64,000 nucleotides of DNA from a virus, in the IMG/VR virus record IMGVR_UViG_3300027801_002586, positions 1 to 64,000 of that record. The stretch is one strand, 5' to 3'. The notes below the pieces were generated by a model that did no database searches, was not told the origin of the DNA, and saw only the letters and a list, made by a program, of their open reading frames with translations. Numbering within the stretch: the first letter of the stretch is position 1; each line of letters starts with the position of its first letter. Below are positions 1 through 64,000 of this stretch, piece after piece. The position numbers were made by a program, and so were the translations under genes.

Positions 1-314
1 ACCAAATTGTAGTAGAGAACGATTCTCGAAGAGAATCAAGTGGGGATACCTTAATTTTTGAAGTAAAAGGGTTAGTGTGTTCATTTTGTGCTCATGGGTT
101 AAATAAGGGTATTGGTAAAATGAATTATACTAATGAGAAAGGTATATTGGTAGATATCAATAATCAAATTGTTAGAGTAATACTTAATAAAAAGTATAAA
201 TCAATACCATCATCAGTTATAAATCAAACTATAAAAGTGATACAAGATAGTGGTTATGAAGTTTTTAGCATAAAGTATAAAGATAGAGTATTAATAATAT
301 CAAAGAATGATTAG
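1..314 (+). CDS. Heavy-metal-associated (HMA) domain protein, 5' truncated by window edge
   Basis: Frame is open from position 3 and reads ...FEVKGLVCSFCAHGL..., matching the HMA GMxCxxC metal-binding motif. Confidence 0.7.
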   Translation, partial: QIVVENDSRRESSGDTLIFEVKGLVCSFCAHGLNKGIGKMNYTNEKGILVDINNQIVRVILNKKYKSIPSSVINQTIKVIQDSGYEVFSIKYKDRVLIISKND

Positions 315-868
315 TGATAAATCCTTTCAATGGGAAAGATAGATTTATCTAAAGATTTATCTAAAGATAGATACGATATGATTCATATAGACCACGCATT
401 AATTATTTTTGCTAACACGATAGTAATGGGATATCTTTTGTATTTGAATATGAAACTCTGAATTATATCAACCTTATAGGGTTGATAATGTAAAAGTCAA
501 CCTTTTCGCAATATTTTATTTATAACATTTCGTATCATTCTCTATACTTATATACATGATAGAGATATACTACGTATGAAACACCATATTCGCCAACGGC
601 TATTATATACATTCCAAATGATTGCTGCAGTTCTCGTTGCACTCGAAGTTTCCATTCCCCCTAATTTATATACTAATCAGTTAATAGTGGTACTCACTAT
701 ATTAATTTGTATTAAACACGACCTACCCAAGAAGATACTCGATATCTTCGATAAATATACCAGTTAGGTATATTCCCCCACCATTACCCACTTTATAACA
801 CTTTATATCAGAACATGATAGTTATTATCATACATAGGTGTTATTAGTATAGGTATTTAAAACATAAA

Positions 869-897
869 ATACTACTGCAATTACATCTATCTGTCAA
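869..897 (-). promoter_or_regulatory. sigma70-type promoter pointing leftwards
   Basis: Reverse strand TTGACA-17 bp-TAGTAT, divergent from ORF 924. Confidence 0.45.
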
Positions 898-923
898 GGT
901 TTAATTTTATATAGGAATTTGTT

Positions 924-1616
924 ATGGCCATTAGTATTAATAATAAGAACGTAGGTGGTAGACCATCTAAGCAACCATCTCGACAACGCGTTGAGTATGC
1001 AATCAAATCCACTCAAAGTATGAGAATGGCAGCGGAGTATATTAATTTATCGTATCAAACATTCAGGAAATACGCTAAACAATACGAATTATGGACACCA
1101 TTACCCAGTTCAAAGGGCGTTAGAAAACGTAATAGTACTAAGGTTTCGCCGTATGATTTGAAAAAAATACTTACTGGAGAGAATCCTTCACCATTTCGTG
1201 AGACTGTATTACTGAAAAAGGCGTTAAATGAAGCGTATTTAGAACAAAAATGTAGTGAATGCGGGTATGATTGTACTAATATTTTGGACAAAACACCCCC
1301 ATTAGTGATAGATTTTCTTGATAAAGACCATAATAATACCAAATTAGACAACCTTAGAGTGTTATGTTTGAACTGCATATACACTTTAGCCAGTACTCAA
1401 AAGGGTTGGTATCGCCATAGGGATGTTCCATTAGTGATAGCAATAGATGAATTACTACAAAAAGATATCACGATTCAAACCAATATAGACGAGTTTGAGG
1501 CTATTCCCACGACTAGCACGAGCGAATTACCTATCGCTTCAAGTGATACTTTAATAGAATCGCCCGAATTAGAGTACATTCCTTTCGAAGAATTTCAAAA
1601 AACTTTAGATAATTGA
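924..1616 (+). CDS. HTH + HNH-like zinc-binding protein
   Basis: N-terminal SMRMAAEYINLSYQTFRKYAK (HTH-like), CxxC...DHNNTKLDNLRVLCLNC (HNH-like, degenerate), acidic tail. Confidence 0.6.
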   Translation: MAISINNKNVGGRPSKQPSRQRVEYAIKSTQSMRMAAEYINLSYQTFRKYAKQYELWTPLPSSKGVRKRNSTKVSPYDLKKILTGENPSPFRETVLLKKALNEAYLEQKCSECGYDCTNILDKTPPLVIDFLDKDHNNTKLDNLRVLCLNCIYTLASTQKGWYRHRDVPLVIAIDELLQKDITIQTNIDEFEAIPTTSTSELPIASSDTLIESPELEYIPFEEFQKTLDN

Positions 1617-1626
1617 GCGATTTTAC

Positions 1627-1656
1627 TTGACTTGTATTGGCAAAAAGCCTTATATT
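1627..1656 (+). promoter_or_regulatory. Early promoter P1
   Basis: TTGACT-18 bp-TATATT with GGCAAAAAGCC spacer; member of 12-copy family. Confidence 0.75.
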
Positions 1657-1997
1657 AGAGTGGCTGTATAGCTAAATATGCGTGCGATTCACTTGGATTA
1701 CCCTCTCAATCTCGCCAATATCCCCTATAATCCGCCCGGCAAAAGCTTAAAGTAATACATTAACCCATGGCTTGAAGTGATACTCGAAGTGCGTTAACCT
1801 TAAAAAAGATACAAGCATACTACCTATATAGAGATACAACACAACTAAAGCTAGCACTAAAGATTAATGCAACAATTATACTGAGTACAATACTACTCAC
1901 GTGAGTACAATAATGGCGTACTGGGTAGTGATACTCACCACTTCGAATACATCACCACATCACCACATCACGCCTGTAACTTCAATAATAATTACAC

Positions 1998-2081
1998 ATG
2001 ACATAATGTCAGTAAAGATTCCAGATAAAGGCCACCCATGGCTATTAATCGTGAATCGGAAAATGTATGACAATATGTCAG
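1998..2081. repeat. Two palindromic ATGACA-NNN-TGTCAG boxes
   Basis: TGACATAATGTCA at 1999-2011 and TGACAATATGTCA at 2068-2080. Confidence 0.65.
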
Positions 2082-2220
2082 AAGGCCATACTTGCTCATA
2101 TATCGGCGTGGCTTTTTTCACCTATAGAGAGTTATTAACACTCTTACCTAAGAGGTAAACCTATCGTCCGCGTTATTATTTATTGCGTTGCTTTTCTTAT
2201 CTTGTTATATATTTATTATT

Positions 2221-2598
2221 ATGATAAACACTATATACCTATTCATTATACTTATGTTATTTTTTGCAGGGTCTTTATACTCACAAGATAGTAATTTCAG
2301 AATTAGTGATGATACTATGGAGTTACAATTGGATAAGAAAGCACACTTCACTACTTCGTTTGGTTTGTATTATTTCTTCTACACATCTCTTACTATATAC
2401 TCTGATACTTTACCTTACCCACAATTAGATGCGATGTTATTAAGTACTTCTATAGGTTTATTATACGAGGTGTATCAAGGAACATCACTTAGTAACGCAG
2501 ATGGATTTAGTAAAGAAGATTTCTATTACAACCTTATCGGTATAGGGTTCGCTCGTTTCACTCACGAAATTATTTTACATTTTAAGGATTTAATTTAA
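2221..2598 (+). CDS. Membrane protein, YfiM/VanZ-like
   Basis: Signal/TM segments with DKKAHF...E.YQ...GFSKED..YN..G pattern. Confidence 0.5.
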   Translation: MINTIYLFIILMLFFAGSLYSQDSNFRISDDTMELQLDKKAHFTTSFGLYYFFYTSLTIYSDTLPYPQLDAMLLSTSIGLLYEVYQGTSLSNADGFSKEDFYYNLIGIGFARFTHEIILHFKDLI

Positions 2599-2641
2599 TA
2601 CTTATATATAGACTGGGTTAAACAACAATAGGTTATTGAGA

Positions 2642-4138
2642 ATGAAAAAAAGAAAAATCTTAGGAATCAATGCACTTAACCACGATGCATGTGTTACCTT
2701 ATTACATGGTAATGAAATCTTGTTCGCTGGACATAGTGAACGATATAGTGGTATTAAAAACGATTCACTACTTAACAATGAAATCCTTGCCGATGTAAAA
2801 CAATATGGTGATTGGGATGAGGTTGTTTATTATGAACGACCTTATAGTAAGAAACTACGACAGTTATATGCAGGACAATATTCAGAAGTTTTCACGAGGA
2901 AGAATCTTCCCTTAACACATTTAAAACAATTCGGTATAGATAAGATACACCATTACGTTGACCATCATTTATCTCACGCATCAGCAGGATACTATACATC
3001 ACCTTATACAGAAGCAGCAATTGTTTGTATTGATGCAATTGGTGAATGGGAAACTTGTACTATATGGTACGCTAAAGATGGTAAGTTTAAAAAACGATAT
3101 TCAGTAAGATATCCAAACTCATTAGGATTGTGGTATAGTGCTATGACTCAAAGATTAGGATTGAAACCACAAGAAGATGAGTACATCTTAATGGGTATGG
3201 CAGGTTGGGGTAAAGTTATACCAACATTAAAGAAAGAGTTAAACCGAACCTTTTTCCATAAGGGAAAAGATTTATTAAAATTTAATAAAAATTTACATCG
3301 TGGATGTCTTGACTGGGATTCAGAAGTATATCCAGATGATGGTACAGATGAATGGAAATTCACTATAGCAGCAAACGTACAGAGTATATGTGAAGATAAG
3401 ATATATAACGTATTTGCAAAAACAAAACAATTAGTACCTGAAACCGATAACATAGTATATGGTGGTGGGGTTGCATTAAATTGTGTTGCTAATTCATTAG
3501 TGGCACACGAACTTTACCCAAGTTTATGGATTCTCCCGAATCCCGGTGATGGTGGTTCATCGTTAGGGAGTGCCGCATATATATTGGGTGAGCATGTGAA
3601 CTGGCATAATTGTTTCTTGGGTTACGATATTAAAGGAAAGTATCCAACCGAGCAACTCTTAAAAGAGCTTCTCAAAGGGAACATAGTCGGAGTCGCGAAC
3701 GGGAGAGCGGAGTTTGGACCTCGGGCTTTGGGCAACCGAACTTTGATGGCAGACCCACGTGGAGATAAGATTAAAGATAAGGTAAATAAAATTAAGAAAC
3801 GACAAGAGTTTCGACCATTTGCTCCTGCAGTATTAGAGGAACACGCTCACGAGATATTTGAAATGCCCGTGAGGAAATCTCAGTATATGCAGTATGTAGC
3901 GAAATGTAAATACCCAGAGAAGTATCCTGCTATATGTCATGTAGATAACACTTCGAGAGTACAGACAGTAAGTAAGGATGATAATCCAAACTTCTATAAT
4001 CTGATAAATGAATTTTACAAAACCACGGGTTGTCCTATGGTTCTCAATACCAGTCTGAATATTAAAGGACAACCCATTGTAAACACAAAACAAGATGGAA
4101 TAGATTTCACTAAACAATATGGCGTAAAAGTATTTTGA
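2642..4138 (+). CDS. Carbamoyltransferase (NodU/CmcH family)
   Basis: HDAC, ERYS, HHLSHA, DAIGE, GGVALNC, GRAEFGPRALGNR, FRPFAP, LNTSLN motifs. Confidence 0.95.
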   Translation: MKKRKILGINALNHDACVTLLHGNEILFAGHSERYSGIKNDSLLNNEILADVKQYGDWDEVVYYERPYSKKLRQLYAGQYSEVFTRKNLPLTHLKQFGIDKIHHYVDHHLSHASAGYYTSPYTEAAIVCIDAIGEWETCTIWYAKDGKFKKRYSVRYPNSLGLWYSAMTQRLGLKPQEDEYILMGMAGWGKVIPTLKKELNRTFFHKGKDLLKFNKNLHRGCLDWDSEVYPDDGTDEWKFTIAANVQSICEDKIYNVFAKTKQLVPETDNIVYGGGVALNCVANSLVAHELYPSLWILPNPGDGGSSLGSAAYILGEHVNWHNCFLGYDIKGKYPTEQLLKELLKGNIVGVANGRAEFGPRALGNRTLMADPRGDKIKDKVNKIKKRQEFRPFAPAVLEEHAHEIFEMPVRKSQYMQYVAKCKYPEKYPAICHVDNTSRVQTVSKDDNPNFYNLINEFYKTTGCPMVLNTSLNIKGQPIVNTKQDGIDFTKQYGVKVF

Positions 4139-4146
4139 AAAAGTAC

Positions 4147-4176
4147 TTGACTTTGATAGTAAAAAAGCCGTATATT
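4147..4176 (+). promoter_or_regulatory. Early promoter P2
   Basis: TTGACT-18-TATATT upstream of ORF 4192. Confidence 0.75.
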
Positions 4177-4191
4177 AAGGACAAATAAAAT

Positions 4192-4998
4192 ATGAATATA
4201 GGAATAATAGGTAAAGGATTTGTAGGGAATGCTATATCCGAGGGGTTTAAAACTCAAGGACATAACATTATTGCTCACGATATCCGATTAGAAACAAAGA
4301 TAGAAGATGTATTGGATTGTCCAATTGTTTATATATCAGTACCTACACCAAGTGCTGAAAATGGTGATTGTGATACCACGATAGTAGAGAGTGTATTACG
4401 AGAATTATATCATCTGAAGTATAGTGGATTTGTTTGTATCAAGAGTACAGTCAAACCAGGTTCACTTAGTAAGTGGAACGAACAATACGGGCAGATACTT
4501 AATCTAAGTTTCGTACCCGAGTTTCTTCGTGAGAGGTGTGCTGTAGAAGATTTCATACATAATAATAATGTATTGGTTGTTGGTACTGATGACCCTATCG
4601 CTGAATTATGTATTAAAGAATGTCACGGAATTTTACCTACACATACAGTCGTGATGAAACCGATTGAAGCTGAACTGATGAAATACTTCAGTAATAGTTA
4701 TAAAGCCATGAGAGTTACATTCGCTAATGCCTTCTATAAGATTTGTCAAGAGGTAGATGCTAACTATGATGTTGTTAAGGATACATTCTTATTTCATGGT
4801 ATAGGTGATGGACATTATTTAAAAGTGAATAAGCAGTTCGGTGGGTTTGGTGGTACTTGTTTACCAAAGGATACTAAAGGATTGGCTAACTTAGTTGATG
4901 AGTTAGGATTGGATATAGAACTATTCAGAACTATTGTAAATGATAATATCAAGTTTACTGCTGGGGAATCTGAACAAGAAAATAGGATAGAAATATAA
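4192..4998 (+). CDS. ugd: UDP-glucose/GDP-mannose dehydrogenase (short form)
   Basis: GKGFVG, VPTP, KSTV, PEFLRE, KYFSN, GFGGTCLPKD. Confidence 0.9.
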   Translation: MNIGIIGKGFVGNAISEGFKTQGHNIIAHDIRLETKIEDVLDCPIVYISVPTPSAENGDCDTTIVESVLRELYHLKYSGFVCIKSTVKPGSLSKWNEQYGQILNLSFVPEFLRERCAVEDFIHNNNVLVVGTDDPIAELCIKECHGILPTHTVVMKPIEAELMKYFSNSYKAMRVTFANAFYKICQEVDANYDVVKDTFLFHGIGDGHYLKVNKQFGGFGGTCLPKDTKGLANLVDELGLDIELFRTIVNDNIKFTAGESEQENRIEI

Positions 4999-5158
4999 TT
5001 ATGAGATATTTATATATGAGTGGAATGGTGGCTAATATGAAAGATTATGGTTCATCAACAAACAGAAATCGACCAACTGATATCTCTCATTGTGGGAATA
5101 TTAACCATACTATATTGGATATGGTTGTTGAAAAGAATACGCAAATAATAGGTTATTA

Positions 5159-6358
5159 ATGAAAAAATGTTATACTTACGATGATGTAAATATCGTTCCG
5201 AAATATTCGGAAGTTGAACATCGTGTAGATGTCAAACTCAATACACGATTTACACGGAATACAGAATTGACTATTCCAATAGTTGCTGCTCCTATGGATA
5301 CAGTCACAGAATATGATATGGCTGTCGAGATGATGGAATGGGGTGGTGTTGGTGTTATACATAGATTTAATACCATTGAAGAACAATCTAAGATGATGAA
5401 ATCATTACATCGCGAGTGGGTTAAATATTTTAAACCAATACCAGGAATTACAGATGGTACAGAAAGAACATTAGAAACCGAATGGCAAGAATGGTGGGAT
5501 AGTAGTGTAAGACATTGGAATAGTCCACCAACAAAATCGGATTGGGATGATTTAAAAGAAAGATTTTATTTTGCAGATGATATGATTCGTGATGATAAGA
5601 GTTGGTCTAAACTACCATTATGTGCCGCGGTAGGAGTTAATGGAGATTATTTAGAACGAGCAAGAGAATTAGCATGGAATGGATGTAATGTTCTACTTAT
5701 AGATGTAGCACATGGTCATCATAAAAATGTAGGAGAAGCCATTGAAGAAATCAAAAAAGACATATCAGGAATTGAAGTTATTGCAGGAAACGTTGCGACG
5801 TCCGAAGCCACGAGGTACTTATGTGAAAGAGAAGCAGATGGAATTAGAGTCGGAATCGGAAATGGTTCATTATGCGAAACGAGGATTAGAACAGGTATTG
5901 GCGTTCCCCAAGTTTCTGCTCTACTTGATTGCGTTAATTCTGCAGATGAGTTTGATGTTCCTATTATTGCCGATGGTGGTATTCGTAATATTGGTGATGT
6001 TTGTAAAGGATTGGCTTGTGGGGCTGATTCGGTTATGTTGGGAAGTTTGTTATCAGGTACCAAAGAATCACCTGGAGAAATTGAGAAAGTAGGTCAATGG
6101 CCTAATGAAAAGTTATTTAAAAAGTATAGAGGTTCGGCCTCAAGAGATTCAAAAGGTAGTGATAAAAATGTCGAAGGTAATCATAAAGTAATTCCATACA
6201 AAGGAAAAACAAAGCGTATATTACACGATATTACAGATGGAGTTCGTAGCTCTTTCAGTTATGTTGGTGCTAACAATATATCTGATTATCACACATTAGT
6301 AGAATTAGTAAACGTAACACACGCAGGTATGGTAGAAGCTAAACCACACTTGTTATAG
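5159..6358 (+). CDS. guaB: IMP dehydrogenase / GMP reductase family
   Basis: TYDDV, AAPMDTVTE, IDVAHGH, GIGNGSLCETR (catalytic Cys), IADGGIR, YRG. Confidence 0.9.
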   Translation: MKKCYTYDDVNIVPKYSEVEHRVDVKLNTRFTRNTELTIPIVAAPMDTVTEYDMAVEMMEWGGVGVIHRFNTIEEQSKMMKSLHREWVKYFKPIPGITDGTERTLETEWQEWWDSSVRHWNSPPTKSDWDDLKERFYFADDMIRDDKSWSKLPLCAAVGVNGDYLERARELAWNGCNVLLIDVAHGHHKNVGEAIEEIKKDISGIEVIAGNVATSEATRYLCEREADGIRVGIGNGSLCETRIRTGIGVPQVSALLDCVNSADEFDVPIIADGGIRNIGDVCKGLACGADSVMLGSLLSGTKESPGEIEKVGQWPNEKLFKKYRGSASRDSKGSDKNVEGNHKVIPYKGKTKRILHDITDGVRSSFSYVGANNISDYHTLVELVNVTHAGMVEAKPHLL

Positions 6359-6368
6359 GAGAAATAAA

Positions 6369-6533
6369 ATGCCAAGAACAAAGAAACTAACAAAGATAGA
6401 TAAATCCGCTATTAGAATTTCTTCGGATAGAAAATCTACAAGACGAATGAGTACTCGTAGGAAAGAAAAAAGTGTCTTTCTACAGCGGGTAATTGATGGG
6501 ATGAAAAAGTTTTTATCTTCACCATTTAAATAG
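6369..6533 (+). CDS. Small basic hypothetical protein (54 aa, not in ORF track)
   Basis: AGGAG SD, MPRTKKLTKIDKSAIRISSDRK...FLSSPFK. Confidence 0.55.
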   Translation: MPRTKKLTKIDKSAIRISSDRKSTRRMSTRRKEKSVFLQRVIDGMKKFLSSPFK

Positions 6534-6546
6534 ATATTTATACTAT

Positions 6547-6619
6547 GGGGCTGTAGCTCAGTTGGGAGAGCATCGCACTTGCACTGCGGAGGTCGCAGGT
6601 TCGATTCCTGTCAGCTCCA
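6547..6619 (+). tRNA. tRNA-Ala(UGC)
   Basis: GGGGCTG/CAGCTCC acceptor stem with G3:U70, anticodon loop CTTGCAC, GTTCGATTC T-loop; CCA not encoded. Confidence 0.97.
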
Positions 6620-6638
6620 CTTTAATTAGAGAGGATAT

Positions 6639-7130
6639 ATGCCGTTAAGTAGGTTTGGTAAAAGACATAAGAAAACCTTTGGTAAGAAGAAAGAAGAATG
6701 GGATGGTGATTTTAGAAAACCACCAAAGCCAGATTCTTATTATACCAAGATAAAAGGTAAGTGTAGATGGTGTAGTTATATGATAGTCCGAGATGATGAA
6801 ACCATAAACGAAAGAAGAAGTTGGCATAAAGAATGTGCAGGAGAGTATATGATTATATACCACTCTAAAGAACAGAGAGCACATTTAAGGAAAAGGGATA
6901 AGGGTAAATGTAACCATTGTGGAGTTATGGCGAAACGATGGGATTGTGACCATATCAGACCTTTGGTTGAACAGAAAGGTGTGATAGCAAAAGATTTAGA
7001 TTGGAGTTATTATAGTTTGGGTAACCTACAAACATTATGTAAAACCTGTCATAGAAAAAAAACAAATTCAGAAGTACATCTGAAAAAGAAGAGAAAAGTT
7101 AATTACAAGGAGACAAAAAAATGGGATTGA
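6639..7130 (+). CDS. HNH endonuclease
   Basis: CNHCG...DCDHIRPL...NLQTLCKTCHRKKT. Confidence 0.85.
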   Translation: MPLSRFGKRHKKTFGKKKEEWDGDFRKPPKPDSYYTKIKGKCRWCSYMIVRDDETINERRSWHKECAGEYMIIYHSKEQRAHLRKRDKGKCNHCGVMAKRWDCDHIRPLVEQKGVIAKDLDWSYYSLGNLQTLCKTCHRKKTNSEVHLKKKRKVNYKETKKWD

Positions 7131-7402
7131 ATCTAAGAGATGATTTGATTAAAGCAAGTAGATTACACTTTGAGGCTCATATAGAGAAGCATAGAATTAA
7201 TGTAGAGAACTTACTTAGTAACTCACAAGGAGTAGCAGACCATCCAGATATAATGGATACAATAGAAAAGGAGTTGGGTGAAATTTCTATTTACCACGAT
7301 TTGATGGAAGTGTTGGATAAATATTTTGATGGTGGACAGGTAACCAAAACAAGAAAACTACTAAACGAACAAATGTGTGAATGTGGTAAAAAGGTAAAAT
7401 AG
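7121..7402 (+). CDS. Conserved phage hypothetical protein
   Basis: HIEKHRINVE...HPDIMDTIEKEL pattern recalled from marine T4-like phages; SD present. Confidence 0.6.
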   Translation: MGLNLRDDLIKASRLHFEAHIEKHRINVENLLSNSQGVADHPDIMDTIEKELGEISIYHDLMEVLDKYFDGGQVTKTRKLLNEQMCECGKKVK

Positions 7403-7404
7403 TA

Positions 7405-7632
7405 ATGAAAGAACTTAAAGCAACAAGAGTCCCACCTGGAGATAGGTGGGCAATAGTAGATGGTGATGACCAAATTTATTCTTCATTAACTGAAGTATTA
7501 AATGCAATTTATATGGAATCACAAGGTACACAATTTTTTATTGATGCATTAAAGGGTGAAGTTCATGTTGAGGATGGTGTAGAAAAACCACCAACGATTA
7601 AGAAGTACTCACTCTATGGAGAAGAATATTAG
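7405..7632 (+). CDS. Hypothetical protein
   Basis: ORF packed in operon. Confidence 0.6.
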   Translation: MKELKATRVPPGDRWAIVDGDDQIYSSLTEVLNAIYMESQGTQFFIDALKGEVHVEDGVEKPPTIKKYSLYGEEY

Positions 7633-7986
7633 ATGGAGAAATTGTACTTATCGATGGTATTACTATTCTTTAGTAACATCGCAGCTTGGTGGCAATTGAA
7701 TGCTCAGTTTATATGGAAGGATAATAGATTTTGGAATAATCCATATCTGATGGCTATTTGTGGATTACCAATTGGGTTTGCATTTTGGCACGCAACACGA
7801 TTAAGTTATGAACACTTTGGATTTACATGGAATATCCGAATGATTGGGTTTGGAATTGGTACATTAGTTTTTGGTATATGTTCCTATTTATTCTTGCGAG
7901 AGATACCTACTATGAAAACCATCATATGTTTATTGTTAGCATTATCAATTATATTAATACAGGTAACGAATGTACTTGGAGAATGA
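7633..7986 (+). CDS. Four-TM membrane protein (DMT/SMR-like)
   Basis: Four hydrophobic helices in 117 aa. Confidence 0.55.
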   Translation: MEKLYLSMVLLFFSNIAAWWQLNAQFIWKDNRFWNNPYLMAICGLPIGFAFWHATRLSYEHFGFTWNIRMIGFGIGTLVFGICSYLFLREIPTMKTIICLLLALSIILIQVTNVLGE

Positions 7987-7987
7987 T

Positions 7988-8479
7988 ATGAACTTAAAAG
8001 ATTATATAGTTGATGTGCCAGATTGGCCAAAGGAAGGTATTATATTTAAAGATATAACACCATTATTAGCAAATACAAATTCATTAGAATTTGCAACATT
8101 ATCAATGAGAGGATTGTTGAATAATAAAAGTGTTCAACCAACTCACATAGTTGGTATTGAAGCAAGAGGATTTATTTTCGGAGCTCATTTAGCAAAGAGA
8201 ATGAATTGTAGTTTTATCCCACTACGAAAAAAGGGTAAGTTACCACCACCAGTAATTTCTAAAGAGTATGAATTAGAATATGGAACAGACACTTTAGAAA
8301 TCAAACCAGGTGATGGTGAACGAGTAATTATTGTTGATGATGTCTATGCCACAGGTGGTACTGCAAAGGCAGCAATAGAACTATGTTTAGAAGCTGGATA
8401 TGATGTATTAGATGAAATCTATTTAATCAATCTTAGTTTTTTAAACAAAGATAAAGTAAAATCAGTTATAACATATTAA
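7988..8479 (+). CDS. apt: Adenine phosphoribosyltransferase
   Basis: PDWPKEGIIFKDITPLL, GIEARGF, RKKGKLP, YELEYG, IVDDVYATGGT. Confidence 0.95.
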   Translation: MNLKDYIVDVPDWPKEGIIFKDITPLLANTNSLEFATLSMRGLLNNKSVQPTHIVGIEARGFIFGAHLAKRMNCSFIPLRKKGKLPPPVISKEYELEYGTDTLEIKPGDGERVIIVDDVYATGGTAKAAIELCLEAGYDVLDEIYLINLSFLNKDKVKSVITY

Positions 8480-8508
8480 AGTTATAACATATAAACAGGA
8501 GAGAAGTT

Positions 8509-8706
8509 ATGGCAAAATTAACAGACCTATTTGAGCAAATTCAAGATTTGTATTTTGAGTTTGAATCAAACCACTTAGAATTTGTGGAAAAGGGAAACAA
8601 ATCAGCTGAAGGTAGAGCACGTAAAGCGATTGGTGAAGTTAAAAAGTTAGTTACTGAATATCGTAAAGAATCGGTTACAGCAACTAAATCAGCACATTAT
8701 AAATAA
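8509..8706 (+). CDS. Histone H1-like Hc1 family protein
   Basis: KGNKSAEGRARKAIGEVKKLVTEYRKESV matches Hc1 core. Confidence 0.75.
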   Translation: MAKLTDLFEQIQDLYFEFESNHLEFVEKGNKSAEGRARKAIGEVKKLVTEYRKESVTATKSAHYK

Positions 8707-8715
8707 GGAGTTAAG

Positions 8716-9687
8716 ATGTATCGAACAGCAGAGTTCGTAACACCTAAACATCCAGATAAATTATGTGATAGGATATCAGATAAGATATTAGACCATTGTC
8801 TTGACCTCGACCCTAATGCTAGAGTCGCGGTTGAGACTATGGGTGGACATGGTAAAATATATGTCACGGGTGAAGTTACGATGGATTCAAAGGATGAAAT
8901 TCCAGTTATACAAATAGTTGAAGATGTTACAGAATCTACCGATTATTTAAAAACAACACAAGTTAATATAGTTCAACAATCATCTGAAATCGCACGCGGG
9001 GTTGATGGTGGTGGAGCAGGTGACCAAGGTATTATGGTTGGTTACGCATGTGATGAGAATGATGAGCATGTGCCAGAAGAGTATAGATTGGCAAGAAGTT
9101 TATGTAAACACTTATATGAGTTATATCCATATGATGGTAAGACTCAAGTAACCACAAGAGGTGATAGGAATTTATTTATTGTTTCATCATTTCAGAACAC
9201 CAATAAGATTTCCCTACATGGAAAAATTAGTGAGTGGCTAAAGAATGAACCATATGGTTTAATGGTTACTCACGCTAATCCAGCAGGTGATTGGAAACAA
9301 GGTGGATTCGATGCAGATGTAGGATTGACTGGTAGGAAATTAGTTGTAGATAATTATGGGCCACGAGTACCAATTGGTGGTGGAGCATATAGTGGTAAAG
9401 ACCCAAGTAAGGTTGATAGAAGTGCAGCATATATGGCGAGACATATTGCAGTAGAAGAATTAAAACGAAAAGGTTTGAGTGAATGTTGGGTTAATTTAAG
9501 TTATGCTATTGGTGAGAAAGAACCACTACAAGCAACTTGTTTTAATGAATTTGGTAGTTGGGATATACCATCTCACTATCCAATATACCCAAATGATATA
9601 ATTAAATTTTTAGATTTAAAAAAACCGATATATTATAAAACATCAGAATGGGGAGCATATGGCAATGGATTTAAATGGGATAAGTAG
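8716..9687 (+). CDS. metK: S-adenosylmethionine synthetase
   Basis: HPDKLCD, GAGDQG, DGKTQV, GLTGRK, GGGAYSGKDPSKVDRSAAY. Confidence 0.95.
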   Translation: MYRTAEFVTPKHPDKLCDRISDKILDHCLDLDPNARVAVETMGGHGKIYVTGEVTMDSKDEIPVIQIVEDVTESTDYLKTTQVNIVQQSSEIARGVDGGGAGDQGIMVGYACDENDEHVPEEYRLARSLCKHLYELYPYDGKTQVTTRGDRNLFIVSSFQNTNKISLHGKISEWLKNEPYGLMVTHANPAGDWKQGGFDADVGLTGRKLVVDNYGPRVPIGGGAYSGKDPSKVDRSAAYMARHIAVEELKRKGLSECWVNLSYAIGEKEPLQATCFNEFGSWDIPSHYPIYPNDIIKFLDLKKPIYYKTSEWGAYGNGFKWDK

Positions 9688-10276
9688 TGATGACATATTA
9701 ATAGTATGTGCACTTAAAATTGAGACCCAAGGACAATTAGATAAGTACAAAACATTATATACAGGTGTAGGTAAAGTTAATGCAACATATGAGTTAGTGA
9801 AGTATTTGAATACTCATGTTGCAAGAGCAAAACCAAAACTTATAATTAATTATGGAACAGCAGGTTCTCGTAAGATTAAGAAGAAAACATTAGTTGATTG
9901 TACGAAGTTTGTACAGAGAGATATGGATGTTACTGGTCTTGGTTTTATGAGAGGTGAAACACCATTCGAAGATGACCCACCATTAATGTTAGACTTCGGT
10001 ATAACACCATTTAATACAATAGGTAGAAGAGCAACTTGTGGTAGTGGTGATTCTTTTGTAGAAGATAGAACACAATATTATGGTGAAGTTGTAGATATGG
10101 AAGCATATGCATTAGCAAAGGTTTGTTATAAAGAAAAAATTCCATTTGTTTCATTTAAGTATATCACAGATGGTGCCGATGAACAAGCACACGAGGATTG
10201 GGAAGCAAACTTAGCAGATGGTATTGTAGAATTTAAAAATCAGATATTAGTTAATATCCCACTTCTTTTTGGATAA
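9659..10276 (+). CDS. mtnN: MTA/SAH nucleosidase (PNP/UDP family)
   Basis: TGVGKVNA, NYGTAG, SGDSF, VDMEAYALA, KYITD. Confidence 0.85.
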   Translation: MAMDLNGISSDDILIVCALKIETQGQLDKYKTLYTGVGKVNATYELVKYLNTHVARAKPKLIINYGTAGSRKIKKKTLVDCTKFVQRDMDVTGLGFMRGETPFEDDPPLMLDFGITPFNTIGRRATCGSGDSFVEDRTQYYGEVVDMEAYALAKVCYKEKIPFVSFKYITDGADEQAHEDWEANLADGIVEFKNQILVNIPLLFG

Positions 10277-10977
10277 TGAGTAAGGTGTCAATATTAAAAG
10301 GAAAAAATGTTTTAATAACTGGCGCCAATGGTGGACTTGGTAGAGAATTTTGTAAACAACTCATCGGGGAAAATATAAATTTATTTATAACGGCCCCACG
10401 TAAATCGGAACTACTTTTATTACAGAAAGAGTTATTAGAAAATGGTATGGAATGTAAGGTAAAAGTTGCAGATTTTAATGATGGTATAGAACCTTTGAGA
10501 GAATATTTTGATAGTGTAGATATATTAATTAATTGTGCTGGAGTTTATATCGAGGATAGTTTGGAAAATTTAACTATTGATGATTACGATACACTTTACA
10601 ATGTTAATGTTAAAGCATTATTTACATTAATTAAAGAAGTTTCGGTGAATATGAAAAATAATAGATGGGGTAGGATAATAAACATTGGTTCTAATTCAGC
10701 ATATATTGGAACAAAAAATAATTCATTATATTGTTCTACTAAGCATGCAGTACTTGGACTTTCAAGGGCAGTACATCAAGAATTAAAACATTATAATATT
10801 AAAACTTTTTGCTTTTCTCCTGGTGGATTACAAACTAATATGGGTAAAAAAATCAACCCCGTGGAATATCCATTGTTTATTGAACCAAGTGAATTGGTTC
10901 AGTATATACTCCACACAATCCAATATGATGGACCTATGGTAATTGATGAGTCTAAAGTAAATAGAATGGGTGTATAG
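10276..10977 (+). CDS. Short-chain dehydrogenase/reductase
   Basis: TGANGGLG, NCAG, YCSTK. Confidence 0.9.
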   Translation: MSKVSILKGKNVLITGANGGLGREFCKQLIGENINLFITAPRKSELLLLQKELLENGMECKVKVADFNDGIEPLREYFDSVDILINCAGVYIEDSLENLTIDDYDTLYNVNVKALFTLIKEVSVNMKNNRWGRIINIGSNSAYIGTKNNSLYCSTKHAVLGLSRAVHQELKHYNIKTFCFSPGGLQTNMGKKINPVEYPLFIEPSELVQYILHTIQYDGPMVIDESKVNRMGV

Positions 10978-10995
10978 TGGAGAAAATATTAAAAG

Positions 10996-12708
10996 GTGCA
11001 TAAACAGGCAAAACTTAAAAAGAAAATAGTTGGGAATGAGTACCCACCACCAGAGTGGGGAGCATCACCAATCTATGAATTAAAAGCTTACATCATCACA
11101 ATTAAGGATAATAAACTTAGTGAAGAAAGTGCTCAACGGACATTAAAGAGTGCGTTAGAACGAGGTTTAGATGCCGAGATATATTATGGTGTTGATAAAT
11201 ATTCTTCTATGATTGAACTTGAGACTAATGGTTTAGTAATTGATAACACCGATGGAGTATTTACAAACTATGGTTATGTAGATGCTGCTGTAGGATGTTT
11301 TCTCTCACATTATAAATTATGGGAAAAGTCAGCACACACTGGGGAAAGATTCCTTATACTTGAACACGATGTAAAATTTACTGATGATGTAGTGGATTTT
11401 GAAATGTATGGTGGTGTATTAAATATTGGTAAACCACGTTGGGGTACTACATATAAGCAATGGTGGTCAACCGATGGATGTTATCAACGAGATTGTAGAG
11501 TTATAAAACACTCATTCATCGATGAATATAAACATTGTAATTGTGATGAATATTTTCTACATGGAGCACACGCATATATCATAACCCCCGATGATGCTAA
11601 TAAATTAGTTAACCACGCAAAAGCAAATGGTATCGTACCAGCTGATAATTTCATCAATAGAGATGTAGTTAATATTGCGGATGCAATTCCATTTTGTTGT
11701 GAACAAGTAACCACATTTAGTACTATACAAAATTTACATCCTATTCACGGATTTAAAAATGGTTCAGTTATAACAGGTGATGAAGCTTGGGTTAAAGTAG
11801 GTGAGGAAATTCCTGCTGGTACTATAAAGGTAAAAGAGAACAAGAAGGGTACTAAGGTTATGGTGTTCCTTGCTGATGAATCACATATTGAAAATATAAA
11901 ACCTTTAATTATAAATGCAAAAGAAGATGGAAACTGGGATGGAGATTTTTGTGTAATTGTACCACACGGAACTAATACCGATATATTAGATAAAGATTTA
12001 ATAAAGGTTTTTGAAGCACCAGAATTAATTGATACACCCACACACTTCTCAAAGTTATTTTTATTTAATGCATTTTTTACACAATGGGATTGGCTATTTT
12101 ATTGTGATATGGATATTTGGTTTACAAATCCAATTGATTTGGATTTAGAGAATAGATATAAAAATACATTATATGCTAATACTGATAGGTTACCATTTAT
12201 AGAACACTTCTATGGACAACAAGGTAAAGGAGATAAGGATAAAAAGATTTATACATTATCAGATGCACAGAAACAATCTATAGATAAAATTAAGCTTGAG
12301 GCTAAAGAGAATGATATTGAAACTGGCTTTCAAACTTGTTTTATGTTATGGCATAGTGATATGAATCCGAGATATGATACTATTATATGGGAAAACTATT
12401 TTAAGTATTATGTGTATTCACAAGTATGTAGGGAGAGAATGTGGGACCAGTCTTTATTTAATTTAACCTTTATGCAAAGTTGGGATACACTCAATGTATC
12501 TTATAAGTGTTCATTTGACCAAAGTACTGCAGTGATGGAAGTTGATTGGGATATTGATAAGTTACGGAATGGTTATTATGATGGTACGACCGTAGATGGT
12601 GCTACTGCAATCCACTTTACAAGTTACTTCCCGCCGTGGAAAAAATACAATAGAAGATACTATAGAAAATGGGATGATTATTATAATAGGGTTGGATATG
12701 AGATATAA
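10996..12708 (+). CDS. Two-domain glycosyltransferase (GT25-like + GT8-like)
   Basis: GCFLSHYKLW..ILEHD..GAHAYIIT (GT25); YCDMD..DQSLFN..IHF..PW (GT8). Confidence 0.8.
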   Translation: MHKQAKLKKKIVGNEYPPPEWGASPIYELKAYIITIKDNKLSEESAQRTLKSALERGLDAEIYYGVDKYSSMIELETNGLVIDNTDGVFTNYGYVDAAVGCFLSHYKLWEKSAHTGERFLILEHDVKFTDDVVDFEMYGGVLNIGKPRWGTTYKQWWSTDGCYQRDCRVIKHSFIDEYKHCNCDEYFLHGAHAYIITPDDANKLVNHAKANGIVPADNFINRDVVNIADAIPFCCEQVTTFSTIQNLHPIHGFKNGSVITGDEAWVKVGEEIPAGTIKVKENKKGTKVMVFLADESHIENIKPLIINAKEDGNWDGDFCVIVPHGTNTDILDKDLIKVFEAPELIDTPTHFSKLFLFNAFFTQWDWLFYCDMDIWFTNPIDLDLENRYKNTLYANTDRLPFIEHFYGQQGKGDKDKKIYTLSDAQKQSIDKIKLEAKENDIETGFQTCFMLWHSDMNPRYDTIIWENYFKYYVYSQVCRERMWDQSLFNLTFMQSWDTLNVSYKCSFDQSTAVMEVDWDIDKLRNGYYDGTTVDGATAIHFTSYFPPWKKYNRRYYRKWDDYYNRVGYEI

Positions 12709-13495
12709 GAAATTTATATTCAATGATGAATGTATTATGGATAATCTAAATGATACAATGATATTCCCATTCCAAGATGAGTATCTTGATTATCAAGATT
12801 GGATATTAAATAATCCAAATGATTACACGATGTTAATATCAAATACACAAGGTGATTCTAAGTGGCAAGGTTTGTTAGAAGAGGTACACGAAGTACGAAA
12901 AAATATATACCATAGAAAACTATACTATAAAGATTATACACTATGGGTTGAGTCCGAAGTTAAGTTATTACCTAATCAAGATTATCAAACGCATGGAGAA
13001 CAAACTACATATTATACATCAGGTAGAATATTATCTAAGGAGTACTTTAGACAAGGTGTGAAGATGGGTGAGTATTTCTCATATTCTGATATAGATAATT
13101 CATTACCTACGATACATGGGTTCTACGATACTAATAAAAAAGTTGGTGAGTGGGAGTATTACTTTGCCAATTCCGATATAGTTAAAGTAATCGAGAAATA
13201 TAGTGTAGCTGGTATATTAACGCAGATGATAGAATACGACATATCAGGTAAAGAAATAAAGATAAGTAATTATAAAGATAGTAAGTTAAATGGTATATTC
13301 AGAGACTCACATAACAATGGTGAATTAAGATGTAGGGGAAATATGAGAAAAGGATTGATGGATGGGCTGTGGTCATTTTATTATAGAGATAGTGCACCAG
13401 AGTATCAGATAAAATTTGATAACGGAATCCCGATTGGTAGCTTAAAATACTTTGCTATGGATGGAAAATTAAATTGGGAGAAAGAAGTAATATGA
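12698..13495 (+). CDS. MORN-variant repeat (YwqK-like) protein
   Basis: Repeated G.W.YY..G / GE...Y units. Confidence 0.7.
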   Translation: MRYKKFIFNDECIMDNLNDTMIFPFQDEYLDYQDWILNNPNDYTMLISNTQGDSKWQGLLEEVHEVRKNIYHRKLYYKDYTLWVESEVKLLPNQDYQTHGEQTTYYTSGRILSKEYFRQGVKMGEYFSYSDIDNSLPTIHGFYDTNKKVGEWEYYFANSDIVKVIEKYSVAGILTQMIEYDISGKEIKISNYKDSKLNGIFRDSHNNGELRCRGNMRKGLMDGLWSFYYRDSAPEYQIKFDNGIPIGSLKYFAMDGKLNWEKEVI

Positions 13496-14391
13496 TTACA
13501 TTTATAATACCATTTTGTTCTATAGATGAAACTACACATTTAAATATACCAAACACTTGGAAGGACAACAATTGGTTTACTATGGTATCCACTACTCTAA
13601 AAATAATTAAAAATATAAATGAACATCATATGGATAGAGAAATAATACTTGTAGATAATTCTCATAACTGGCCTAATATAGGAATCCCAAGAGTACGAGT
13701 TATTCCGGGTTGGCAAGCATACAATAAAGAGAATTTGATACATGATAGTAAATTTAAAGCTCATAATGATATAATCGATGTACATCAGCTAGATTGGCAA
13801 AATGATACTATGTGGGCATCACTTGGTTTCCACAAAGCTATTCAAGAAGCAAAAGGTGATTACATTATATTACAACATAATGATTTCTTTTATATGGATA
13901 CTAAAGCCATTCCTAATATGATAGAAGATTTAGAAAATGATAATTTAGAATATATTTCAGTTGATAATAAAAAGGTATCACTATTAACCTATATGATTAA
14001 TCAAGAGTTATTTGATAAATATATTGATGTTAAAAAGTTCTCACCACAATTTGGTGGTATGTTAGAAACAAAGATGATTGGATTATCAGATGCATATTTC
14101 TTCTTATGTAGGAAAAAGTTTTTTGATAACTATGATGTTGATTGGAAATATGGGGATAGTAATCACGGAGCTACAATTTATTGTTTAGAAAATAAGTTAA
14201 ACTATTTACACCTTGGCCCTTATTATGATAATCCAAGTTATCAAACACAAGACCAGAAAAATGGATACAATACATATTATTATGCTGGTAAACCATTTGG
14301 TGGACATTTAAAGGGTGGGTTTTCTGAAAACAAATTAGCCGATAGTACTTATGCTAAGTTATTTCACAAGGGTGTAAATGAATATTCCTAA
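13492..14391 (+). CDS. GT-A fold (GT2-like) glycosyltransferase
   Basis: ITFIIP, EIILVDNS, AKGDYIILQHND. Confidence 0.7.
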   Translation: MITFIIPFCSIDETTHLNIPNTWKDNNWFTMVSTTLKIIKNINEHHMDREIILVDNSHNWPNIGIPRVRVIPGWQAYNKENLIHDSKFKAHNDIIDVHQLDWQNDTMWASLGFHKAIQEAKGDYIILQHNDFFYMDTKAIPNMIEDLENDNLEYISVDNKKVSLLTYMINQELFDKYIDVKKFSPQFGGMLETKMIGLSDAYFFLCRKKFFDNYDVDWKYGDSNHGATIYCLENKLNYLHLGPYYDNPSYQTQDQKNGYNTYYYAGKPFGGHLKGGFSENKLADSTYAKLFHKGVNEYS

Positions 14392-14905
14392 GTTAGATAT
14401 ACTTCTTGATGCTGAAAAATATTGGTACAACCGCGGAGATAATTATGGTATATTATGTTCAGTACATTTAGATTCAGATGGTGGTGTTGTAGATTTCAAT
14501 ACTAATATAAATCCAACATCAGATTCATTTATTGATAATTTATTTAAATATATAGAGCAAAGAGATACCAAAAGATTAATAACAATAACAAGAACAAGTA
14601 GAGAAGTTGGTAATGAAACAGATTGTCCACCACTATCCACGTTAGAACTAATAGAGTTTAAGTGTAAGGATATTGGTATGTTCTATTATAACTTTATACA
14701 AAATCCATTTCCAGATGGGATTCCAAAGTTTGAGTTATCTACTGATAACTTTATTTTAAGATTTAGTTACGATAATGATTCCCCAATTGATAGGTTAGCA
14801 GTTACTAAAGATATATGTGATAGTACAGAACCTATAACCGATATAGCAATTGTGATGTGTACAAAAAAGGATAATGTGATATTAGAATGTCAAAGAAAAC
14901 TATAG
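14378..14905 (+). CDS. Hypothetical protein
   Basis: ORF overlapping neighbours in operon. Confidence 0.55.
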   Translation: MNIPKLDILLDAEKYWYNRGDNYGILCSVHLDSDGGVVDFNTNINPTSDSFIDNLFKYIEQRDTKRLITITRTSREVGNETDCPPLSTLELIEFKCKDIGMFYYNFIQNPFPDGIPKFELSTDNFILRFSYDNDSPIDRLAVTKDICDSTEPITDIAIVMCTKKDNVILECQRKL

Positions 14906-15108
14906 ACGATAAGTTTCTAAATCTAAAAGTAATTGGGAATTTGATACAAGTTATTTGTTATACAGAATCTCAACAACAACGTGTTATTGATAGACTGGTT
15001 AAACCTGGCAATTGTGTGTTTGAAGGATACGAGGTTTGGGAAGGTGAAACCGTCATACTTACATTTAGATTATTAGACTATGATGATATGAAACCTACAA
15101 CCAATTAA
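14887..15108 (+). CDS. Hypothetical protein
   Basis: ORF coupled to next gene (TAATG). Confidence 0.55.
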   Translation: MSKKTIDDKFLNLKVIGNLIQVICYTESQQQRVIDRLVKPGNCVFEGYEVWEGETVILTFRLLDYDDMKPTTN

Positions 15109-15665
15109 TGTTTATCAATCACACACATAAGTTTATCTTTATTCATATACCAAAGAATGGTGGTACGAGTATTCGCAATTCATTTGATATTAATGGTTAT
15201 GATAAGAGAGTAGTTAGAAAGAAATATCCCCACGATGGTGCAATGGAGATACGAGATTATTGCGGAGATGAAGTTTGGAATACATTTTATAAGTTTGCAG
15301 TCATTCGTAATCCATACGATAGATTAGTTAGTTATTATCACTTTCATAAATCACCACAATATAGATATCCAGCAAGAGCACAAGAGTTAAGTTTTAAAGA
15401 ATGGGTGATGACAGGATTGGATGATAATATAAAGAGAACACAATTCAATTACTTAGCAATGAGACCAGATTATACTATTAGATTTGAAAAACTTCAAGAT
15501 GGTTTTGATAAGGTATGTACTAACATTGGTATTGAATCATATGAGTTACCACACTATAATAAATCAGAGCACGAACCATTCGAAAGTTATTATGATGATG
15601 AATTAAAAGATATTGTATATGGGATGTTTTTGGTTGATTTCCAAAGATTCGGGTACGCTCGCTAG
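15108..15665 (+). CDS. Sulfotransferase family 2 protein
   Basis: FIHIPKNGGTSI (5'-PSB) and RNPYDRLVSYY (3'-PB). Confidence 0.9.
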   Translation: MFINHTHKFIFIHIPKNGGTSIRNSFDINGYDKRVVRKKYPHDGAMEIRDYCGDEVWNTFYKFAVIRNPYDRLVSYYHFHKSPQYRYPARAQELSFKEWVMTGLDDNIKRTQFNYLAMRPDYTIRFEKLQDGFDKVCTNIGIESYELPHYNKSEHEPFESYYDDELKDIVYGMFLVDFQRFGYAR

Positions 15666-15739
15666 TTTCAATCTGTATATAGTTTTGCCTTTTGTGCTAC
15701 CTACCCATAGTAATATATATAAATAAATGAAAAAAAACC

Positions 15740-15769
15740 TTGACTTATATTATATTTATTTCGTATATT
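15740..15769 (+). promoter_or_regulatory. Early promoter P3
   Basis: TTGACT-18-TATATT, ATG 6 nt downstream. Confidence 0.7.
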
Positions 15770-15775
15770 GCTTAT

Positions 15776-16300
15776 ATGAATGAGTGTAAAAAATGTAATG
15801 TTCGTATGGATAATCAGAGAATCCATCTTGGATATACCGAATGTTTAGATTGTAGTGAGGTTGAGGCTTATTCAGCTCACCAAGTATATCCACATAAAAC
15901 AGGTGGTTATGTTCAACCAGTATCTTCACATAAAAAGAAACACTTAGATTCTATTGATAGAAGAAGTAGAAGTGGTAGTAGAACTGCCAAAGGTATTTAT
16001 GCTGATAATAGTTGGGATAGGTGGTTAGAGAAATACTGGCACGATTTATATAATCCAAAACCTAAATCAGATTTCAAACCAAAAAAGGTTCTATTTAACC
16101 ATCAATCTATTACTAAAGTATTACCTATGATTATGGGAGAATATTGGAAATTTGGTTATGATAGAGCAATTGAATTAACCAATACTTATTATAAAAGAGA
16201 TAAGATAACTCTAAATACTAAGTGTACTATTGTATCCCAATTAACCGCATTACAATCACTTAATTCTAAACAACGAAAAATAATTAAAAAAAACACTTGA
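15776..16300 (+). CDS. Hypothetical protein with N-terminal CxxC...CxxC zinc finger
   Basis: CKKC...CLDC; probable leaderless start. Confidence 0.65.
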   Translation: MNECKKCNVRMDNQRIHLGYTECLDCSEVEAYSAHQVYPHKTGGYVQPVSSHKKKHLDSIDRRSRSGSRTAKGIYADNSWDRWLEKYWHDLYNPKPKSDFKPKKVLFNHQSITKVLPMIMGEYWKFGYDRAIELTNTYYKRDKITLNTKCTIVSQLTALQSLNSKQRKIIKKNT

Positions 16301-16445
16301 CTCGTATTGGCTTTTATCACTATATTATAGTATATGAGAAGAGTACTTTATTTAGGTTTTGTGATTCTGGTTGGTTTAACTAATCTAATTAATTTAAAAA
16401 AAGTGAAAAAAACACTTGACTTGTATAGGCAAAAAGCCTTATATT
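16297..16445 (+). promoter_or_regulatory. Tandem early promoters P4 (16297-16326) and P5 (16416-16445)
   Basis: Two TTGACT-18-TATATT units. Confidence 0.8.
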
Positions 16446-16470
16446 ATAGTATAAGAAAAAGGGAAATAAC

Positions 16471-18663
16471 TTGAAAGATAAACAATTTAAACACTTTAAT
16501 CCAATGGCTCTCAGAGAGAAATACTCTGCTGGGTCTAAAAAACAATCGAATCCGTTCTCTTCGTTTTGGGCTGATAATTCATGGGATACTCGTAGAAGTT
16601 CTTTTATCGATGAACTTGAAGAAGCTCCTAAAGGTAGAAAACCAGTTGACCACGTTAAACTTGCTTCTTATAGAAGAGCCATCGCTAACTTCGTAACTAT
16701 CGTAACGAATCGTTCTGATATTCCAGTCCAATTTCAAAGTAATGATAGTTCTTATACTGATGGTAAGAAAGTTATGATTGGTTCTAAGATTGATGAGAAA
16801 AACTTTGACCCCGTAGTTGGTTTGGCTTTACACGAGGGTTCACATATTAAACTTTCTGATTTTGATTTTTTGAGAAATCTTGAGAATAACATTCCACAAG
16901 AAACTTTTATTCGTGCTGAGAAAGTTGGTATTGATAAGTGGACGGTTCTTACTCACATGAAAAATTTATTAAACTATGTGGAAGATAGAAGAATTGACCA
17001 CTATATTTTTTCAAACTCACCAGGTTATAAAGGTTACTATCATTCAATGTATGAGAAATATTTTCATTCAAAGATTATTGATAAAGCTCTTCAAACTGAT
17101 GAGTTCACTTCTATAGATTGGGATTCATACATTTTCAGAATCTTAAATTTAACTAACAAGAATCGTAACTTAAATGCTCTACCAGGTTTGAAAGAAATCT
17201 TTAATATGGTTTTTATCGCTGGTGGTGGTGTTAAAAGAATGAAATCTACTGAACATTGTTTTATTACTGCTAGTGGAATTTATGATGTGATTCTTAATAA
17301 CTTACCTGAACTTAAAATGGATAAAGATGGTAACATCGAAAAACCACAAGATATGAAAGGTAATGATTCTGCTGGAGAAGGTGAAGGTACAGGTTCACCA
17401 AGTGAAGGTGGAGAATCTCCTGATGATAGTATGAGTGATGAAGAATTTGATTCTATGATAGATGGTGTTGAAAATGGTGAAGGAAATGTTACTCCTGGTT
17501 CAGGTAGTGGTACGGGTAAAGAAGTTAAGTTATCTGAAAAACAGATGAAACAATTAGAAAATGCTATTCAGAAACAAAAAGATTTTGTAAATGGAGAAAC
17601 TAAAAAAGTTGGTAAGTTAACCAAGAAAGATTCTGCTAGTGTAAAAGCTATGGAAGAAGCTGGTGTGGAGAAAATTCAGGCTGGTGAATCAATGACAACC
17701 GAAGAATGGAATTATGATACACAAGAGTATGATACAATTCCAGGCAAGGGTGTTGGAGTTATCTATGTTAAGAAACTAACTCAAACGATGATTGATGAAA
17801 ATCTTTTTCCAAGTATTCTTCGTCGTAAAAGTTCTTACTATTATAATTCGGATAGAGATTCCGAGATAATGAGTCAAGGTATTTCACTTGGAACTAAACT
17901 TGGACGTAAGTTACAGATTCGTGGAGAATCAAGAGATTTAAAATCTACAAGATTAGATAGTGGTAGAATTGATAAGAGATTAATTTCTGAACTTGGGTTT
18001 GGTAATGAGAGAGTTTTTCAAACTACGTTTACCGAAAGTTATTCAGATGCTTTCTTACATATCTCGGTTGATGCTAGTGGTTCTATGGGTGGAGAAAAAT
18101 GGAGACAGACTATGATTTCTACCATTGCTATTTGTAAGGCTGTTGATATGATTCAAAATGTTGATGTGATGGTTTCTTTTAGAAGTACTCACGAAGGTGG
18201 TCACAGAAGAAATAGAGATATGAGTTCACCATTAATCTTGATTGGTTATGATTCAAGAGTTGACAAGTTTTCAAAAGTGAAAAAAATGTTTCCATGTATT
18301 TATCCTGGTGGAACTACTCCAGAAGGATTATGTTTTGAAGCTATTCTAAAAGATATTGTTCCTACTACTAATAATAGAGAATCTTATTTTTTGAATCTTT
18401 CAGATGGGATGCCAATGTTTAGTAATAATGATGTTGATTATTATAATAAAACGGCAATAAACCACACTAAGAAAATGGTTGATGAGATTCGTAAACAAGG
18501 TATCAAAGTTATGAGTTATTTTGTTAGTGATACAAACTACGATAGGTCAGAGAATCTTAGAGATTTCAAAAGAATGTATGGTAAAGATGCCGAGATGATA
18601 GATTTGAGCTCAGTACTTCAAATTTCAAAAACAATGAACAAAAAATTCTTGGAGAAAAATTAA
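16471..18663 (+). CDS. VWA-domain protein with N-terminal HExxH metallopeptidase-like domain (CobT-like MoxR partner)
   Basis: LHEGSH, NYVEDRRI, Gly/acidic linker, MIDAS DASGSM...T...SDG. Confidence 0.85.
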   Translation: MKDKQFKHFNPMALREKYSAGSKKQSNPFSSFWADNSWDTRRSSFIDELEEAPKGRKPVDHVKLASYRRAIANFVTIVTNRSDIPVQFQSNDSSYTDGKKVMIGSKIDEKNFDPVVGLALHEGSHIKLSDFDFLRNLENNIPQETFIRAEKVGIDKWTVLTHMKNLLNYVEDRRIDHYIFSNSPGYKGYYHSMYEKYFHSKIIDKALQTDEFTSIDWDSYIFRILNLTNKNRNLNALPGLKEIFNMVFIAGGGVKRMKSTEHCFITASGIYDVILNNLPELKMDKDGNIEKPQDMKGNDSAGEGEGTGSPSEGGESPDDSMSDEEFDSMIDGVENGEGNVTPGSGSGTGKEVKLSEKQMKQLENAIQKQKDFVNGETKKVGKLTKKDSASVKAMEEAGVEKIQAGESMTTEEWNYDTQEYDTIPGKGVGVIYVKKLTQTMIDENLFPSILRRKSSYYYNSDRDSEIMSQGISLGTKLGRKLQIRGESRDLKSTRLDSGRIDKRLISELGFGNERVFQTTFTESYSDAFLHISVDASGSMGGEKWRQTMISTIAICKAVDMIQNVDVMVSFRSTHEGGHRRNRDMSSPLILIGYDSRVDKFSKVKKMFPCIYPGGTTPEGLCFEAILKDIVPTTNNRESYFLNLSDGMPMFSNNDVDYYNKTAINHTKKMVDEIRKQGIKVMSYFVSDTNYDRSENLRDFKRMYGKDAEMIDLSSVLQISKTMNKKFLEKN

Positions 18664-18902
18664 TGGGTCATAAAAAACCGCTAGTAGCTGCTAGAAGAAG
18701 AGAAGTGGCAGGAATGTTTTTCAAGTGGATATACAATAATTTAATTAATAAAAAAAATACTAAATGTATGTGTGGGTGGAATATGAAACCATTTGAAAAA
18801 TATACAGATAGACACCAATGGATATGTATATGGAAAAAATGTGGATGGGAAGCATTTGATAATAATGATGGTAAATTACATTGGTTTAAAACAAAAAAGT
18901 GA
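18663..18902 (+). CDS. Small Cys-containing hypothetical protein
   Basis: CMCG...CIWKKCG; TAATG coupling. Confidence 0.5.
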   Translation: MGHKKPLVAARRREVAGMFFKWIYNNLINKKNTKCMCGWNMKPFEKYTDRHQWICIWKKCGWEAFDNNDGKLHWFKTKK

Positions 18903-18911
18903 AAATAACAC

Positions 18912-19119
18912 TTGACTCGTATAGTAAAAAAGCCTTATATTGTCATATGACAACAGGGAGAAAAATTATGGATTGGAAATTAATAGGTTATAGGATTGCT
19001 GAGTTTGGTACGGCACTACTTATATTTGTATCATTTTATTTATGGATGATTATTGCTAATATTTAATTTAAAAAAAGTGAAGAAAACACTTGACTTGTAT
19101 AGGCAAAAAGCCTTATATT
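18912..19119 (+). promoter_or_regulatory. Tandem early promoters P6 (18912-18941) and P7 (19090-19119)
   Basis: Two TTGACT-18-TATATT units flanking a 32-aa hydrophobic ORF (18968-19066). Confidence 0.8.
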
Positions 19120-19189
19120 AAGGTATAAGAAATGGGAAAAAAATTAACAATTGAAAAATAAAGAAAACAAAAAAAAGGAAAAAACACAT

Positions 19190-20347
19190 ATGGCTAATTT
19201 AGTTGTAAAAATCGAAAAGTCTGGAAACAGATATAATGCTTGGGATATTGATGGTAATAAGTTTACTTCAAAAATCTCAATTTCTGCTCGTAAACGAGCT
19301 CACAAAAAGGGTATGGCCCTTGAACAGAGAGTTAATAAATCAGGTAAGAACTACTGGTGGGTAGTTCCAATGTCTGAATTTGAAGCTAATTCTGCTCCAA
19401 TATTTGATGTATCTTCAATAGAGATTCCATCAGACCATGCTGAAGTTCTTAACTTCATACACGATTCATATAAACTAAAACCTAAAGGTTTAGTTATGAG
19501 AGAATTAAAGTGGAAGTACTTAATCCGTTCTGCCGTAAGAGGTAAGAATATTTTAATGACTGGCCCTGCTGGTTGTGGAAAAACTATGGCTGCTAAATCT
19601 TTGGTTAATTCCTTAGATAGGCCAGATTACTATTTTAATATGGGTTCTACACAAGACCCACGAGCCACCCTAATCGGTAACACTCATTTCGATAAAAAGA
19701 AAGGTACTTACTTTTCAGAGGCTCTTTTTGTAAAGGCTATTCAAACACCAAACGCTGTGATTCTTCTTGATGAATTATCAAGAGCTCACCCTGATGCTTG
19801 GAATATTCTGATGACGGTTTTAGATGCTGGTCAAAGATATCTTAGGTTGGATGAGGCTGATGGTCAAACTACTATCCCAGTTGCTGAAGGTGTAACTTTT
19901 GTAGCTACGGCTAATATCGGAAACGAATACACAAGTACTCGTGTAATGGATAAAGCTCTAATGGATAGATTCACTATCGTGGAAATGGATGTCTTAACTG
20001 ATGAAGAGGAACTTGGCTTACTTACTTATATGTTCCCCCATGTTGAGCCTGATTTAATGAAGGCTGTTGCTGAGATTGCTCATACTACACGTATGGAATC
20101 AAAATCAGATACTGGGAAAGTTTCTGCTGGAGTTTCTACGAGAACTTCGGTTGAGATGGCTGGATTACTTTACGATGGTTTCGGAATCGATGAGGCTGCT
20201 GAAGTAAGTATCTATCCACAATTCGCTGATGATGGCGGGATGGATTCTGAAAGAACTTTTGTAAAGCAGTTAGTTCAGAAGTACATCAATGATGGTTCGG
20301 ACGAGGATTTATTCAATGTTGAGGATGAATCGGAAAATATGAGTTAG
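19190..20347 (+). CDS. MoxR/CbbQ/CobS-type AAA+ ATPase
   Basis: GPAGCGKT, LLDELSR, ATANIG, DKALMDRF, STR. Confidence 0.9.
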   Translation: MANLVVKIEKSGNRYNAWDIDGNKFTSKISISARKRAHKKGMALEQRVNKSGKNYWWVVPMSEFEANSAPIFDVSSIEIPSDHAEVLNFIHDSYKLKPKGLVMRELKWKYLIRSAVRGKNILMTGPAGCGKTMAAKSLVNSLDRPDYYFNMGSTQDPRATLIGNTHFDKKKGTYFSEALFVKAIQTPNAVILLDELSRAHPDAWNILMTVLDAGQRYLRLDEADGQTTIPVAEGVTFVATANIGNEYTSTRVMDKALMDRFTIVEMDVLTDEEELGLLTYMFPHVEPDLMKAVAEIAHTTRMESKSDTGKVSAGVSTRTSVEMAGLLYDGFGIDEAAEVSIYPQFADDGGMDSERTFVKQLVQKYINDGSDEDLFNVEDESENMS

Positions 20348-20365
20348 GTCTTACCTAACTCGGTG

Positions 20366-20412
20366 TGGCTGGTGGTTTTTGATTTCCTTTCTTTCCCATC
20401 AGCCATTTTTTT
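20366..20412 (+). terminator. Intrinsic terminator
   Basis: TGGCTGGTGG/CCATCAGCCA stem followed by T7. Confidence 0.7.
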
Positions 20413-20459
20413 ATACATTTTGGAAATTTGAAAGTATATTTATAAATGAGGAATAAGAT

Positions 20460-20816
20460 ATGATAAAAATTATTAAACGAGTTTTAAATCGACATAGAGA
20501 TACTCAAGGTAATATTGGTTCGGAAGCATTTCGTGATTTGTTAGCAGTAGAAATTGCTGCAGTTATGAAATCTAAGGGTTGTTATACTGAATATGGTGAT
20601 AGTGAAGCAAAAGATAATCCACTCAGTATGGAAATGTGGAAAGGTTATAATACAGAAAAATTATCTAAAGAGTATTTAGATGCTTGGACTTGTGACCATT
20701 GTGGTAAACATACTCACAAAGTTGAATATGATTATCTTGGTAATGGTACAAATCACTTACAATGTGAATTAGAACTTGAAACAAAAAACGAACAAATAGA
20801 ATTGGAGCTTAAGTGA
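20460..20816 (+). CDS. Hypothetical protein
   Basis: ORF with SD and upstream ATATTTATA motif. Confidence 0.6.
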   Translation: MIKIIKRVLNRHRDTQGNIGSEAFRDLLAVEIAAVMKSKGCYTEYGDSEAKDNPLSMEMWKGYNTEKLSKEYLDAWTCDHCGKHTHKVEYDYLGNGTNHLQCELELETKNEQIELELK

Positions 20817-21094
20817 CAGTTACTTATGATAGATATTTAATATTGGCTAGTTATTCAACAAAAATAAGTGGCGATTATAGTGGATATGTAGGGTTTAGAG
20901 AATTGGTTGACGTGTTAGAAAATATAGCAGTAAAACAAATTAATACATATTTATATAATGGAAACCATTATACATCTGAATTAACAATAAATGAAGTTAA
21001 TGTTATTTTAGATTGTGTTAAAGATGGTAAGTACAATAGTGGCTTTGATAAGTTAAGAAAGATATCAAACCAAATTGGGATACGACGAATTTAA
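20813..21094 (+). CDS. Hypothetical protein
   Basis: GTGA overlap with previous ORF. Confidence 0.5.
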   Translation: MTVTYDRYLILASYSTKISGDYSGYVGFRELVDVLENIAVKQINTYLYNGNHYTSELTINEVNVILDCVKDGKYNSGFDKLRKISNQIGIRRI

Positions 21095-21145
21095 ATAAGT
21101 AGAGAAGTAGTTCTCTTAGTTACATTAAATAACAGGAGAATTACG

Positions 21146-21694
21146 ATGGCAAAAAAACTTGATGTTCGTGAATATCAATGTGAATTGGTAAGAGTTTTAG
21201 ATGGAGATACAATCGATTGTTATATTGATTTAGGCTTTCATTTAAAAATTAAAAAAAGAATTAGATACATGGGTATTGATACTTGGGAAAGTAGAACCCG
21301 AGATTTAGAAGAAAAAGCAAAAGGTCTATTAGCTAAAGCTCGGAATAAAGAATTGTTAGAGGGTGGAGTATTTAAACTGAAAAGCTTCGGAACGGGAAAG
21401 TTCGGAAGAGTATTAGGAGAAATATTTGTATCACCAGATGTTGTTGGTGAACACATTACTGAGTGTATTAGTAACCCAGATTCTAAAATTGATTTATCTG
21501 TCGATGGTTGGGTAAGTATAAATGATATTCTAATTGAAGAAGGTCATGCTTATGATTATCTTGGTGGAAAGAAAAAAGATTTCAAAGCTGAAGCAGCTAA
21601 GGAAATTGGAAAAGAAAAAGTTGAGGCTAGTAAAGATTATGTTGATAAACCAACAGAAGAAAAAGAAAAAGAAGCAGGAGCAAAAGAAGAGTAA
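21146..21694 (+). CDS. Thermonuclease (SNase-like)
   Basis: RVLDGDTID, RYMGIDTWE, GKFGRVLG. Confidence 0.85.
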   Translation: MAKKLDVREYQCELVRVLDGDTIDCYIDLGFHLKIKKRIRYMGIDTWESRTRDLEEKAKGLLAKARNKELLEGGVFKLKSFGTGKFGRVLGEIFVSPDVVGEHITECISNPDSKIDLSVDGWVSINDILIEEGHAYDYLGGKKKDFKAEAAKEIGKEKVEASKDYVDKPTEEKEKEAGAKEE

Positions 21695-21770
21695 CACATA
21701 TAAGATTGTTGTTCCTTATGCTACCGAAACAACAACAATGAGTTACGAACAAATAACCTGGAGTTCTTAA

Positions 21771-22061
21771 ATGGAAGAAACACGATTTATATACTTTACA
21801 GCAAAGTGGTGTGGCCCTTGCAAAACATTTAAACCTATAATGGAAGGTTTGGAAGCAGAGGGATATCCTATCTACTTTCAAGATGTTGACGAAGACCAAG
21901 TACTTGCAGAATCATATCAAATCAAATCAGTACCTACAATTAAAATTGTAAGAGGAAATGAAGTGCTAGAGACTATGATTGGAATACAAGACCCTGAAAT
22001 AATGGTTGGTAAATTTCAATTATATGCACCCTTAGAATTTGGTGTTGAAGATGAAAGCTAA
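21771..22061 (+). CDS. trxA: Thioredoxin
   Basis: WCGPC active site, SVPT. Confidence 0.93.
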   Translation: MEETRFIYFTAKWCGPCKTFKPIMEGLEAEGYPIYFQDVDEDQVLAESYQIKSVPTIKIVRGNEVLETMIGIQDPEIMVGKFQLYAPLEFGVEDES

Positions 22062-22362
22062 AGTAGAGTTTGAGTATCCTACTATTGAAGGGATGATTTA
22101 TAAAGATACTATTATAGTATGTGAAGAATTAGATTTTAATAGTAGGGTAGGTGACGAAAAAGTTAAGGGTAAATTAGATACTGGTAAGATAGTATGGATA
22201 CCCAAAAAATTATTAAGAAAAATGTAATTTTTAGTTATTGATTAACTATTTATATACAGATTAAAATTTCAATGCTCGAAAGAGGTTGATTAAAAGATAG
22301 AATACTGATGTCGAAAGAATCAGTATTTAGTTAGACAAACAAGTTAACAAAGGAGAAAACAA

Positions 22363-22836
22363 ATGACTAAAGTTATCTTTAACGCAGGAGTCCCTATTAT
22401 TGATAGGGATAATTTCCTAACACCATTCGATAGAATGTTCGACCAAATCGTGGAAAATTCATTTCCCGATATCACAAAATCAGTAGGAGTAAAACCATTT
22501 CAAGGTACTGCATATCCAAAAGTAAATGTATATGAGTATGATGATAGGGTTGGTATAATAGCCGAAATCCCAGGTCTTGATAAAAAAGATTTATCAATAG
22601 ATGTGGAAGAAGGCGTATTAACTATTGCTGGAAACAAACATGGATTGTTTGATGATAAAGGTGCAAAAGTAATTCGTAAAGAATTAAAACATTCATCTTT
22701 CAAACGACAATTCGAATTGGGTGATTTACTGAATGGAGATAAAATCAAAGCAACATTTAAAGATGGATTGCTTTCGATTGATGTTCCTAAAGTAGAACCA
22801 AAGAAACCAATTAAGACCTCTGTCAAGATTTCCTAA
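22363..22836 (+). CDS. Small heat shock protein Hsp20
   Basis: YPKVNV, EIPG, SFKRQF, ATFKDGLLSI. Confidence 0.93.
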   Translation: MTKVIFNAGVPIIDRDNFLTPFDRMFDQIVENSFPDITKSVGVKPFQGTAYPKVNVYEYDDRVGIIAEIPGLDKKDLSIDVEEGVLTIAGNKHGLFDDKGAKVIRKELKHSSFKRQFELGDLLNGDKIKATFKDGLLSIDVPKVEPKKPIKTSVKIS

Positions 22837-23023
22837 CATAATAAATGTAGGAAACGATAAGTATGTTGTTCTTGGAACGGCAAAGGTGGACACTGGTTTT
22901 ACAACAGAAGAACTTAAGTCTCAGTATGGGTACGCCGATGCCGTTCTTAGGAACGGAGATGTATATTATATCTGCTATAAAATGATAGAAGCAGAATTTG
23001 AAGAACTAAATCAAGAAACATAA
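22820..23023 (+). CDS. Hypothetical 67-aa protein with probable CTG start (not in ORF track)
   Basis: Open frame SRFPNIINVGNDKYVVLGTAKV...EAEFEELNQET with normal codon usage. Confidence 0.5.
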   Translation: MSRFPNIINVGNDKYVVLGTAKVDTGFTTEELKSQYGYADAVLRNGDVYYICYKMIEAEFEELNQET

Positions 23024-23029
23024 ATTGAT

Positions 23030-23244
23030 ATCGTGATTTCTTGTTACCACTTAGGTGGGTTGTTGTTTTCGGAAGTGAGGTTAGAAGTTGAAAAACAGAC
23101 TAACAAAAAGTCCTATTAACAAATATAGGTAATCTTAACAGCGAATAGGCTGGGTTGTAGACCACGCGTAAGGTTACCACAATTAGTTTTGTATGGAGAT
23201 ACTTAATATAGAAAGTGTCGGAAGAATCTGAAATAAATAACGAT
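23030..23244 (+). ncRNA. Candidate structured non-coding RNA
   Basis: ORF-free interval with nested long-range pairings and at least five hairpins (see findings). Confidence 0.55.
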
Positions 23245-23274
23245 TAGGTATGCACAGATGATACTTATTACTAT

Positions 23275-23802
23275 ATGAATCTCAAACAGATTAAGCAAAG
23301 AAAAGTGAGACAGAAACTTGCATGGTTACAATCCGAATTGGAAGAAACTAAAATTATATATAAAACTTGTATAGAAAGATTTAATACAGATTTTAGAAAC
23401 TATTTAATGGGGGGTGATTCTACACCAGACCCATCATCTAAGTTAAGTAAAGACCCACTCGATAAAATTGAATCCGATGTTGATGATGATACATTGAAAG
23501 CAGTATATCGTAAGGTGGCAGGAAAAACTCACCCCGATAAGGGTGGAGATTCTGATAAATTTAAATTAGCGAATGAAGCTAATAAAAATAAAGATTTTGG
23601 AAAGTTGTTAGATATGGCTGATGAATTAGGTCTTGAAGTTCCTATGGATGATAGAATGAAATTTGAAATGGAACAACAGATTAAAGCAGTATCCAATAAT
23701 ATAACAAATATGAAATCCACGATGGCGTGGGTTTGGGTTCACATTGAACCAAATTCAAAAGATAATATGAAGCAATATATTCTACAACAATTGAATATAT
23801 AA
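23275..23802 (+). CDS. J-domain protein
   Basis: LKAVYRKVAGKTHPDKGGD..F...NEA. Confidence 0.8.
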   Translation: MNLKQIKQRKVRQKLAWLQSELEETKIIYKTCIERFNTDFRNYLMGGDSTPDPSSKLSKDPLDKIESDVDDDTLKAVYRKVAGKTHPDKGGDSDKFKLANEANKNKDFGKLLDMADELGLEVPMDDRMKFEMEQQIKAVSNNITNMKSTMAWVWVHIEPNSKDNMKQYILQQLNI

Positions 23803-23834
23803 CATATTTATATATAACAAAAAGGTTAATACAC

Positions 23835-24026
23835 ATGAGAAGAAAAATAGAAGTAATAGACAAGATAAATTCAATTCAACTTGAGGTAGAGAGACTACAC
23901 GAGAGAACACCCGAAGATACTGGTGATAATAGGTTTGACTTAATACTAAGAATCACAAAAGGATTAAAAACGATGTTGGACGATTTAGAAAATATCGTTG
24001 AATTAGAGTCTGATGGTATTGAATAA
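23835..24026 (+). CDS. Hypothetical protein
   Basis: Short ORF after ATATTTATA motif. Confidence 0.55.
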   Translation: MRRKIEVIDKINSIQLEVERLHERTPEDTGDNRFDLILRITKGLKTMLDDLENIVELESDGIE

Positions 24027-24040
24027 ATAGGAGAGTACAG

Positions 24041-24952
24041 GTGGAACGCTCAGAAAATTTCCATATATGGTTGGGAATCTCAGCATTACTTATTGCAGGT
24101 AGTGCAGGATTCTTTTCCGTATTTGGATTAAGCAAATTATTTAGTGGTGCAACATTAAGTGTAATCGTAATGGCGAGTTCATTAGAACTTGGTAAGTTGG
24201 TTACTGCTGCATTCGTATATAGATATTGGAAACTGATTAGTTGGTTTCAAAGGATATATTTAAGTACTGCAGTAATAGTATTAATTGCTATTACATCTGC
24301 TGGTATCTTTGGATATCTAAGTAATGCTTATCAAGGAGCGACCGTCCAGTTCGAAAAAGAATCTACTGCCTTATTATATATGGAAGATAGATTAGACCAG
24401 TTAAAAGAAGATAAGATATTTTTAACTGAGGAATTGGAAGTGGCAATATCAGAATTACCTGATAACTATCTTACAGCAAAGAGAAAACTTCGAGAGGAAT
24501 ATCAACCACAGATATCTGATATCAATAAACAAATGTTAGATTTAAAAGGTGAGGTGGGGGAATTAAAAATTGCCCTTGTGGAGACTGGAGTAGATGTCGG
24601 CCCAGCAATATATCTGGCTCGAACATTCAACACGGATGTAGATTCGGTCGTTAAGTTTTTCATCTTTATTCTAATATTCGTCTTTGACCCATTAGCTGTT
24701 ATGCTAGTTGTAGCATTTAATCAAGCGATAGTACTTAGGGGAGAAGAATCCGAATTAAAAATTGGTAATCAAAAAAGCTTGCTTACCAAGAAAGCAAAAA
24801 ATTGGTGGGAAGTATATGGTGAAACAAAAGATAAGATTCTTAAACGAGAAGATATTGTTGAACCAGAAGAAGATGTAGTAGAGGTTATCAAAGAAGATAA
24901 AACTTCCGATAAAAATATTAGAAAGTCATTAAGAGGTGGAGTTAGAACATAG
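24041..24952 (+). CDS. Membrane protein with coiled coil
   Basis: Three N-terminal TMs, coiled coil, FIFVFDPLAV TM. Confidence 0.7.
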   Translation: MERSENFHIWLGISALLIAGSAGFFSVFGLSKLFSGATLSVIVMASSLELGKLVTAAFVYRYWKLISWFQRIYLSTAVIVLIAITSAGIFGYLSNAYQGATVQFEKESTALLYMEDRLDQLKEDKIFLTEELEVAISELPDNYLTAKRKLREEYQPQISDINKQMLDLKGEVGELKIALVETGVDVGPAIYLARTFNTDVDSVVKFFIFILIFVFDPLAVMLVVAFNQAIVLRGEESELKIGNQKSLLTKKAKNWWEVYGETKDKILKREDIVEPEEDVVEVIKEDKTSDKNIRKSLRGGVRT

Positions 24953-25019
24953 TATATATTATATTTATTAGTAAGAACCCGCGGATTACATTTAATTAAA
25001 ACTTAATGGGAGTGTTACT

Positions 25020-25856
25020 ATGAGTAGTAAAGCAAAAGTAAAAACTATAACAAAGGTTGTATCAACTCAAGATTGTCAAAACAAACGACAAGCATTATCA
25101 CAGATGAAACGTATCAAATGGGACATCGATTTCAAAAACACAAATCAAAAGAAATTTTGGGATACCATTGTATCTAATACTATTAATTTTTGTATAGGCC
25201 CTGCAGGATGTGGTAAAACATATATTGCAACATATTGGGCACTACAACATTTAGTTGATAAAAATTCAAAGTATGATGGGATTATTATTACTAAACCAAT
25301 GGTGGAAGTTGATGGAGAAAAGATTGGATACCTACCAGGTAATATCGATGAGAAAACTGACCCGTTTATGCAATCAGTATATTATAATATGGAACAGATA
25401 ATTGGTAAGCAGAGAATGGAAGTTTTAAGAGCTGCAGGATTGATTAAAGTTGTACCATTAGCTTATATGCGTGGATTAACATTACAGAATAAAATTGTGA
25501 TATTAGATGAAGCACAGAATGCTACAATACCACAGATTAAAACTTTTCTTACAAGAATTGGAATGGGTTCTAAATATATTGTAAGTGGAGATTTAATGCA
25601 GAGTGATTTGAAAGCAAAAGGGGCAAATGCATTAGAAGATAGTATCAGGAGATTTACTGGTTTATATGGTGTAGGATTTTCTCAGTTCGGAATGAAAGAT
25701 GTTGTTAGACATCCAATCGTTGCAGAACTATTAAGTAGATATGAAGATAAGTTTTTTATTGATGAGAGTGTTACTGCAGAAGCAACACTATCTGAATGGT
25801 TAACACATCCCACATACGAACATCCAAAGTACTCACATTATTGGGAGAAAAATTAA
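25020..25856 (+). CDS. phoH: PhoH family ATPase
   Basis: GPAGCGKT, GYLPG, AYMRGLT, ILDEAQN, LTRIG, GDLMQSD, VVRHPIV. Confidence 0.95.
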   Translation: MSSKAKVKTITKVVSTQDCQNKRQALSQMKRIKWDIDFKNTNQKKFWDTIVSNTINFCIGPAGCGKTYIATYWALQHLVDKNSKYDGIIITKPMVEVDGEKIGYLPGNIDEKTDPFMQSVYYNMEQIIGKQRMEVLRAAGLIKVVPLAYMRGLTLQNKIVILDEAQNATIPQIKTFLTRIGMGSKYIVSGDLMQSDLKAKGANALEDSIRRFTGLYGVGFSQFGMKDVVRHPIVAELLSRYEDKFFIDESVTAEATLSEWLTHPTYEHPKYSHYWEKN

Positions 25857-25869
25857 CTTAAAAAAACAC

Positions 25870-25899
25870 TTGACTTGTATGGGCAAAAAGCCTTATATT
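25870..25899 (+). promoter_or_regulatory. Early promoter P8
   Basis: TTGACT-18-TATATT, ATG 5 nt downstream. Confidence 0.8.
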
Positions 25900-25904
25900 C
25901 AGCT

Positions 25905-26414
25905 ATGAATAAAAATACTATAATTTTTGATTTGGATGGAACTCTAGCTAACATTGATGTTAGAAGGAATAAGTCTTTAAAACCCGATGGTAAGTTAGAT
26001 TGGGAAATCTTTGCTGCTCCACAATCAATTTTAGATTTAGACGAACCTAATCTTCCAGTAATCAAGATGGCTCAAATGTTCAAAGCCGATGGCTTTAAGA
26101 TTGTTATCTTTAGTGGAAGGAACGATAGAGGATTTGTTGCTACTAACCATTGGTTAACAAGATACGATGTTCCATTCGACCTTTTAGTATTAAGACCTGA
26201 TAAGTTTAAAGCTAACTCATGGCCTATTGCTGATGGAAATCAAGCTACATCTGATATGAGGTTTATGCCTGATGAGATTCTAAAGAAAGCTATGTTAGAT
26301 ACCTTTGTTGATATCGATGATGTATTCTTGGTTGTTGATGATAGAGATAAGGTTGTTAAGATGTGGAGAGATTTAGGATTAAATACTTTTCAAGTAGCAC
26401 CAGGAGATTTTTAA
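25905..26414 (+). CDS. HAD phosphatase (PseT 3'-phosphatase-like)
   Basis: DLDGTL, SGR, K, VDDR..VVKMWR..G. Confidence 0.85.
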   Translation: MNKNTIIFDLDGTLANIDVRRNKSLKPDGKLDWEIFAAPQSILDLDEPNLPVIKMAQMFKADGFKIVIFSGRNDRGFVATNHWLTRYDVPFDLLVLRPDKFKANSWPIADGNQATSDMRFMPDEILKKAMLDTFVDIDDVFLVVDDRDKVVKMWRDLGLNTFQVAPGDF

Positions 26415-26445
26415 ATGGATAAAATAAAATAGTTAAAAATAACAC

Positions 26446-26475
26446 TTGACTTGTATAGGGTTTTAGTGTTATATT
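26446..26475 (+). promoter_or_regulatory. Early promoter P9
   Basis: TTGACT-18-TATATT. Confidence 0.75.
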
Positions 26476-26502
26476 ATAGTAATAAATAAAGGAGTTATAA
26501 AA

Positions 26503-26651
26503 ATGAATTTACCAGAAATAAAAACGATAGAAGATATGAAATCGTTGGTATCACAGATGGTGATACCTACAAAGAAATTAAATATAAAAAAGCTAAACCA
26601 TTATTAGATAGTGGTGAATGGGTAGTATATGTAGGAGGCCCAATAACATGA
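26503..26651 (+). pseudogene. Frameshifted or chimeric small gene
   Basis: SD+ATG at 26503 is out of frame with ...YEIVGITDGDTYKEIKYKKAKPLLDSGEWVVY..., whose TGA overlaps the next ATG. Confidence 0.45.
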
Positions 26652-26878
26652 AATCGGAGTTACAAGTAGTAAAGAGTCTTGTAAAAAAATATTCTAATGA
26701 TAAAGAATTAGGTAGTGCAGTTAGACGATTCTTGACAGAAGATTATTGGATACAAAAAGGTAATACTTTAAGAGTTCTTGAATATCGAGAACTTAAAGAA
26801 TTTAAAAGTCTGGCAACGTATGGACAGGACCATATAGCGGCAGAAAGAGAATGGCTGGAGCAGTTAGAAAAGATATGA
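26648..26878 (+). CDS. Hypothetical protein
   Basis: GGAGG SD, ATGA coupling. Confidence 0.6.
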   Translation: MKSELQVVKSLVKKYSNDKELGSAVRRFLTEDYWIQKGNTLRVLEYRELKEFKSLATYGQDHIAAEREWLEQLEKI

Positions 26879-27057
26879 GAACAATAAAATTAACCACATT
26901 TAATGACATCGAAGATTGTGATAGACAAGATGTTAATGACCTGATTTCGGCACTCGTAAGAATGGGTTATGAAGTATGGATGGCAGACCATTCCGTTTGT
27001 TTTAACTTGGGGAATGATGACGTAATAAAAGAAGAAAATAATGAGGAAGAGAAATGA
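26875..27057 (+). CDS. Hypothetical protein, duplicate copy 1
   Basis: Near-identical to 28324-28521. Confidence 0.65.
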   Translation: MRTIKLTTFNDIEDCDRQDVNDLISALVRMGYEVWMADHSVCFNLGNDDVIKEENNEEEK

Positions 27058-27347
27058 AAACAATAGAGCTTGAAGAAATAGCACCTTACATGAACGAAAC
27101 TCCGATTTGCGAGCAAACGTTCATTGATTGTGGATTTGAAAGAATAGATGTTTCGGTAGAAGAAAGTGGTGATGACATGCCCACTCATTATTACACATAT
27201 GATTTCGGAACTACTTATGACCCATCATTAATTTCAGAAATGGACTTTACAGGAGTTCAACTATTTAATGAAGAATATAAAACTTGGCATACTGAAGGTG
27301 AATTACAGCTTTTGTTTATGTTGTTTTTAAAAGAAGAAGAGAAATAA
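27054..27347 (+). CDS. Acidic hypothetical protein
   Basis: Coupled ORF. Confidence 0.6.
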   Translation: MKTIELEEIAPYMNETPICEQTFIDCGFERIDVSVEESGDDMPTHYYTYDFGTTYDPSLISEMDFTGVQLFNEEYKTWHTEGELQLLFMLFLKEEEK

Positions 27348-27348
27348 A

Positions 27349-27894
27349 ATGGACTACCCGACAGATTTTAATAAAAAAAGACCAGGGCCCTGGGATGACG
27401 AAACATTTGAATTAGCAGAAGATGTATTTGCAACATGGAATAAAGAGAATGTAAAATGGTATAATAAATACTTTATAGTACCATTTGAGAGATTCATACA
27501 CGCCATTGAAGATTTCCCATCTGAAGCCAAGTGGTTTTATCAACGTGGAAGTAGAGGTTGGTCTGATAGGTCAGCTTGGTCTATTGATACTTGGTTGGTA
27601 GATAATTTGATTCCAATGTTAGAACGATTGAAGAACAATAAGCAGGGCACACCATCCACGATGTTTAGACAGAAAGACGGAGTTGACAAAGATGGAAATC
27701 CAACTGATGAAGCCTCTGCATTAGCAGAACAAAGGTGGGAAAATGTATTGGGTGAAATTATTTATGGATTGAAATGTGCAAAGACAATTCAGAATTACGA
27801 TTACGAAGATAAAGAAGATGTAAAGAAGCTAACAAAGAGTTCCCAACGTTCATTTGAATTGATTGGAAAACACTTATTTAATTTATGGGATTAG
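27349..27894 (+). CDS. Conserved phage hypothetical protein
   Basis: QRGSRGWSDRSAWSID...LWD pattern. Confidence 0.65.
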   Translation: MDYPTDFNKKRPGPWDDETFELAEDVFATWNKENVKWYNKYFIVPFERFIHAIEDFPSEAKWFYQRGSRGWSDRSAWSIDTWLVDNLIPMLERLKNNKQGTPSTMFRQKDGVDKDGNPTDEASALAEQRWENVLGEIIYGLKCAKTIQNYDYEDKEDVKKLTKSSQRSFELIGKHLFNLWD

Positions 27895-27895
27895 T

Positions 27896-28327
27896 ATGAT
27901 TGACAAAACAATAAAATTAGCTGGTGAGTATCCAAGTGATTTCAAACCATCTATATCAGTACAAGAAGTACAACAATTTTTTAATGCACATAGTTTTCAT
28001 AATGGCAGAATGATAGGTGGCAGTAAATCCGGATATAGGAATATGCATCCTGATGATTTAATTATATTCAATGCTAATATATTAATGCCAGGTCATGGTA
28101 AAGTATGGTATGGGGATTTAAATCTTACCGAAGATTATTTAGTATTAAAAGAAATTGCTCAAAATTTAAATACAGAGTTATATGTGTTGCGGGAATCGCA
28201 TGCGAGATTTGGTGAAGAGGATAAACCAATTGATGAGTTGATTAAAAAGGCAGTATGGAATACAAGTGAAGATAACCCAACTAAAGAATGGTATTTAAAC
28301 AAGCAGGATAAAAAGTATAAGAAATGA
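27896..28327 (+). CDS. Hypothetical protein
   Basis: GRMIGGSKSGY...WYGDLNLT; coupled ORF. Confidence 0.6.
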   Translation: MIDKTIKLAGEYPSDFKPSISVQEVQQFFNAHSFHNGRMIGGSKSGYRNMHPDDLIIFNANILMPGHGKVWYGDLNLTEDYLVLKEIAQNLNTELYVLRESHARFGEEDKPIDELIKKAVWNTSEDNPTKEWYLNKQDKKYKK

Positions 28328-28521
28328 AATCAATAAAACTAACCACATTTAATGACATTGGTGATTGTGATAGACAAGATGTTAATGACCTGATTTCGGC
28401 ACTCGTAAGAATGGGTTATGAAGTATGGATGACAGATGATTCCGTTTGTTTTAACTTGGGGAATGATGACGTAATAAAAGACGAAAAAGATTTAAATAAA
28501 AAAAGTGAAAAAAGTACTTGA
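28324..28521 (+). CDS. Hypothetical protein, duplicate copy 2
   Basis: Near-identical to 26875-27057. Confidence 0.65.
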   Translation: MKSIKLTTFNDIGDCDRQDVNDLISALVRMGYEVWMTDDSVCFNLGNDDVIKDEKDLNKKSEKST

Positions 28522-28547
28522 CTCTTTGGCTAGTTTATACTTATATT
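28518..28547 (+). promoter_or_regulatory. Early promoter P10
   Basis: TTGACT-18-TATATT. Confidence 0.7.
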
Positions 28548-28555
28548 AAAGGCAT

Positions 28556-28828
28556 ATGAATAATCAAGAATTAGTAGATTTGATAGTAAAGACATTTGAT
28601 GGTGTAATCATCGATGATTATGGTTGGGAACATTACACTATACCAAATAAGAAATATGATATTCGATTTGATGCATCTCGAATAGAATGGGCATGTGATT
28701 GTCCAGCATTTATGTACCGAAGAAAATTTAAGAAGAAGTATTGTAAACATATTATTGAGATACAGAGTAAAAAATTAGAACAACGGGTGGCAGATAGCAG
28801 AGGCCGTGCTGGTGCCAGAGTGGTCTAA
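28556..28828 (+). CDS. SWIM zinc-finger protein
   Basis: WACDCPAF...YCKHI. Confidence 0.8.
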   Translation: MNNQELVDLIVKTFDGVIIDDYGWEHYTIPNKKYDIRFDASRIEWACDCPAFMYRRKFKKKYCKHIIEIQSKKLEQRVADSRGRAGARVV

Positions 28829-28879
28829 TGGGGTGGATTGCAAATCCATTGTTCGTCGGTTCAAATCCGACCCAGCACT
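28806..28879 (+). tRNA. tRNA-Cys(GCA)
   Basis: GTGCTGG/CCAGCAC acceptor, GTGGA-TTGCAAA-TCCAT anticodon arm, GTTCAAATC T-loop, U73. Confidence 0.93.
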
Positions 28880-28902
28880 CAAAATATAAACGGAGATGAA
28901 AA

Positions 28903-29121
28903 GTGAGAATAACAGAAATAATAACACGATTGGAAAAGATTGAACTTGAATCAGATGGTGAGGTTAATGCGATGTGTACTAAATTGATAGATGATTTGAT
29001 AGAGTTTGAACTTATAGTGGATAAAGAAATACACAAGATTACAGAAAATTTGAAAACCGATGATTGGTTGGAGATGTTGTTAGCAGAGGGTATTAAATCT
29101 GGTTCAGTAGGGGAAGCTTAA
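28903..29121 (+). CDS. Hypothetical protein
   Basis: GGAG SD, GTG start. Confidence 0.55.
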   Translation: MRITEIITRLEKIELESDGEVNAMCTKLIDDLIEFELIVDKEIHKITENLKTDDWLEMLLAEGIKSGSVGEA

Positions 29122-29149
29122 TGTCGGTAAAATTAATTAAAAAAAACAC

Positions 29150-29179
29150 TTGACTCGTATAGGCAAAAAGCCTTATATT
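29150..29179 (+). promoter_or_regulatory. Early promoter P11
   Basis: TTGACT-18-TATATT. Confidence 0.8.
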
Positions 29180-29230
29180 AAAGTAATAAATAAAAATTGA
29201 CAAATAAACAAATAAATAAAGGAGTTAAAT

Positions 29231-29704
29231 ATGTCACAAACAATATTTGAAAAAGCAGGGGGATATGTAGTGAGTAAGGAAGTAATATATCCTTTTCAAG
29301 AAAATGTAAATTATATGGATTGTACTCACTGCCACATACCCGTAAGGAATGTGGGAGAGACTGCTACATCAGTAGTTTGTTCTCGATGTTTAATGGGACA
29401 AGTTGCTAAACAATTCCCCGAATCAATGGAGTCTATACGTACATACAAACCAACAGGACGACCAGCAGGTTGGCATTGGATGGCTGAGTTTGTAGATAAA
29501 GATGGTAACGTCTTTCATAAAGGTAAAGAGGTGAAAAAGTTAAAGGGTACATTAAAACCCACTAAGGCTTCTAAACCTAAGAAACGAATTAAACGTCGTA
29601 CTAAAGATGCGATACTTGTTGCAACTTATAAAGAAAAACAAATTCTAAAAAAAGCTGCTAAGAAACAACAAGATTTTCTTAATCATATAACTGAGGATAA
29701 ATAG
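29231..29704 (+). CDS. Zinc-finger, basic hypothetical protein
   Basis: CTHC...CSRC, GRPAGWHWM.EFVDKDGNVFHKG. Confidence 0.65.
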   Translation: MSQTIFEKAGGYVVSKEVIYPFQENVNYMDCTHCHIPVRNVGETATSVVCSRCLMGQVAKQFPESMESIRTYKPTGRPAGWHWMAEFVDKDGNVFHKGKEVKKLKGTLKPTKASKPKKRIKRRTKDAILVATYKEKQILKKAAKKQQDFLNHITEDK

Positions 29705-29706
29705 TT

Positions 29707-29865
29707 ATGAGTAAAAAAGTAAAAGGTCAATTCGACCATTACAAAAAATGGACTACTGACGAGGGATACACTTTCCTTGCGGAGAATAAAGAAGATGCTG
29801 AAGCGTATCTTAAAGTAACTGGTAGTGGTTCATTAGGTAAACTAAAGGAGGTCGAAGTTGGGTAG
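29707..29865 (+). CDS. Hypothetical 52-aa protein (not in ORF track)
   Basis: GAGG SD, MSKKVKGQFDHYKKWTTDEGYTF... Confidence 0.55.
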   Translation: MSKKVKGQFDHYKKWTTDEGYTFLAENKEDAEAYLKVTGSGSLGKLKEVEVG

Positions 29866-30130
29866 TTTAGATAAAATAATAGATTCCGTAACTTCCGCTG
29901 TGGAGACTGGAAATAGGTTTAAAGTAGGTGAAGTACTTAAAGGTGATAAACGATTGGAAGATGAGTCTTACGAAGATTTTAAAATTCGTAGGAAGGTTGA
30001 AAAGGGGTTAGTTAAGGATTATCTTAAAGGAAGATTTATTACAGATAATAAATCATCAGATGGAAAAAATGAACCATTGGTTACTAAGAGCAAAGAAGGT
30101 GGCCGACCAATATTAGAGCGTAATGTTTGA
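29858..30130 (+). CDS. Hypothetical protein
   Basis: GGAGG SD, TTG start. Confidence 0.55.
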   Translation: MGSLDKIIDSVTSAVETGNRFKVGEVLKGDKRLEDESYEDFKIRRKVEKGLVKDYLKGRFITDNKSSDGKNEPLVTKSKEGGRPILERNV

Positions 30131-30208
30131 ATTTTTAGTAGTATGTTTACTGATTTACATTGCAGTAAAATTAAGTGATATTAACGATAGTAATAAACCT
30201 GGATTTTA

Positions 30209-30799
30209 ATGAATAAGGTAGTTGATTGTTTTAAACACGATAACCCAGTTATCCACAAAAAGTTAAGAGAGGTTTCAGTTGAAGAAGGACTTGAAATTGC
30301 CGCAGAACTATTTAAGATACTTAATGAACGAGGGGATGGCATCGGGTTGGCTGCTAATCAAGTTGGTATTGATGCTGCTGTTGCTGTACTTAATGTTCGC
30401 GAACCGATTATCTTAATTAACCCAAAAATACTTTCAAAAGAAAATGAGATACCTTATTATGAGGGATGTCTATCTTTCCCAAAGAAAGGTTGTCATACCA
30501 AACGATATGAAACCATACATATACAAACCGCACAGGAAGAGAGTGGTTGGGTGTTTAGTGGAGCATTAAGTGGAAGTGATGGTAAAGGTAGTTGGGAAAA
30601 ACATGATGCCGAAAATGACGAATTAAGATTGTTAGAAACCATATGTGTTCAACATGAGATTGACCATTTAAATGGGTTAACAATATTTGATAGGGAAGAT
30701 AAACCACAACCTATTATAAGTAAAAAGGCCGTGGGCAGGAATGAACCTTGTCCTTGTGGTAGTGGTAAGAAGTTCAAAAAATGTTGTATAGGAAAATAA
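30209..30799 (+). CDS. def: Peptide deformylase with C-terminal SEC-C motif
   Basis: [20 protein letters not shown]; [18 protein letters not shown]. Confidence 0.93.
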
Positions 30800-30800
30800 T

Positions 30801-31082
30801 ATGAGAATTAGATTATGGAATAGATTTCTAAAGATGATGGATACAAAAGTTCCACTTTGGATAATCTTAGTAATAATGAATTTCTATTGGTTGACTACTT
30901 CAGTATATGATATAATTATACAAAGAGGGTTTCAACAAGCTATTATCCAAATGGAAAATGGGGAGTTGACTGTCTTAGAAGGAAGAGTTACACCAAGTGG
31001 AAGATTAAAACGAATAGAGGAATTTTTAGGAATGCCTCGTTCATTAACAGATGATAAACCAATCGTAAGGAAGAATAAATAA
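30801..31082 (+). CDS. Membrane-anchored hypothetical protein
   Basis: One TM segment. Confidence 0.55.
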   Translation: MRIRLWNRFLKMMDTKVPLWIILVIMNFYWLTTSVYDIIIQRGFQQAIIQMENGELTVLEGRVTPSGRLKRIEEFLGMPRSLTDDKPIVRKNK

Positions 31083-31324
31083 TGGCTGGATTCAAAGGTA
31101 GACCAAGTAACAAAAGACCAATAGTTGAAGCAATTAGACGCAAGTGTGTTGGTTGTGGTAAAATTAAAGAAGTTAAATTTAAAAAATATTGGATACCATC
31201 TTATTCAGATTTAAGTGAGATACCCGTATATTTAAAGAATGGCCCGAAAACCAATCGGTTAGAACGTAAGGGTGCGATAGTTAAATACTATTGTGAATAT
31301 GAGTGTTATCAAGAACATTTATAA
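31082..31324 (+). CDS. Small zinc-finger-like protein
   Basis: CVGC...YCEYEC. Confidence 0.5.
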   Translation: MAGFKGRPSNKRPIVEAIRRKCVGCGKIKEVKFKKYWIPSYSDLSEIPVYLKNGPKTNRLERKGAIVKYYCEYECYQEHL

Positions 31325-31555
31325 ATGAGTAAGAAGAAATCAATCTACGATTCGGGTACAACCAAAGGTTCAGCACCAAGAACATCAGACAAGAAAAGGT
31401 ATGATGATAATTGGGAGAAAATCTTTGGTAAGAAAGAAAACTCATCAACACCCAATCCATATGGTGATGATGATTTTGCAACACCAACAGAATCGAGTGG
31501 AAGTGTTAAACATTTCGCGGATGGGTTTCACGAAGGCAACTGGCAAGATGATTGA
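31325..31555 (+). CDS. Hypothetical protein
   Basis: KGSAPR...YDDNWEKIFGK phage pattern. Confidence 0.6.
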   Translation: MSKKKSIYDSGTTKGSAPRTSDKKRYDDNWEKIFGKKENSSTPNPYGDDDFATPTESSGSVKHFADGFHEGNWQDD

Positions 31556-31669
31556 AAAAATAAAATCCATTTTGGGTAAACTTCGTAATATGTATTTTAT
31601 GTACCAATACGGAAAACACTTACAAAAACGAATCGAGAAAAACGATTTCGGAAGGAGACCTGAATATTA

Positions 31670-32152
31670 ATGCAAACATTTTTACCATATAGTGATTTTG
31701 AAAAATCAGCCAAAGTATTAGATTGGCGTAGACTTGGTAAACAACGAGTTGAGGGTATGCAGATTTTAAATGCTATCGAACAGAAACCAAGAAAAGATGG
31801 GAAACCATATAAGGGGTGGGTTAATCATCCTTGTAGTGTTATGTGGAAAGCATATGTACCAGCATTAAAACACTATACTAATATTATTATTACAGAGTGG
31901 ATTAATCGTGGATACAATAACAATATGAAATTCTATGCTGTTGATGATTTAGTAATACCACATTGGATAGGTGATGAGCGAATACATTCATCACACAGAG
32001 CTAACCTATTAAGAAAAGATTTTGAGTGGTATGGACAGTATGGTTGGGATGAAGGTCTCAAAGATGTAGAAACTGCACCCTATGTGTGGCATGATATTGA
32101 GGGTAAGTTTTATGAACAATTGATAGGAACGGGAGTTAGAAACTATTTATGA
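31670..32152 (+). CDS. Pyrimidine-dimer DNA glycosylase-like (MSMEG_6728/DenV family)
   Basis: MQTFLPY, LDWRRLGKQRVE, HP..MW, SHRANLLRKD. Confidence 0.85.
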   Translation: MQTFLPYSDFEKSAKVLDWRRLGKQRVEGMQILNAIEQKPRKDGKPYKGWVNHPCSVMWKAYVPALKHYTNIIITEWINRGYNNNMKFYAVDDLVIPHWIGDERIHSSHRANLLRKDFEWYGQYGWDEGLKDVETAPYVWHDIEGKFYEQLIGTGVRNYL

Positions 32153-32204
32153 TTTACAAACAAGGTTTAATAATAAACCACTAAACAAACAAGGAGTACA
32201 GGTT

Positions 32205-32408
32205 ATGTATTTTGAAACACAAGTAATATTTACAGAAGAAATCCCAACGAAGAATGGAGTACGAGAAAAGAAAACTCGTAGAGCATTTTTAGTTGAGTGT
32301 GATTCTGTATCAGTAGCAGAAGCAAAGGTAAATGAAACATTAAAAGATTCACCATATCCCTTTGAAGTTAAAGTAGCAAAAGAATCTAAAATTGTAGAGG
32401 TAATTTAG
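32205..32408 (+). CDS. DUF4494-like small protein
   Basis: FLVECDSVSVAEAKV...ESKIVEVI pattern. Confidence 0.6.
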   Translation: MYFETQVIFTEEIPTKNGVREKKTRRAFLVECDSVSVAEAKVNETLKDSPYPFEVKVAKESKIVEVI

Positions 32409-32584
32409 TGAAACCAGATAAAGTAGAGATGGTATTTGATATCATAATTACAAGTCTTAAACTTGGAGCAGGATGTATATTACTATATGTGATGTATCAG
32501 TTCACTCAAGGTATGGGAGCATGGGTTGAATTAGATAGGATTACGAGATGATGGGTTATTACAAATCTAATATAGGAGTTGAAC

Positions 32585-32791
32585 ATGAGTTATAAAGGTT
32601 GGGATACTATGTTAGGATTGTTTGGTGCTGGACTTATAATATTGGCAACACTATTATTTTTTGTTCCTTTTTGGGCATTGTGGAATTGGATAATGCCTGT
32701 ATTTGGATTACCAACATTGACGATTTTACAGAGTATAGGATTATACTTATTATTGAAACTTGTGATATTTACACCTACAACAAAGGAGTAA
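32585..32791 (+). CDS. Small membrane protein
   Basis: LWNWIMPVFGLP.LT..Q pattern, GGAG SD. Confidence 0.55.
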   Translation: MSYKGWDTMLGLFGAGLIILATLLFFVPFWALWNWIMPVFGLPTLTILQSIGLYLLLKLVIFTPTTKE

Positions 32792-32795
32792 CGAA

Positions 32796-32951
32796 ATGTC
32801 ACTTGCGGAAATAAAGAAAAAATTAGAAAAAGCCTACAATGAAGAGGATTGGGGTATAGTAGAAGATTTATTAGAAACATTATCATATGAAGTTGAAATC
32901 GAAGGCGAAGGTTTTTGGGGTGATGACGATGATGATGTGGAAAATGATTAA
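32796..32951 (+). CDS. Small acidic protein (not in ORF track)
   Basis: GGAG SD; MSLAEIKKKLEKAYNEEDW...DDDDDVEND. Confidence 0.55.
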   Translation: MSLAEIKKKLEKAYNEEDWGIVEDLLETLSYEVEIEGEGFWGDDDDDVEND

Positions 32952-32958
32952 GTAGTAT

Positions 32959-33299
32959 GGGGCTGCTTGGTATCGACAGGTGTTATTTGACACTTGGGTG
33001 CAACGGAGTTTGAACAAGACTCGCTACAAAAGGTTCACTTTGATTAATTGGCACACAAGCTAATTTAACTTACGCTTACGCGTAACATCTTACTTATGAC
33101 ACCGATAGTAAGATAAGATGTCGACATCGGTAGACCACTCTTTTTATAGGTTGGAGTTAAACTTAATCTTTCAGTTAAGCCATTCTGTGTAAAATGGTGA
33201 AGTGGGTTGGAGATAACTACTTATTTGGAATCTCACTAAGTTGTGAATGACCCTTTGGAAAAAGCAGACTGGACGCGGGTTCGACTCCCGCCAGCTCCA
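32959..33299 (+). ncRNA. ssrA: tmRNA
   Basis: 5' GGGGCTG...GGTATCGAC, 3' GGACGCGGGTTCGACTCCCGCCAGCTCCA; internal tag ORF 33050-33085. Confidence 0.93.
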
Positions 33300-33333
33300 C
33301 AAAACAATAAAAAATGAAAAGGTTATATTTAAA

Positions 33334-33651
33334 ATGGTAGAATATATTTTGTTAGGTATTCTTGCTCCTGTAGTTCTCAATCTAATGCACTTATTGGTTG
33401 GGATATATGTGGTGGTACAAAGAGGTAGTGTAATGTCATTAGGATTTTCTGGCATAAGTTTCTTAACTAAAACAATCGGAATGATGCTTCTAACTTGGGT
33501 AGGGGTAAGTAAATTAAACTTAGACGTTCAGATATTTGTGCCAATGTTGGCATTCTTTTGGTTCTTTACTCATATAGTAGAAGCCTTTGTGATACAACAT
33601 TACATAGATGAAAATCAATCTGAATATATTAAAGGGATACAAATAAAATGA
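33334..33651 (+). CDS. Multi-TM membrane protein (AtpI-like topology)
   Basis: Hydrophobic helices; upstream part of the track ORF overlaps tmRNA, so start moved. Confidence 0.55.
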   Translation: MVEYILLGILAPVVLNLMHLLVGIYVVVQRGSVMSLGFSGISFLTKTIGMMLLTWVGVSKLNLDVQIFVPMLAFFWFFTHIVEAFVIQHYIDENQSEYIKGIQIK

Positions 33652-34244
33652 ATTTTAACAAGTTAGCTAGATATTTATATACGAGTGGAAATGACGATTC
33701 ATATGAATCAGTAATGAAAAATATAAGAACATATTCAAGTTTGGCTTTTATAGCCTTAGTGATATTTAATGGTTTCGTATGGACAACGATTTTTGATAAT
33801 TACAAGAGTTTTCATCAAGAAACTTTGGTGAACTTGAAAGAGGATAATCAGAAACTAAACAATTTAGTTTCGGAACATAACCTTGAGGGGATGGATGTGG
33901 TAGTAACGATGTATCATCCAGTTTCGTATCAAACAGACTCCACACCGAACATTCTCGCGGATGGAACGCGAATACGGGTACACAAAGCTAGTGAGTACCG
34001 ATACATAGCGGTTAGTAGGAATCTTTTGAAACGCTGGGGTGGTTGGTTAGATTACGGCGACTTTATTCTCTTAAAGGGAACTGACGGTAAAGATGGTATG
34101 TACCAAGTAAAAGATACAATGAACGCAAGATTTGTAAATCGTATAGACATCTTGGAATCACCAGGTACAAAACCATACAAGTTCGATATTGCTCAAATAT
34201 CAAGAGTGCCAGATGATACTTTTGTGTCATACAACAATAAATAA
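33648..34244 (+). CDS. Membrane-anchored 3D-domain (MltA-like) protein
   Basis: VTMY...QTDSTP..ADG, IAVSR, VKDTMN..RIDIL; true start may be 33714. Confidence 0.75.
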   Translation: MNFNKLARYLYTSGNDDSYESVMKNIRTYSSLAFIALVIFNGFVWTTIFDNYKSFHQETLVNLKEDNQKLNNLVSEHNLEGMDVVVTMYHPVSYQTDSTPNILADGTRIRVHKASEYRYIAVSRNLLKRWGGWLDYGDFILLKGTDGKDGMYQVKDTMNARFVNRIDILESPGTKPYKFDIAQISRVPDDTFVSYNNK

Positions 34245-34270
34245 AAAATAAAAAATACAACAGGTAATAA

Positions 34271-35890
34271 ATGAAAAAATGGTTTTATGAGAGAAGTAAG
34301 TTCTCTGAGTTTAAATCAAATACGACTTATCATAAGTTGTTAGAGATGTCAGTAGAGGATTTCAATGAGTGGGCACGATTGCTAAGACAAGAAGTAACTA
34401 CTCAATGGGATGAGTATGGAACACCACCTGTAATCGGTAGAGATGAAGATGGTATTATTCAAAAATTCAAAAAATTAAAAGACAATCCTTGTAATTATTT
34501 AATTGAAGATAATACTGGTGATGATGAATCACTTGGTATAATTAAAAACTTCAATAAAGATGCAAGTAGTGTTAATCAATTCTTCCCAACAATGTTAAAA
34601 ACAAAAATCAGTATTGGTGCATCAGCCGATAATGGATTATCTATATACGACCACTTTGGTGACCCAGAGTTAGAAGATAAGTTTGTTCACATTATGCGTA
34701 GAGCAGTAAAGAAAGATTCTATGTATAGTTGGAGTAGAAGTATTGTAACCAAGAAAGATGAGAATCCATTTTGGAATGGACAGACTGGTAAAGAGTTTAT
34801 TAGAGATGTACACGAGGGTAAAGTGTTTACTGGTAAATACAAAGATACAGGTATTGTACTTGCAAGAGTAAAAGAAAATACTGTCGGTAATTATGGTACA
34901 ATGAATGAAGAGTTTAAAGGACATGGAAATGTTTATTTAACTGCAGAGGAAGTACAAGAGTGTAAAGATAGTGGTTACTTGAATGATACACAATTAAGTA
35001 ACATACCAGATATAGTTTCAAGCGAAACGAGTAAGACTGGTAATGTAACTAAGTTCTTATATTTGATTAGACATTATGACAAAACTATCGGAATCTTTCC
35101 AAAGATATTACAAGTGTTTAGATTAGCGTGTGGACAACCTGCAGTAAACTTTCCACCATTAACTGCTAAACTTTTGTATGAAAAATTTACAAATCATATA
35201 GAAAATCAAGAACAAAAATTTCATATCTATGACCCATCCGCAGGTTGGGGTGGTAGAATATTAGGAGCAATGAGTTCTCGTAAGAATATTCATTATGTAG
35301 GTACAGACCCTAACCCAGATAACTTAGGTAGATATCAAGCAGTTGCTGATTTCTATAATAGTAATTGTGTTGATGATTTTTCTGATAACTTCAATAAGTT
35401 TTTTGATGTAGAGAAACAATCAAACACGTATGAAGTATTTAGTGATGGGAGTGAATTAATATCTAACAATCCAGCATTTCAAAAATATAAAGGTAAGTTG
35501 GATGTAGTATTTACTTCGCCACCATACTTTAATCGTGAACAATATTCCCAAGATGAGAATCAGTCGTTCAAAGCCTATAGTGAGTATCAAGACTGGAGAG
35601 ATAACTTCTTAGAACCCACTTTACGAACTGCGTATGAGTATCTCAAACGAGATAGATATATCCTTTGGAACATCGCTAGTATAAAGATAGGAGCAAATAC
35701 CTACTATGATTTAGAGGGTGATAGTAGAAAAATATTAGAAGAGCTTGGTTGTGAGTATAAAGGAAAGCTAAAAATGTTAATGACAAGGATGATTGGCTTA
35801 GACCCAAGTAAGACTGGAATATTAAATTCAGTACAATATGATAATAATGTTTATAAATTTGAACCTATATTTGTGTACTATAAAAGATGA
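34271..35890 (+). CDS. SAM-dependent amino-methyltransferase-fold DNA modification enzyme
   Basis: YDPSAGWGGR (motif I) and FTSPPYF (motif IV). Confidence 0.85.
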   Translation: MKKWFYERSKFSEFKSNTTYHKLLEMSVEDFNEWARLLRQEVTTQWDEYGTPPVIGRDEDGIIQKFKKLKDNPCNYLIEDNTGDDESLGIIKNFNKDASSVNQFFPTMLKTKISIGASADNGLSIYDHFGDPELEDKFVHIMRRAVKKDSMYSWSRSIVTKKDENPFWNGQTGKEFIRDVHEGKVFTGKYKDTGIVLARVKENTVGNYGTMNEEFKGHGNVYLTAEEVQECKDSGYLNDTQLSNIPDIVSSETSKTGNVTKFLYLIRHYDKTIGIFPKILQVFRLACGQPAVNFPPLTAKLLYEKFTNHIENQEQKFHIYDPSAGWGGRILGAMSSRKNIHYVGTDPNPDNLGRYQAVADFYNSNCVDDFSDNFNKFFDVEKQSNTYEVFSDGSELISNNPAFQKYKGKLDVVFTSPPYFNREQYSQDENQSFKAYSEYQDWRDNFLEPTLRTAYEYLKRDRYILWNIASIKIGANTYYDLEGDSRKILEELGCEYKGKLKMLMTRMIGLDPSKTGILNSVQYDNNVYKFEPIFVYYKR

Positions 35891-36573
35891 TAATAATTAA
35901 AGCAAACTCACCAACAGATGCTTGGATACAATCACACGAGTATCTTTTAGCAAATGGTAACAAAGATGTGATGAATGAAAGTATTAATATGTCGGTAGAG
36001 ATAGAAGATAACTTCGATGTCGATATAAAATTTGATGGAGTATTCAGAGAAATCTTTGGTGATGATAGAATAGATTATGCAAGTTCAGTTACATTTGTTA
36101 AACCAACAGAACATCCGTTTATGGATGAGTTACAATACAAACAGAATGATATCAAAGTAAAGTGGAATAAAACTTATTGGGGTAGAATGATTAATTGGGA
36201 TAATAGTTTTAATCAAATAGAACAAGTTATTAAAAGATTAAAAGAACATAAGAATAGTAAAACAATTGCAATGAGTATCTATGACCCAAAATCAGATGGT
36301 AGAAAAACTATGAGTGGAATGCCATGTTTATTATCGATAGATTTAAAACCACGAAAAGATGGATTGTATTTAACAGCATTCTTTCGTAGTATGAGAATTA
36401 GTAAAAGTGGTTATGCTGATTGGATGGCGTTGTGTGAATTAGGTAAGTTCTTATGTGAACAAGCAAATTTAAAATTAAAACGAGTTACCACAATTGGCGG
36501 TTCGGTACATATTGGGGATATGAATAACGAAAAGAAAAATGTGAGGGAGTTGCTTAGTGTGTGGAATAGTTAG
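35887..36573 (+). CDS. Thymidylate synthase/dCMP hydroxymethylase superfamily protein
   Basis: Y.GR, MPCL catalytic Cys, RSMRISKSGYAD, GSVHI. Confidence 0.8.
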   Translation: MIIIKANSPTDAWIQSHEYLLANGNKDVMNESINMSVEIEDNFDVDIKFDGVFREIFGDDRIDYASSVTFVKPTEHPFMDELQYKQNDIKVKWNKTYWGRMINWDNSFNQIEQVIKRLKEHKNSKTIAMSIYDPKSDGRKTMSGMPCLLSIDLKPRKDGLYLTAFFRSMRISKSGYADWMALCELGKFLCEQANLKLKRVTTIGGSVHIGDMNNEKKNVRELLSVWNS

Positions 36574-38062
36574 TACTATTGGTTATACAGAAGATGATGT
36601 AGAGGTGATGTTACAGGAGATTGAACATCGAGGTAGAGACAACAGAGAAATTTATCAGAGTGGTAATGTTATACTTGGACATAATCGTTTAAGTATTAAT
36701 GATGTTAGTTCAGATGGGAATCAACCATTCGTATGGAATGATTATGCACTTGTAGTTAATGGTGAGATATGGAACTATCCACAATTAAGAAAAGAATATG
36801 AAGAACGAGGTTATAGATTTTTTAGTAATAGTGATTCGGAAATAATTTTATATTTGTATAAGGAGAATGAGTTACCAAGATTAGATGGTATGTTTAGTTT
36901 TGCACTACACGATACAATGACTAATCAATTAATTCTATCGAGAGATTGGGTTGGTAAGATACCATTATATATTTACAATAATGATACGAATATTATAGTA
37001 GCATCTGAAATGAAATCCATACTAAAAATATTACCACAAGCAGAATGTAAGTTTGTACCAAAAAATTCGGTGGTTACAATAGGAACTGAAACTGGAACAA
37101 TACATATTGAGAAAGATTATTATTTTAGTTTTTCGAAATATGAAGTAAAAGAATTTGACCAAGATGAAGTGAATAAAAAAACATATGAGTTATTGGATAA
37201 CGCTATTGAAAAAAGATTATTAAGTGATGTTAAGGTTGCAACTTGTTTGAGTGGTGGAATTGATTCAAGTGTGATTACTTATTTGTTAAGTAAGAAAGTA
37301 CCTGATATAGTATCTTATACAGTCAAGTTCGATGAAGATTCAAGAGATTTAATGTTTGCAAGAATGGTTGCAAAACATATTGATGTACCATTGGTTGAGG
37401 TTGAGATACCAAGAGACCCAGAAGAAATAAAAAGAAAATTTTTAGAAACAATTAGGGTTATAGAATATCCATCAACAGTCCAAATGGAAGTTGGTATTTT
37501 ACAAAGTTATGTTGCAGAACAAATGGCAAAGGATGGGGTTAAGGTTGCGTTTAGTGGTGAAGGTTCTGATGAGGCGTATGGTTCATATGGTATGGTAAGA
37601 ATGTTCAGTAAGAAACCTGACTGGAGTGATGTAAGAAAAAAGATGTTTGAAAAACAATACTATGGTAATTTACTTCGTGGTAATAATATTTTTATGAACT
37701 ATGGAACAATCGAATTAAGATGTCCATTCTTCGATTTGGATTTTTTAAATTACACCACAAACTTGAATCAGCCAGTATTGGATAATGGTGGTAACCAATG
37801 GAAGAAACCACTTGCTGAAGCATTTCGTGGCCACTTACCAGATGAAGTATGTGACCAAGAGAAAAGAGCATTTCAAAAGGGAACAAACTTTAAAGACTAT
37901 ATAGAAGATTTAATTCTTAATGATAGAGATTTAAATTTTAGAAATAGAAAAAAACTATTTCATTGTATAGGAGATAACTTTGAAAAAATATTTGGTTTCA
38001 AACATAAAGGTATGAGAGATACTTTGAGTGGAACTGAAAGTGGATTTAATAAATGGGCATGA
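36557..38062 (+). CDS. Asparagine synthase B-like glutamine amidotransferase
   Basis: N-terminal CGI, HRG, RLSI, NGEIWN, SDSE, LSGGIDSS, SGEGSDE, ELRCPF. Confidence 0.92.
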   Translation: MCGIVSTIGYTEDDVEVMLQEIEHRGRDNREIYQSGNVILGHNRLSINDVSSDGNQPFVWNDYALVVNGEIWNYPQLRKEYEERGYRFFSNSDSEIILYLYKENELPRLDGMFSFALHDTMTNQLILSRDWVGKIPLYIYNNDTNIIVASEMKSILKILPQAECKFVPKNSVVTIGTETGTIHIEKDYYFSFSKYEVKEFDQDEVNKKTYELLDNAIEKRLLSDVKVATCLSGGIDSSVITYLLSKKVPDIVSYTVKFDEDSRDLMFARMVAKHIDVPLVEVEIPRDPEEIKRKFLETIRVIEYPSTVQMEVGILQSYVAEQMAKDGVKVAFSGEGSDEAYGSYGMVRMFSKKPDWSDVRKKMFEKQYYGNLLRGNNIFMNYGTIELRCPFFDLDFLNYTTNLNQPVLDNGGNQWKKPLAEAFRGHLPDEVCDQEKRAFQKGTNFKDYIEDLILNDRDLNFRNRKKLFHCIGDNFEKIFGFKHKGMRDTLSGTESGFNKWA

Positions 38063-38898
38063 TAGAAACACCAATAGAAACCTATAAACTAAGTGGTATT
38101 GATGTAGATGTTAAACGAGATGATTTAGTTGGTGATGGTATTAATTATCCACGATGGGCAAAGATAGATGGTATCCGAAGAATATTAGAGAGTGCTGATA
38201 TAGATAAAACAAAACCACTAACACATTTATCAGTATATGGAAGTTGGACAGGTTGGGTACTGAGTGGTTTATGTAAAGAATATGGAATAGAATTTATTTC
38301 TGCTTATCCAGATACCCAAAGGTTTCCACAAATATTATTAGAAAGAGTTGTGGGTAATGGGGGAACTCTACATCCTATGAGACCCAACATGATGGCGTTT
38401 ATGCAAAATAAATTAAACACCCAAGCAAAAGAAAATGGTTGGCAACAATTACCATACGCGTTTAATCATCCAGCATATATTAATTACATGGGTGAGAGAA
38501 TGAAACAAGTTTTAGAAGAAAATGAATATGATAATCTTATAGTTAGTATCGGAAGTGGTGTTACTGCAAGTGGATTAATAAAAGAGTTTTTAGAATACAA
38601 TGATGATTGGTGGAAATTATCTGCCAAATCAAAAAAAGTTTATTCAATCACGATGAGTGCATTCTCATCAACAAAAAAGATTTTAAATGAGAATCACGCA
38701 GGTGATTTAAAAAACATACTACTCGAAAAATCACCATATGCATTTGATGATATGATGGATGACTATAAAGTACCATTTGATTGTAACGAATTTTGGGACA
38801 AGAAACAATGGTATTGGTTAGAGAATAATATACAGAACTTAAAAGGTAAAACCTTATTTTGGAATATCGGCGGTTCTTATTTAAATTCAATAAAATGA
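38053..38898 (+). CDS. PLP-dependent fold-type II enzyme (ACC deaminase/cysteine desulfhydrase-like)
   Basis: TPIE, VKRDDL...AK, SIGSGVTASG, LFWNIGG. Confidence 0.75.
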   Translation: MGMIETPIETYKLSGIDVDVKRDDLVGDGINYPRWAKIDGIRRILESADIDKTKPLTHLSVYGSWTGWVLSGLCKEYGIEFISAYPDTQRFPQILLERVVGNGGTLHPMRPNMMAFMQNKLNTQAKENGWQQLPYAFNHPAYINYMGERMKQVLEENEYDNLIVSIGSGVTASGLIKEFLEYNDDWWKLSAKSKKVYSITMSAFSSTKKILNENHAGDLKNILLEKSPYAFDDMMDDYKVPFDCNEFWDKKQWYWLENNIQNLKGKTLFWNIGGSYLNSIK

Positions 38899-38907
38899 AA
38901 AAAACAC

Positions 38908-38937
38908 TTGACTTGTATGGGCAAAAAGCCTTATATT
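38908..38937 (+). promoter_or_regulatory. Early promoter P12
   Basis: TTGACT-18-TATATT. Confidence 0.8.
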
Positions 38938-38970
38938 AAGTCATACTAAAATTGGAGATATATAAATAAT

Positions 38971-39744
38971 ATGAAGAGTTTAACAGCAGAAAAAATACAA
39001 GAGAATTACAACTCACTGCGAAATATTATCACTATGAATTTCTCGGGTGAACGACTTGAGAAATTAAATAAGATGTATGATTATTTCGAGGATAGGATGA
39101 TGTTAGCACCAGCAAGTGCAAAGGAACATTATCACAATGCTATGGTGGGTGGATATGTAGAACACGTATTACACATTGTAGATTTTTCACAATCAGTAAA
39201 AAAGTTGTGGGAAGAAAAGGGAGCAGAAATTGATTTTACAGATGAAGAATTAATCTTTGCTGCATTACATCACGACTTAGGTAAAGTAGGTAATTTAGAT
39301 TATGATTACTATATACCAAATGAATCAGATTGGCATAGGAAGAATCAAGGTAAGATTTATACACACAACCCTGAATTACCTTATATGACAGTAACGGATA
39401 GAGCATTTTATTTACTTCAACATTTTCAAATACCTTTAACAGAAAACGAATATATGGGTTTAATGTTAACAGATGGGATGTATGAAGATGCAAATAAAAA
39501 ATACTTAATGACGTTCTTACCAGAGACTGGATTACGAAGTCATATATCACGAATATTACACCAAGCAGATATGATGGCAACATTTATAGAATCTGATGAA
39601 TGGAAGCGTGGAGATAAAAAAGAAACTAAACGAGTTGCTAAATCAGTTGGTAACATCAAAAATGCAGTTGCAACAGAAGTTGATACTAAACTCAAAGGTG
39701 AAAATGCTAAAGAGTTATTTAACGAGTTGTTTGGAGATAAATAA
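38971..39744 (+). CDS. HD-domain phosphohydrolase
   Basis: APAS..HYH...GGYVEH, LHHDLGK, LHQAD. Confidence 0.85.
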   Translation: MKSLTAEKIQENYNSLRNIITMNFSGERLEKLNKMYDYFEDRMMLAPASAKEHYHNAMVGGYVEHVLHIVDFSQSVKKLWEEKGAEIDFTDEELIFAALHHDLGKVGNLDYDYYIPNESDWHRKNQGKIYTHNPELPYMTVTDRAFYLLQHFQIPLTENEYMGLMLTDGMYEDANKKYLMTFLPETGLRSHISRILHQADMMATFIESDEWKRGDKKETKRVAKSVGNIKNAVATEVDTKLKGENAKELFNELFGDK

Positions 39745-40004
39745 TGGTAGTAGAAATATTGCTTGGGGTATTTGTAATAGTTTGTATAGCCCTAAGTTGG
39801 ACAACATATAATCAAATACAAAAAGTAGAAAGGTTAGAAGATTGGGTTGAGAACTTCTCGGCACAAATTATTTTAACACAACGAACACTTGCAGAATTAG
39901 ATTCTGAGGGTAAGTTTGAATCCGATGATGATATCGGAACAGTCTTTACAGCAATTAAAGATACGGTCAATGATTTAAATAAATTAACAATAGAGGATAT
40001 ATAA
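39744..40004 (+). CDS. Membrane-anchored hypothetical protein
   Basis: N-terminal TM, FESDDDIG. Confidence 0.6.
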   Translation: MVVEILLGVFVIVCIALSWTTYNQIQKVERLEDWVENFSAQIILTQRTLAELDSEGKFESDDDIGTVFTAIKDTVNDLNKLTIEDI

Positions 40005-40727
40005 ATGCCACCAAAAGCAAAAAAGACATCACCACGATATTACTTTCATCAAGGAACTGAAGATGCAATCGTCAGATTGAATAAAGAAACTCGTGCTCAT
40101 ATGAAACAACGAATTTACAATGAACATATTCGCACACCATTTGAGAAACTTGCTGAGAATATAATTCATACATTTAAATTTTATTACTTTGATGTTCCAT
40201 CGGATGATGTGAAACACGAAGTGGTATCATTCTTATATATGAACATCCACAAATTTGCTGAAGGTAAGGGAAAAGCTTTTTCATACTTTAGTATTGTTGC
40301 TAAGAATTATTTAATTTTACATAACAACAATAACTACAAGAAGATGAAACAACATGATTCTGAAGATGTAATGGATTATAAAAGAGACCCTGTCGGAGAA
40401 CTTCGAGGTAAGGAATCTAAATCTATGGCAATGGAATATATAGAACAACTTGCGGATTATTGGAGAAATAATTTAACAACAGTCTTTAAACGAAAGAAAG
40501 ATTTGGATGTTGCTAATTCTGTAGTGGAGTTAATTGATATGAGACATAATATTGATAACTTTAATAAGAAAGCATTATACATTCTTATTCGTGAGATGAC
40601 GGGTTCTAATACACAACACATTACTCGTGTAATTAATGTGATGAAGAAACATCATAATAATCTACACAAGGCTTATGTAGCTACTGGTTCAGTTGATACT
40701 AAACGAACTGGTAGTTGGTTTGAGTGA
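40005..40727 (+). CDS. Putative late sigma factor (gp55/sigma region 2-like)
   Basis: KLAENI...DVKHE...KF.EGKGKAFSYFSIVAKNYLI resembles sigma region 2; sits before structural genes. Confidence 0.55.
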   Translation: MPPKAKKTSPRYYFHQGTEDAIVRLNKETRAHMKQRIYNEHIRTPFEKLAENIIHTFKFYYFDVPSDDVKHEVVSFLYMNIHKFAEGKGKAFSYFSIVAKNYLILHNNNNYKKMKQHDSEDVMDYKRDPVGELRGKESKSMAMEYIEQLADYWRNNLTTVFKRKKDLDVANSVVELIDMRHNIDNFNKKALYILIREMTGSNTQHITRVINVMKKHHNNLHKAYVATGSVDTKRTGSWFE

Positions 40728-41536
40728 AACTCTATAAACAAGATTGGGATTATCGGAAAATAAATACCGATGAATATCCACAATTAAAAGCGATTACATC
40801 ACAACCAAATTCTTTTTGGATAATAAGTAATCCTAAAAAACCACTCAAACGAGTTACAACAAGAATACGAAGATTATGTAGAAGAGCACATCCATACCAA
40901 CCTATTATAGTTTTATATGCTATACCTGGTAGAGATGTAGGTGGACATTCAAAGGGTGGGTTATCTGATAAACAATATATAAAATATATTGGAGATATTG
41001 CAAAAGGTATTGGTTCATATAAACCAATAGTAATATTCGAACCTGATGCTATTCCACATATGAGAAGGATGAATTTCTTTCAACGAACAAGTCGAACAAG
41101 GTTAATCAGAAAATCTTTAAAACTCTTATCACAATGTAGTGCACAAATTTATCTTGATATAGGACATCCCAATTGGTTAAAGGTTGGAGATGCGTCTACT
41201 TATTTAAATCTTTTTAATGATAATAAGATAAAAGGCTTTTCAGTTAATGTAAGTAACTTTGTTACTACGGATAAATGTATTCGATGGGGTGATAAAGTTT
41301 CCGATAGAACCGATTTAAATTATATTATAGATACATCAAGGAATGGTACTGAAGTATGGGAAACCTTTAATCCAGAAGAAATGAAACTTGGAGAAAAACC
41401 AACAATCAGAACTTCATCAAGAAGTTGTGATGCTTATCTTTGGATTAAAACACCAGGTGAAAGTGATGGTGCCGTAAATGGTTGGCCTAAAGCTGGTAGA
41501 TTTGATGCTGAAAAAACCTTATCTCTTATAAACTAA
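40724..41536 (+). CDS. Glycoside hydrolase family 6
   Basis: YAIPGRD, FEPDA, YLDIGHPNW, NVSNF, IDTSRNG, DAYLWIKTPGESDG. Confidence 0.9.
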   Translation: MKLYKQDWDYRKINTDEYPQLKAITSQPNSFWIISNPKKPLKRVTTRIRRLCRRAHPYQPIIVLYAIPGRDVGGHSKGGLSDKQYIKYIGDIAKGIGSYKPIVIFEPDAIPHMRRMNFFQRTSRTRLIRKSLKLLSQCSAQIYLDIGHPNWLKVGDASTYLNLFNDNKIKGFSVNVSNFVTTDKCIRWGDKVSDRTDLNYIIDTSRNGTEVWETFNPEEMKLGEKPTIRTSSRSCDAYLWIKTPGESDGAVNGWPKAGRFDAEKTLSLIN

Positions 41537-41568
41537 AAAGGGAGAGCCGGATAAGCTCCCCCTTAGTT
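41535..41568. terminator. Probable bidirectional terminator
   Basis: AAAAGGGAGAGC...GCTCCCCCTT hairpin between convergent genes. Confidence 0.6.
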
Positions 41569-41585
41569 ATCTATCCGATATAGTA

Positions 41586-41807
41586 CTACTTACGGAATAA
41601 ACCCACCAACACCAATAAAGCTACTAATCCAGCGAAACCTGATTCGCCAAAATTATTAATTATTGCTGTTAGGTTACCAATAACATTAACGCCGAAAATA
41701 CCGCTTCCGAATATTACTTCAGAAACCGCACCAATGGCTACAAACGACATAAGTAGTTGAGCAATGTCATCTACCCAGCCTTTTACGAGTGTTATGATTT
41801 CCTTCAT
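41586..41807 (-). CDS. Small membrane protein (only convincing minus-strand gene)
   Basis: GGGAG SD, hydrophobic, GFAGLVALLVL. Confidence 0.7.
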   Translation of the reverse strand: MKEIITLVKGWVDDIAQLLMSFVAIGAVSEVIFGSGIFGVNVIGNLTAIINNFGESGFAGLVALLVLVGLFRK

Positions 41808-41963
41808 ATGGTTATATCTCCCGTTAGTTAATCAATTAGTCGGAAATTGTTACCGACATAATATAACTATTGTATATATTAGGAAATATTTTTGGGTATA
41901 TATTTATATACACCAATTTTTTAAGAATTTGATATTTATTATTGTAACAATATAGGTAGAATT

Positions 41964-42344
41964 ATGGCAATAGACTTTGAAGTATTCGAGGGAAAAACTT
42001 TATCAGATGTATTTAAAGACATTTATGATAACTCAAACAAAAACAAAATTCAATTAGAAGTTCTAATGAAAGAGGTAGTTGGGTTCATCAAGGATGGTGA
42101 TACCGCTGTGCAGATAATTCCTATGTTGAAAGAGTATTTAGAAATCAACGTAAAGAACGATGAACAACTTGTTAAGTTAGCAACCATTGTACAGAGAATG
42201 GCAACTGCTAATAGTAAAGGTGATGATGATGATAACTTTATGTTGAGTGATAGAGAAAAAGAACAATTAATGAATAATATTAAAAGCACGGTCGAGGAAC
42301 TTCAAGACCATTCGGATAACATAACTGCAAAATTAGATAATTAA
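41964..42344 (+). CDS. Conserved phage protein (helical)
   Basis: Heads the structural operon after ATATTTAT motif. Confidence 0.6.
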   Translation: MAIDFEVFEGKTLSDVFKDIYDNSNKNKIQLEVLMKEVVGFIKDGDTAVQIIPMLKEYLEINVKNDEQLVKLATIVQRMATANSKGDDDDNFMLSDREKEQLMNNIKSTVEELQDHSDNITAKLDN

Positions 42345-43471
42345 TGTCGTATAATATAAAACCAAATGTTGGGACTAAATCAGGTCCAATCATGGGTAAT
42401 AGAGTACAAAATGTTGAATCTACTTTACGATTAATAAAAGAAATATCATCTGAAGATGGTAAGTTTTATGAGTTAGAACCTTTAGAAATATTAGAGGTAC
42501 ATTTAGATGATACAAAAAACTCTTTCCCACAAGGGAGTGATGGGCCCGATTATACTTATCTCGGTGGGGTAAAGGGTAGGTTTGTAATTTCTGAAGTTGG
42601 ATTAAACATTGATAAGTTAAATGATTATAAACCATTGAATCCACAGATTCAAACAACACCAATAATTGGTGAGATTGTAATTGGTGTAAAGTATCTTGGG
42701 CAATTATTTTATACAACCCAAATAAACTTTTTTGGTAATCCAAATTTTAATACACAACATGGATTGAGTAAAGGTAAATCAAAAGATACCTTAGTATCAG
42801 AAAAAATAGATACTGCAAATGAACAAGATGACACTTCAGTAAATCTCGGATACTATATGACAGCAGATGCTGATGCAAGAAAAATTTTACCAAGTGAGGG
42901 TGATGTTATTATTGAGGGTAGATTTGGAAACACTATCAGATTGGGTAGTGATATTAAAAATGAAAATCTGGAATCCCCAAATATTATTTTAAACGCCGGA
43001 CAAACTAAAGAGGGTGATAAGAAAGTACCAATTAAAGAAGTAATCGATACAGATGGTTCGAGTGTATATATCACTACTAATCAACCATTAGAATTTACAC
43101 CTGGTACTGCAAGTCAATTAACACCACCACCATATGAGGGTAAAAACATTTTACTAAGTTCGGATAGAATTATTTTTAATACAAAGAATGGTGGAGATAT
43201 TGGATTGTTTAGTAACAATAACATTTCCTTAACAGCAGCAAAAGAAGTTGTTATTGAATCTCCTGTAACTAAGATTGGTAGTATTCAAGCAACAGAACCA
43301 ATGGTATTGGGTGCAATACTTGAATCAAAATTAAATGATATCTTAACATTAATTGAAACTGGTTTGTTAGCACCAACAGGACCCGTAATTGTTGGACCTG
43401 GTGCACCAATATTAGCAAGTTTAAAATCCACCTTGGCTCAAATAAAAAGTCCAAATAATGTGGTAGAGTAA
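42344..43471 (+). CDS. Putative baseplate hub/spike (gp5/Vgr-like) protein
   Basis: P.IGEIV, GDVIIEGRFGNTIRLGS, beta-rich C-terminus; adjacent to gp25. Confidence 0.55.
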   Translation: MSYNIKPNVGTKSGPIMGNRVQNVESTLRLIKEISSEDGKFYELEPLEILEVHLDDTKNSFPQGSDGPDYTYLGGVKGRFVISEVGLNIDKLNDYKPLNPQIQTTPIIGEIVIGVKYLGQLFYTTQINFFGNPNFNTQHGLSKGKSKDTLVSEKIDTANEQDDTSVNLGYYMTADADARKILPSEGDVIIEGRFGNTIRLGSDIKNENLESPNIILNAGQTKEGDKKVPIKEVIDTDGSSVYITTNQPLEFTPGTASQLTPPPYEGKNILLSSDRIIFNTKNGGDIGLFSNNNISLTAAKEVVIESPVTKIGSIQATEPMVLGAILESKLNDILTLIETGLLAPTGPVIVGPGAPILASLKSTLAQIKSPNNVVE

Positions 43472-43505
43472 TGAAGAAGAATGGAATAGAATTTCAGAGG
43501 AAAAT

Positions 43506-43958
43506 ATGAGTTGGGATATATTTAGAGCTGAGTATAAACAAGGTATAGACGCAGGTGATGATATGGCTAAAGTAATTGCCGAATCATATGATAAATGTGT
43601 TAAGACTGGAATGACAATTGGTACGGCACCACCCGCTCCATTAGCTAGTGGTAATGTGGCAGGATTAGAAGTAATGTTGAAATTGTGTTTTTCATCTTAT
43701 GGTGTAACACCATTTCCAATCCAACTTGATAATGGATTAAAATTATATTGGTTGGGTGGAGTTACGGCATCGGGTTCGACTGTAATCGTACCAGGAATAA
43801 CTGCAGGATATGTTCCAATGGGAGCAGCAAATGCAACAATAGAAGATTTTATAGAACAATTAATAATGAGTTTTAAAAACCACATGGGACAGGTAAGTGG
43901 ATTATTTCCATCAGCACCAGCACCTTTACCATTTGCAGGTTACAATGTACCAGGATAA
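43506..43958 (+). CDS. Putative virion structural protein
   Basis: Context within baseplate operon. Confidence 0.5.
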   Translation: MSWDIFRAEYKQGIDAGDDMAKVIAESYDKCVKTGMTIGTAPPAPLASGNVAGLEVMLKLCFSSYGVTPFPIQLDNGLKLYWLGGVTASGSTVIVPGITAGYVPMGAANATIEDFIEQLIMSFKNHMGQVSGLFPSAPAPLPFAGYNVPG

Positions 43959-43969
43959 AGGAGTTAGAA

Positions 43970-44467
43970 ATGACTAAAAAAGAATTAGTAAAAATAATAC
44001 AAGAAGTTGTGCGTAGAGAAGTACAAAAAGAGGTCAAACAGATATTTATTACTGAGGGAATAAATAGTTTGAAAGCTAAACGTACTACTCTCAAATCAAC
44101 CGCACCAATCGTGAAGAAGAAACCGATTCAAAAGAAAGTTGTAAAAAAACGAGACCCCGTTAACTATACATCAAACGAATCATTAAACAGCATTCTAAAT
44201 GAGACTGTTGGGTTAGGTAAAGGGGATACTGATGAGTATCCAACAATGGGTGGTGGAGTATTTGATTCAACACGAGCAACGGAACTATTAGGTTATGGGG
44301 AAGGTGGTCTTGGTGGAGATAAAGAAACTGCTAGAAAAGTTGGAGCAGTACAAACGATGAAACAAGCAGGAGTTTCTTCAGACCAATTACCTGAGAGTTT
44401 AGTTAACGCGTTGACAAAAGATTATAGTAAATTAATGAAACATGATAAGATGAAGAGTAACAAATAA
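43970..44467 (+). CDS. Hypothetical protein
   Basis: Context; GGAG SD. Confidence 0.55.
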   Translation: MTKKELVKIIQEVVRREVQKEVKQIFITEGINSLKAKRTTLKSTAPIVKKKPIQKKVVKKRDPVNYTSNESLNSILNETVGLGKGDTDEYPTMGGGVFDSTRATELLGYGEGGLGGDKETARKVGAVQTMKQAGVSSDQLPESLVNALTKDYSKLMKHDKMKSNK

Positions 44468-44919
44468 TGCCAGAAAATGTAAACTTAACCAATAACCCAT
44501 CTGTCACACAGATTAATGAAGATGAAGATTCATTCTTCGGGTGTACATTTCCGTTAACATATAAGGGAGATAATGTTGGATTTTTTCCAAGAGCTAAAAC
44601 GGTCAAGGAACAAGCATTTTCTAATATTAAAAATTTATTGTTAACTCAAAAAGGTGAACGCGTAGGTCAACCTAATTTTGGTAGTAACTTACCATCATTA
44701 TTATTTGAACAAGTTGGTGAAGATTTAAGTGATAGGATTGAAGAAGCAATCCACGAAGCTTTAGAAGCATGGTTACCTTATATAAAAGCACAAAATGTTT
44801 TTGTGGTACAAGATAAACAAAACCCAAACCAAGTAGTGGTTACTTTAGAATTTGTCGTAACTGTCGATGACCCTGATTCCCCAGAAACGATAACATTCAA
44901 TTTTAACTCAGGAGGATAA
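44467..44919 (+). CDS. Baseplate wedge subunit gp25-like
   Basis: NIKNLLLTQKGERVGQPNFGS.L..LLFE...WLPY. Confidence 0.9.
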   Translation: MPENVNLTNNPSVTQINEDEDSFFGCTFPLTYKGDNVGFFPRAKTVKEQAFSNIKNLLLTQKGERVGQPNFGSNLPSLLFEQVGEDLSDRIEEAIHEALEAWLPYIKAQNVFVVQDKQNPNQVVVTLEFVVTVDDPDSPETITFNFNSGG

Positions 44920-44921
44920 CA

Positions 44922-46892
44922 ATGGCTAATGATGTAGATTATGGGCTAAGTAATAAAAAAGAAAAAAGAGATATTAGATATATTGGTAGGGAGTTTACGT
45001 CCATAAGAGCTAATTTATTAGAATACGCTAAATCTTATTATCCAACTGCATATAATGATTTCAATGAATCTTCACCAGGTATGATGTTTATTGAAATGGC
45101 AGCATATGTTGGTGATACATTATCTTTTTATATCGATACACAATATCGAGAAACACTATTACATGCTGCGGAAGAAAAGAAAAATATTTATAAGATTGCA
45201 CAATCATTTGGGTATAAACCAAAACTATCTCATCCAGCATCAGTACTTTCAGAAATAACAATTGAAGTACCAGCAGAAGATGATGGTACAGATGTAACAC
45301 CTGATTTAGATTATGCATTAATGGTTAACGCTGATAGTTTATTCTCATCAAAGACAGGTAGAACTTTTAGATTGTTAGATGATGTTAATTTTAAAACATC
45401 TTCATCACTTGATTCGCGAGTAGAAAAAATATCACAATATGATAGTGACACACCAACACACTTTACATTAACTAAAAAATGTTTATTAGAATCTGGTACA
45501 AAAACTTCCGAGAATTTTACATTTGGGGAAGGGATTAAATTTGATAAAGTTATTTTAAGTAAAGAACGAGTAATACAGATTTTAAGTATGGTTGATGATG
45601 ATGGGAATACTTGGCATGAAGTTCCTTTCTTAGCACAAGATACAGTCTTTTCATCAGCAGAAAATAACGCAACAACCACACCGGATGTTTCTGCTAACGC
45701 TGCAGATGCACCTTATATGTTAAAGTTAATTAAAACTGCAAACAGATTTACAACCTATACAAGAAGTGATGGTAAATCAGAATTGAGATTTGGAGCAGGA
45801 ACATCTACAAATGCAGATGAAGAATTAGTTCCAAACCCAGACAATGTTGGTTCATCATTAGGAACTGGTGTTAGTAAACTTGATGCATCATTTGACCCAA
45901 GTAACTTTTTAAAAACAAAAGCTTTTGGACAAGCACCAAGTAATATTACATTGACTGTGAATTATACATATGGTGGAGCAATAGAAGATAATATTCTTTC
46001 AGGCGAATTGAAAAATAATGATAGTCTTTCTACAACATTAAATGAAGAGGGATTAGATGCTGATAGTGTAAAAGATGTTAAGACGAGTATTAGTATTACG
46101 AATAAAGAACCTGCAACTGGTGGAAGTAGTGGTGAATCTGCAGAAGAAATTAGACAGAATGCATTAGCATATTTTAATTCACAAAATAGAGCAGTTACTA
46201 AAGAAGATTATATAACAAGAGTTTATTCATTACCACAGAAGTATGGTAATGTTGCTAAAGTACATATTGTACAAGATGAACAATTAGAACAGAATACTCA
46301 AACTATTGTAAAGGATGGTAAGATTGTTAGAGAGAAAAACATAACAACAATACCTAATCCATTAGCATTAAATATGTATGTATTGGGATATGATAGGAAT
46401 AGAAAGTTAGTTGCATTGAATGCAGCAGTTAAACAAAATCTTAGAGTTTACTTATCACAATATAGAATACTAACTGATGCAATAAATATTAAAGATGGTT
46501 ACACAATTAATATTGGTGCGAGATTTTCAATTATTACTCAAAGAGGATTTAATAAAAATTCAGTACTATTAAAATGTATTGATGCCGTAAAGAATCATTT
46601 TAATATTCAAAAGTGGCAAATTAATCAACCGATAATTTTAAGTGATATTGCATATACAATATCGTTAGTTGACGGAGTTGCAAGTGTTGTTCCACCCGAA
46701 GATGATAATCCACAAAAACAAATGGTGGTTGTCGAGAACAAGTGGAGAACTGAGAATGGATATAGTGGACACGTATATGATTTACAATCAGCAACAAAAG
46801 ATGGAATTATTTACTCATCACTTGACCCAAGTATATTTGAACTTAAATTCCCCAATTTAGATATTGAGGGTAGAGTAGTAGGAGATATTTAA
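44922..46892 (+). CDS. Baseplate wedge subunit (gp6/baseplate J-like)
   Basis: DFNESSPGMMFIEMAAYVGD, ELRFG.G, ATGG, QNRAVTKEDY. Confidence 0.85.
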   Translation: MANDVDYGLSNKKEKRDIRYIGREFTSIRANLLEYAKSYYPTAYNDFNESSPGMMFIEMAAYVGDTLSFYIDTQYRETLLHAAEEKKNIYKIAQSFGYKPKLSHPASVLSEITIEVPAEDDGTDVTPDLDYALMVNADSLFSSKTGRTFRLLDDVNFKTSSSLDSRVEKISQYDSDTPTHFTLTKKCLLESGTKTSENFTFGEGIKFDKVILSKERVIQILSMVDDDGNTWHEVPFLAQDTVFSSAENNATTTPDVSANAADAPYMLKLIKTANRFTTYTRSDGKSELRFGAGTSTNADEELVPNPDNVGSSLGTGVSKLDASFDPSNFLKTKAFGQAPSNITLTVNYTYGGAIEDNILSGELKNNDSLSTTLNEEGLDADSVKDVKTSISITNKEPATGGSSGESAEEIRQNALAYFNSQNRAVTKEDYITRVYSLPQKYGNVAKVHIVQDEQLEQNTQTIVKDGKIVREKNITTIPNPLALNMYVLGYDRNRKLVALNAAVKQNLRVYLSQYRILTDAINIKDGYTINIGARFSIITQRGFNKNSVLLKCIDAVKNHFNIQKWQINQPIILSDIAYTISLVDGVASVVPPEDDNPQKQMVVVENKWRTENGYSGHVYDLQSATKDGIIYSSLDPSIFELKFPNLDIEGRVVGDI

Positions 46893-48070
46893 TGTTTTAT
46901 TTTGAATACCCAATAACAGATACAACAATTTATCAAGGCAATATCACATCTTCAATTAATACAGGTTTAGATGAGATATTAGAGGTTTCAAAAAATGTTA
47001 ATTCTTCAGGTACAACAATTAGTGTATCAAGAGCATTATTAAAATTTGATTATAGTTATATCTCATCATCCGTAGCAAGTGGAATAATACCAGTTGGTGC
47101 AAAATATTTTTTAAACTTATATGATGCAACTTCAACAGAACTTGCTACCGAACAAACATTAGAAACCTATATGGTTAGTGGAAGTTGGACTGGTGGAACA
47201 GGAACATTAGATAGAGACCCTGTATTAAGTGATGGTGCGAGTTGGAAGTATCGTGATAATGATACCGAGAAAACTGAATGGGTTAGTGGTAGTACAACAC
47301 AAGGTGGTACTTGGTACACTTCAAGTTTAGATAGCTCATATAATGTTTCATCATCATTTGATTTAGTTTATGAAACACGAGATATAAGAATGGATGTAAC
47401 AGATTTAGTTAAGAATCATATCTATTCAAGTTCAGTATTTCCAAATGATGGATTTATTGTAAAAAGAAATAATACAGCAACCAGTCAAAGTTTATATTCT
47501 ATATTTGACCCCACAACAGCAACTGGTTCTGCAGAGGGAAATTCAACACCACTTGGTAATTTGAAATTCTTTTCAAGAGAAACCCACACAATCTTTCCGC
47601 CAAAGTTAGAAGTGGAGTGGGATGATTCATCATGGAACACAGGAAGTTTGGGTGAATTAGCAGCAACTGATTTAGATAGGTTGACAGTTTACTTTCAAAA
47701 CATGAGGCCTGAATACAAAGAGAAATCAAAAGTAAAGTTTAGAGTTGTGGGTAGAGAATTATATCCAACAAGAGGATTTGAGACAACTCCCGCAGCATTA
47801 ACAATTAAAACTTTACCACAAGGTACTACTGCAATGGGACAAGGTACATATTATTCAGTAAAGGATGCTCATACCGAGGATGTAATAATACCATTTAGTA
47901 CAGGCTCAATAGTTAGTTGTGATTCAAGTGGTAATTACTTTAATGTATGGATGGATGGTTTCCAACCCGAAAGATTTTATAGATTTGAAGTTAAGGTCGT
48001 TAGTGGTAGTGGTGTGAATCAAACTTCTATGATATACGATGATGATTATGAATTTAAAGTGGTGAGGTAA
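46892..48070 (+). CDS. Putative virion structural protein
   Basis: beta-rich, FFSRETHTIFPPKLEVEWDD; baseplate context. Confidence 0.6.
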   Translation: MFYFEYPITDTTIYQGNITSSINTGLDEILEVSKNVNSSGTTISVSRALLKFDYSYISSSVASGIIPVGAKYFLNLYDATSTELATEQTLETYMVSGSWTGGTGTLDRDPVLSDGASWKYRDNDTEKTEWVSGSTTQGGTWYTSSLDSSYNVSSSFDLVYETRDIRMDVTDLVKNHIYSSSVFPNDGFIVKRNNTATSQSLYSIFDPTTATGSAEGNSTPLGNLKFFSRETHTIFPPKLEVEWDDSSWNTGSLGELAATDLDRLTVYFQNMRPEYKEKSKVKFRVVGRELYPTRGFETTPAALTIKTLPQGTTAMGQGTYYSVKDAHTEDVIIPFSTGSIVSCDSSGNYFNVWMDGFQPERFYRFEVKVVSGSGVNQTSMIYDDDYEFKVVR

Positions 48071-48071
48071 A

Positions 48072-48707
48072 ATGCCTTTAACGTATGAACAGGCTAAGAG
48101 TAAAGATTTTTATCGCAATGTACAAGATGCGGATGAACAAAAACATTTAAAAGCCGTTGAAGAAGAAAAGAATAGAGCTGCAATAAGTGGTTCTGCAATT
48201 GATGCTTTAAATCCGTTACGAGATGAAAATGGTTTCTTGTTATCTTACGAGGACCCAAAAAAACCAGGACAAACTTTAACGGAAGATTATCAATATGTTC
48301 GACTCAATGTTGAGCAAAAATCTGCAACAACGGGAGATACGATTAGACACTTCGGGGATGATTTACAATTTTTAGAAATTATGCCGAGGGAAATCGAAGA
48401 ACCAATTATGACTGAAGCAGAACTCAACTTGATGAAAACAGATTTAAGAAGTAAAATAGAAGAGCAAGATATACTCAATCAAACATTAGATGTAACTATG
48501 AAACAATTACAAAATTCAATTGCAGTTACGAATGAACTTCCAGAGCCATATCCAAATGTGGAAGAAGAACTTGCAAATATTCAAGCGAACAAAGAAGAAA
48601 TTAGTGAACGAGCTAAAAATGCTAGTGGATTACTTGATAGTGAGAAACAAGGTAAAAAATCTGCAGATGCAGTTGCAGATATATTAGCAAAAACGACTGG
48701 GGATTAA
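48072..48707 (+). CDS. Hypothetical coiled-coil protein
   Basis: Context. Confidence 0.55.
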   Translation: MPLTYEQAKSKDFYRNVQDADEQKHLKAVEEEKNRAAISGSAIDALNPLRDENGFLLSYEDPKKPGQTLTEDYQYVRLNVEQKSATTGDTIRHFGDDLQFLEIMPREIEEPIMTEAELNLMKTDLRSKIEEQDILNQTLDVTMKQLQNSIAVTNELPEPYPNVEEELANIQANKEEISERAKNASGLLDSEKQGKKSADAVADILAKTTGD

Positions 48708-48710
48708 TGA

Positions 48711-51700
48711 ATGTTACAATTTGGCTTAACTGAAAAAGATAGAGAACAATTAGAATATCCAAAAAGATTGTTTAGTGGTTTTGGTAGAGACCCTAATGAT
48801 TTTATACATTTCTATGTCTATGATATGGAAGATACATTATTGGAAGATGATATTCTTAGTACGGGTGATGTATTATTCCGTAATGATAATACAATTGATT
48901 TAGATATTGGTGGCCACATCAGAGATTTAGGATATGATTCAGGTGAGTTCAAAGTAAAGTATCTTTTCCTTAGAAGATTAGCTGGACAAAAGAAAACCAT
49001 TATGGTGAACGATGAGGGATACATCAATATGGGAAAAATATCCACTAAGGTTATCAATGGCAAAACAAGATTTTTCAAAGGTGGGGAAACACCAACAAAT
49101 CAAACTTTAGAAGAGTTATATGCAAAAGAAATGAAATATGTGGTGAAAGAAGTTTCACCATCAAAAAATGAAGTAAAGGTAGATATTCAATTAATTAATA
49201 ATATACCATATCGTAAGAATTTTGCTGGTATAAATAAAGATTTTGTTTATGTTCCGAATAGAAAAGGTGGTTCTGGTGCTGGGACAATCAGATTTGACAA
49301 AACTGATGGTAATGTTTTAATACTTACTCCTGGACAATCCGAAAGAGGGTTCACAGATGCTATGGTGGGTGGTGATATTATTATTAAGGGTATGTATGAA
49401 TACACATTAACCGAAACTAAAATGGTAGAGATTAAGGTTAAGAAAGAAACTCAAGTTTTAGTTGATAAGGGAAATAGAAATTCTCCAAGACCTAAGGATA
49501 AAAAAGTATTATTCAATGATATTGTAAAAACTACTATCGATAAAGAACCTGTTGCAGTACGAGAAATATTAGAAGCAACACCCGGTCCTGACCAAGATTA
49601 CGAAGATTATAGAGATAATGATGAGTATGGAAGTGTTTGTTTTACTGGGGATACAAAAATTAAATTAAGTAATAATCGTACCATTCCAATCAAGATGATG
49701 AGACCTGGTATGAAAGTTAAAACCGAACAAGGTTACGCAAAAGTATTAAAGGTAGTTAAGGATAATCGACCTTATGGAGATAAATTAGTTCGTTACAAAA
49801 ATCTTACCACTACAGACCATCACCCAATTAAACATCAAGGTAAATGGTACTTAGCAAATGAAGTTGGTACTGAGTTTAAAGCTGGAGCATTAGATGTTTG
49901 GAATCTAATACTGGATAAACATCATACTATTATTGCTAATAATGTAACATCTGCAACACTTGGTAAGTGGAATAGTATTACTCATTTCTTAGAGAATAGA
50001 GATAAAAGAATTAATATGTTAAGATTATCTGAAGATTTTGAAGATAGTGGTGGAGGCGGTTCAAGTACCACAGTCAATACTGATAATTCTGCTGAAGAAG
50101 TACTTGCAGAAGTAATTAATAACATACCAGAAGATGAAAATGTTCCGGCAGATAGACTTCCGGCATCACCACTTGAACCAGATAACGAATATATTGTTGA
50201 TGAAAGACCAAGACCAATTACAAAAGAAATAATTGAAGATTTTGCTACTGATGAAGAGTCTATTCTAAAATTTAAAACTGTCGTAACATTTGAAAACGAA
50301 TTAGTTCCAATTGATGTGTTCACTCAAGTACCCATTGATTTTACAGCTAAGGTTGTTGAGATAATGGATTATAATAGAATAAGAGTTGATACTTCATATG
50401 AAGAAGGAGCAAATAAAGCAGACCATAGTGGTGAAGATAGATTTAATGATGTATTCACCGATATGTTTTTAACTTTTAGAAAAAATAAAGTAACCAGATT
50501 AAATACTTACATGGTTACTAAAGAGGGGTATCACTTATGTATAAATGTACTTGATGCACCCAAATCATCAGTTCCTGATAGTGATAAGAAATTACCGATA
50601 CGTGATGTGGCAGATAGAACTGCACGATATATTAAAACATATTCACCATTACCAGAAACGATTGAGAAAAATGATTTAGTTTATTTCGTAGAAGAAAAAA
50701 TGGAGCCATATGAAGATATGGTAAAATTAACAAAGTTTGTAGAAGAAACTCCTGAAGTATTATTTTTAAGAGTTCCAAATTTAAACTCAACAACAAATCC
50801 AATCAATTTTAGAAGTACTAATTATAAAAAGTATGATGATTTAATTGGAACTGATACACAAGTTCAGGAAGATATTACAAATTATATTCATTCAAGTAGT
50901 TTATTAGATGTGCAATTATCAATTGATTATTCTAAACGAACTGATGCAATTGGTTTAGACCGAACGGATTATGGGTTTGGAAACTTTATTAACTTTGGTG
51001 GAGCAGAAAATAGACTACGAAATTTTAAAAAGAAAATAACATTAATAGAGGGATATAAAACAGATTCACATAATTTAATAAACATATCTTCGTCAGCAGA
51101 TACACGAGCTAGTATAAATATGAAGAAACGTCAAGTGGTAAATAGTTTCGACCCATATGAAAATTATCTATATACTGTCTCATCAAGTTACGCTACAAGT
51201 TCAGTTGGTGAATATTATACTGCCTCATGGCCTAAGACAAGTGGTTCAAGAGCAGATGGTACAGACTTTACGTTAGAACATACAAGTGGTTCAACATTCA
51301 CTACTTGGTTTGATACTTGGACTGGATATGCAAAAGAATTTGATACTTATAACCAAAATAGTTTAGTAAATAATTTACCACTTCATGTGGCGAGTGATAC
51401 AGAGAATAAAGTATTCTTAGATTTTATGGATATGACTGGACAACAATTTGATGAGATATGGTCTTATATTAGACACTTCACGGATATAAATGAAAAGAGT
51501 AATAAATTATCAGAGGGCATTTCAAAAGATATAGTTCGCGAAGTAGCGAAGAGTATGGGATTTGAAGTTGATAGCGGAAATGATTTAGTTATCTTACCCG
51601 AATACTTGTTAGGTAAAACCGCAGATGGTGCAGATAAATATGAATCACCACAAGAAGAATTAACCGAAGAGATATGGAAACGAATTTTAGCTAATATGCC

Positions 51701-53729
51701 GTTCTTTATGAAGAACAAGGGTAACCAACGAGCGATGAAAGGGTTGATAAATTGTTATGGTATTCCAAGTTCAATACTAAGAATCCGAGAGTATGGTGGA
51801 CCAGATTTAAATGATAGTGTTAGTTATGAAATAAAACGAAAATTTAGTTATGCTGCGGATTTTAAATCGAGTGAGTATTTAAAATTCCCTTGGCAAGATG
51901 ATGGTACGAGTGGAATTAAACCAGAAACTATAGAATTTAGATTTAGAGCACCCACTTCAAAGGATATGACAATTGTTCAGAAAGGTGTTGGTAATCATAG
52001 TTTTGCAATTCAATTACAAGATAACGGAGCAACCGATTCTTATGGTAAGTTAAGATTTAGTGTATCTGCATCAACAGGTATTCAATTTATGACATCATCA
52101 CTACAACCATTTTATAATAATGATATGTGGAGTGTGATGTTAACACGAGTATCACAGAGTGGATTAGATTTAGTAACAGATGCAAACGCACAAGATATAA
52201 CATATCAGTTAACATCAAAACAATATGATGCTACAAGGCAAGTTATTTTATATCAAACAAGTGAGAGTGTAAGTATAGATGGAAATGCTTCTGCTGGAGC
52301 AGCATTTAATAATGCGTTCCATACTGATGGTACATTTTATATAGGTGGTAACGGAGAATTTGGTACAAGGTTTAGTGGTTCAATGATGGAGTTTAGATTG
52401 TGGAGTGAACCATTATCACAAAGTGTATTTGATAATCATGTCCAAGCACCAAAAAGTTATAATGGTAATACTACAAGTTCTGCTTATGATAATATGATAT
52501 TTAGATTACCAATAAATGATAATACTGATTTAAATACTTTACCAGAATCGGTAGATGATAAATCATATAAAACATCTTATCATACAAGTGCAAGTGCAGT
52601 TAACTTTAGTGGTAATCCATTTAGAAGTTTAGTAGACCAAGAAAAATTAAGAGTTCCAAACATTGGACCTCAAAGAAGAAACGCAACAAAGATTAGAAGT
52701 GAGGCAACTAAACTAAGTGGTAACTTATCATCAAACATTAGAGTTGAACAGTCATCAATGGATTTTGCACCAACAGATAGTAATAAACTTGGTATATTCT
52801 TTTCACCTACTGATGTAGTGAATGAAGATATAATGTATTCCTTAGCAGATATAAACCTTGATAATGAAATTGGTGACCCAAGAGACCAATATGCTGATAC
52901 CTATCGAGGATTAGAGAGAGTACAGCGAGAGTATTGGAAAAAGTATAGTCGTTCAAATAACTTTTGGGATTATATGAGAATCATAACTTTCTTTGATGGA
53001 AGTATTTGGAGTCAATTAAGGAATATGGTCCCAGCAAGAACAAATGCAACACTTGGTTTATTAATAGAACCAAATATTTTAGAGAGAAGTAAACAGGTAG
53101 TGGGTAAAGTACCAAGTTTCGAAAATACATATTATGAAAATGCTAATCAATTTGGAGATGGAATACAATTATCAAGTAGGTTAAGTAGTTCTGCAGCACC
53201 TAATCCATTTACACTTTCGGGTACATTACCTTTATATGAGGGTGAAATTAATTTATATACAATGGATAGTGGTTCAATTGGAATACTTGGGAATCCAACA
53301 TTAAATAAGATAGCAGAGATAGACCCAAGAACACCATTCCAATCACTTTATGCAACAGCAAGTATTACATTCGGTGATATAGATATAACATTTGAAGAAG
53401 CGGTGCAACCTTTTATCACTGCTTCAAGATTATCAGAACATAATGATATTAAAGTTCCTTACTATACGAGTTCATTATCGGATTCAATAGCAAAGGGATA
53501 TGGATATCATACAGAGTACAATGGGAATTACCAATTTAGTGCATCATACGAAAGAAGTTCATACACGAGTGTAGCACTTGATTCATCACTATTTAGGTTA
53601 TTCTATAAAGGTAGCAATTTAACAAAAAACAACACGATAGATGGATTAGACCCAGTTGAAATAACGATTACTACACCTTCAAGGTTGGTAACACAAGAAC
53701 CTGGTGATTCTAAATTAAAAGTAGAGTAA
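48711..53729 (+). CDS. Large baseplate/tail protein with internal Hint domain and LamG-like domain
   Basis: FMDMTGQQFDEIW, KGNQRAMKGLINCYG wedge-like segment; CFTGDT...HHPI...VWNL Hint; FSGSMMEFRLWSEPL LamG. Confidence 0.75.
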   Translation: MLQFGLTEKDREQLEYPKRLFSGFGRDPNDFIHFYVYDMEDTLLEDDILSTGDVLFRNDNTIDLDIGGHIRDLGYDSGEFKVKYLFLRRLAGQKKTIMVNDEGYINMGKISTKVINGKTRFFKGGETPTNQTLEELYAKEMKYVVKEVSPSKNEVKVDIQLINNIPYRKNFAGINKDFVYVPNRKGGSGAGTIRFDKTDGNVLILTPGQSERGFTDAMVGGDIIIKGMYEYTLTETKMVEIKVKKETQVLVDKGNRNSPRPKDKKVLFNDIVKTTIDKEPVAVREILEATPGPDQDYEDYRDNDEYGSVCFTGDTKIKLSNNRTIPIKMMRPGMKVKTEQGYAKVLKVVKDNRPYGDKLVRYKNLTTTDHHPIKHQGKWYLANEVGTEFKAGALDVWNLILDKHHTIIANNVTSATLGKWNSITHFLENRDKRINMLRLSEDFEDSGGGGSSTTVNTDNSAEEVLAEVINNIPEDENVPADRLPASPLEPDNEYIVDERPRPITKEIIEDFATDEESILKFKTVVTFENELVPIDVFTQVPIDFTAKVVEIMDYNRIRVDTSYEEGANKADHSGEDRFNDVFTDMFLTFRKNKVTRLNTYMVTKEGYHLCINVLDAPKSSVPDSDKKLPIRDVADRTARYIKTYSPLPETIEKNDLVYFVEEKMEPYEDMVKLTKFVEETPEVLFLRVPNLNSTTNPINFRSTNYKKYDDLIGTDTQVQEDITNYIHSSSLLDVQLSIDYSKRTDAIGLDRTDYGFGNFINFGGAENRLRNFKKKITLIEGYKTDSHNLINISSSADTRASINMKKRQVVNSFDPYENYLYTVSSSYATSSVGEYYTASWPKTSGSRADGTDFTLEHTSGSTFTTWFDTWTGYAKEFDTYNQNSLVNNLPLHVASDTENKVFLDFMDMTGQQFDEIWSYIRHFTDINEKSNKLSEGISKDIVREVAKSMGFEVDSGNDLVILPEYLLGKTADGADKYESPQEELTEEIWKRILANMPFFMKNKGNQRAMKGLINCYGIPSSILRIREYGGPDLNDSVSYEIKRKFSYAADFKSSEYLKFPWQDDGTSGIKPETIEFRFRAPTSKDMTIVQKGVGNHSFAIQLQDNGATDSYGKLRFSVSASTGIQFMTSSLQPFYNNDMWSVMLTRVSQSGLDLVTDANAQDITYQLTSKQYDATRQVILYQTSESVSIDGNASAGAAFNNAFHTDGTFYIGGNGEFGTRFSGSMMEFRLWSEPLSQSVFDNHVQAPKSYNGNTTSSAYDNMIFRLPINDNTDLNTLPESVDDKSYKTSYHTSASAVNFSGNPFRSLVDQEKLRVPNIGPQRRNATKIRSEATKLSGNLSSNIRVEQSSMDFAPTDSNKLGIFFSPTDVVNEDIMYSLADINLDNEIGDPRDQYADTYRGLERVQREYWKKYSRSNNFWDYMRIITFFDGSIWSQLRNMVPARTNATLGLLIEPNILERSKQVVGKVPSFENTYYENANQFGDGIQLSSRLSSSAAPNPFTLSGTLPLYEGEINLYTMDSGSIGILGNPTLNKIAEIDPRTPFQSLYATASITFGDIDITFEEAVQPFITASRLSEHNDIKVPYYTSSLSDSIAKGYGYHTEYNGNYQFSASYERSSYTSVALDSSLFRLFYKGSNLTKNNTIDGLDPVEITITTPSRLVTQEPGDSKLKVE

Positions 53730-53797
53730 AACTTTGCATTCTTATATTTATATATGAACGCTATCCATCTTAGTTCAATTCAACAGGAGTAAAAAAA

Positions 53798-54553
53798 ATG
53801 GGATTTTTAAATAACACAAGCGTAACCGTCGATGCCGTTCTTACGAAGAAAGGTCGAGAATTACTCGCAAGAGGTCAAGACGAGTTCAAAATAACGAAAT
53901 TTGCTTTAGCAGACGATGAAATCGATTATCGTTTGTGGGATACAGCACATCCTAATGGTTCTAATTATTATGGCGCAGTGATTGAAAACATGCCGTTATT
54001 AGAAGCATTTGTAGATGAGAATCAAATATTAAGATATAAATTAGTATCTCTTCCAAAGAATACTGCGAAACTTCCTATCTTGGAAGTTCCATCACCATCA
54101 TTGGTTTTTAATGGACCTGGTATTACCCAGACCATTACACCAAATACAAGAAATGGTAGTGATGCTGAAGGTGGTTATAGTTTCGTATTACACGATGCTA
54201 CTATCGCTAACTTAACACCAGTAATCATTAGGAAGAATAAAAAGAGACGAAAGAGTAAAAAACTTAAGCTTGGAGCAGCTCAAAAATTTGGAGCAGCAGC
54301 ACTTATGAATGAATTTGATTTCATACAAAAAGAAGATATAGCAGATTTACAAATGAACACGGGTGCAACAACACCAGTATTCCTAAATGAAGAAGAGAGA
54401 AAGCGTTCAATCACTTTATCTGGACATTCAGTAAATCTTGTTTCTCGTTCAGTAACAACAGATACTTCAACCAATATAACGGTCGTGGGATTATCAACAG
54501 GTGCTACATACAATGTGGCAGTTACGATAAAAGCCGACCAGAGTACACTATAA
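53798..54553 (+). CDS. Putative virion structural protein
   Basis: DAVLTKKGRELLA...ITKFALADDEIDY resembles tail-collar/baseplate N-terminus. Confidence 0.6.
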   Translation: MGFLNNTSVTVDAVLTKKGRELLARGQDEFKITKFALADDEIDYRLWDTAHPNGSNYYGAVIENMPLLEAFVDENQILRYKLVSLPKNTAKLPILEVPSPSLVFNGPGITQTITPNTRNGSDAEGGYSFVLHDATIANLTPVIIRKNKKRRKSKKLKLGAAQKFGAAALMNEFDFIQKEDIADLQMNTGATTPVFLNEEERKRSITLSGHSVNLVSRSVTTDTSTNITVVGLSTGATYNVAVTIKADQSTL

Positions 54554-54560
54554 GGAGTAG

Positions 54561-55574
54561 ATGATGTCAGTATTTACAAGATTCGATTTTTCAAATGATG
54601 TAGTGGAAAACCAACGAGTTAAAATATCGAGTGGTATTTTTAGTGGTGGAAGTGGAACAATGACCGCATTTTATACTGCTTCTTCACAAGGACAAGTAAC
54701 AGGTTCTCACTTATCGATATATCACCAAGACCCCGCTACTAATGCTTCAACCGCAGAGATTCAATTTTCGTTGGGATATGCTCACTTTCAAGGAAGTGGT
54801 TCAGCAGGAAACACCACAAAGTTAACAACAGGTGGTAGAGATTCTGCAACAATGTATAGACAATTTTCTAATGTATTGTTACCACCACTAACAGAAAAGT
54901 TTAGTTTTTCAAGTTCGCCATCGGCATCTGAAGATTTCTACTTTGTTAGTTTTAACAGAGCACGAATGAGAGAAAAGATTGACCCTGGTAATTGGGAAAT
55001 TAAAGTTGGTACGACACACTTGATTGATGATAGTGGTGCTACAAATAATCCTACAGTCAATGAGGGTGGTAGAGTGTATAATATTGTTTCGGGTTCATTA
55101 GAGACTGGAACTGGTGTTATTAAAACTGCAGCAGCTTCACAAACTGGTGGAGCAATTGGAGCATTTTATCCTGATTTGGGGATTATATTATTAAACGCAA
55201 CACATATGGATGACGTCGCTGGAATGGGTACTGCAAGAAGTACCGATTCATTTGATGATAATCCTAAAAAGTTCTTTAATAAAATTGTAACTGGGACGAA
55301 GTTCCAAGTTCGTAGAGAAGAAGAAATTAGTTCTACTAACTTCTTTTGTAGGGTTAATAATAAAAAGTATAACTTTAGTTCTAACCCAACTTTCTTTACA
55401 GGTTCAGATGGAGCTATGACAAACTCAACATTCTTTAAAGACCCTAAAGTGTACATTACACAAGTTGGACTTTATAATGAAGATAATGAGTTGTTGGCAG
55501 TTGCAAAATTAAGTAAACCAATATTAAAATCATATTCAAGAGAAGCTATTATAAAAGTAAAACTTGACTTCTAA
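54561..55574 (+). CDS. Putative virion structural protein
   Basis: C-terminal YITQVGLYNEDNELLAVAKLSKP. Confidence 0.6.
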   Translation: MMSVFTRFDFSNDVVENQRVKISSGIFSGGSGTMTAFYTASSQGQVTGSHLSIYHQDPATNASTAEIQFSLGYAHFQGSGSAGNTTKLTTGGRDSATMYRQFSNVLLPPLTEKFSFSSSPSASEDFYFVSFNRARMREKIDPGNWEIKVGTTHLIDDSGATNNPTVNEGGRVYNIVSGSLETGTGVIKTAAASQTGGAIGAFYPDLGIILLNATHMDDVAGMGTARSTDSFDDNPKKFFNKIVTGTKFQVRREEEISSTNFFCRVNNKKYNFSSNPTFFTGSDGAMTNSTFFKDPKVYITQVGLYNEDNELLAVAKLSKPILKSYSREAIIKVKLDF

Positions 55575-55586
55575 AGGGGAAGGATA

Positions 55587-56594
55587 ATGTTAAAAAACAT
55601 TGACCCGTCCGATAAGTCAATCAAACCTTTTAAAGTTTTTAAAAACTTCACTCTCACTAATATTAGTAGTGGGAGTGGACATTTAACTTTAAAAGCAGTT
55701 AGTGGTTCTATTCATAATTTTATGACTGGGTCTGCCGCTTCACAAAGTTTCGGTAGATATGTCCACGCAAGTGGTGGTTTTGAATTTGGAACATATTATG
55801 ATATTCCAAATTACTTTATGATTAAAAACTTATATTATGAAAATGATGAACCTTTAAGGACATTCGGAAGTAACAATTACAAAAAAACTAAAAAAGTATT
55901 AGGTGGTAGTGCACGAGTATTTACTATCCCACGAAACTTATTTGGTGAAAAAGTAAAGCCGGGTAGTATCCAAATGGATGTAACTACTGGTGGAGTTACC
56001 TATGATTTAAGAGATGATGGTGATGGTAATATTTATGATTACAATTACTCATCAAGTTTTGCAGCGTACAAATCATCATCATGGGATTATGATAAAGCGG
56101 ATGCAAACGGAAGTGGTTCTCAAGTAGGAAACGCTTTTTACGAGCATGGTGTGATAGTAATCACAGATACAGGTTCATTATGGAATGCTGGAACTGATAC
56201 TGGACACGATTTAAAATATAAATCTACACAAACAATATACGAATATGAATATATTGTTACGTTAGAACCAAACGAATATAATGCCACAACAAACATAAGT
56301 ACAACATTTGAACGGAGTGGTAGTATATCTATAGGAAAGGGTAGTAAAAATATTTCACAATTCTTTCCACCTAACTCAGACCCTACAGGACATGGGACTG
56401 GGAGTTATAAAGATGAATATAATGCAGCAGTAAAATACGAGGGATTTGTAACACATTCAGATTTCGAACCTTATTTAACAACAGTCGGTTTGTATAATGA
56501 TAATAATGAATTATTGGTAGTTGGTAAATTAGCCAAACCAGTAAGGTTATCTAAAGAGACACAAACTTCAATAGTTGTTAGATTTGATGTTTAA
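55587..56594 (+). CDS. Putative virion structural protein, paralog of preceding gene
   Basis: IKPGS..DDG.GN, YLTTVGLYNDNNELLVVGKLAKP. Confidence 0.6.
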   Translation: MLKNIDPSDKSIKPFKVFKNFTLTNISSGSGHLTLKAVSGSIHNFMTGSAASQSFGRYVHASGGFEFGTYYDIPNYFMIKNLYYENDEPLRTFGSNNYKKTKKVLGGSARVFTIPRNLFGEKVKPGSIQMDVTTGGVTYDLRDDGDGNIYDYNYSSSFAAYKSSSWDYDKADANGSGSQVGNAFYEHGVIVITDTGSLWNAGTDTGHDLKYKSTQTIYEYEYIVTLEPNEYNATTNISTTFERSGSISIGKGSKNISQFFPPNSDPTGHGTGSYKDEYNAAVKYEGFVTHSDFEPYLTTVGLYNDNNELLVVGKLAKPVRLSKETQTSIVVRFDV

Positions 56595-56706
56595 TTTATA
56601 AATATATTATATTTATTATAGGAACAGACATTCCCACATATATCCGTTAGCATACCCGCGACCGGAAGGTTAATACAGATAGAATAACACATTACTGGAG
56701 TTTTGA

Positions 56707-59337
56707 ATGTTTAATAAATATTTAAAGTCTATGGTTCTATTATTGGTACTTTCCCTTTCGTGGGCACAAGAGCCAATAATTCGAATCAAGCAAACAGGTG
56801 AATATAATTTACCAAAAACTTGGTGGAGAGACTCAGATACTTTCCAACTACAGACATATCTTGCGGATGATACAAATAATCCCGCTTTATATAACAATAA
56901 CTTTGATGCATTTAGAGATAGTGTACTGACTATGGAAGTTACACTTGATGATAATGGTGCAGATATTACTGCATTCAGATTAGATATAATCTTTGATAAT
57001 GATTTAATCGATTGGGACCACAATGATACTGAAGTAATAAAAGGTTCTCACTTATCAGCTGCAACCGAGGGAGATTCTACAGCGGGTGCGGATTACTCAT
57101 ATGAAGTAGTTCATTATTCTGATGTTGGGTATATAGATTCAATTCAAACTGCAAATAGTGAAATATCAGAAGCGAATGCACGATATGATTGGTTAAGAAT
57201 TACTATGGTATCACACAACGGAAACACTTTTAAGTTTGGTGGTGGTAATGGTGTACAGAAACAATTAATAAAATTAAATTTTAAAATAGATGATGTGGTG
57301 GATAATTTTCAACCACAATCATTTAGAATACCAACACTTTATAGTGGTGGAATGGGGTACTACACTTACGCTTCAGACGACTATCTATTAGATTACAAGG
57401 TTTACATCGATGGTAACTGGGGAACAGAAGAAACTTATGATGGTGGAGCTCGTGGAGATATTTCACTTCATCCAAAACTTTTAGATGTTGAGGGATTCTT
57501 TAGATACGCTCAACGTAATGGTACTGATGATGATAAAACTTATCCATATTGGAAAATTAAATTTGAATTGGATGCTAGTAATCCGTCAAGTTATTCCACT
57601 TGGTATAATATAGAAGGCATACCTAATGATGTAAATACTGCAGATGAGGATTTATCCGATGATGTAATTGGTGACCATACTTCTACATTTTGGTATGATG
57701 ATAAATCTACAACTGCAATGCAAACTTTACCAGGTGAGGGATTCTTAGGAATTAGTTATTATGATTCGACATATACAGATGATAGAGGATATTTTAATAT
57801 TCAATTACCACGAAACAATTATTATCGTGTTTCATTTTTCCCACCAGATGCTGAGGATAATATAGAAACTCATACTCAACTCGAACTTGATAGGTACGCA
57901 ATTACTAATCTTAATGATGCAATTGCCTCATTCAATTTTCAGTCTAATAAATTTAAATCCGTAGTGGGAGTTGATACTTTAAATTCAGTTGAATACTTTA
58001 TCGGAGATGTTGATGGAGATGATGTATTTCAATTAAATGACTCATATTTTTTATGGGCATATACATCACAGATACTTGAAAACTACACTCACTTAAATGG
58101 AAACTCTTACGAGAATTGGGGTACGATAGATACTTTAAGAGAAAATAATCAACCATTTCCTTATGTTTGGTATGAGAGTTTAGGAGCACAGAAGTATGAA
58201 TTTACAGTCTTTCCTGATGCAGATTTTGACCAAAGTGCAACATTACAATTTGGACAGATAGAAGTTATCAACCCACTTATGAATACAATTCAGACTGGAT
58301 TAGATACATTAAGTTTAAACTTAGGTGCAGGTATATCTACATATGGTAGTGATGCTAATCCAGATGTTACACTTCCTGATTGGGCATATTTCTTTACAGG
58401 AGATATTAATGCAACTGGTACTAAAGTTGATGAAACAGATGGTGATGGATACATTAATGTAAACGGAAATACATTTTATAGATGGGGCAGTGGTACTGCA
58501 CCAGGTACTTGGGCAAATAAAATTGTATCATCTACACCCGATGTGTTTTTTACAATGCCAGCAGATTCAACTGTCAGGGTTCAAAGTGGTGACCAAATAG
58601 AAGTTCCATTATATATTACACCTGAACAATTAAAAGCAATTCAAGTTGCTGGATTTGAGTTTGAAGTAGAGTTTAATACTAATCAATTAAAATTTATAGA
58701 TATGAAAACGGATGTTCTTCCAGGCCCATGGTTTACTTATGTAAACGTACATGAAGCAGATGATATTGGGTATCAGAAAGTTTCCTTTGGTGGTATGGAT
58801 TACTCACCAGGTAACGCACCTGAAACGTATTGGATAGATGAACCAATGATTGCGTTGAATATGATTTTTCAAGCAAACTTTCCAGATTCGGAATGGACTG
58901 AAGCAGATGTGCAATTCGTAGGAAAGTATTCCGCGGGAGACCCAAGTGGTAATGACTTATTAGTAGATAGACAAGATGGTAAAGTATTGGTATGGAATAA
59001 GTATTGGGCATTCGGTGGTGGTGAACCAAACGATGATGAACTAACTTATAACTATCCAAATCCATTTGATGAAACTACTAAGTTCCAGTTCTTTGTAGAT
59101 GAACTAACCGATGTAAAGATATACATATTAAATTCAATGGGACAATATGTAGGTACATTATTAGATGAATCAGTTTCACAAGGTATTCATACATTTGATT
59201 TTAATAACCAACCAAGTGTTTGGTTACCTGAAGAAAGTGTTTATCAACAACACCAATCGTTAGAACCAGGTGTTTATATATTTGTTCTTGAGACAGATAA
59301 GAGAATTAAAGCAAACAAATTCACGGTCGTGAAATAG
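56707..59337 (+). CDS. Secreted protein with cohesin-like/dockerin-like domains and T9SS type A C-terminal sorting domain
   Basis: Signal peptide ..SLSWA|QE; GDVDGDDVFQLND; NYPNPF...IYILNSMGQ.V..L...GVYIFVL....K..VVK. Confidence 0.8.
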   Translation: MFNKYLKSMVLLLVLSLSWAQEPIIRIKQTGEYNLPKTWWRDSDTFQLQTYLADDTNNPALYNNNFDAFRDSVLTMEVTLDDNGADITAFRLDIIFDNDLIDWDHNDTEVIKGSHLSAATEGDSTAGADYSYEVVHYSDVGYIDSIQTANSEISEANARYDWLRITMVSHNGNTFKFGGGNGVQKQLIKLNFKIDDVVDNFQPQSFRIPTLYSGGMGYYTYASDDYLLDYKVYIDGNWGTEETYDGGARGDISLHPKLLDVEGFFRYAQRNGTDDDKTYPYWKIKFELDASNPSSYSTWYNIEGIPNDVNTADEDLSDDVIGDHTSTFWYDDKSTTAMQTLPGEGFLGISYYDSTYTDDRGYFNIQLPRNNYYRVSFFPPDAEDNIETHTQLELDRYAITNLNDAIASFNFQSNKFKSVVGVDTLNSVEYFIGDVDGDDVFQLNDSYFLWAYTSQILENYTHLNGNSYENWGTIDTLRENNQPFPYVWYESLGAQKYEFTVFPDADFDQSATLQFGQIEVINPLMNTIQTGLDTLSLNLGAGISTYGSDANPDVTLPDWAYFFTGDINATGTKVDETDGDGYINVNGNTFYRWGSGTAPGTWANKIVSSTPDVFFTMPADSTVRVQSGDQIEVPLYITPEQLKAIQVAGFEFEVEFNTNQLKFIDMKTDVLPGPWFTYVNVHEADDIGYQKVSFGGMDYSPGNAPETYWIDEPMIALNMIFQANFPDSEWTEADVQFVGKYSAGDPSGNDLLVDRQDGKVLVWNKYWAFGGGEPNDDELTYNYPNPFDETTKFQFFVDELTDVKIYILNSMGQYVGTLLDESVSQGIHTFDFNNQPSVWLPEESVYQQHQSLEPGVYIFVLETDKRIKANKFTVVK

Positions 59338-59343
59338 GAAGAG

Positions 59344-64000: not shown

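Follow-up and report, generated by a model that had tools for sequence, protein, structure and literature searches.

Hypermodified phage DNA resists restriction enzymes and CRISPR nucleases, and its study has brought new enzymology and tools. The published routes to hypermodified pyrimidines that we compared start either from a hydroxyl handle (5hmC, 5hmU or 5hoC) or from Cx-SAM-dependent carboxymethylation. Thymidine hypermodification in Pseudomonas phage M6 and Salmonella phage ViI is described by Lee et al. (NAR 2021, PMC8989533); there, gp52 of M6 was shown to decarboxylate C-alpha-glycinylthymidine in DNA, and its Lys36 was predicted to bind PLP. In Synechococcus phage S-B43, CmoA, CmoX and CmoY produce 5-carboxymethylcytosine and its glycine amide (Yang et al., Nat Commun 2025, PMC12783734): a methyltransferase-fold enzyme transfers a non-methyl group, and CmoY, an AsnB homolog, was shown to amidate the carboxylate of 5-carboxymethylcytosine (5cxmC) in DNA; relatives of CmoY bearing a glutaminase domain exist as well. 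In phage Mu, a single GNAT-fold enzyme, Mom, makes N6-carbamoylmethyladenine using glycyl-tRNA (PMC13219725).

The locus considered here, from an uncultured marine phage, lies in a window of 64,000 nt (the whole stretch of DNA analysed), which belongs to an 82-kb contig (G000; CheckV completeness 45%); all loci that we compared derive from uncultured viruses. An earlier note on this DNA had claimed four overlapping ORFs for an SPPY-type SAM enzyme, a thymidylate synthase (TS) homolog, an AsnB-like amidotransferase and a fold-type II PLP enzyme. The ORF list contains all four, on the + strand and with the very same ends, and family matches agreed with each of the four assignments (Table 1). Successive ORFs overlap by 4, 17 and 10 nt (MT/TS, TS/AsnB and AsnB/PLP, respectively). 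The position of the AsnB start codon is fixed, because the nucleophile Cys must directly follow the initiator (MCGIVS). A fifth gene of the conserved block, missing from the list in the note, codes for an HD-domain protein. No terminator-like sites were found on the + strand within the block; promoter and terminator scans gave no signal above shuffled sequence. The gene-neighbourhood check proposed in the note found the genes co-occurring widely in related phage loci: the order MT-TS-AsnB-PLP-HD was found again in 12 of 52 related MT loci, thus the block is not a chance arrangement.

Table 1. Genes of the conserved block, with coordinates in the window
Gene product	Coordinates	Strand	Family matches and other evidence
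MT-like protein, 539 aa	34271..35890	+	PF01555, phrog_12517
Short thymidylate-synthase (TS) homolog, 228 aa	35887..36573	+	PF00303
AsnB-type glutamine amidotransferase, 501 aa, GTG start	36557..38062	+	Asn_synthase + GATase_7, TIGR01536
Fold-type II PLP enzyme, M6 gp52 subfamily, 281 aa	38053..38898	+	gp52 alignment, phrog_7093
HD-domain phosphohydrolase-like protein, 257 aa	38971..39744	+	phrog_28876, phrog_5889, synteny

There is no paper describing this four-enzyme combination, and the nearest studied relative of each enzyme decorates phage DNA bases; therefore, the block probably makes a new base that hides the genome from host nucleases. Our main reading, to which we assign a probability of about 0.6, is that MT-TS-AsnB-PLP-HD represents one variant of a virus-restricted modular system building a hypermodified base of phage DNA without the published starter enzymes. 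Such a base would probably bear an amide group, an amine group or both; in this variant the modified base is likely to be cytosine.

The PLP enzyme could be aligned with M6 gp52 end to end (27% identity, residues 6-273, pairwise E 4e-26), thus its link to the M6 enzyme, drawn in the earlier note, reflects true homology. Lys37, the candidate PLP lysine, is aligned with gp52 Lys36; K37, F269, W270, N271 and G273 are invariant in 32/32 sequences of the family, gp52 included, and the C-terminal FWNIG motif is common to both proteins. The enzyme matched phrog_7093 (E 1.4e-22) and no Pfam family; M6 gp52 itself matches PALP (PF00291) at 39.5 bits. The family profile matched the ACC deaminase homolog 1j0a with an E-value of 0.007. 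By homology, an enzyme of gp52 type would be expected to act on an alpha-amino-acid side chain attached to a base in DNA. Our searches confirmed 196 viral loci of this family; across 185,579 species (one genome each) they found 4 loci, all only 26% identical to the query. Judged from these searches, the family appears to be almost virus-only, and its only studied member acts on DNA.

In the AsnB homolog, both the Ntn glutaminase domain (Cys2; MCGIVS, HNRLSI, NGEIWN, SDSEI) and the PP-loop synthetase domain (SGGIDSS, SGEGSDE) are intact; its homology predicts a glutamine- and ATP-dependent conversion of a carboxylate to an amide. With 295 bits against TIGR01536 (cut-off 267) it exceeds the NCBI threshold for asparagine synthase, and it can be aligned residue by residue with 1ct9 (E 1.5e-47). 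Its acceptor-site motifs differ from those of E. coli AsnB, with VQME for TTIR and RGNN for RANK; TTIR 321-324 and Lys376 of the E. coli enzyme are, as we take it, aspartate-site residues. VQME and RGNN are conserved in 13/13 TS-linked homologs, and the acceptor motifs separate cleanly by partner, the 13 TS-linked sequences from all 10 linked to a 2-hydroxyacid dehydrogenase. Similarity of the synthetase domain to S-B43 CmoY is remote (23% identity over 277 aa, pairwise E 1e-8).

The TS homolog matched PF00303 at 34.4 bits (cut-off 24.3) and, below the cut-off, TIGR03283 at 82 bits. Among solved structures, the best relative of its family profile is the CMP 5-hydroxymethylase MilA (E 1.4e-6), followed by 9iqu/9iqc. 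Catalytic Cys147 is aligned with MilA Cys155, Asp178 (the E. coli N177 position) with MilA Asp186, and Arg170 (the E. coli D169 position) with the Asp of MilA RAND; all three residues are invariant in 13/13 family sequences. The TS fold and the catalytic Cys are common to this protein and to the nucleotide-level enzymes, T4 dCMP hydroxymethylase, MilA and the flavin-dependent 5-hydroxy-dCMP synthases of RB69, DLP3 and HY126 (PMC5175136, PMC13326640), as are Asp at N177 and a non-Leu residue at L143 (here Gly144). The phage protein differs from them in being short and in having Gly210 for the missing ribose-binding Tyr; also, its invariant Arg stands at D169, a position occupied by Asp in hydroxymethylases and by Asn in 5hodCMP synthases. 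In TS-fold enzymes, Asp at the N177 position is the mark of cytosine substrates (PMC5175136), while the residue at position 169 indicates the cofactor or product (PMC13326640). Three candidate functions were rejected: with Asp178 in 13/13 sequences the protein lacks the Asn of a uracil-type dUMP hydroxymethylase, and with Arg170 in 13/13 it lacks the D169-position Asp of a folate-dependent TS or hydroxymethylase as well as the Asn of a 5-hydroxy-dCMP synthase (PMC13326640). Given Asp at N177 and Arg at D169, the TS homolog is therefore not a dTMP synthase by published signatures; replacement of the folate-binding Asp by Arg170 suggests a non-folate co-substrate. The earlier note's choice of cytosine as the target gains support insofar as the TS homolog has the cytosine-type Asp.

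The C-terminal part of the MT-like protein has the class I SAM-methyltransferase fold (motif I YDPSAGWGGR, acidic GTDPN, motif IV FTSPPYF, the latter of the amino-methyltransferase type), while its N-terminal domain (∼290 aa) matched no known family. The match to PF01555 (N6_N4_Mtase), located at residues 411-538 with FTSPPYF inside, is marginal (29 bits, cut-off 26.7); among Pfam families no C5-methyltransferase was matched, the N6/N4 type with SPPY being found instead. In an alignment of 48 sequences, D321, G325, R329, D346, S416, Y425, Q431, W442 and N467 are invariant, and P417, P418 and Y419 are kept in at least 90%; F[TS]SPPYF is present in 36/36 MT-like ORFs. A Foldseek search with the AF2 model (pLDDT 91.4) returned generic class I methyltransferases only, with no specific relative. 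The 539-aa gene is common among related phage contigs (2061 protein clusters), and at E<=1e-3 there were 3930 representative relatives, none of them named. It also occurs without a PLP gene, e.g. at loci L011, L023 and L052; at L011, HD directly follows MT and the other three genes are missing. A PLP match was missing in 10 of the 14 MT contigs checked, all ten being fragments (4-38% complete). One near-complete relative, G002, has a single MT-family gene. The MT-like gene is located in a replication module near ribonucleotide reductase and PolB genes; therefore, its proximity to PLP may partly be inherited gene order.

The HD protein carries HHDLGK and is conserved directly downstream of the PLP gene. 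The best solved match to its AF2 model (pLDDT 73.8) is the YhaM HD domain (E 8.5e-5, TMq 0.48).

Neighbourhoods of the PLP gene were counted in 31 dereplicated viral loci with a distance limit of 6 kb. MT-like genes were present in 27 loci, AsnB in 23 (with a PP-loop-only form in 1 further) and the HD gene in 9; TS was found in 13 and a 2-hydroxyacid dehydrogenase in 14, the two never together (0/31). TS and AsnB form a cassette, which has been swapped several times with AsnB plus 2-hydroxyacid dehydrogenase beside closely related PLP genes; MT-like neighbours were retained by the PLP gene across several rearrangements. In the relative G006, rated complete, the PLP module is present with no TS at all; therefore, TS is not needed there for making the PLP substrate. 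Thus, the idea of the four genes as one obligate unit did not hold: MT may occur without the other three (L011), TS and AsnB are swapped, and G006 dispenses with TS.

One could argue that the genes simply lie side by side, as independent members of a module for nucleotide metabolism and replication, and share no pathway. They would then encode a DNA methyltransferase of orphan type (N4-cytosine or N6-adenine), a TS or dCMP hydroxymethylase supplying nucleotides, an asparagine synthetase as an auxiliary metabolic function and a PLP enzyme of amino-acid metabolism. We consider this quite unlikely. An AsnB score above the TIGR01536 cut-off would suit an asparagine synthetase; however, the acceptor region is unlike that of E. 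coli AsnB (again with the residue roles as we take them), and the AsnB subtype co-varies with its TS or dehydrogenase partner. Likewise, the generic fold indicated by Foldseek and the contigs having MT-like genes without PLP agree with an orphan methyltransferase, and related loci are indeed flanked by ribonucleotide reductase, thioredoxin, NTP pyrophosphatase, PolB and clamp genes; yet the genes of the block overlap, and MT-like neighbours stay with PLP while the surroundings are rearranged. The TS signatures argue against dTMP synthesis, and the near-complete relative G001 encodes a canonical ThyA (316 bits) besides the short TS. A PLP family nearly confined to viruses, with its studied member acting on DNA, is hard to reconcile with general amino-acid metabolism.

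Somewhat less likely still, the enzymes could act on free nucleotides or nucleosides rather than on DNA, producing a cytidine-type metabolite (cf. MilA in mildiomycin and BcmA in bacimethrin synthesis) or a signal or inhibitor. The best solved relative of the TS family, MilA, is a CMP hydroxymethylase of antibiotic biosynthesis, and Lys125 of the TS homolog matches MilA Lys133', which favours ribonucleotides (PMC5175136); also, none of the annotated genes of the block is a dNMP kinase or dCTPase. Against this, Ser168 of the TS homolog is a deoxy-type residue. Furthermore, the other three enzymes have DNA-acting relatives, the genes belong to a module for DNA replication in large phages of lytic type, and neither a glycosidase nor another antibiotic-pathway gene was seen in the 31 PLP neighbourhoods.

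Searches for the known starter enzymes made use of two relatives that share these genes and are nearly complete, G001 (276 kb, 100%) and G002 (169 kb, 95%), and of two further relatives, G006 (100%) and G007 (93%). In profile searches, the 5-hmdU DNA kinase PF18748 was absent from G000, G001, G002, G003 and G004. The amino acid:DNA transferase PF18724 was absent from five records, including G000, G001 and G002, and from 14 further viral records, including G006 and G007 (M6 positive control, 2.3e-48). The note had seen neither enzyme, and this observation now extends from the window to the 82-kb contig and to near-complete genomes. CmoA (TIGR00740) was absent from G000, G001, G002, G006 and G007, the E. 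coli control being over the cut-off. It is thus very improbable that the block is part of a thymidine pathway of M6/ViI type, its kinase and transferase residing in the unsequenced half of the genome, as the 45% completeness of the contig and the gp52 homolog might suggest: relatives rated 93-100% complete have no PF18724 (nor PF18748 in G001 and G002), M6 gp54 had no match in the contig (in a search run without a positive control), and the TS homolog has Asp, not Asn, at the uracil-specifying position.

Compared with the M6 and ViI clusters, as PMC8989533 presents them, the block has in common the gp52-type fold-II PLP enzyme, a clustered gene for a TS-family enzyme and an HD-domain gene close by; in both cases tailoring genes are shuffled combinatorially between phages. 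The block differs in having no 5-hmdU DNA kinase, amino acid:DNA transferase or gp53-type radical SAM isomerase; its TS is cytosine-type (Asp) rather than uracil-type, and it has the AsnB amidotransferase and the SPPY MT-like enzyme instead. With S-B43 it has in common an asparagine-synthetase-family enzyme beside a methyltransferase-fold enzyme in the phage replication region (PMC12783734). Unlike S-B43, the block has no CmoA, and its MT-like protein is of the N6/N4 SPPY type, not a C5 enzyme with SPPC and Arg350; it also adds a PLP enzyme and a TS homolog, the words 'PLP' and 'thymidylate' having 0 occurrences in PMC12783734. To Mom, no homology of the block proteins was seen; still, should the MT-like and AsnB enzymes both target a single exocyclic amine, the product here could also be an amide-bearing N-substituted base.

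For a hypermodified base built by the module, we would propose the following route. The TS-like enzyme would turn dCMP into a C5-substituted dCMP before replication, with a co-substrate that is presumably not folate (Arg170 replacing the folate-binding Asp) and perhaps bears a carboxylate. Next, the AsnB-like enzyme, of the subtype that is invariably linked to the TS gene, could amidate the carboxylate of the TS product with glutamine-derived ammonia, in parallel to the CmoY-type ligases acting on 5-carboxymethylcytosine in DNA. On DNA, the MT-like enzyme would modify an exocyclic amine; it is the best candidate for installing an amino-acid-like group, maybe the aminocarboxypropyl part of SAM. 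Finally, the gp52-like PLP enzyme may trim this group, the simplest reaction being its decarboxylation to an amine, while the HD protein may act on nucleotide pools. If a side chain has just one carboxylate, decarboxylation and amidation exclude each other; therefore, the step order and the number of substituents are guesses.

One could speculate, with considerable doubt, that two new activities cooperate here: an SPPY DNA aminocarboxypropyl (or other non-methyl) transferase and a TS homolog with Arg at the D169 position using a carboxylate-bearing co-substrate instead of folate. The former would place the amino-acid part of SAM on the exocyclic amine, creating a substrate for the gp52-like PLP enzyme with no need for a kinase or an amino acid:DNA transferase; such a transfer, raised already in the note, would fit both the PLP-MT proximity (27/31) and the occurrence of MT-like genes without PLP. 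The latter would attach a carboxylated group to C5 of dCMP for subsequent amidation by the AsnB homolog. If both activities are real, cytosine would be modified doubly, via a route with no known counterpart.

Although the module lacks every published starter enzyme, marine viromes contain it widely (196 confirmed PLP loci and thousands of MT-like relatives). Solving it should reveal one or more new DNA bases and, probably, new activities of the TS fold and of a methyltransferase fold; it would also account for a conserved variable region shared by a large group of ocean phages. DNA near-identical to that of the locus was present in 14 DNA runs from 8 studies; 9 of these runs may be the source sample.

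Four co-directional ORFs, overlapping by 4, 17 and 10 nt, lie where the earlier note had described a four-gene operon, and a fifth, for an HD-domain protein, follows them. From homology and from the comparative pattern of related loci we infer, with a probability of about 0.6, that this block would constitute a virus-only, modular system of DNA base hypermodification working without the known starters. The source contig (IMG/VR; 82,069 bp, with the window as its first 64 kb) was rated 45% complete by CheckV, and G+C content is ∼33% across the whole window. Promoter and terminator scans of the block gave no signal above shuffles, and its nucleotide sequence matched none of 50,697 phage records. 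Features of the block and of its surroundings are listed in the table; the two ORFs overlying the tmRNA may be spurious. The glycosyl hydrolase family 6 ORF is odd for a phage; it is kept 3′ of the block in close relatives.

Features of the block and its surroundings in the window
Feature	Position	Strand	Remarks
Peptide deformylase	30209-30799	+	C-terminal SEC-C zinc motif
DenV-type pyrimidine dimer DNA glycosylase	31670-32152	+	
tmRNA, phage-borne	32959-33300	+	ARAGORN; tag peptide GTQANLTYAYA; ∼1 kb upstream of the block
ORF overlying tmRNA	33171-33455	-	
ORF overlying tmRNA	33247-33651	+	
ORF1, methyltransferase-like (MT-like)	34271-35890	+	539 aa
ORF2, short TS homolog	35887-36573	+	228 aa
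ORF3, AsnB-type amidotransferase	36557-38062	+	501 aa
ORF4, PLP enzyme	38053-38898	+	281 aa
ORF5, HD-domain protein	38971-39744	+	starts 72 nt past ORF4
Glycosyl hydrolase family 6 (cellulase family)	40724-41536	+	270 aa; E 1.3e-40

ORF4 has no Pfam match; its homology to gp52, the PLP decarboxylase of Pseudomonas phage M6, spans the entire length, and the link to phage M6 made in the earlier note is thereby upheld. In 32 of 32 sequences neither the lysine nor the FWNIG motif at the C-terminus varies. A search with the PLP alignment confirmed 196 of 248 candidate stretches, the best 80 of the 196 being kept; the family is nearly missing from cellular genomes (four loci, each just 26% identical to the query). 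Purified M6 gp52 and gp226 of Salmonella phage ViI were shown to act as decarboxylases on amino acids borne by thymine in DNA (PMC8989533). The ORF5 product is an HD-domain protein without a specific relative; its structural model, of middling confidence, matched solely the YhaM HD domain, which gives no function.

ORF3 is alignable to E. coli AsnB (E 1.5e-47) with its glutaminase residues and the two synthetase motifs retained, and its score is above the NCBI asparagine synthase cut-off. Its VQME is aligned to TTIR (321-324) of E. coli AsnB and its RGNN to RANK, residues that we take to serve aspartate binding or aspartyl-AMP formation. The search for AsnB relatives gave few from cultured phages, none informative. 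The synthetase domain is remotely related to CmoY of Synechococcus phage S-B43 (23% identity over 277 aa, pairwise E 1e-8). CmoY, an asparagine-synthetase homolog, ligates glycine to 5-carboxymethylcytosine in DNA, and for a second group of its relatives, with the glutaminase domain present, ammonia use was predicted (PMC12783734). Given the activities of gp52, gp226 and CmoY, and the kinship of ORF3 with CmoY, all four enzymes are, as judged by homology, related to enzymes modifying nucleic-acid bases, and for three of them the relatives act on DNA itself.

The best solved relative of the TS family of ORF2 (profile of 13 members) is MilA, a CMP 5-hydroxymethylase (E 1.4e-6), followed by 9iqu/9iqc. 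The residues of ORF2 were interpreted by alignment to positions discussed in PMC5175136 and PMC13326640 (E. coli TS numbering). Cys147 is aligned with the catalytic Cys, and Asp178 with N177, a position where Asp is a mark of cytosine substrates (PMC5175136, PMC13326640). The residue at L143 is Gly144; Ser168 is of the deoxy type, Lys125 is the counterpart of the Lys favouring ribonucleotides in MilA, and Gly210 stands in for the ribose-binding Tyr. At the D169 position hydroxymethylases have Asp and 5hodCMP synthases have Asn (PMC5175136, PMC13326640), whereas ORF2 has Arg170, invariant in its family: a third state. That the short TS is merely the dTMP synthase of the phage was rejected, as G001, a relative rated 100% complete, has a canonical ThyA besides the short TS, and the Asp178/Arg170 signature also speaks against it. 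ThyX was not found in five records.

The match of ORF1 to N6/N4 DNA methylases is marginal (29 bits, last 130 residues only). Its family is very large and unnamed, with 2061 clusters (90% identity) and 3930 representatives reaching E≤1e-3. An alignment of 48 sequences shows no variation at D321, G325 and R329 (motif I) or at D346 and S416, and at least 90% conservation of P417, P418 and Y419; F[TS]SPPYF is present in 36 of 36 MT-like ORFs. With the confident AlphaFold model (pLDDT 91.4), Foldseek returned generic class I methyltransferases and no others; the N-terminal 290 residues had no Foldseek match, and no usable match to residues 1-290 was found in the protein atlas. Protein search gave partial matches only (≤30% identity, 29-48% cover), from phages of Staphylococcus, Mammaliicoccus, Bacteroides, Vibrio and Listeria; the one neighbourhood inspected, in Bacteroides phage SJC03, contained hypothetical proteins only. 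The near-complete relative G002 has a single MT-family gene, that of the block, while G003 carries extra copies: an intact 407-aa paralog adjoining a copy split into frames of 175 aa and 238 aa (G003:C1:99126-101495, contig of locus L051), ∼77 kb from the block.

Neither the 5-hmdU kinase (PF18748) nor the amino acid:DNA transferase (PF18724) was found in the contig, in agreement with the earlier note. Both families were also not found in G001 (276 kb, 100% complete) and G002 (169 kb, 95%), carriers of the genes of the block, and PF18724 was not found in 14 further viral records, including G006 (100%) and G007 (93%); the M6 control was positive. Amidoligase and glutaminotransferase domains are mentioned in PMC8989533, but solely for contigs that have the kinase and the transferase too. 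A route via Cx-SAM was dropped: CmoA was not found in five records, a search in which the Bacteroides control was also negative for CmoA. According to PMC12783734, a look for N6-adenine or N4-cytosine carboxymethyltransferase candidates alongside CmoA gave none.

The search with ORF1 as a query yielded 52 viral loci, 26 of them with a PLP homolog inside the fetched flanks. The co-occurrence of the four families, by which the earlier note proposed to check the pathway, was observed: the order MT-TS-AsnB-PLP-HD of the window recurs in 12 of the 52 loci. In locus L011 the MT-like gene is directly followed by the HD gene, the trio missing.

Among all loci gathered, 96 had a near-full PLP gene; they formed 31 clusters at 90% identity, and neighbours of the PLP gene were counted within 6 kb in the 31 representatives. 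An MT-like gene was present in 27/31; in the remaining four the flanks end early or the MT gene is 7 kb off. AsnB was observed in 23/31 (a PP-loop-only relative in 1/31), D-2-hydroxyacid dehydrogenase in 14/31 and TS in 13/31, the latter two never together (0/31). Other neighbours were PolB (15/31), the large subunit of ribonucleotide reductase (11/31), the HD protein (9/31) and an oxygenase similar to Asp/Asn hydroxylases (7/31). MT-like genes also exist without PLP, so the dependence of PLP on them is one-sided: 14 MT contigs had no PLP gene in the fetched flank, of which one has PLP farther off, three have weak PLP-like matches and 10, all of them fragments, have none.

On the PLP tree (32 rows; L020 was omitted as a truncated sequence) the TS/dehydrogenase label requires five changes, at least four of them forced by well-supported branches; for instance, the dehydrogenase locus L096 falls within a TS clade. 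The PLP gene thus stays constant, while TS+AsnB and AsnB+dehydrogenase are cassettes that can replace one another beside it. The AsnB genes, all with Cys directly after the initiator (23/23), are of two subtypes by motifs of the acceptor region, one in 13/13 TS-adjacent genes versus the other in 10/10 dehydrogenase-adjacent genes. In G006, a genome rated complete, the dehydrogenase form is present and TS is missing both by Pfam and by the TS family profile, which recovers the G008 TS missed by Pfam. We found no description of this gene combination in the literature; new here are the cassette exchange, the co-variation of AsnB subtype with the partner gene, a genome rated complete without TS, and a dependence of PLP on MT-like genes that runs one way only.

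In the chemistry that we propose, the TS homolog would make a C5-substituted dCMP bearing a carboxylate, and the AsnB enzyme would amidate this carboxylate; the steps are suggested by the pairing of this AsnB subtype with TS, and by the cytosine-type Asp of TS along with its Arg at the cofactor position. A PLP enzyme requires a primary amine beside a carboxylate. As MT-like genes are close to PLP (27/31) even without TS, the MT-like enzyme would be the best candidate for installing such a group, an assignment that may revive the aminocarboxypropyl idea of the earlier note. Since a single side chain cannot undergo both decarboxylation and amidation, there would be either two substituents or a PLP reaction other than decarboxylation. 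The dehydrogenase of the sister cassette hints at a 2-oxo acid intermediate.

Several loci have additional genes. L070 is an IMG/VR contig whose TS and AsnB are 98% identical to those of the window. A radical SAM gene of 473 aa (L070:2447-3868) lies between its AsnB and PLP. This gene has weak likeness to B12-binding radical SAM families; its first residues duplicate the N-terminus of PLP, suggesting that it was inserted where PLP starts. Kinship with M6 gp53 was rejected (best pairwise E 0.42). L057, a 94%-identical relative, encodes a 259-aa radical SAM protein (2761-3540) that lies 0.7 kb upstream of its MT gene; the window is without this radical SAM gene. In L082 (1663-2662) a small class I methyltransferase (PCMT-like) adjoins a SET-domain protein near the module. 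In one lineage (L077:7084-8010, also L078-L081, L084 and L088) a 308-aa PP-loop-only protein takes the place of AsnB. As it has weak similarity to S-B43 CmoY (24% over 139 aa, E 3e-4) and is without the glutaminase domain, the amine ligated in this lineage may be a different one.

Near-identical DNA was present in 14 DNA runs from eight studies, nine of these runs possibly being the source sample; near-identical sequence was found, in part, in six RNA-library runs. Parts of each of the five genes also turn up in contigs of four metatranscriptome runs from as many studies, with zero differences in two runs; these contigs are compatible with expression but are no proof of transcription, and the uncovered parts carry no meaning. 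At 38898-38939, after PLP and ahead of the HD gene, contigs of four metatranscriptome runs stop, with unrelated sequence on one side; these breaks suggest a boundary of recombination or strain variation just past the PLP gene.

Follow-up and report, generated by a model that had tools for sequence, protein, structure and literature searches.

The window, a 64,000-nucleotide stretch of DNA from an uncultured marine phage (positions 1 to 64,000 of IMG/VR record IMGVR_UViG_3300027801_002586), contains a compact operon built around a gene for a short protein related to thymidylate synthase (TS), referred to here as the TS-like protein (Table 1). The start of this gene overlaps the stop of the upstream methyltransferase-like gene by 4 nt (ATGA), the gene for an AsnB-like enzyme overlaps the TS-like gene by 17 nt, and the gene for a PLP protein overlaps the AsnB-like gene by 10 nt. 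The TS-like module was found in 80 viral loci and is widely distributed among large phages of marine and fresh waters. Homologues of the AsnB-like protein were present in 74 of these loci, of the PLP protein in 70 and of the methyltransferase-like protein in 64, the last as one to four paralogues. The phosphohydrolase-like gene farther downstream has a homologue in 16 of the 80 loci, and its membership in the module is doubtful because it trails the operon only in near relatives.

Table 1. Genes and active-site motifs of the TS-like operon; positions are those of the window.
Feature	Position	Strand	Basis or remark
539-aa SPPY amino-methyltransferase-like protein	34271..35890	+	Pfam N6_N4_Mtase E 1.3e-6; phrog_498
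TS-fold protein, 228 aa	35887..36573	+	ATG start; ORF list, Pfam, AF2 model, structure comparison
Pro146-Cys147-Leu148, catalytic nucleophile motif (E. coli P145-C146-H147)	36322..36330	+	sequence check
RSMRISKSGYAD, residues 167-178 of the TS-like protein	36385..36420	+	sequence check and alignments
AsnB-like glutamine amidotransferase / PP-loop amide synthetase, 501 aa	36557..38062	+	GTG start; Pfam, TIGR01536
281-aa PLP fold-type-II protein, Pseudomonas phage M6 gp52 homologue	38053..38898	+	tblastn, hhalign
HD/metal-dependent phosphohydrolase-like protein, 257 aa	38971..39744	+	phrog_28876 3.3e-12

A preliminary description of this DNA had recognized a TS homologue here, and the assignment holds. 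The protein scores above the cut-off of Pfam PF00303 (E 1.7e-8, 34.4 bits; cut-off 24.3), its nucleophile is intact, and its AF2 model (pLDDT 94.1) has the TS alpha/beta fold over residues 1-227 (Foldseek probability 1.00, VIA Z 17-20). The structure closest to the model was the flavin dCMP hydroxylase AfhB (VIA Z 20.3, rmsd 2.7, 198 residues aligned, 21% identity), with the CMP hydroxymethylase MilA at Z 19.6 and classical TS at Z ~17.4. By sequence, MilA was the top PDB match of the family profile (E 1.9e-8), and hhalign matched the family to RB69 gp48 over almost the whole protein (probability 94.9%, 198 columns) but only insignificantly to T4 gp42 (probability 1.2%). The top match at the family level was the methanogen-type TS TIGR03283 (E 3.8e-23, residues 3-213 on profile positions 2-197 of 201), which, like the TS-like protein, is short in architecture and has an aliphatic residue following the Cys; the score of 82.1 bits nevertheless lies under the curated cut-off of 174.55, and the ~19 bits obtained against ThyA models lie under cut-offs of 327-405. 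The model covers only residues 1-276 of the 316-residue L. casei TS, indicating that the C-terminal part of classical TS, a segment that closes over folate, has no counterpart in the TS-like protein. A tblastn search of isolate phages returned two matches only (27% identity, half length) and no cultured member. The TS-like protein is a phage-specific short TS-fold enzyme.

Asn177 of ThyA confers specificity for dUMP, Asp169 of classical TS contacts the pterin and Tyr209 contacts the 3'-OH; TS is an obligate homodimer, in which R126' and R127' are lent to the neighbour's phosphate site. Aligning the protein by eye, the preliminary description had placed Asp at the 177 site and Arg at the 169 site. 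Four computed alignments (the family profile against MilA, AfhB and T4 td, and hhalign against RB69 gp48), with no gap between the Arg and the last-strand His, likewise match Asp178 to N177 and Arg170 to D169. The segment RSMRISKSGYAD contains both residues together with the Arg167-Ser168 phosphate clamp and Lys173-x-Gly175-Tyr176, a signature of the TS-like family. The spacing in this region, 20 residues from Cys to Arg and +11 from Arg to the Asn or Asp, is identical in the four proteins compared: E. coli ThyA (C146, R166, D169, N177), T4 gp42 (C148, R168, D171, D179), RB69 gp48 (C163, R183, N186, D194) and the TS-like protein (C147, R167, R170, D178). One alignment dissented, as hhalign against the single E. 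coli ThyA sequence (probability 80%) moved the helix by three residues, placing Gly175 at N177, and then introduced a compensating gap; we regard this shift as an artefact because it involves no net indel and is contradicted by the four other alignments and the conserved spacing. Structure prediction and alignment with ThyA, gp42 and the hydroxylases, the check suggested in the preliminary description, thus gave no Asn at the 177 site and no Asp at the 169 site, the ThyA-only alignment having Gly at 177.

Residue conservation was counted over 164 distinct homologues in the TS-like family. Pro146, Cys147, Arg167, Ser168, Lys173, Gly175 and Tyr176 are invariant (164/164), and position 178 is Asp in 163 homologues and Glu in one, in keeping with the Asp recognized earlier. 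Position 170 is Arg in 129, Ala in 34 and Pro in one, with Asp or Asn in none of the 164. The earlier reading of this site is therefore correct for the protein in the window, and the loss of Asp extends to the whole family, but the Arg itself is not conserved; because it alternates with Ala, the signal is the loss of Asp rather than the gain of Arg, and position 170 may simply be unconstrained. Loss of Asp169 alone is also compatible with folate use by the TS-like protein. The change from PCH to PCL, singled out earlier as well, is present at residues 146-148 but is not peculiar to this protein, because a Leu usually follows the Cys throughout the short-TS clade: position 148 is Leu in 98, Met in 63 and Cys in three of the 164 homologues, and the 100 nearest representatives with an extractable motif have Leu in 50, Met in 16, Ile in 16, Val in eight and His in none.

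A search for short TS-like proteins gave 3368 hits. The combination of residues at the two sites sets the family apart from its surroundings. Among the 100 nearest representatives, the D169 site is Asp in 78, and the 169/177 pair is Asp/Asn in 49 and Asp/Asp in 28; Arg or Ala at the 169 site together with Asp at the 177 site occurs in only 12, all of which belong to the TS-like family. The nearest short TS-like representatives therefore mostly combine Asp169 with Asn177 or Asp177, whereas the TS-like family combines Arg or Ala with Asp. A set of invariant charged residues (E31, R54, R61, D63, R100, D152, K154, R156, K173 and Y176) is also particular to the family. That the enzyme acts on dCMP, as proposed previously, is partly supported, in that the cytosine-type Asp is almost invariant and the nearest solved relatives act on CMP or dCMP. 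Use of the free 5'-monophosphate is uncertain, because the second phosphate-binding arginine is only partly kept (of the partner-subunit pair, K125 is invariant and is followed by R in 84, T in 59 and M in 18 of the 164 homologues) and the equivalent of Arg21 could not be placed in the TS-like protein. The site of Tyr209 is G in 87, R in 35 and F in 18 of the same homologues.

Analysis of the operon partners revealed enzymes of three further families. The C-terminal ~250 aa of the 539-aa protein form a DNA amino-methyltransferase-like domain with motif I ...PSAGWGG... and motif IV SPPY; tblastn matches to phage DNA methylases covered only residues ~255-538, and an Atlas search with the N-terminal ~275 aa returned only unnamed viral clusters, all <0.9. 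The AsnB-like protein (Pfam Asn_synthase 7e-42, GATase_7 7e-34; TIGR01536 1.2e-87) carries the N-terminal Cys2 and SGGIDS, and its top match in an isolate was Streptomyces phage TurkishDelight gp124 (32.5% identity, E 2e-67), which adjoins ParB-like and methyltransferase genes; the methyltransferase-like protein of the operon showed no similarity to TurkishDelight gp123. The 281-aa PLP protein matched M6 gp52 (YP_001294560) by tblastn (E 1e-18, 95% coverage) and, as a family, by hhalign (probability 99.8%, E 1.4e-28), with its invariant Lys37 on gp52 Lys36. In some loci a radical SAM enzyme, which had no BLAST similarity to M6 gp53, replaces the gp52-like protein, and one family member (P0128) is an intact fusion of TS-like and radical SAM proteins. 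The conserved linkage is thus between the TS-like gene and enzymes whose relatives tailor C5 substituents on DNA. Profile searches and gene maps revealed no genes for a 5-hydroxymethyl kinase, an amino-acid:DNA transferase, a glycosyltransferase or NDP-sugar synthesis in the operon. The conserved partner genes, which are the strongest evidence, had not been used in the preliminary description.

Two other apparent fusions were set aside. An in-frame TS::AsnB junction in locus L075 was not counted as fusion evidence because both the last TS helix, with the invariant Glu215, and the amidotransferase's 17 N-terminal residues, among them the catalytic Cys, are missing from it. A 484-aa ORF in locus L017 arose because ORF calling joined a GIY-YIG/NUMOD3 homing endonuclease in frame to the TS-like gene.

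Comparison with published pathways suggested partial parallels for each partner. In the available text of PMC8989533, M6 gp52 decarboxylates an amino acid tethered to thymine in DNA, and the pathways of M6 and Salmonella phage ViI use a TS-family enzyme to make the handle and a gp52/gp226-type PLP decarboxylase to sculpt the tethered amino acid, with M6 also using a radical SAM enzyme on an amino acid tethered to C5 in DNA. However, these pathways start from dUMP (5-hmdU) and, as described there, depend on a 5-hmdU DNA kinase plus an amino-acid:DNA transferase, both of them absent from the TS-like operon, whereas the AsnB-like enzyme of the operon is absent from the M6 and ViI pathways as given in that text (PMC8989533). 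A parallel for the AsnB-like enzyme comes from CmoA, CmoX and CmoY of Synechococcus phage S-B43 and from the glutamine-amidotransferase-bearing ligase cluster, with an asparagine-synthetase homologue making an amide on a C5 substituent of DNA cytosine, CmoY amidating a C5 carboxymethyl group (PMC12783734, available text). S-B43 has a C5-methyltransferase-type CmoX (SPPC motif) and the Cx-SAM synthase CmoA (PMC12783734), neither of which is in the TS-like operon, where a TS-fold enzyme would provide the handle. The CmoA-type model TIGR00740 was found in none of five complete relatives, and a literature search revealed no description of the gene combination of the TS-like cassette.

Inspection of gene maps placed the cassette amid genes for a DnaB-like helicase, ribonucleotide reductase and PolB, each gene cluster being present in 32-37 of the 80 loci. 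Among five near-complete genomes bearing the module, ThyA was present in two and ThyX in two, such that four of the five encode one or the other beside the TS-like gene; the TS-like enzyme is therefore not the thymidylate synthase of these phages. MazG was not found in two of the five complete relatives, nor was dCMP deaminase in two, and the closest complete relative (G001) lacks MazG, dCMP deaminase, ThyA and ThyX. A T4-style full replacement kit is not evident in the complete relatives. MazG, PRA-PH and dCMP deaminase were also not found in the record from which the window is taken, which is only ~45% complete and hence uninformative on this point.

Because the TS-like enzyme combines a cytosine-type site, loss of the cofactor residue and conserved tailoring partners, it plausibly starts the synthesis of an undescribed modified cytosine in DNA. 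As a candidate function, we propose that it opens an undescribed cytosine hypermodification by acting at the nucleotide level, a reading to which we assign a probability of roughly 0.4. Cys147 would add to C6 of dCMP while Asp178 reads N3/N4, and the resulting C5 nucleophile would attack an electrophile held in a rebuilt co-substrate pocket, which differs both from the classical mode, with methylene-folate and Asp169, and from the flavin mode with Asn169. The 5-substituted dCMP would then be phosphorylated and polymerised into phage DNA. The AsnB-like enzyme would convert a carboxylate to an amide, either on DNA or just before incorporation, and the gp52-like PLP enzyme would remove the alpha-carboxylate of a tethered amino-acid-like group; in some lineages the operon has a radical SAM enzyme in place of the PLP enzyme. 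The SPPY methyltransferase-like paralogues could add a further group. These steps are predicted to end in a cytosine bearing an amine or an amide, which would protect the DNA against host nucleases. Their order is a guess, because amidation and decarboxylation would draw on the same carboxylate if the appended group carries only one.

A more specific version of this proposal, which we hold tentatively and consider somewhat unlikely, is that the TS fold has been re-tooled to bond C5 of dCMP, through a carbon-carbon or carbon-heteroatom bond, to a co-substrate other than methylene-folate or flavin-activated oxygen. One possibility would be a two- or three-carbon electrophile bearing a carboxylate or amino acid and held by Arg, Lys and Asp residues that are invariant in the family. 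The enzyme would then form a 5-(amino/carboxy-alkyl)cytosine nucleotide directly, doing away with the usual kinase and transferase steps, and the AsnB-like, gp52-like or radical SAM, and methyltransferase-like enzymes would finish the amide- or amine-bearing base. The preliminary description had likewise suggested non-folate chemistry and a product other than hm-dCMP; the residues and the partners may point the same way.

Alternatively, the TS-like protein could be a dCMP 5-hydroxymethylase of the usual gp42/MilA type that depends on folate or pterin, with the partners decorating the hydroxymethyl group of 5hm-dCMP once it is in DNA, which we consider unlikely. MilA (Streptomyces, PDB 5b6d/5jnh) and T4 gp42 share with the TS-like protein the TS fold, the Cys nucleophile and the cytosine-type Asp, and MilA leads the PDB sequence matches and is among the top folds; the best family-level relative, TIGR03283, is a pterin-using enzyme. 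Nevertheless, gp42 (RSND) and MilA (RAND) keep the Asp at the 169 site that all 164 members of the TS-like family lack, and gp42 itself is not detectably related by hhalign. According to the available text of PMC13326640, the L143 site is acidic in hydroxymethylases, including gp42 and MilA, whereas in the 164 homologues it is Gly in 79, Ser in 60 and Lys in 25. The known amino-acid-type hypermodifications that use a gp52-like decarboxylase all begin at a 5-hydroxymethyl pyrimidine in the accessible part of PMC8989533, but the operon lacks the kinase and amino-acid:DNA transferase that activate and substitute the hydroxymethyl group in those pathways.

Quite unlikely, in our judgement, is a flavin-dependent 5-hydroxy-dCMP synthase of the type of AfhB (phage HY126, PDB 9iqu/9iqc), RB69 gp48 and DLP3 gp80, whose 5-OH product would be alkylated by the methyltransferase-like proteins and tailored further. 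As described in the available text of PMC13326640, RB69 gp48 is a validated 5hodCMP synthase, the Asp-to-Asn change at the D169 site marks the switch from one-carbon transfer to flavin-dependent hydroxylation, and Asn at this site with Asp at the 177 site is diagnostic of the group. The diagnostic Asn is found in none of the 164 TS-like homologues, which have Arg or Ala instead, and the Glu of gp48 and AfhB at the L143 site is replaced by Gly, Ser or Lys. The family's ~10 invariant charged residues also distinguish it from the flavin group, and R54, D63, R100, D152, K154, K173, G175 and Y176 have no counterpart in gp48. These differences contrast with a broad likeness: both groups have the short TS fold of ~230 aa, the Cys, the Arg-Ser clamp and the Asp at the N177 site, neither keeps Asp169 or has an equivalent of classical TS's long C-terminal part, and the best structural match (AfhB) and the nearly full-length hhalign match (gp48) come from the flavin group. 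In the part of PMC13326640 available, the flavin enzymes are phage-encoded and begin cytosine hypermodification, as is proposed for the TS-like protein. The partners differ, however, with sugar-nucleotide enzymes and glycosyltransferases accompanying the known 5hoC systems, whereas in the operon the TS-like gene is accompanied by genes for an amidotransferase, methyltransferase-like proteins and either a PLP decarboxylase or a radical SAM enzyme, with no glycosyltransferase or NDP-sugar genes.

A substrate other than a free deoxycytidine nucleotide, such as cytosine in DNA or RNA, CMP or a non-nucleotide compound, or a role as a scaffold for the partners, is distinctly improbable. The partial retention of the partner-subunit phosphate arginines and the variable Tyr209 site would be consistent with such a substrate, as would the use of a ribonucleotide by MilA, a close fold relative, and the action of relatives of all three partner families on polymeric DNA. 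Against this, Arg167-Ser168 and the catalytic Cys are invariant, the cassette lies amid nucleotide-metabolism and replication genes, including ribonucleotide reductase, and the characterised members of the superfamily all act on a mononucleotide in the accessible text of the cited literature and in PDB titles. That the TS-like protein is the phage's real thymidylate synthase, converting dUMP to dTMP, as its label in Pfam, PHROG and source annotations would have it, has a negligible probability given Asp rather than Asn at the 177 site in 163 of 164 homologues, the missing Asp169 and C-terminal part, the presence of canonical ThyA or ThyX in relatives and the low score against the best TS equivalog model.

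In most pyrimidine hypermodifications known from phages, a TS homologue determines the chemistry. The TS-like clade represents a third state at the D169 site (Arg or Ala) with an invariant pocket of its own, accompanied by conserved partners whose relatives amidate or decarboxylate groups on DNA bases. If the first step of a cytosine hypermodification is indeed its function, identifying its product would probably reveal a new natural DNA base and extend a textbook enzyme family by a further reaction; it would also explain the resistance of these abundant phages to host nucleases and could provide new DNA-labelling tools. Should the re-tooled chemistry set out above prove true, it would be a third chemistry in the thymidylate synthase superfamily and would yield a new natural DNA base.

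Finally, a blastn search of isolate phages with the operon returned no match. RNA libraries from three studies yielded contigs that cover the TS-like gene, which is not proof of transcription; equally, the stretches of the operon without such contigs are no sign of silence. DNA nearly identical to that described here was found in 14 marine runs.

The model of the thymidylate synthase (TS)-like protein, built with AlphaFold2 from 46 homologues (pLDDT 94.1, pTM 0.92), predicts a TS fold, and the protein matched both Pfam Thymidylat_synt (34.4 bits, gathering score 24.3, E 1.7e-8) and PHROG thymidylate synthase families. Foldseek related the model to MilA, AfhB and classical TS with probability 1.00, and VIA-align gave Z scores of 20.3 for the phage HY126 dCMP hydroxylase AfhB (rmsd 2.7 over 198 residues, 21% identity), 19.6 for the CMP hydroxymethylase MilA and ~17.4 for classical TS. 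Structural alignment to L. casei TS (316 residues) stopped at residue 276, indicating that the classical C-terminal part, which closes over folate, lacks a counterpart. The closest curated sequence family was the methanogen-type TS TIGR03283, aligned end to end (E 3.8e-23) with a score of 82 bits, far under its 174.6-bit cut-off.

The residues at the Cys, Arg, 169 and 177 sites (E. coli ThyA numbering) are C146, R166, D169 and N177 in E. coli ThyA; C148, R168, D171 and D179 in T4 gp42; C163, R183, N186 and D194 in RB69 gp48; and C147, R167, R170 and D178 in the TS-like protein, which reads PCL at residues 146-148 and RSMRISKSGYAD at 167-178. Spacing is identical in all four (Cys to Arg, 20; Arg to Asn/Asp, +11), and the family profile aligned without gaps through the motif stretch to MilA, AfhB and T4 td, as it did by hhalign to gp48 (probability 94.9%, E 4.4e-8, 198 columns). 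The by-eye placement of Asp at 177 and Arg at 169 in the preliminary description was therefore correct. A dissenting hhalign alignment against E. coli ThyA as a single sequence (probability 80%) moved the next helix by three residues, with a second gap compensating, and we treated this shift as an artefact.

A word-indexed search recovered 123 relatives, nearly all of 220-240 aa, from marine, freshwater and other metagenomes, and an IMG/VR scan recovered 80 loci; residues were counted over 164 distinct family sequences. Invariant in all 164 were P146, C147, R167, S168, K173, G175 and Y176 at the motif sites and H208, Y97, R100, E31, K125, N109, Q110, D137, P155, R156 and E215 elsewhere, while D178 was present in 163. 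Position 148 was Leu (98), Met (63) or Cys (3), and the L143 site was Gly (79), Ser (60) or Lys (25). Position 170 was Arg in 129 sequences, Ala in 34 and Pro in 1, and never Asp or Asn; thus the loss of Asp behind the supposedly unusual Arg is general, but the Arg is not fixed. These sequences show an enzyme under strong constraint, with nucleophile and phosphate clamp intact and a cytosine-type specificity residue, that has lost the pterin-contacting Asp and has invariant charged residues of its own.

When 1.84 billion representatives were searched exhaustively with the profile, 3368 matched at E <= 1e-3 and only 18 at E <= 1e-30; scores fell sharply past ~13 full-length representatives, indicating a well-bounded clade. 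Among the best 146 of the 3368 matches, 100 had an extractable motif, in which sites 169 and 177 were Asp and Asn (49), Asp and Asp (28, some fused to NUDIX or Ham1 domains), Arg and Asp (7), Ala and Asp (5) or other pairs (11). Leu, Met, Ile or Val followed the Cys in 90 of these 100 and His in none, making PCL a general feature of short-TS proteins; the reported change from PCH is real but not peculiar to this protein. The clade is set apart from the rest by having Asp177 while lacking Asp169.

Features of the window and of related loci (positions in L-numbered loci are those of the locus)
Feature	Position	Strand	Description
Nol-like carbamoyltransferase	2636-4138	+	phrog_1601, E 3e-103
tRNA-Ala (TGC)	6547-6620	+	
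tRNA-Cys (GCA)	28806-28880	+	
Peptide deformylase	30209-30799	+	E 9e-26; SEC-C zinc motif at the C terminus, E 2e-10
Pyrimidine-dimer DNA glycosylase	31670-32152	+	denV-like, E 1e-22
Phage tmRNA	32959-33300	+	ARAGORN tag peptide GTQANLTYAYA*; Rfam RF00023, 84.4 bits, E 1.3e-32, full-length model
Methyltransferase-like gene	34271-35890	+	539 aa
TS-like gene	35887-36573	+	ORF, 228 residues
AsnB-like gene	36557-38062	+	501 aa
PLP gene	38053-38898	+	281 aa
Protein with glycosyl hydrolase family 6 domain	40724-41536	+	270 aa; domain strong (Pfam E 1.3e-40); no PHROG match
L017 homing-endonuclease ORF	7233-8684		GIY-YIG/NUMOD3
L072 region	3926-6888		For comparison with P0128
L075 joined ORF	8001-10130		710 aa, in-frame TS-like and AsnB-like

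Four translationally coupled genes overlap by 4, 17 and 10 nt, and the TS-like gene comes second among them. Among the 80 loci, many of them cut by contig ends, homologues of the methyltransferase-like, AsnB-like and PLP genes lay beside it in 64, 74 and 70, respectively, and an HD-phosphohydrolase-like gene after the operon was retained in only 16. An SPPY motif marks the DNA amino-methyltransferase-like domain of the upstream protein, which is present as one to four paralogues in a locus. The AsnB-like protein is a complete AsnB-type enzyme (N-terminal Cys, SGGIDS; TIGR01536, 1.2e-87), its glutaminase domain being missing in nine distinct loci; its best cultured-phage relative is Streptomyces phage TurkishDelight gp124 (32.5% identity, E 2e-67), whose gene adjoins ParB-like and methyltransferase genes. 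In PMC12783734, ligation of glycine onto 5-carboxymethylcytosine in DNA was demonstrated for CmoY, an AsnB homologue of Synechococcus phage S-B43, and a primary amide is predicted as the product of its glutaminase-bearing sister cluster. The PLP protein is a fold-type-II enzyme with full-length homology to gp52 of Pseudomonas phage M6 (tblastn E 1e-18; hhalign probability 99.8%, E 1.4e-28), with the family's invariant Lys37 aligned on gp52 Lys36; amino acids tethered to thymine C5 in DNA are the decarboxylation substrates of M6 gp52 and of ViI gp226 (PMC8989533). In five of the gene maps viewed a 450-aa radical SAM protein is encoded where the PLP gene is missing, and the metagenomic representative P0128 (676 aa), in which an intact TS-like domain of this family (RSNAVSKAGYAD) is joined to a CxxxCxxC-containing radical SAM domain, is a natural fusion tying the two activities. 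The cassette surroundings in the maps viewed include DnaB-like helicase, ribonucleotide reductase and PolB, each cluster in 32-37 of the 80 loci. Relatives of the partner enzymes tailor C5 substituents on DNA, and the linkage of the TS-like gene to the partner genes is conserved.

In jumbo-phage cassettes (L019, L028, L053, L079 and L080) the TS-like gene is surrounded by two to four paralogues of the SPPY methyltransferase-like gene (products of ~400 aa), and in L019, L028 and L053 the AsnB-like protein is cut down to its PP-loop domain. The joined ORF of L075 was rejected as a working fusion: it lacks the last TS helix and the first 17 amidotransferase residues, the catalytic Cys among them, and is probably a deletion or assembly error. 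At L017 the TS-like gene is immediately preceded, in the same frame, by the homing-endonuclease ORF, an arrangement that suggests mobile-element traffic at the locus.

According to PMC13326640, hydroxymethylases carry Asp169 with an acidic residue 143, and flavin hydroxylases Asn169 with Glu143. The TS-like family has neither signature, and we therefore assign the largest single share, a probability of about 0.4, to a rebuilt co-substrate site whose product would be neither 5hm-dCMP nor 5ho-dCMP. Plain hydroxymethylation is unlikely, and hydroxylation somewhat more so; action on anything but a free deoxynucleotide is slightly less probable again. The TS fold, the intact nucleophile and clamp, the cytosine-type Asp, the missing Asp169 and C-terminal part, the private charged residues and the partner linkage together suggest that the enzyme forms a 5-substituted dCMP destined for phage DNA, where the modified base would undergo amidation, decarboxylation (or processing by the radical SAM enzyme) and probably methylation. 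There are three weak points: the Arg/Ala variation at 170 may reflect nothing more than a lack of constraint there, the family retains just half of the partner-subunit arginine pair, and one carboxylate is not consumable by both amidation and decarboxylation. Phage TS-family enzymes that start DNA hypermodification are already known, and this clade would add a further one; a full-text literature search found no paper on this gene combination or clade, and there is a real chance that its reaction is a novel one for the TS superfamily.

Five module-bearing virus records, 93-100% complete, were searched for ThyA, ThyX, MazG, dCMP deaminase and CmoA. Full-length canonical ThyA was found in two (E 2.6e-93 and 3.4e-69), ThyX in two (E ~1e-46), MazG in two and dCMP deaminase in three; CmoA was found in none of the five, and the closest relative of the window phage among them had neither ThyA nor ThyX. 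The TS-like protein is not the phage's thymidylate synthase, and the probability of true thymidylate synthesis is negligible.

The carbamoyltransferase gene has neighbours up to ~16300 that encode UDP-glucose dehydrogenase-like, dehydrogenase, FabG-like reductase, glycosyltransferase-like and sulfotransferase-like proteins. The product of a related carbamoyltransferase family is 5-carbamoyloxymethylcytosine (PMC8670742). The copy in the window, however, lies among sugar genes, 32 kb from the TS-like gene, and so more probably belongs to an auxiliary cluster for glycan modification.

The window fragment derives from an uncultured marine tailed phage (G+C ~33%, long ORFs all on the plus strand), whose 82,069-bp record is ~45% complete by CheckV and has a baseplate module downstream. 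The phage also encodes a protein of glycosyl hydrolase family 6, which is unusual in phage. Near-identical operon DNA (at least half of sampled words) occurred in 14 marine or seawater runs, nine of which may be the source of the window DNA. RNA-library contigs from three studies (X15, X16 and X18) partly cover the TS-like gene, reflecting either expression, with which they are compatible, or DNA carry-over. Over the 7.5 kb compared, the depth of RNA-library contigs was by far highest at the tmRNA (33000-33250; ~168, 52, 108 and 35 in four runs).
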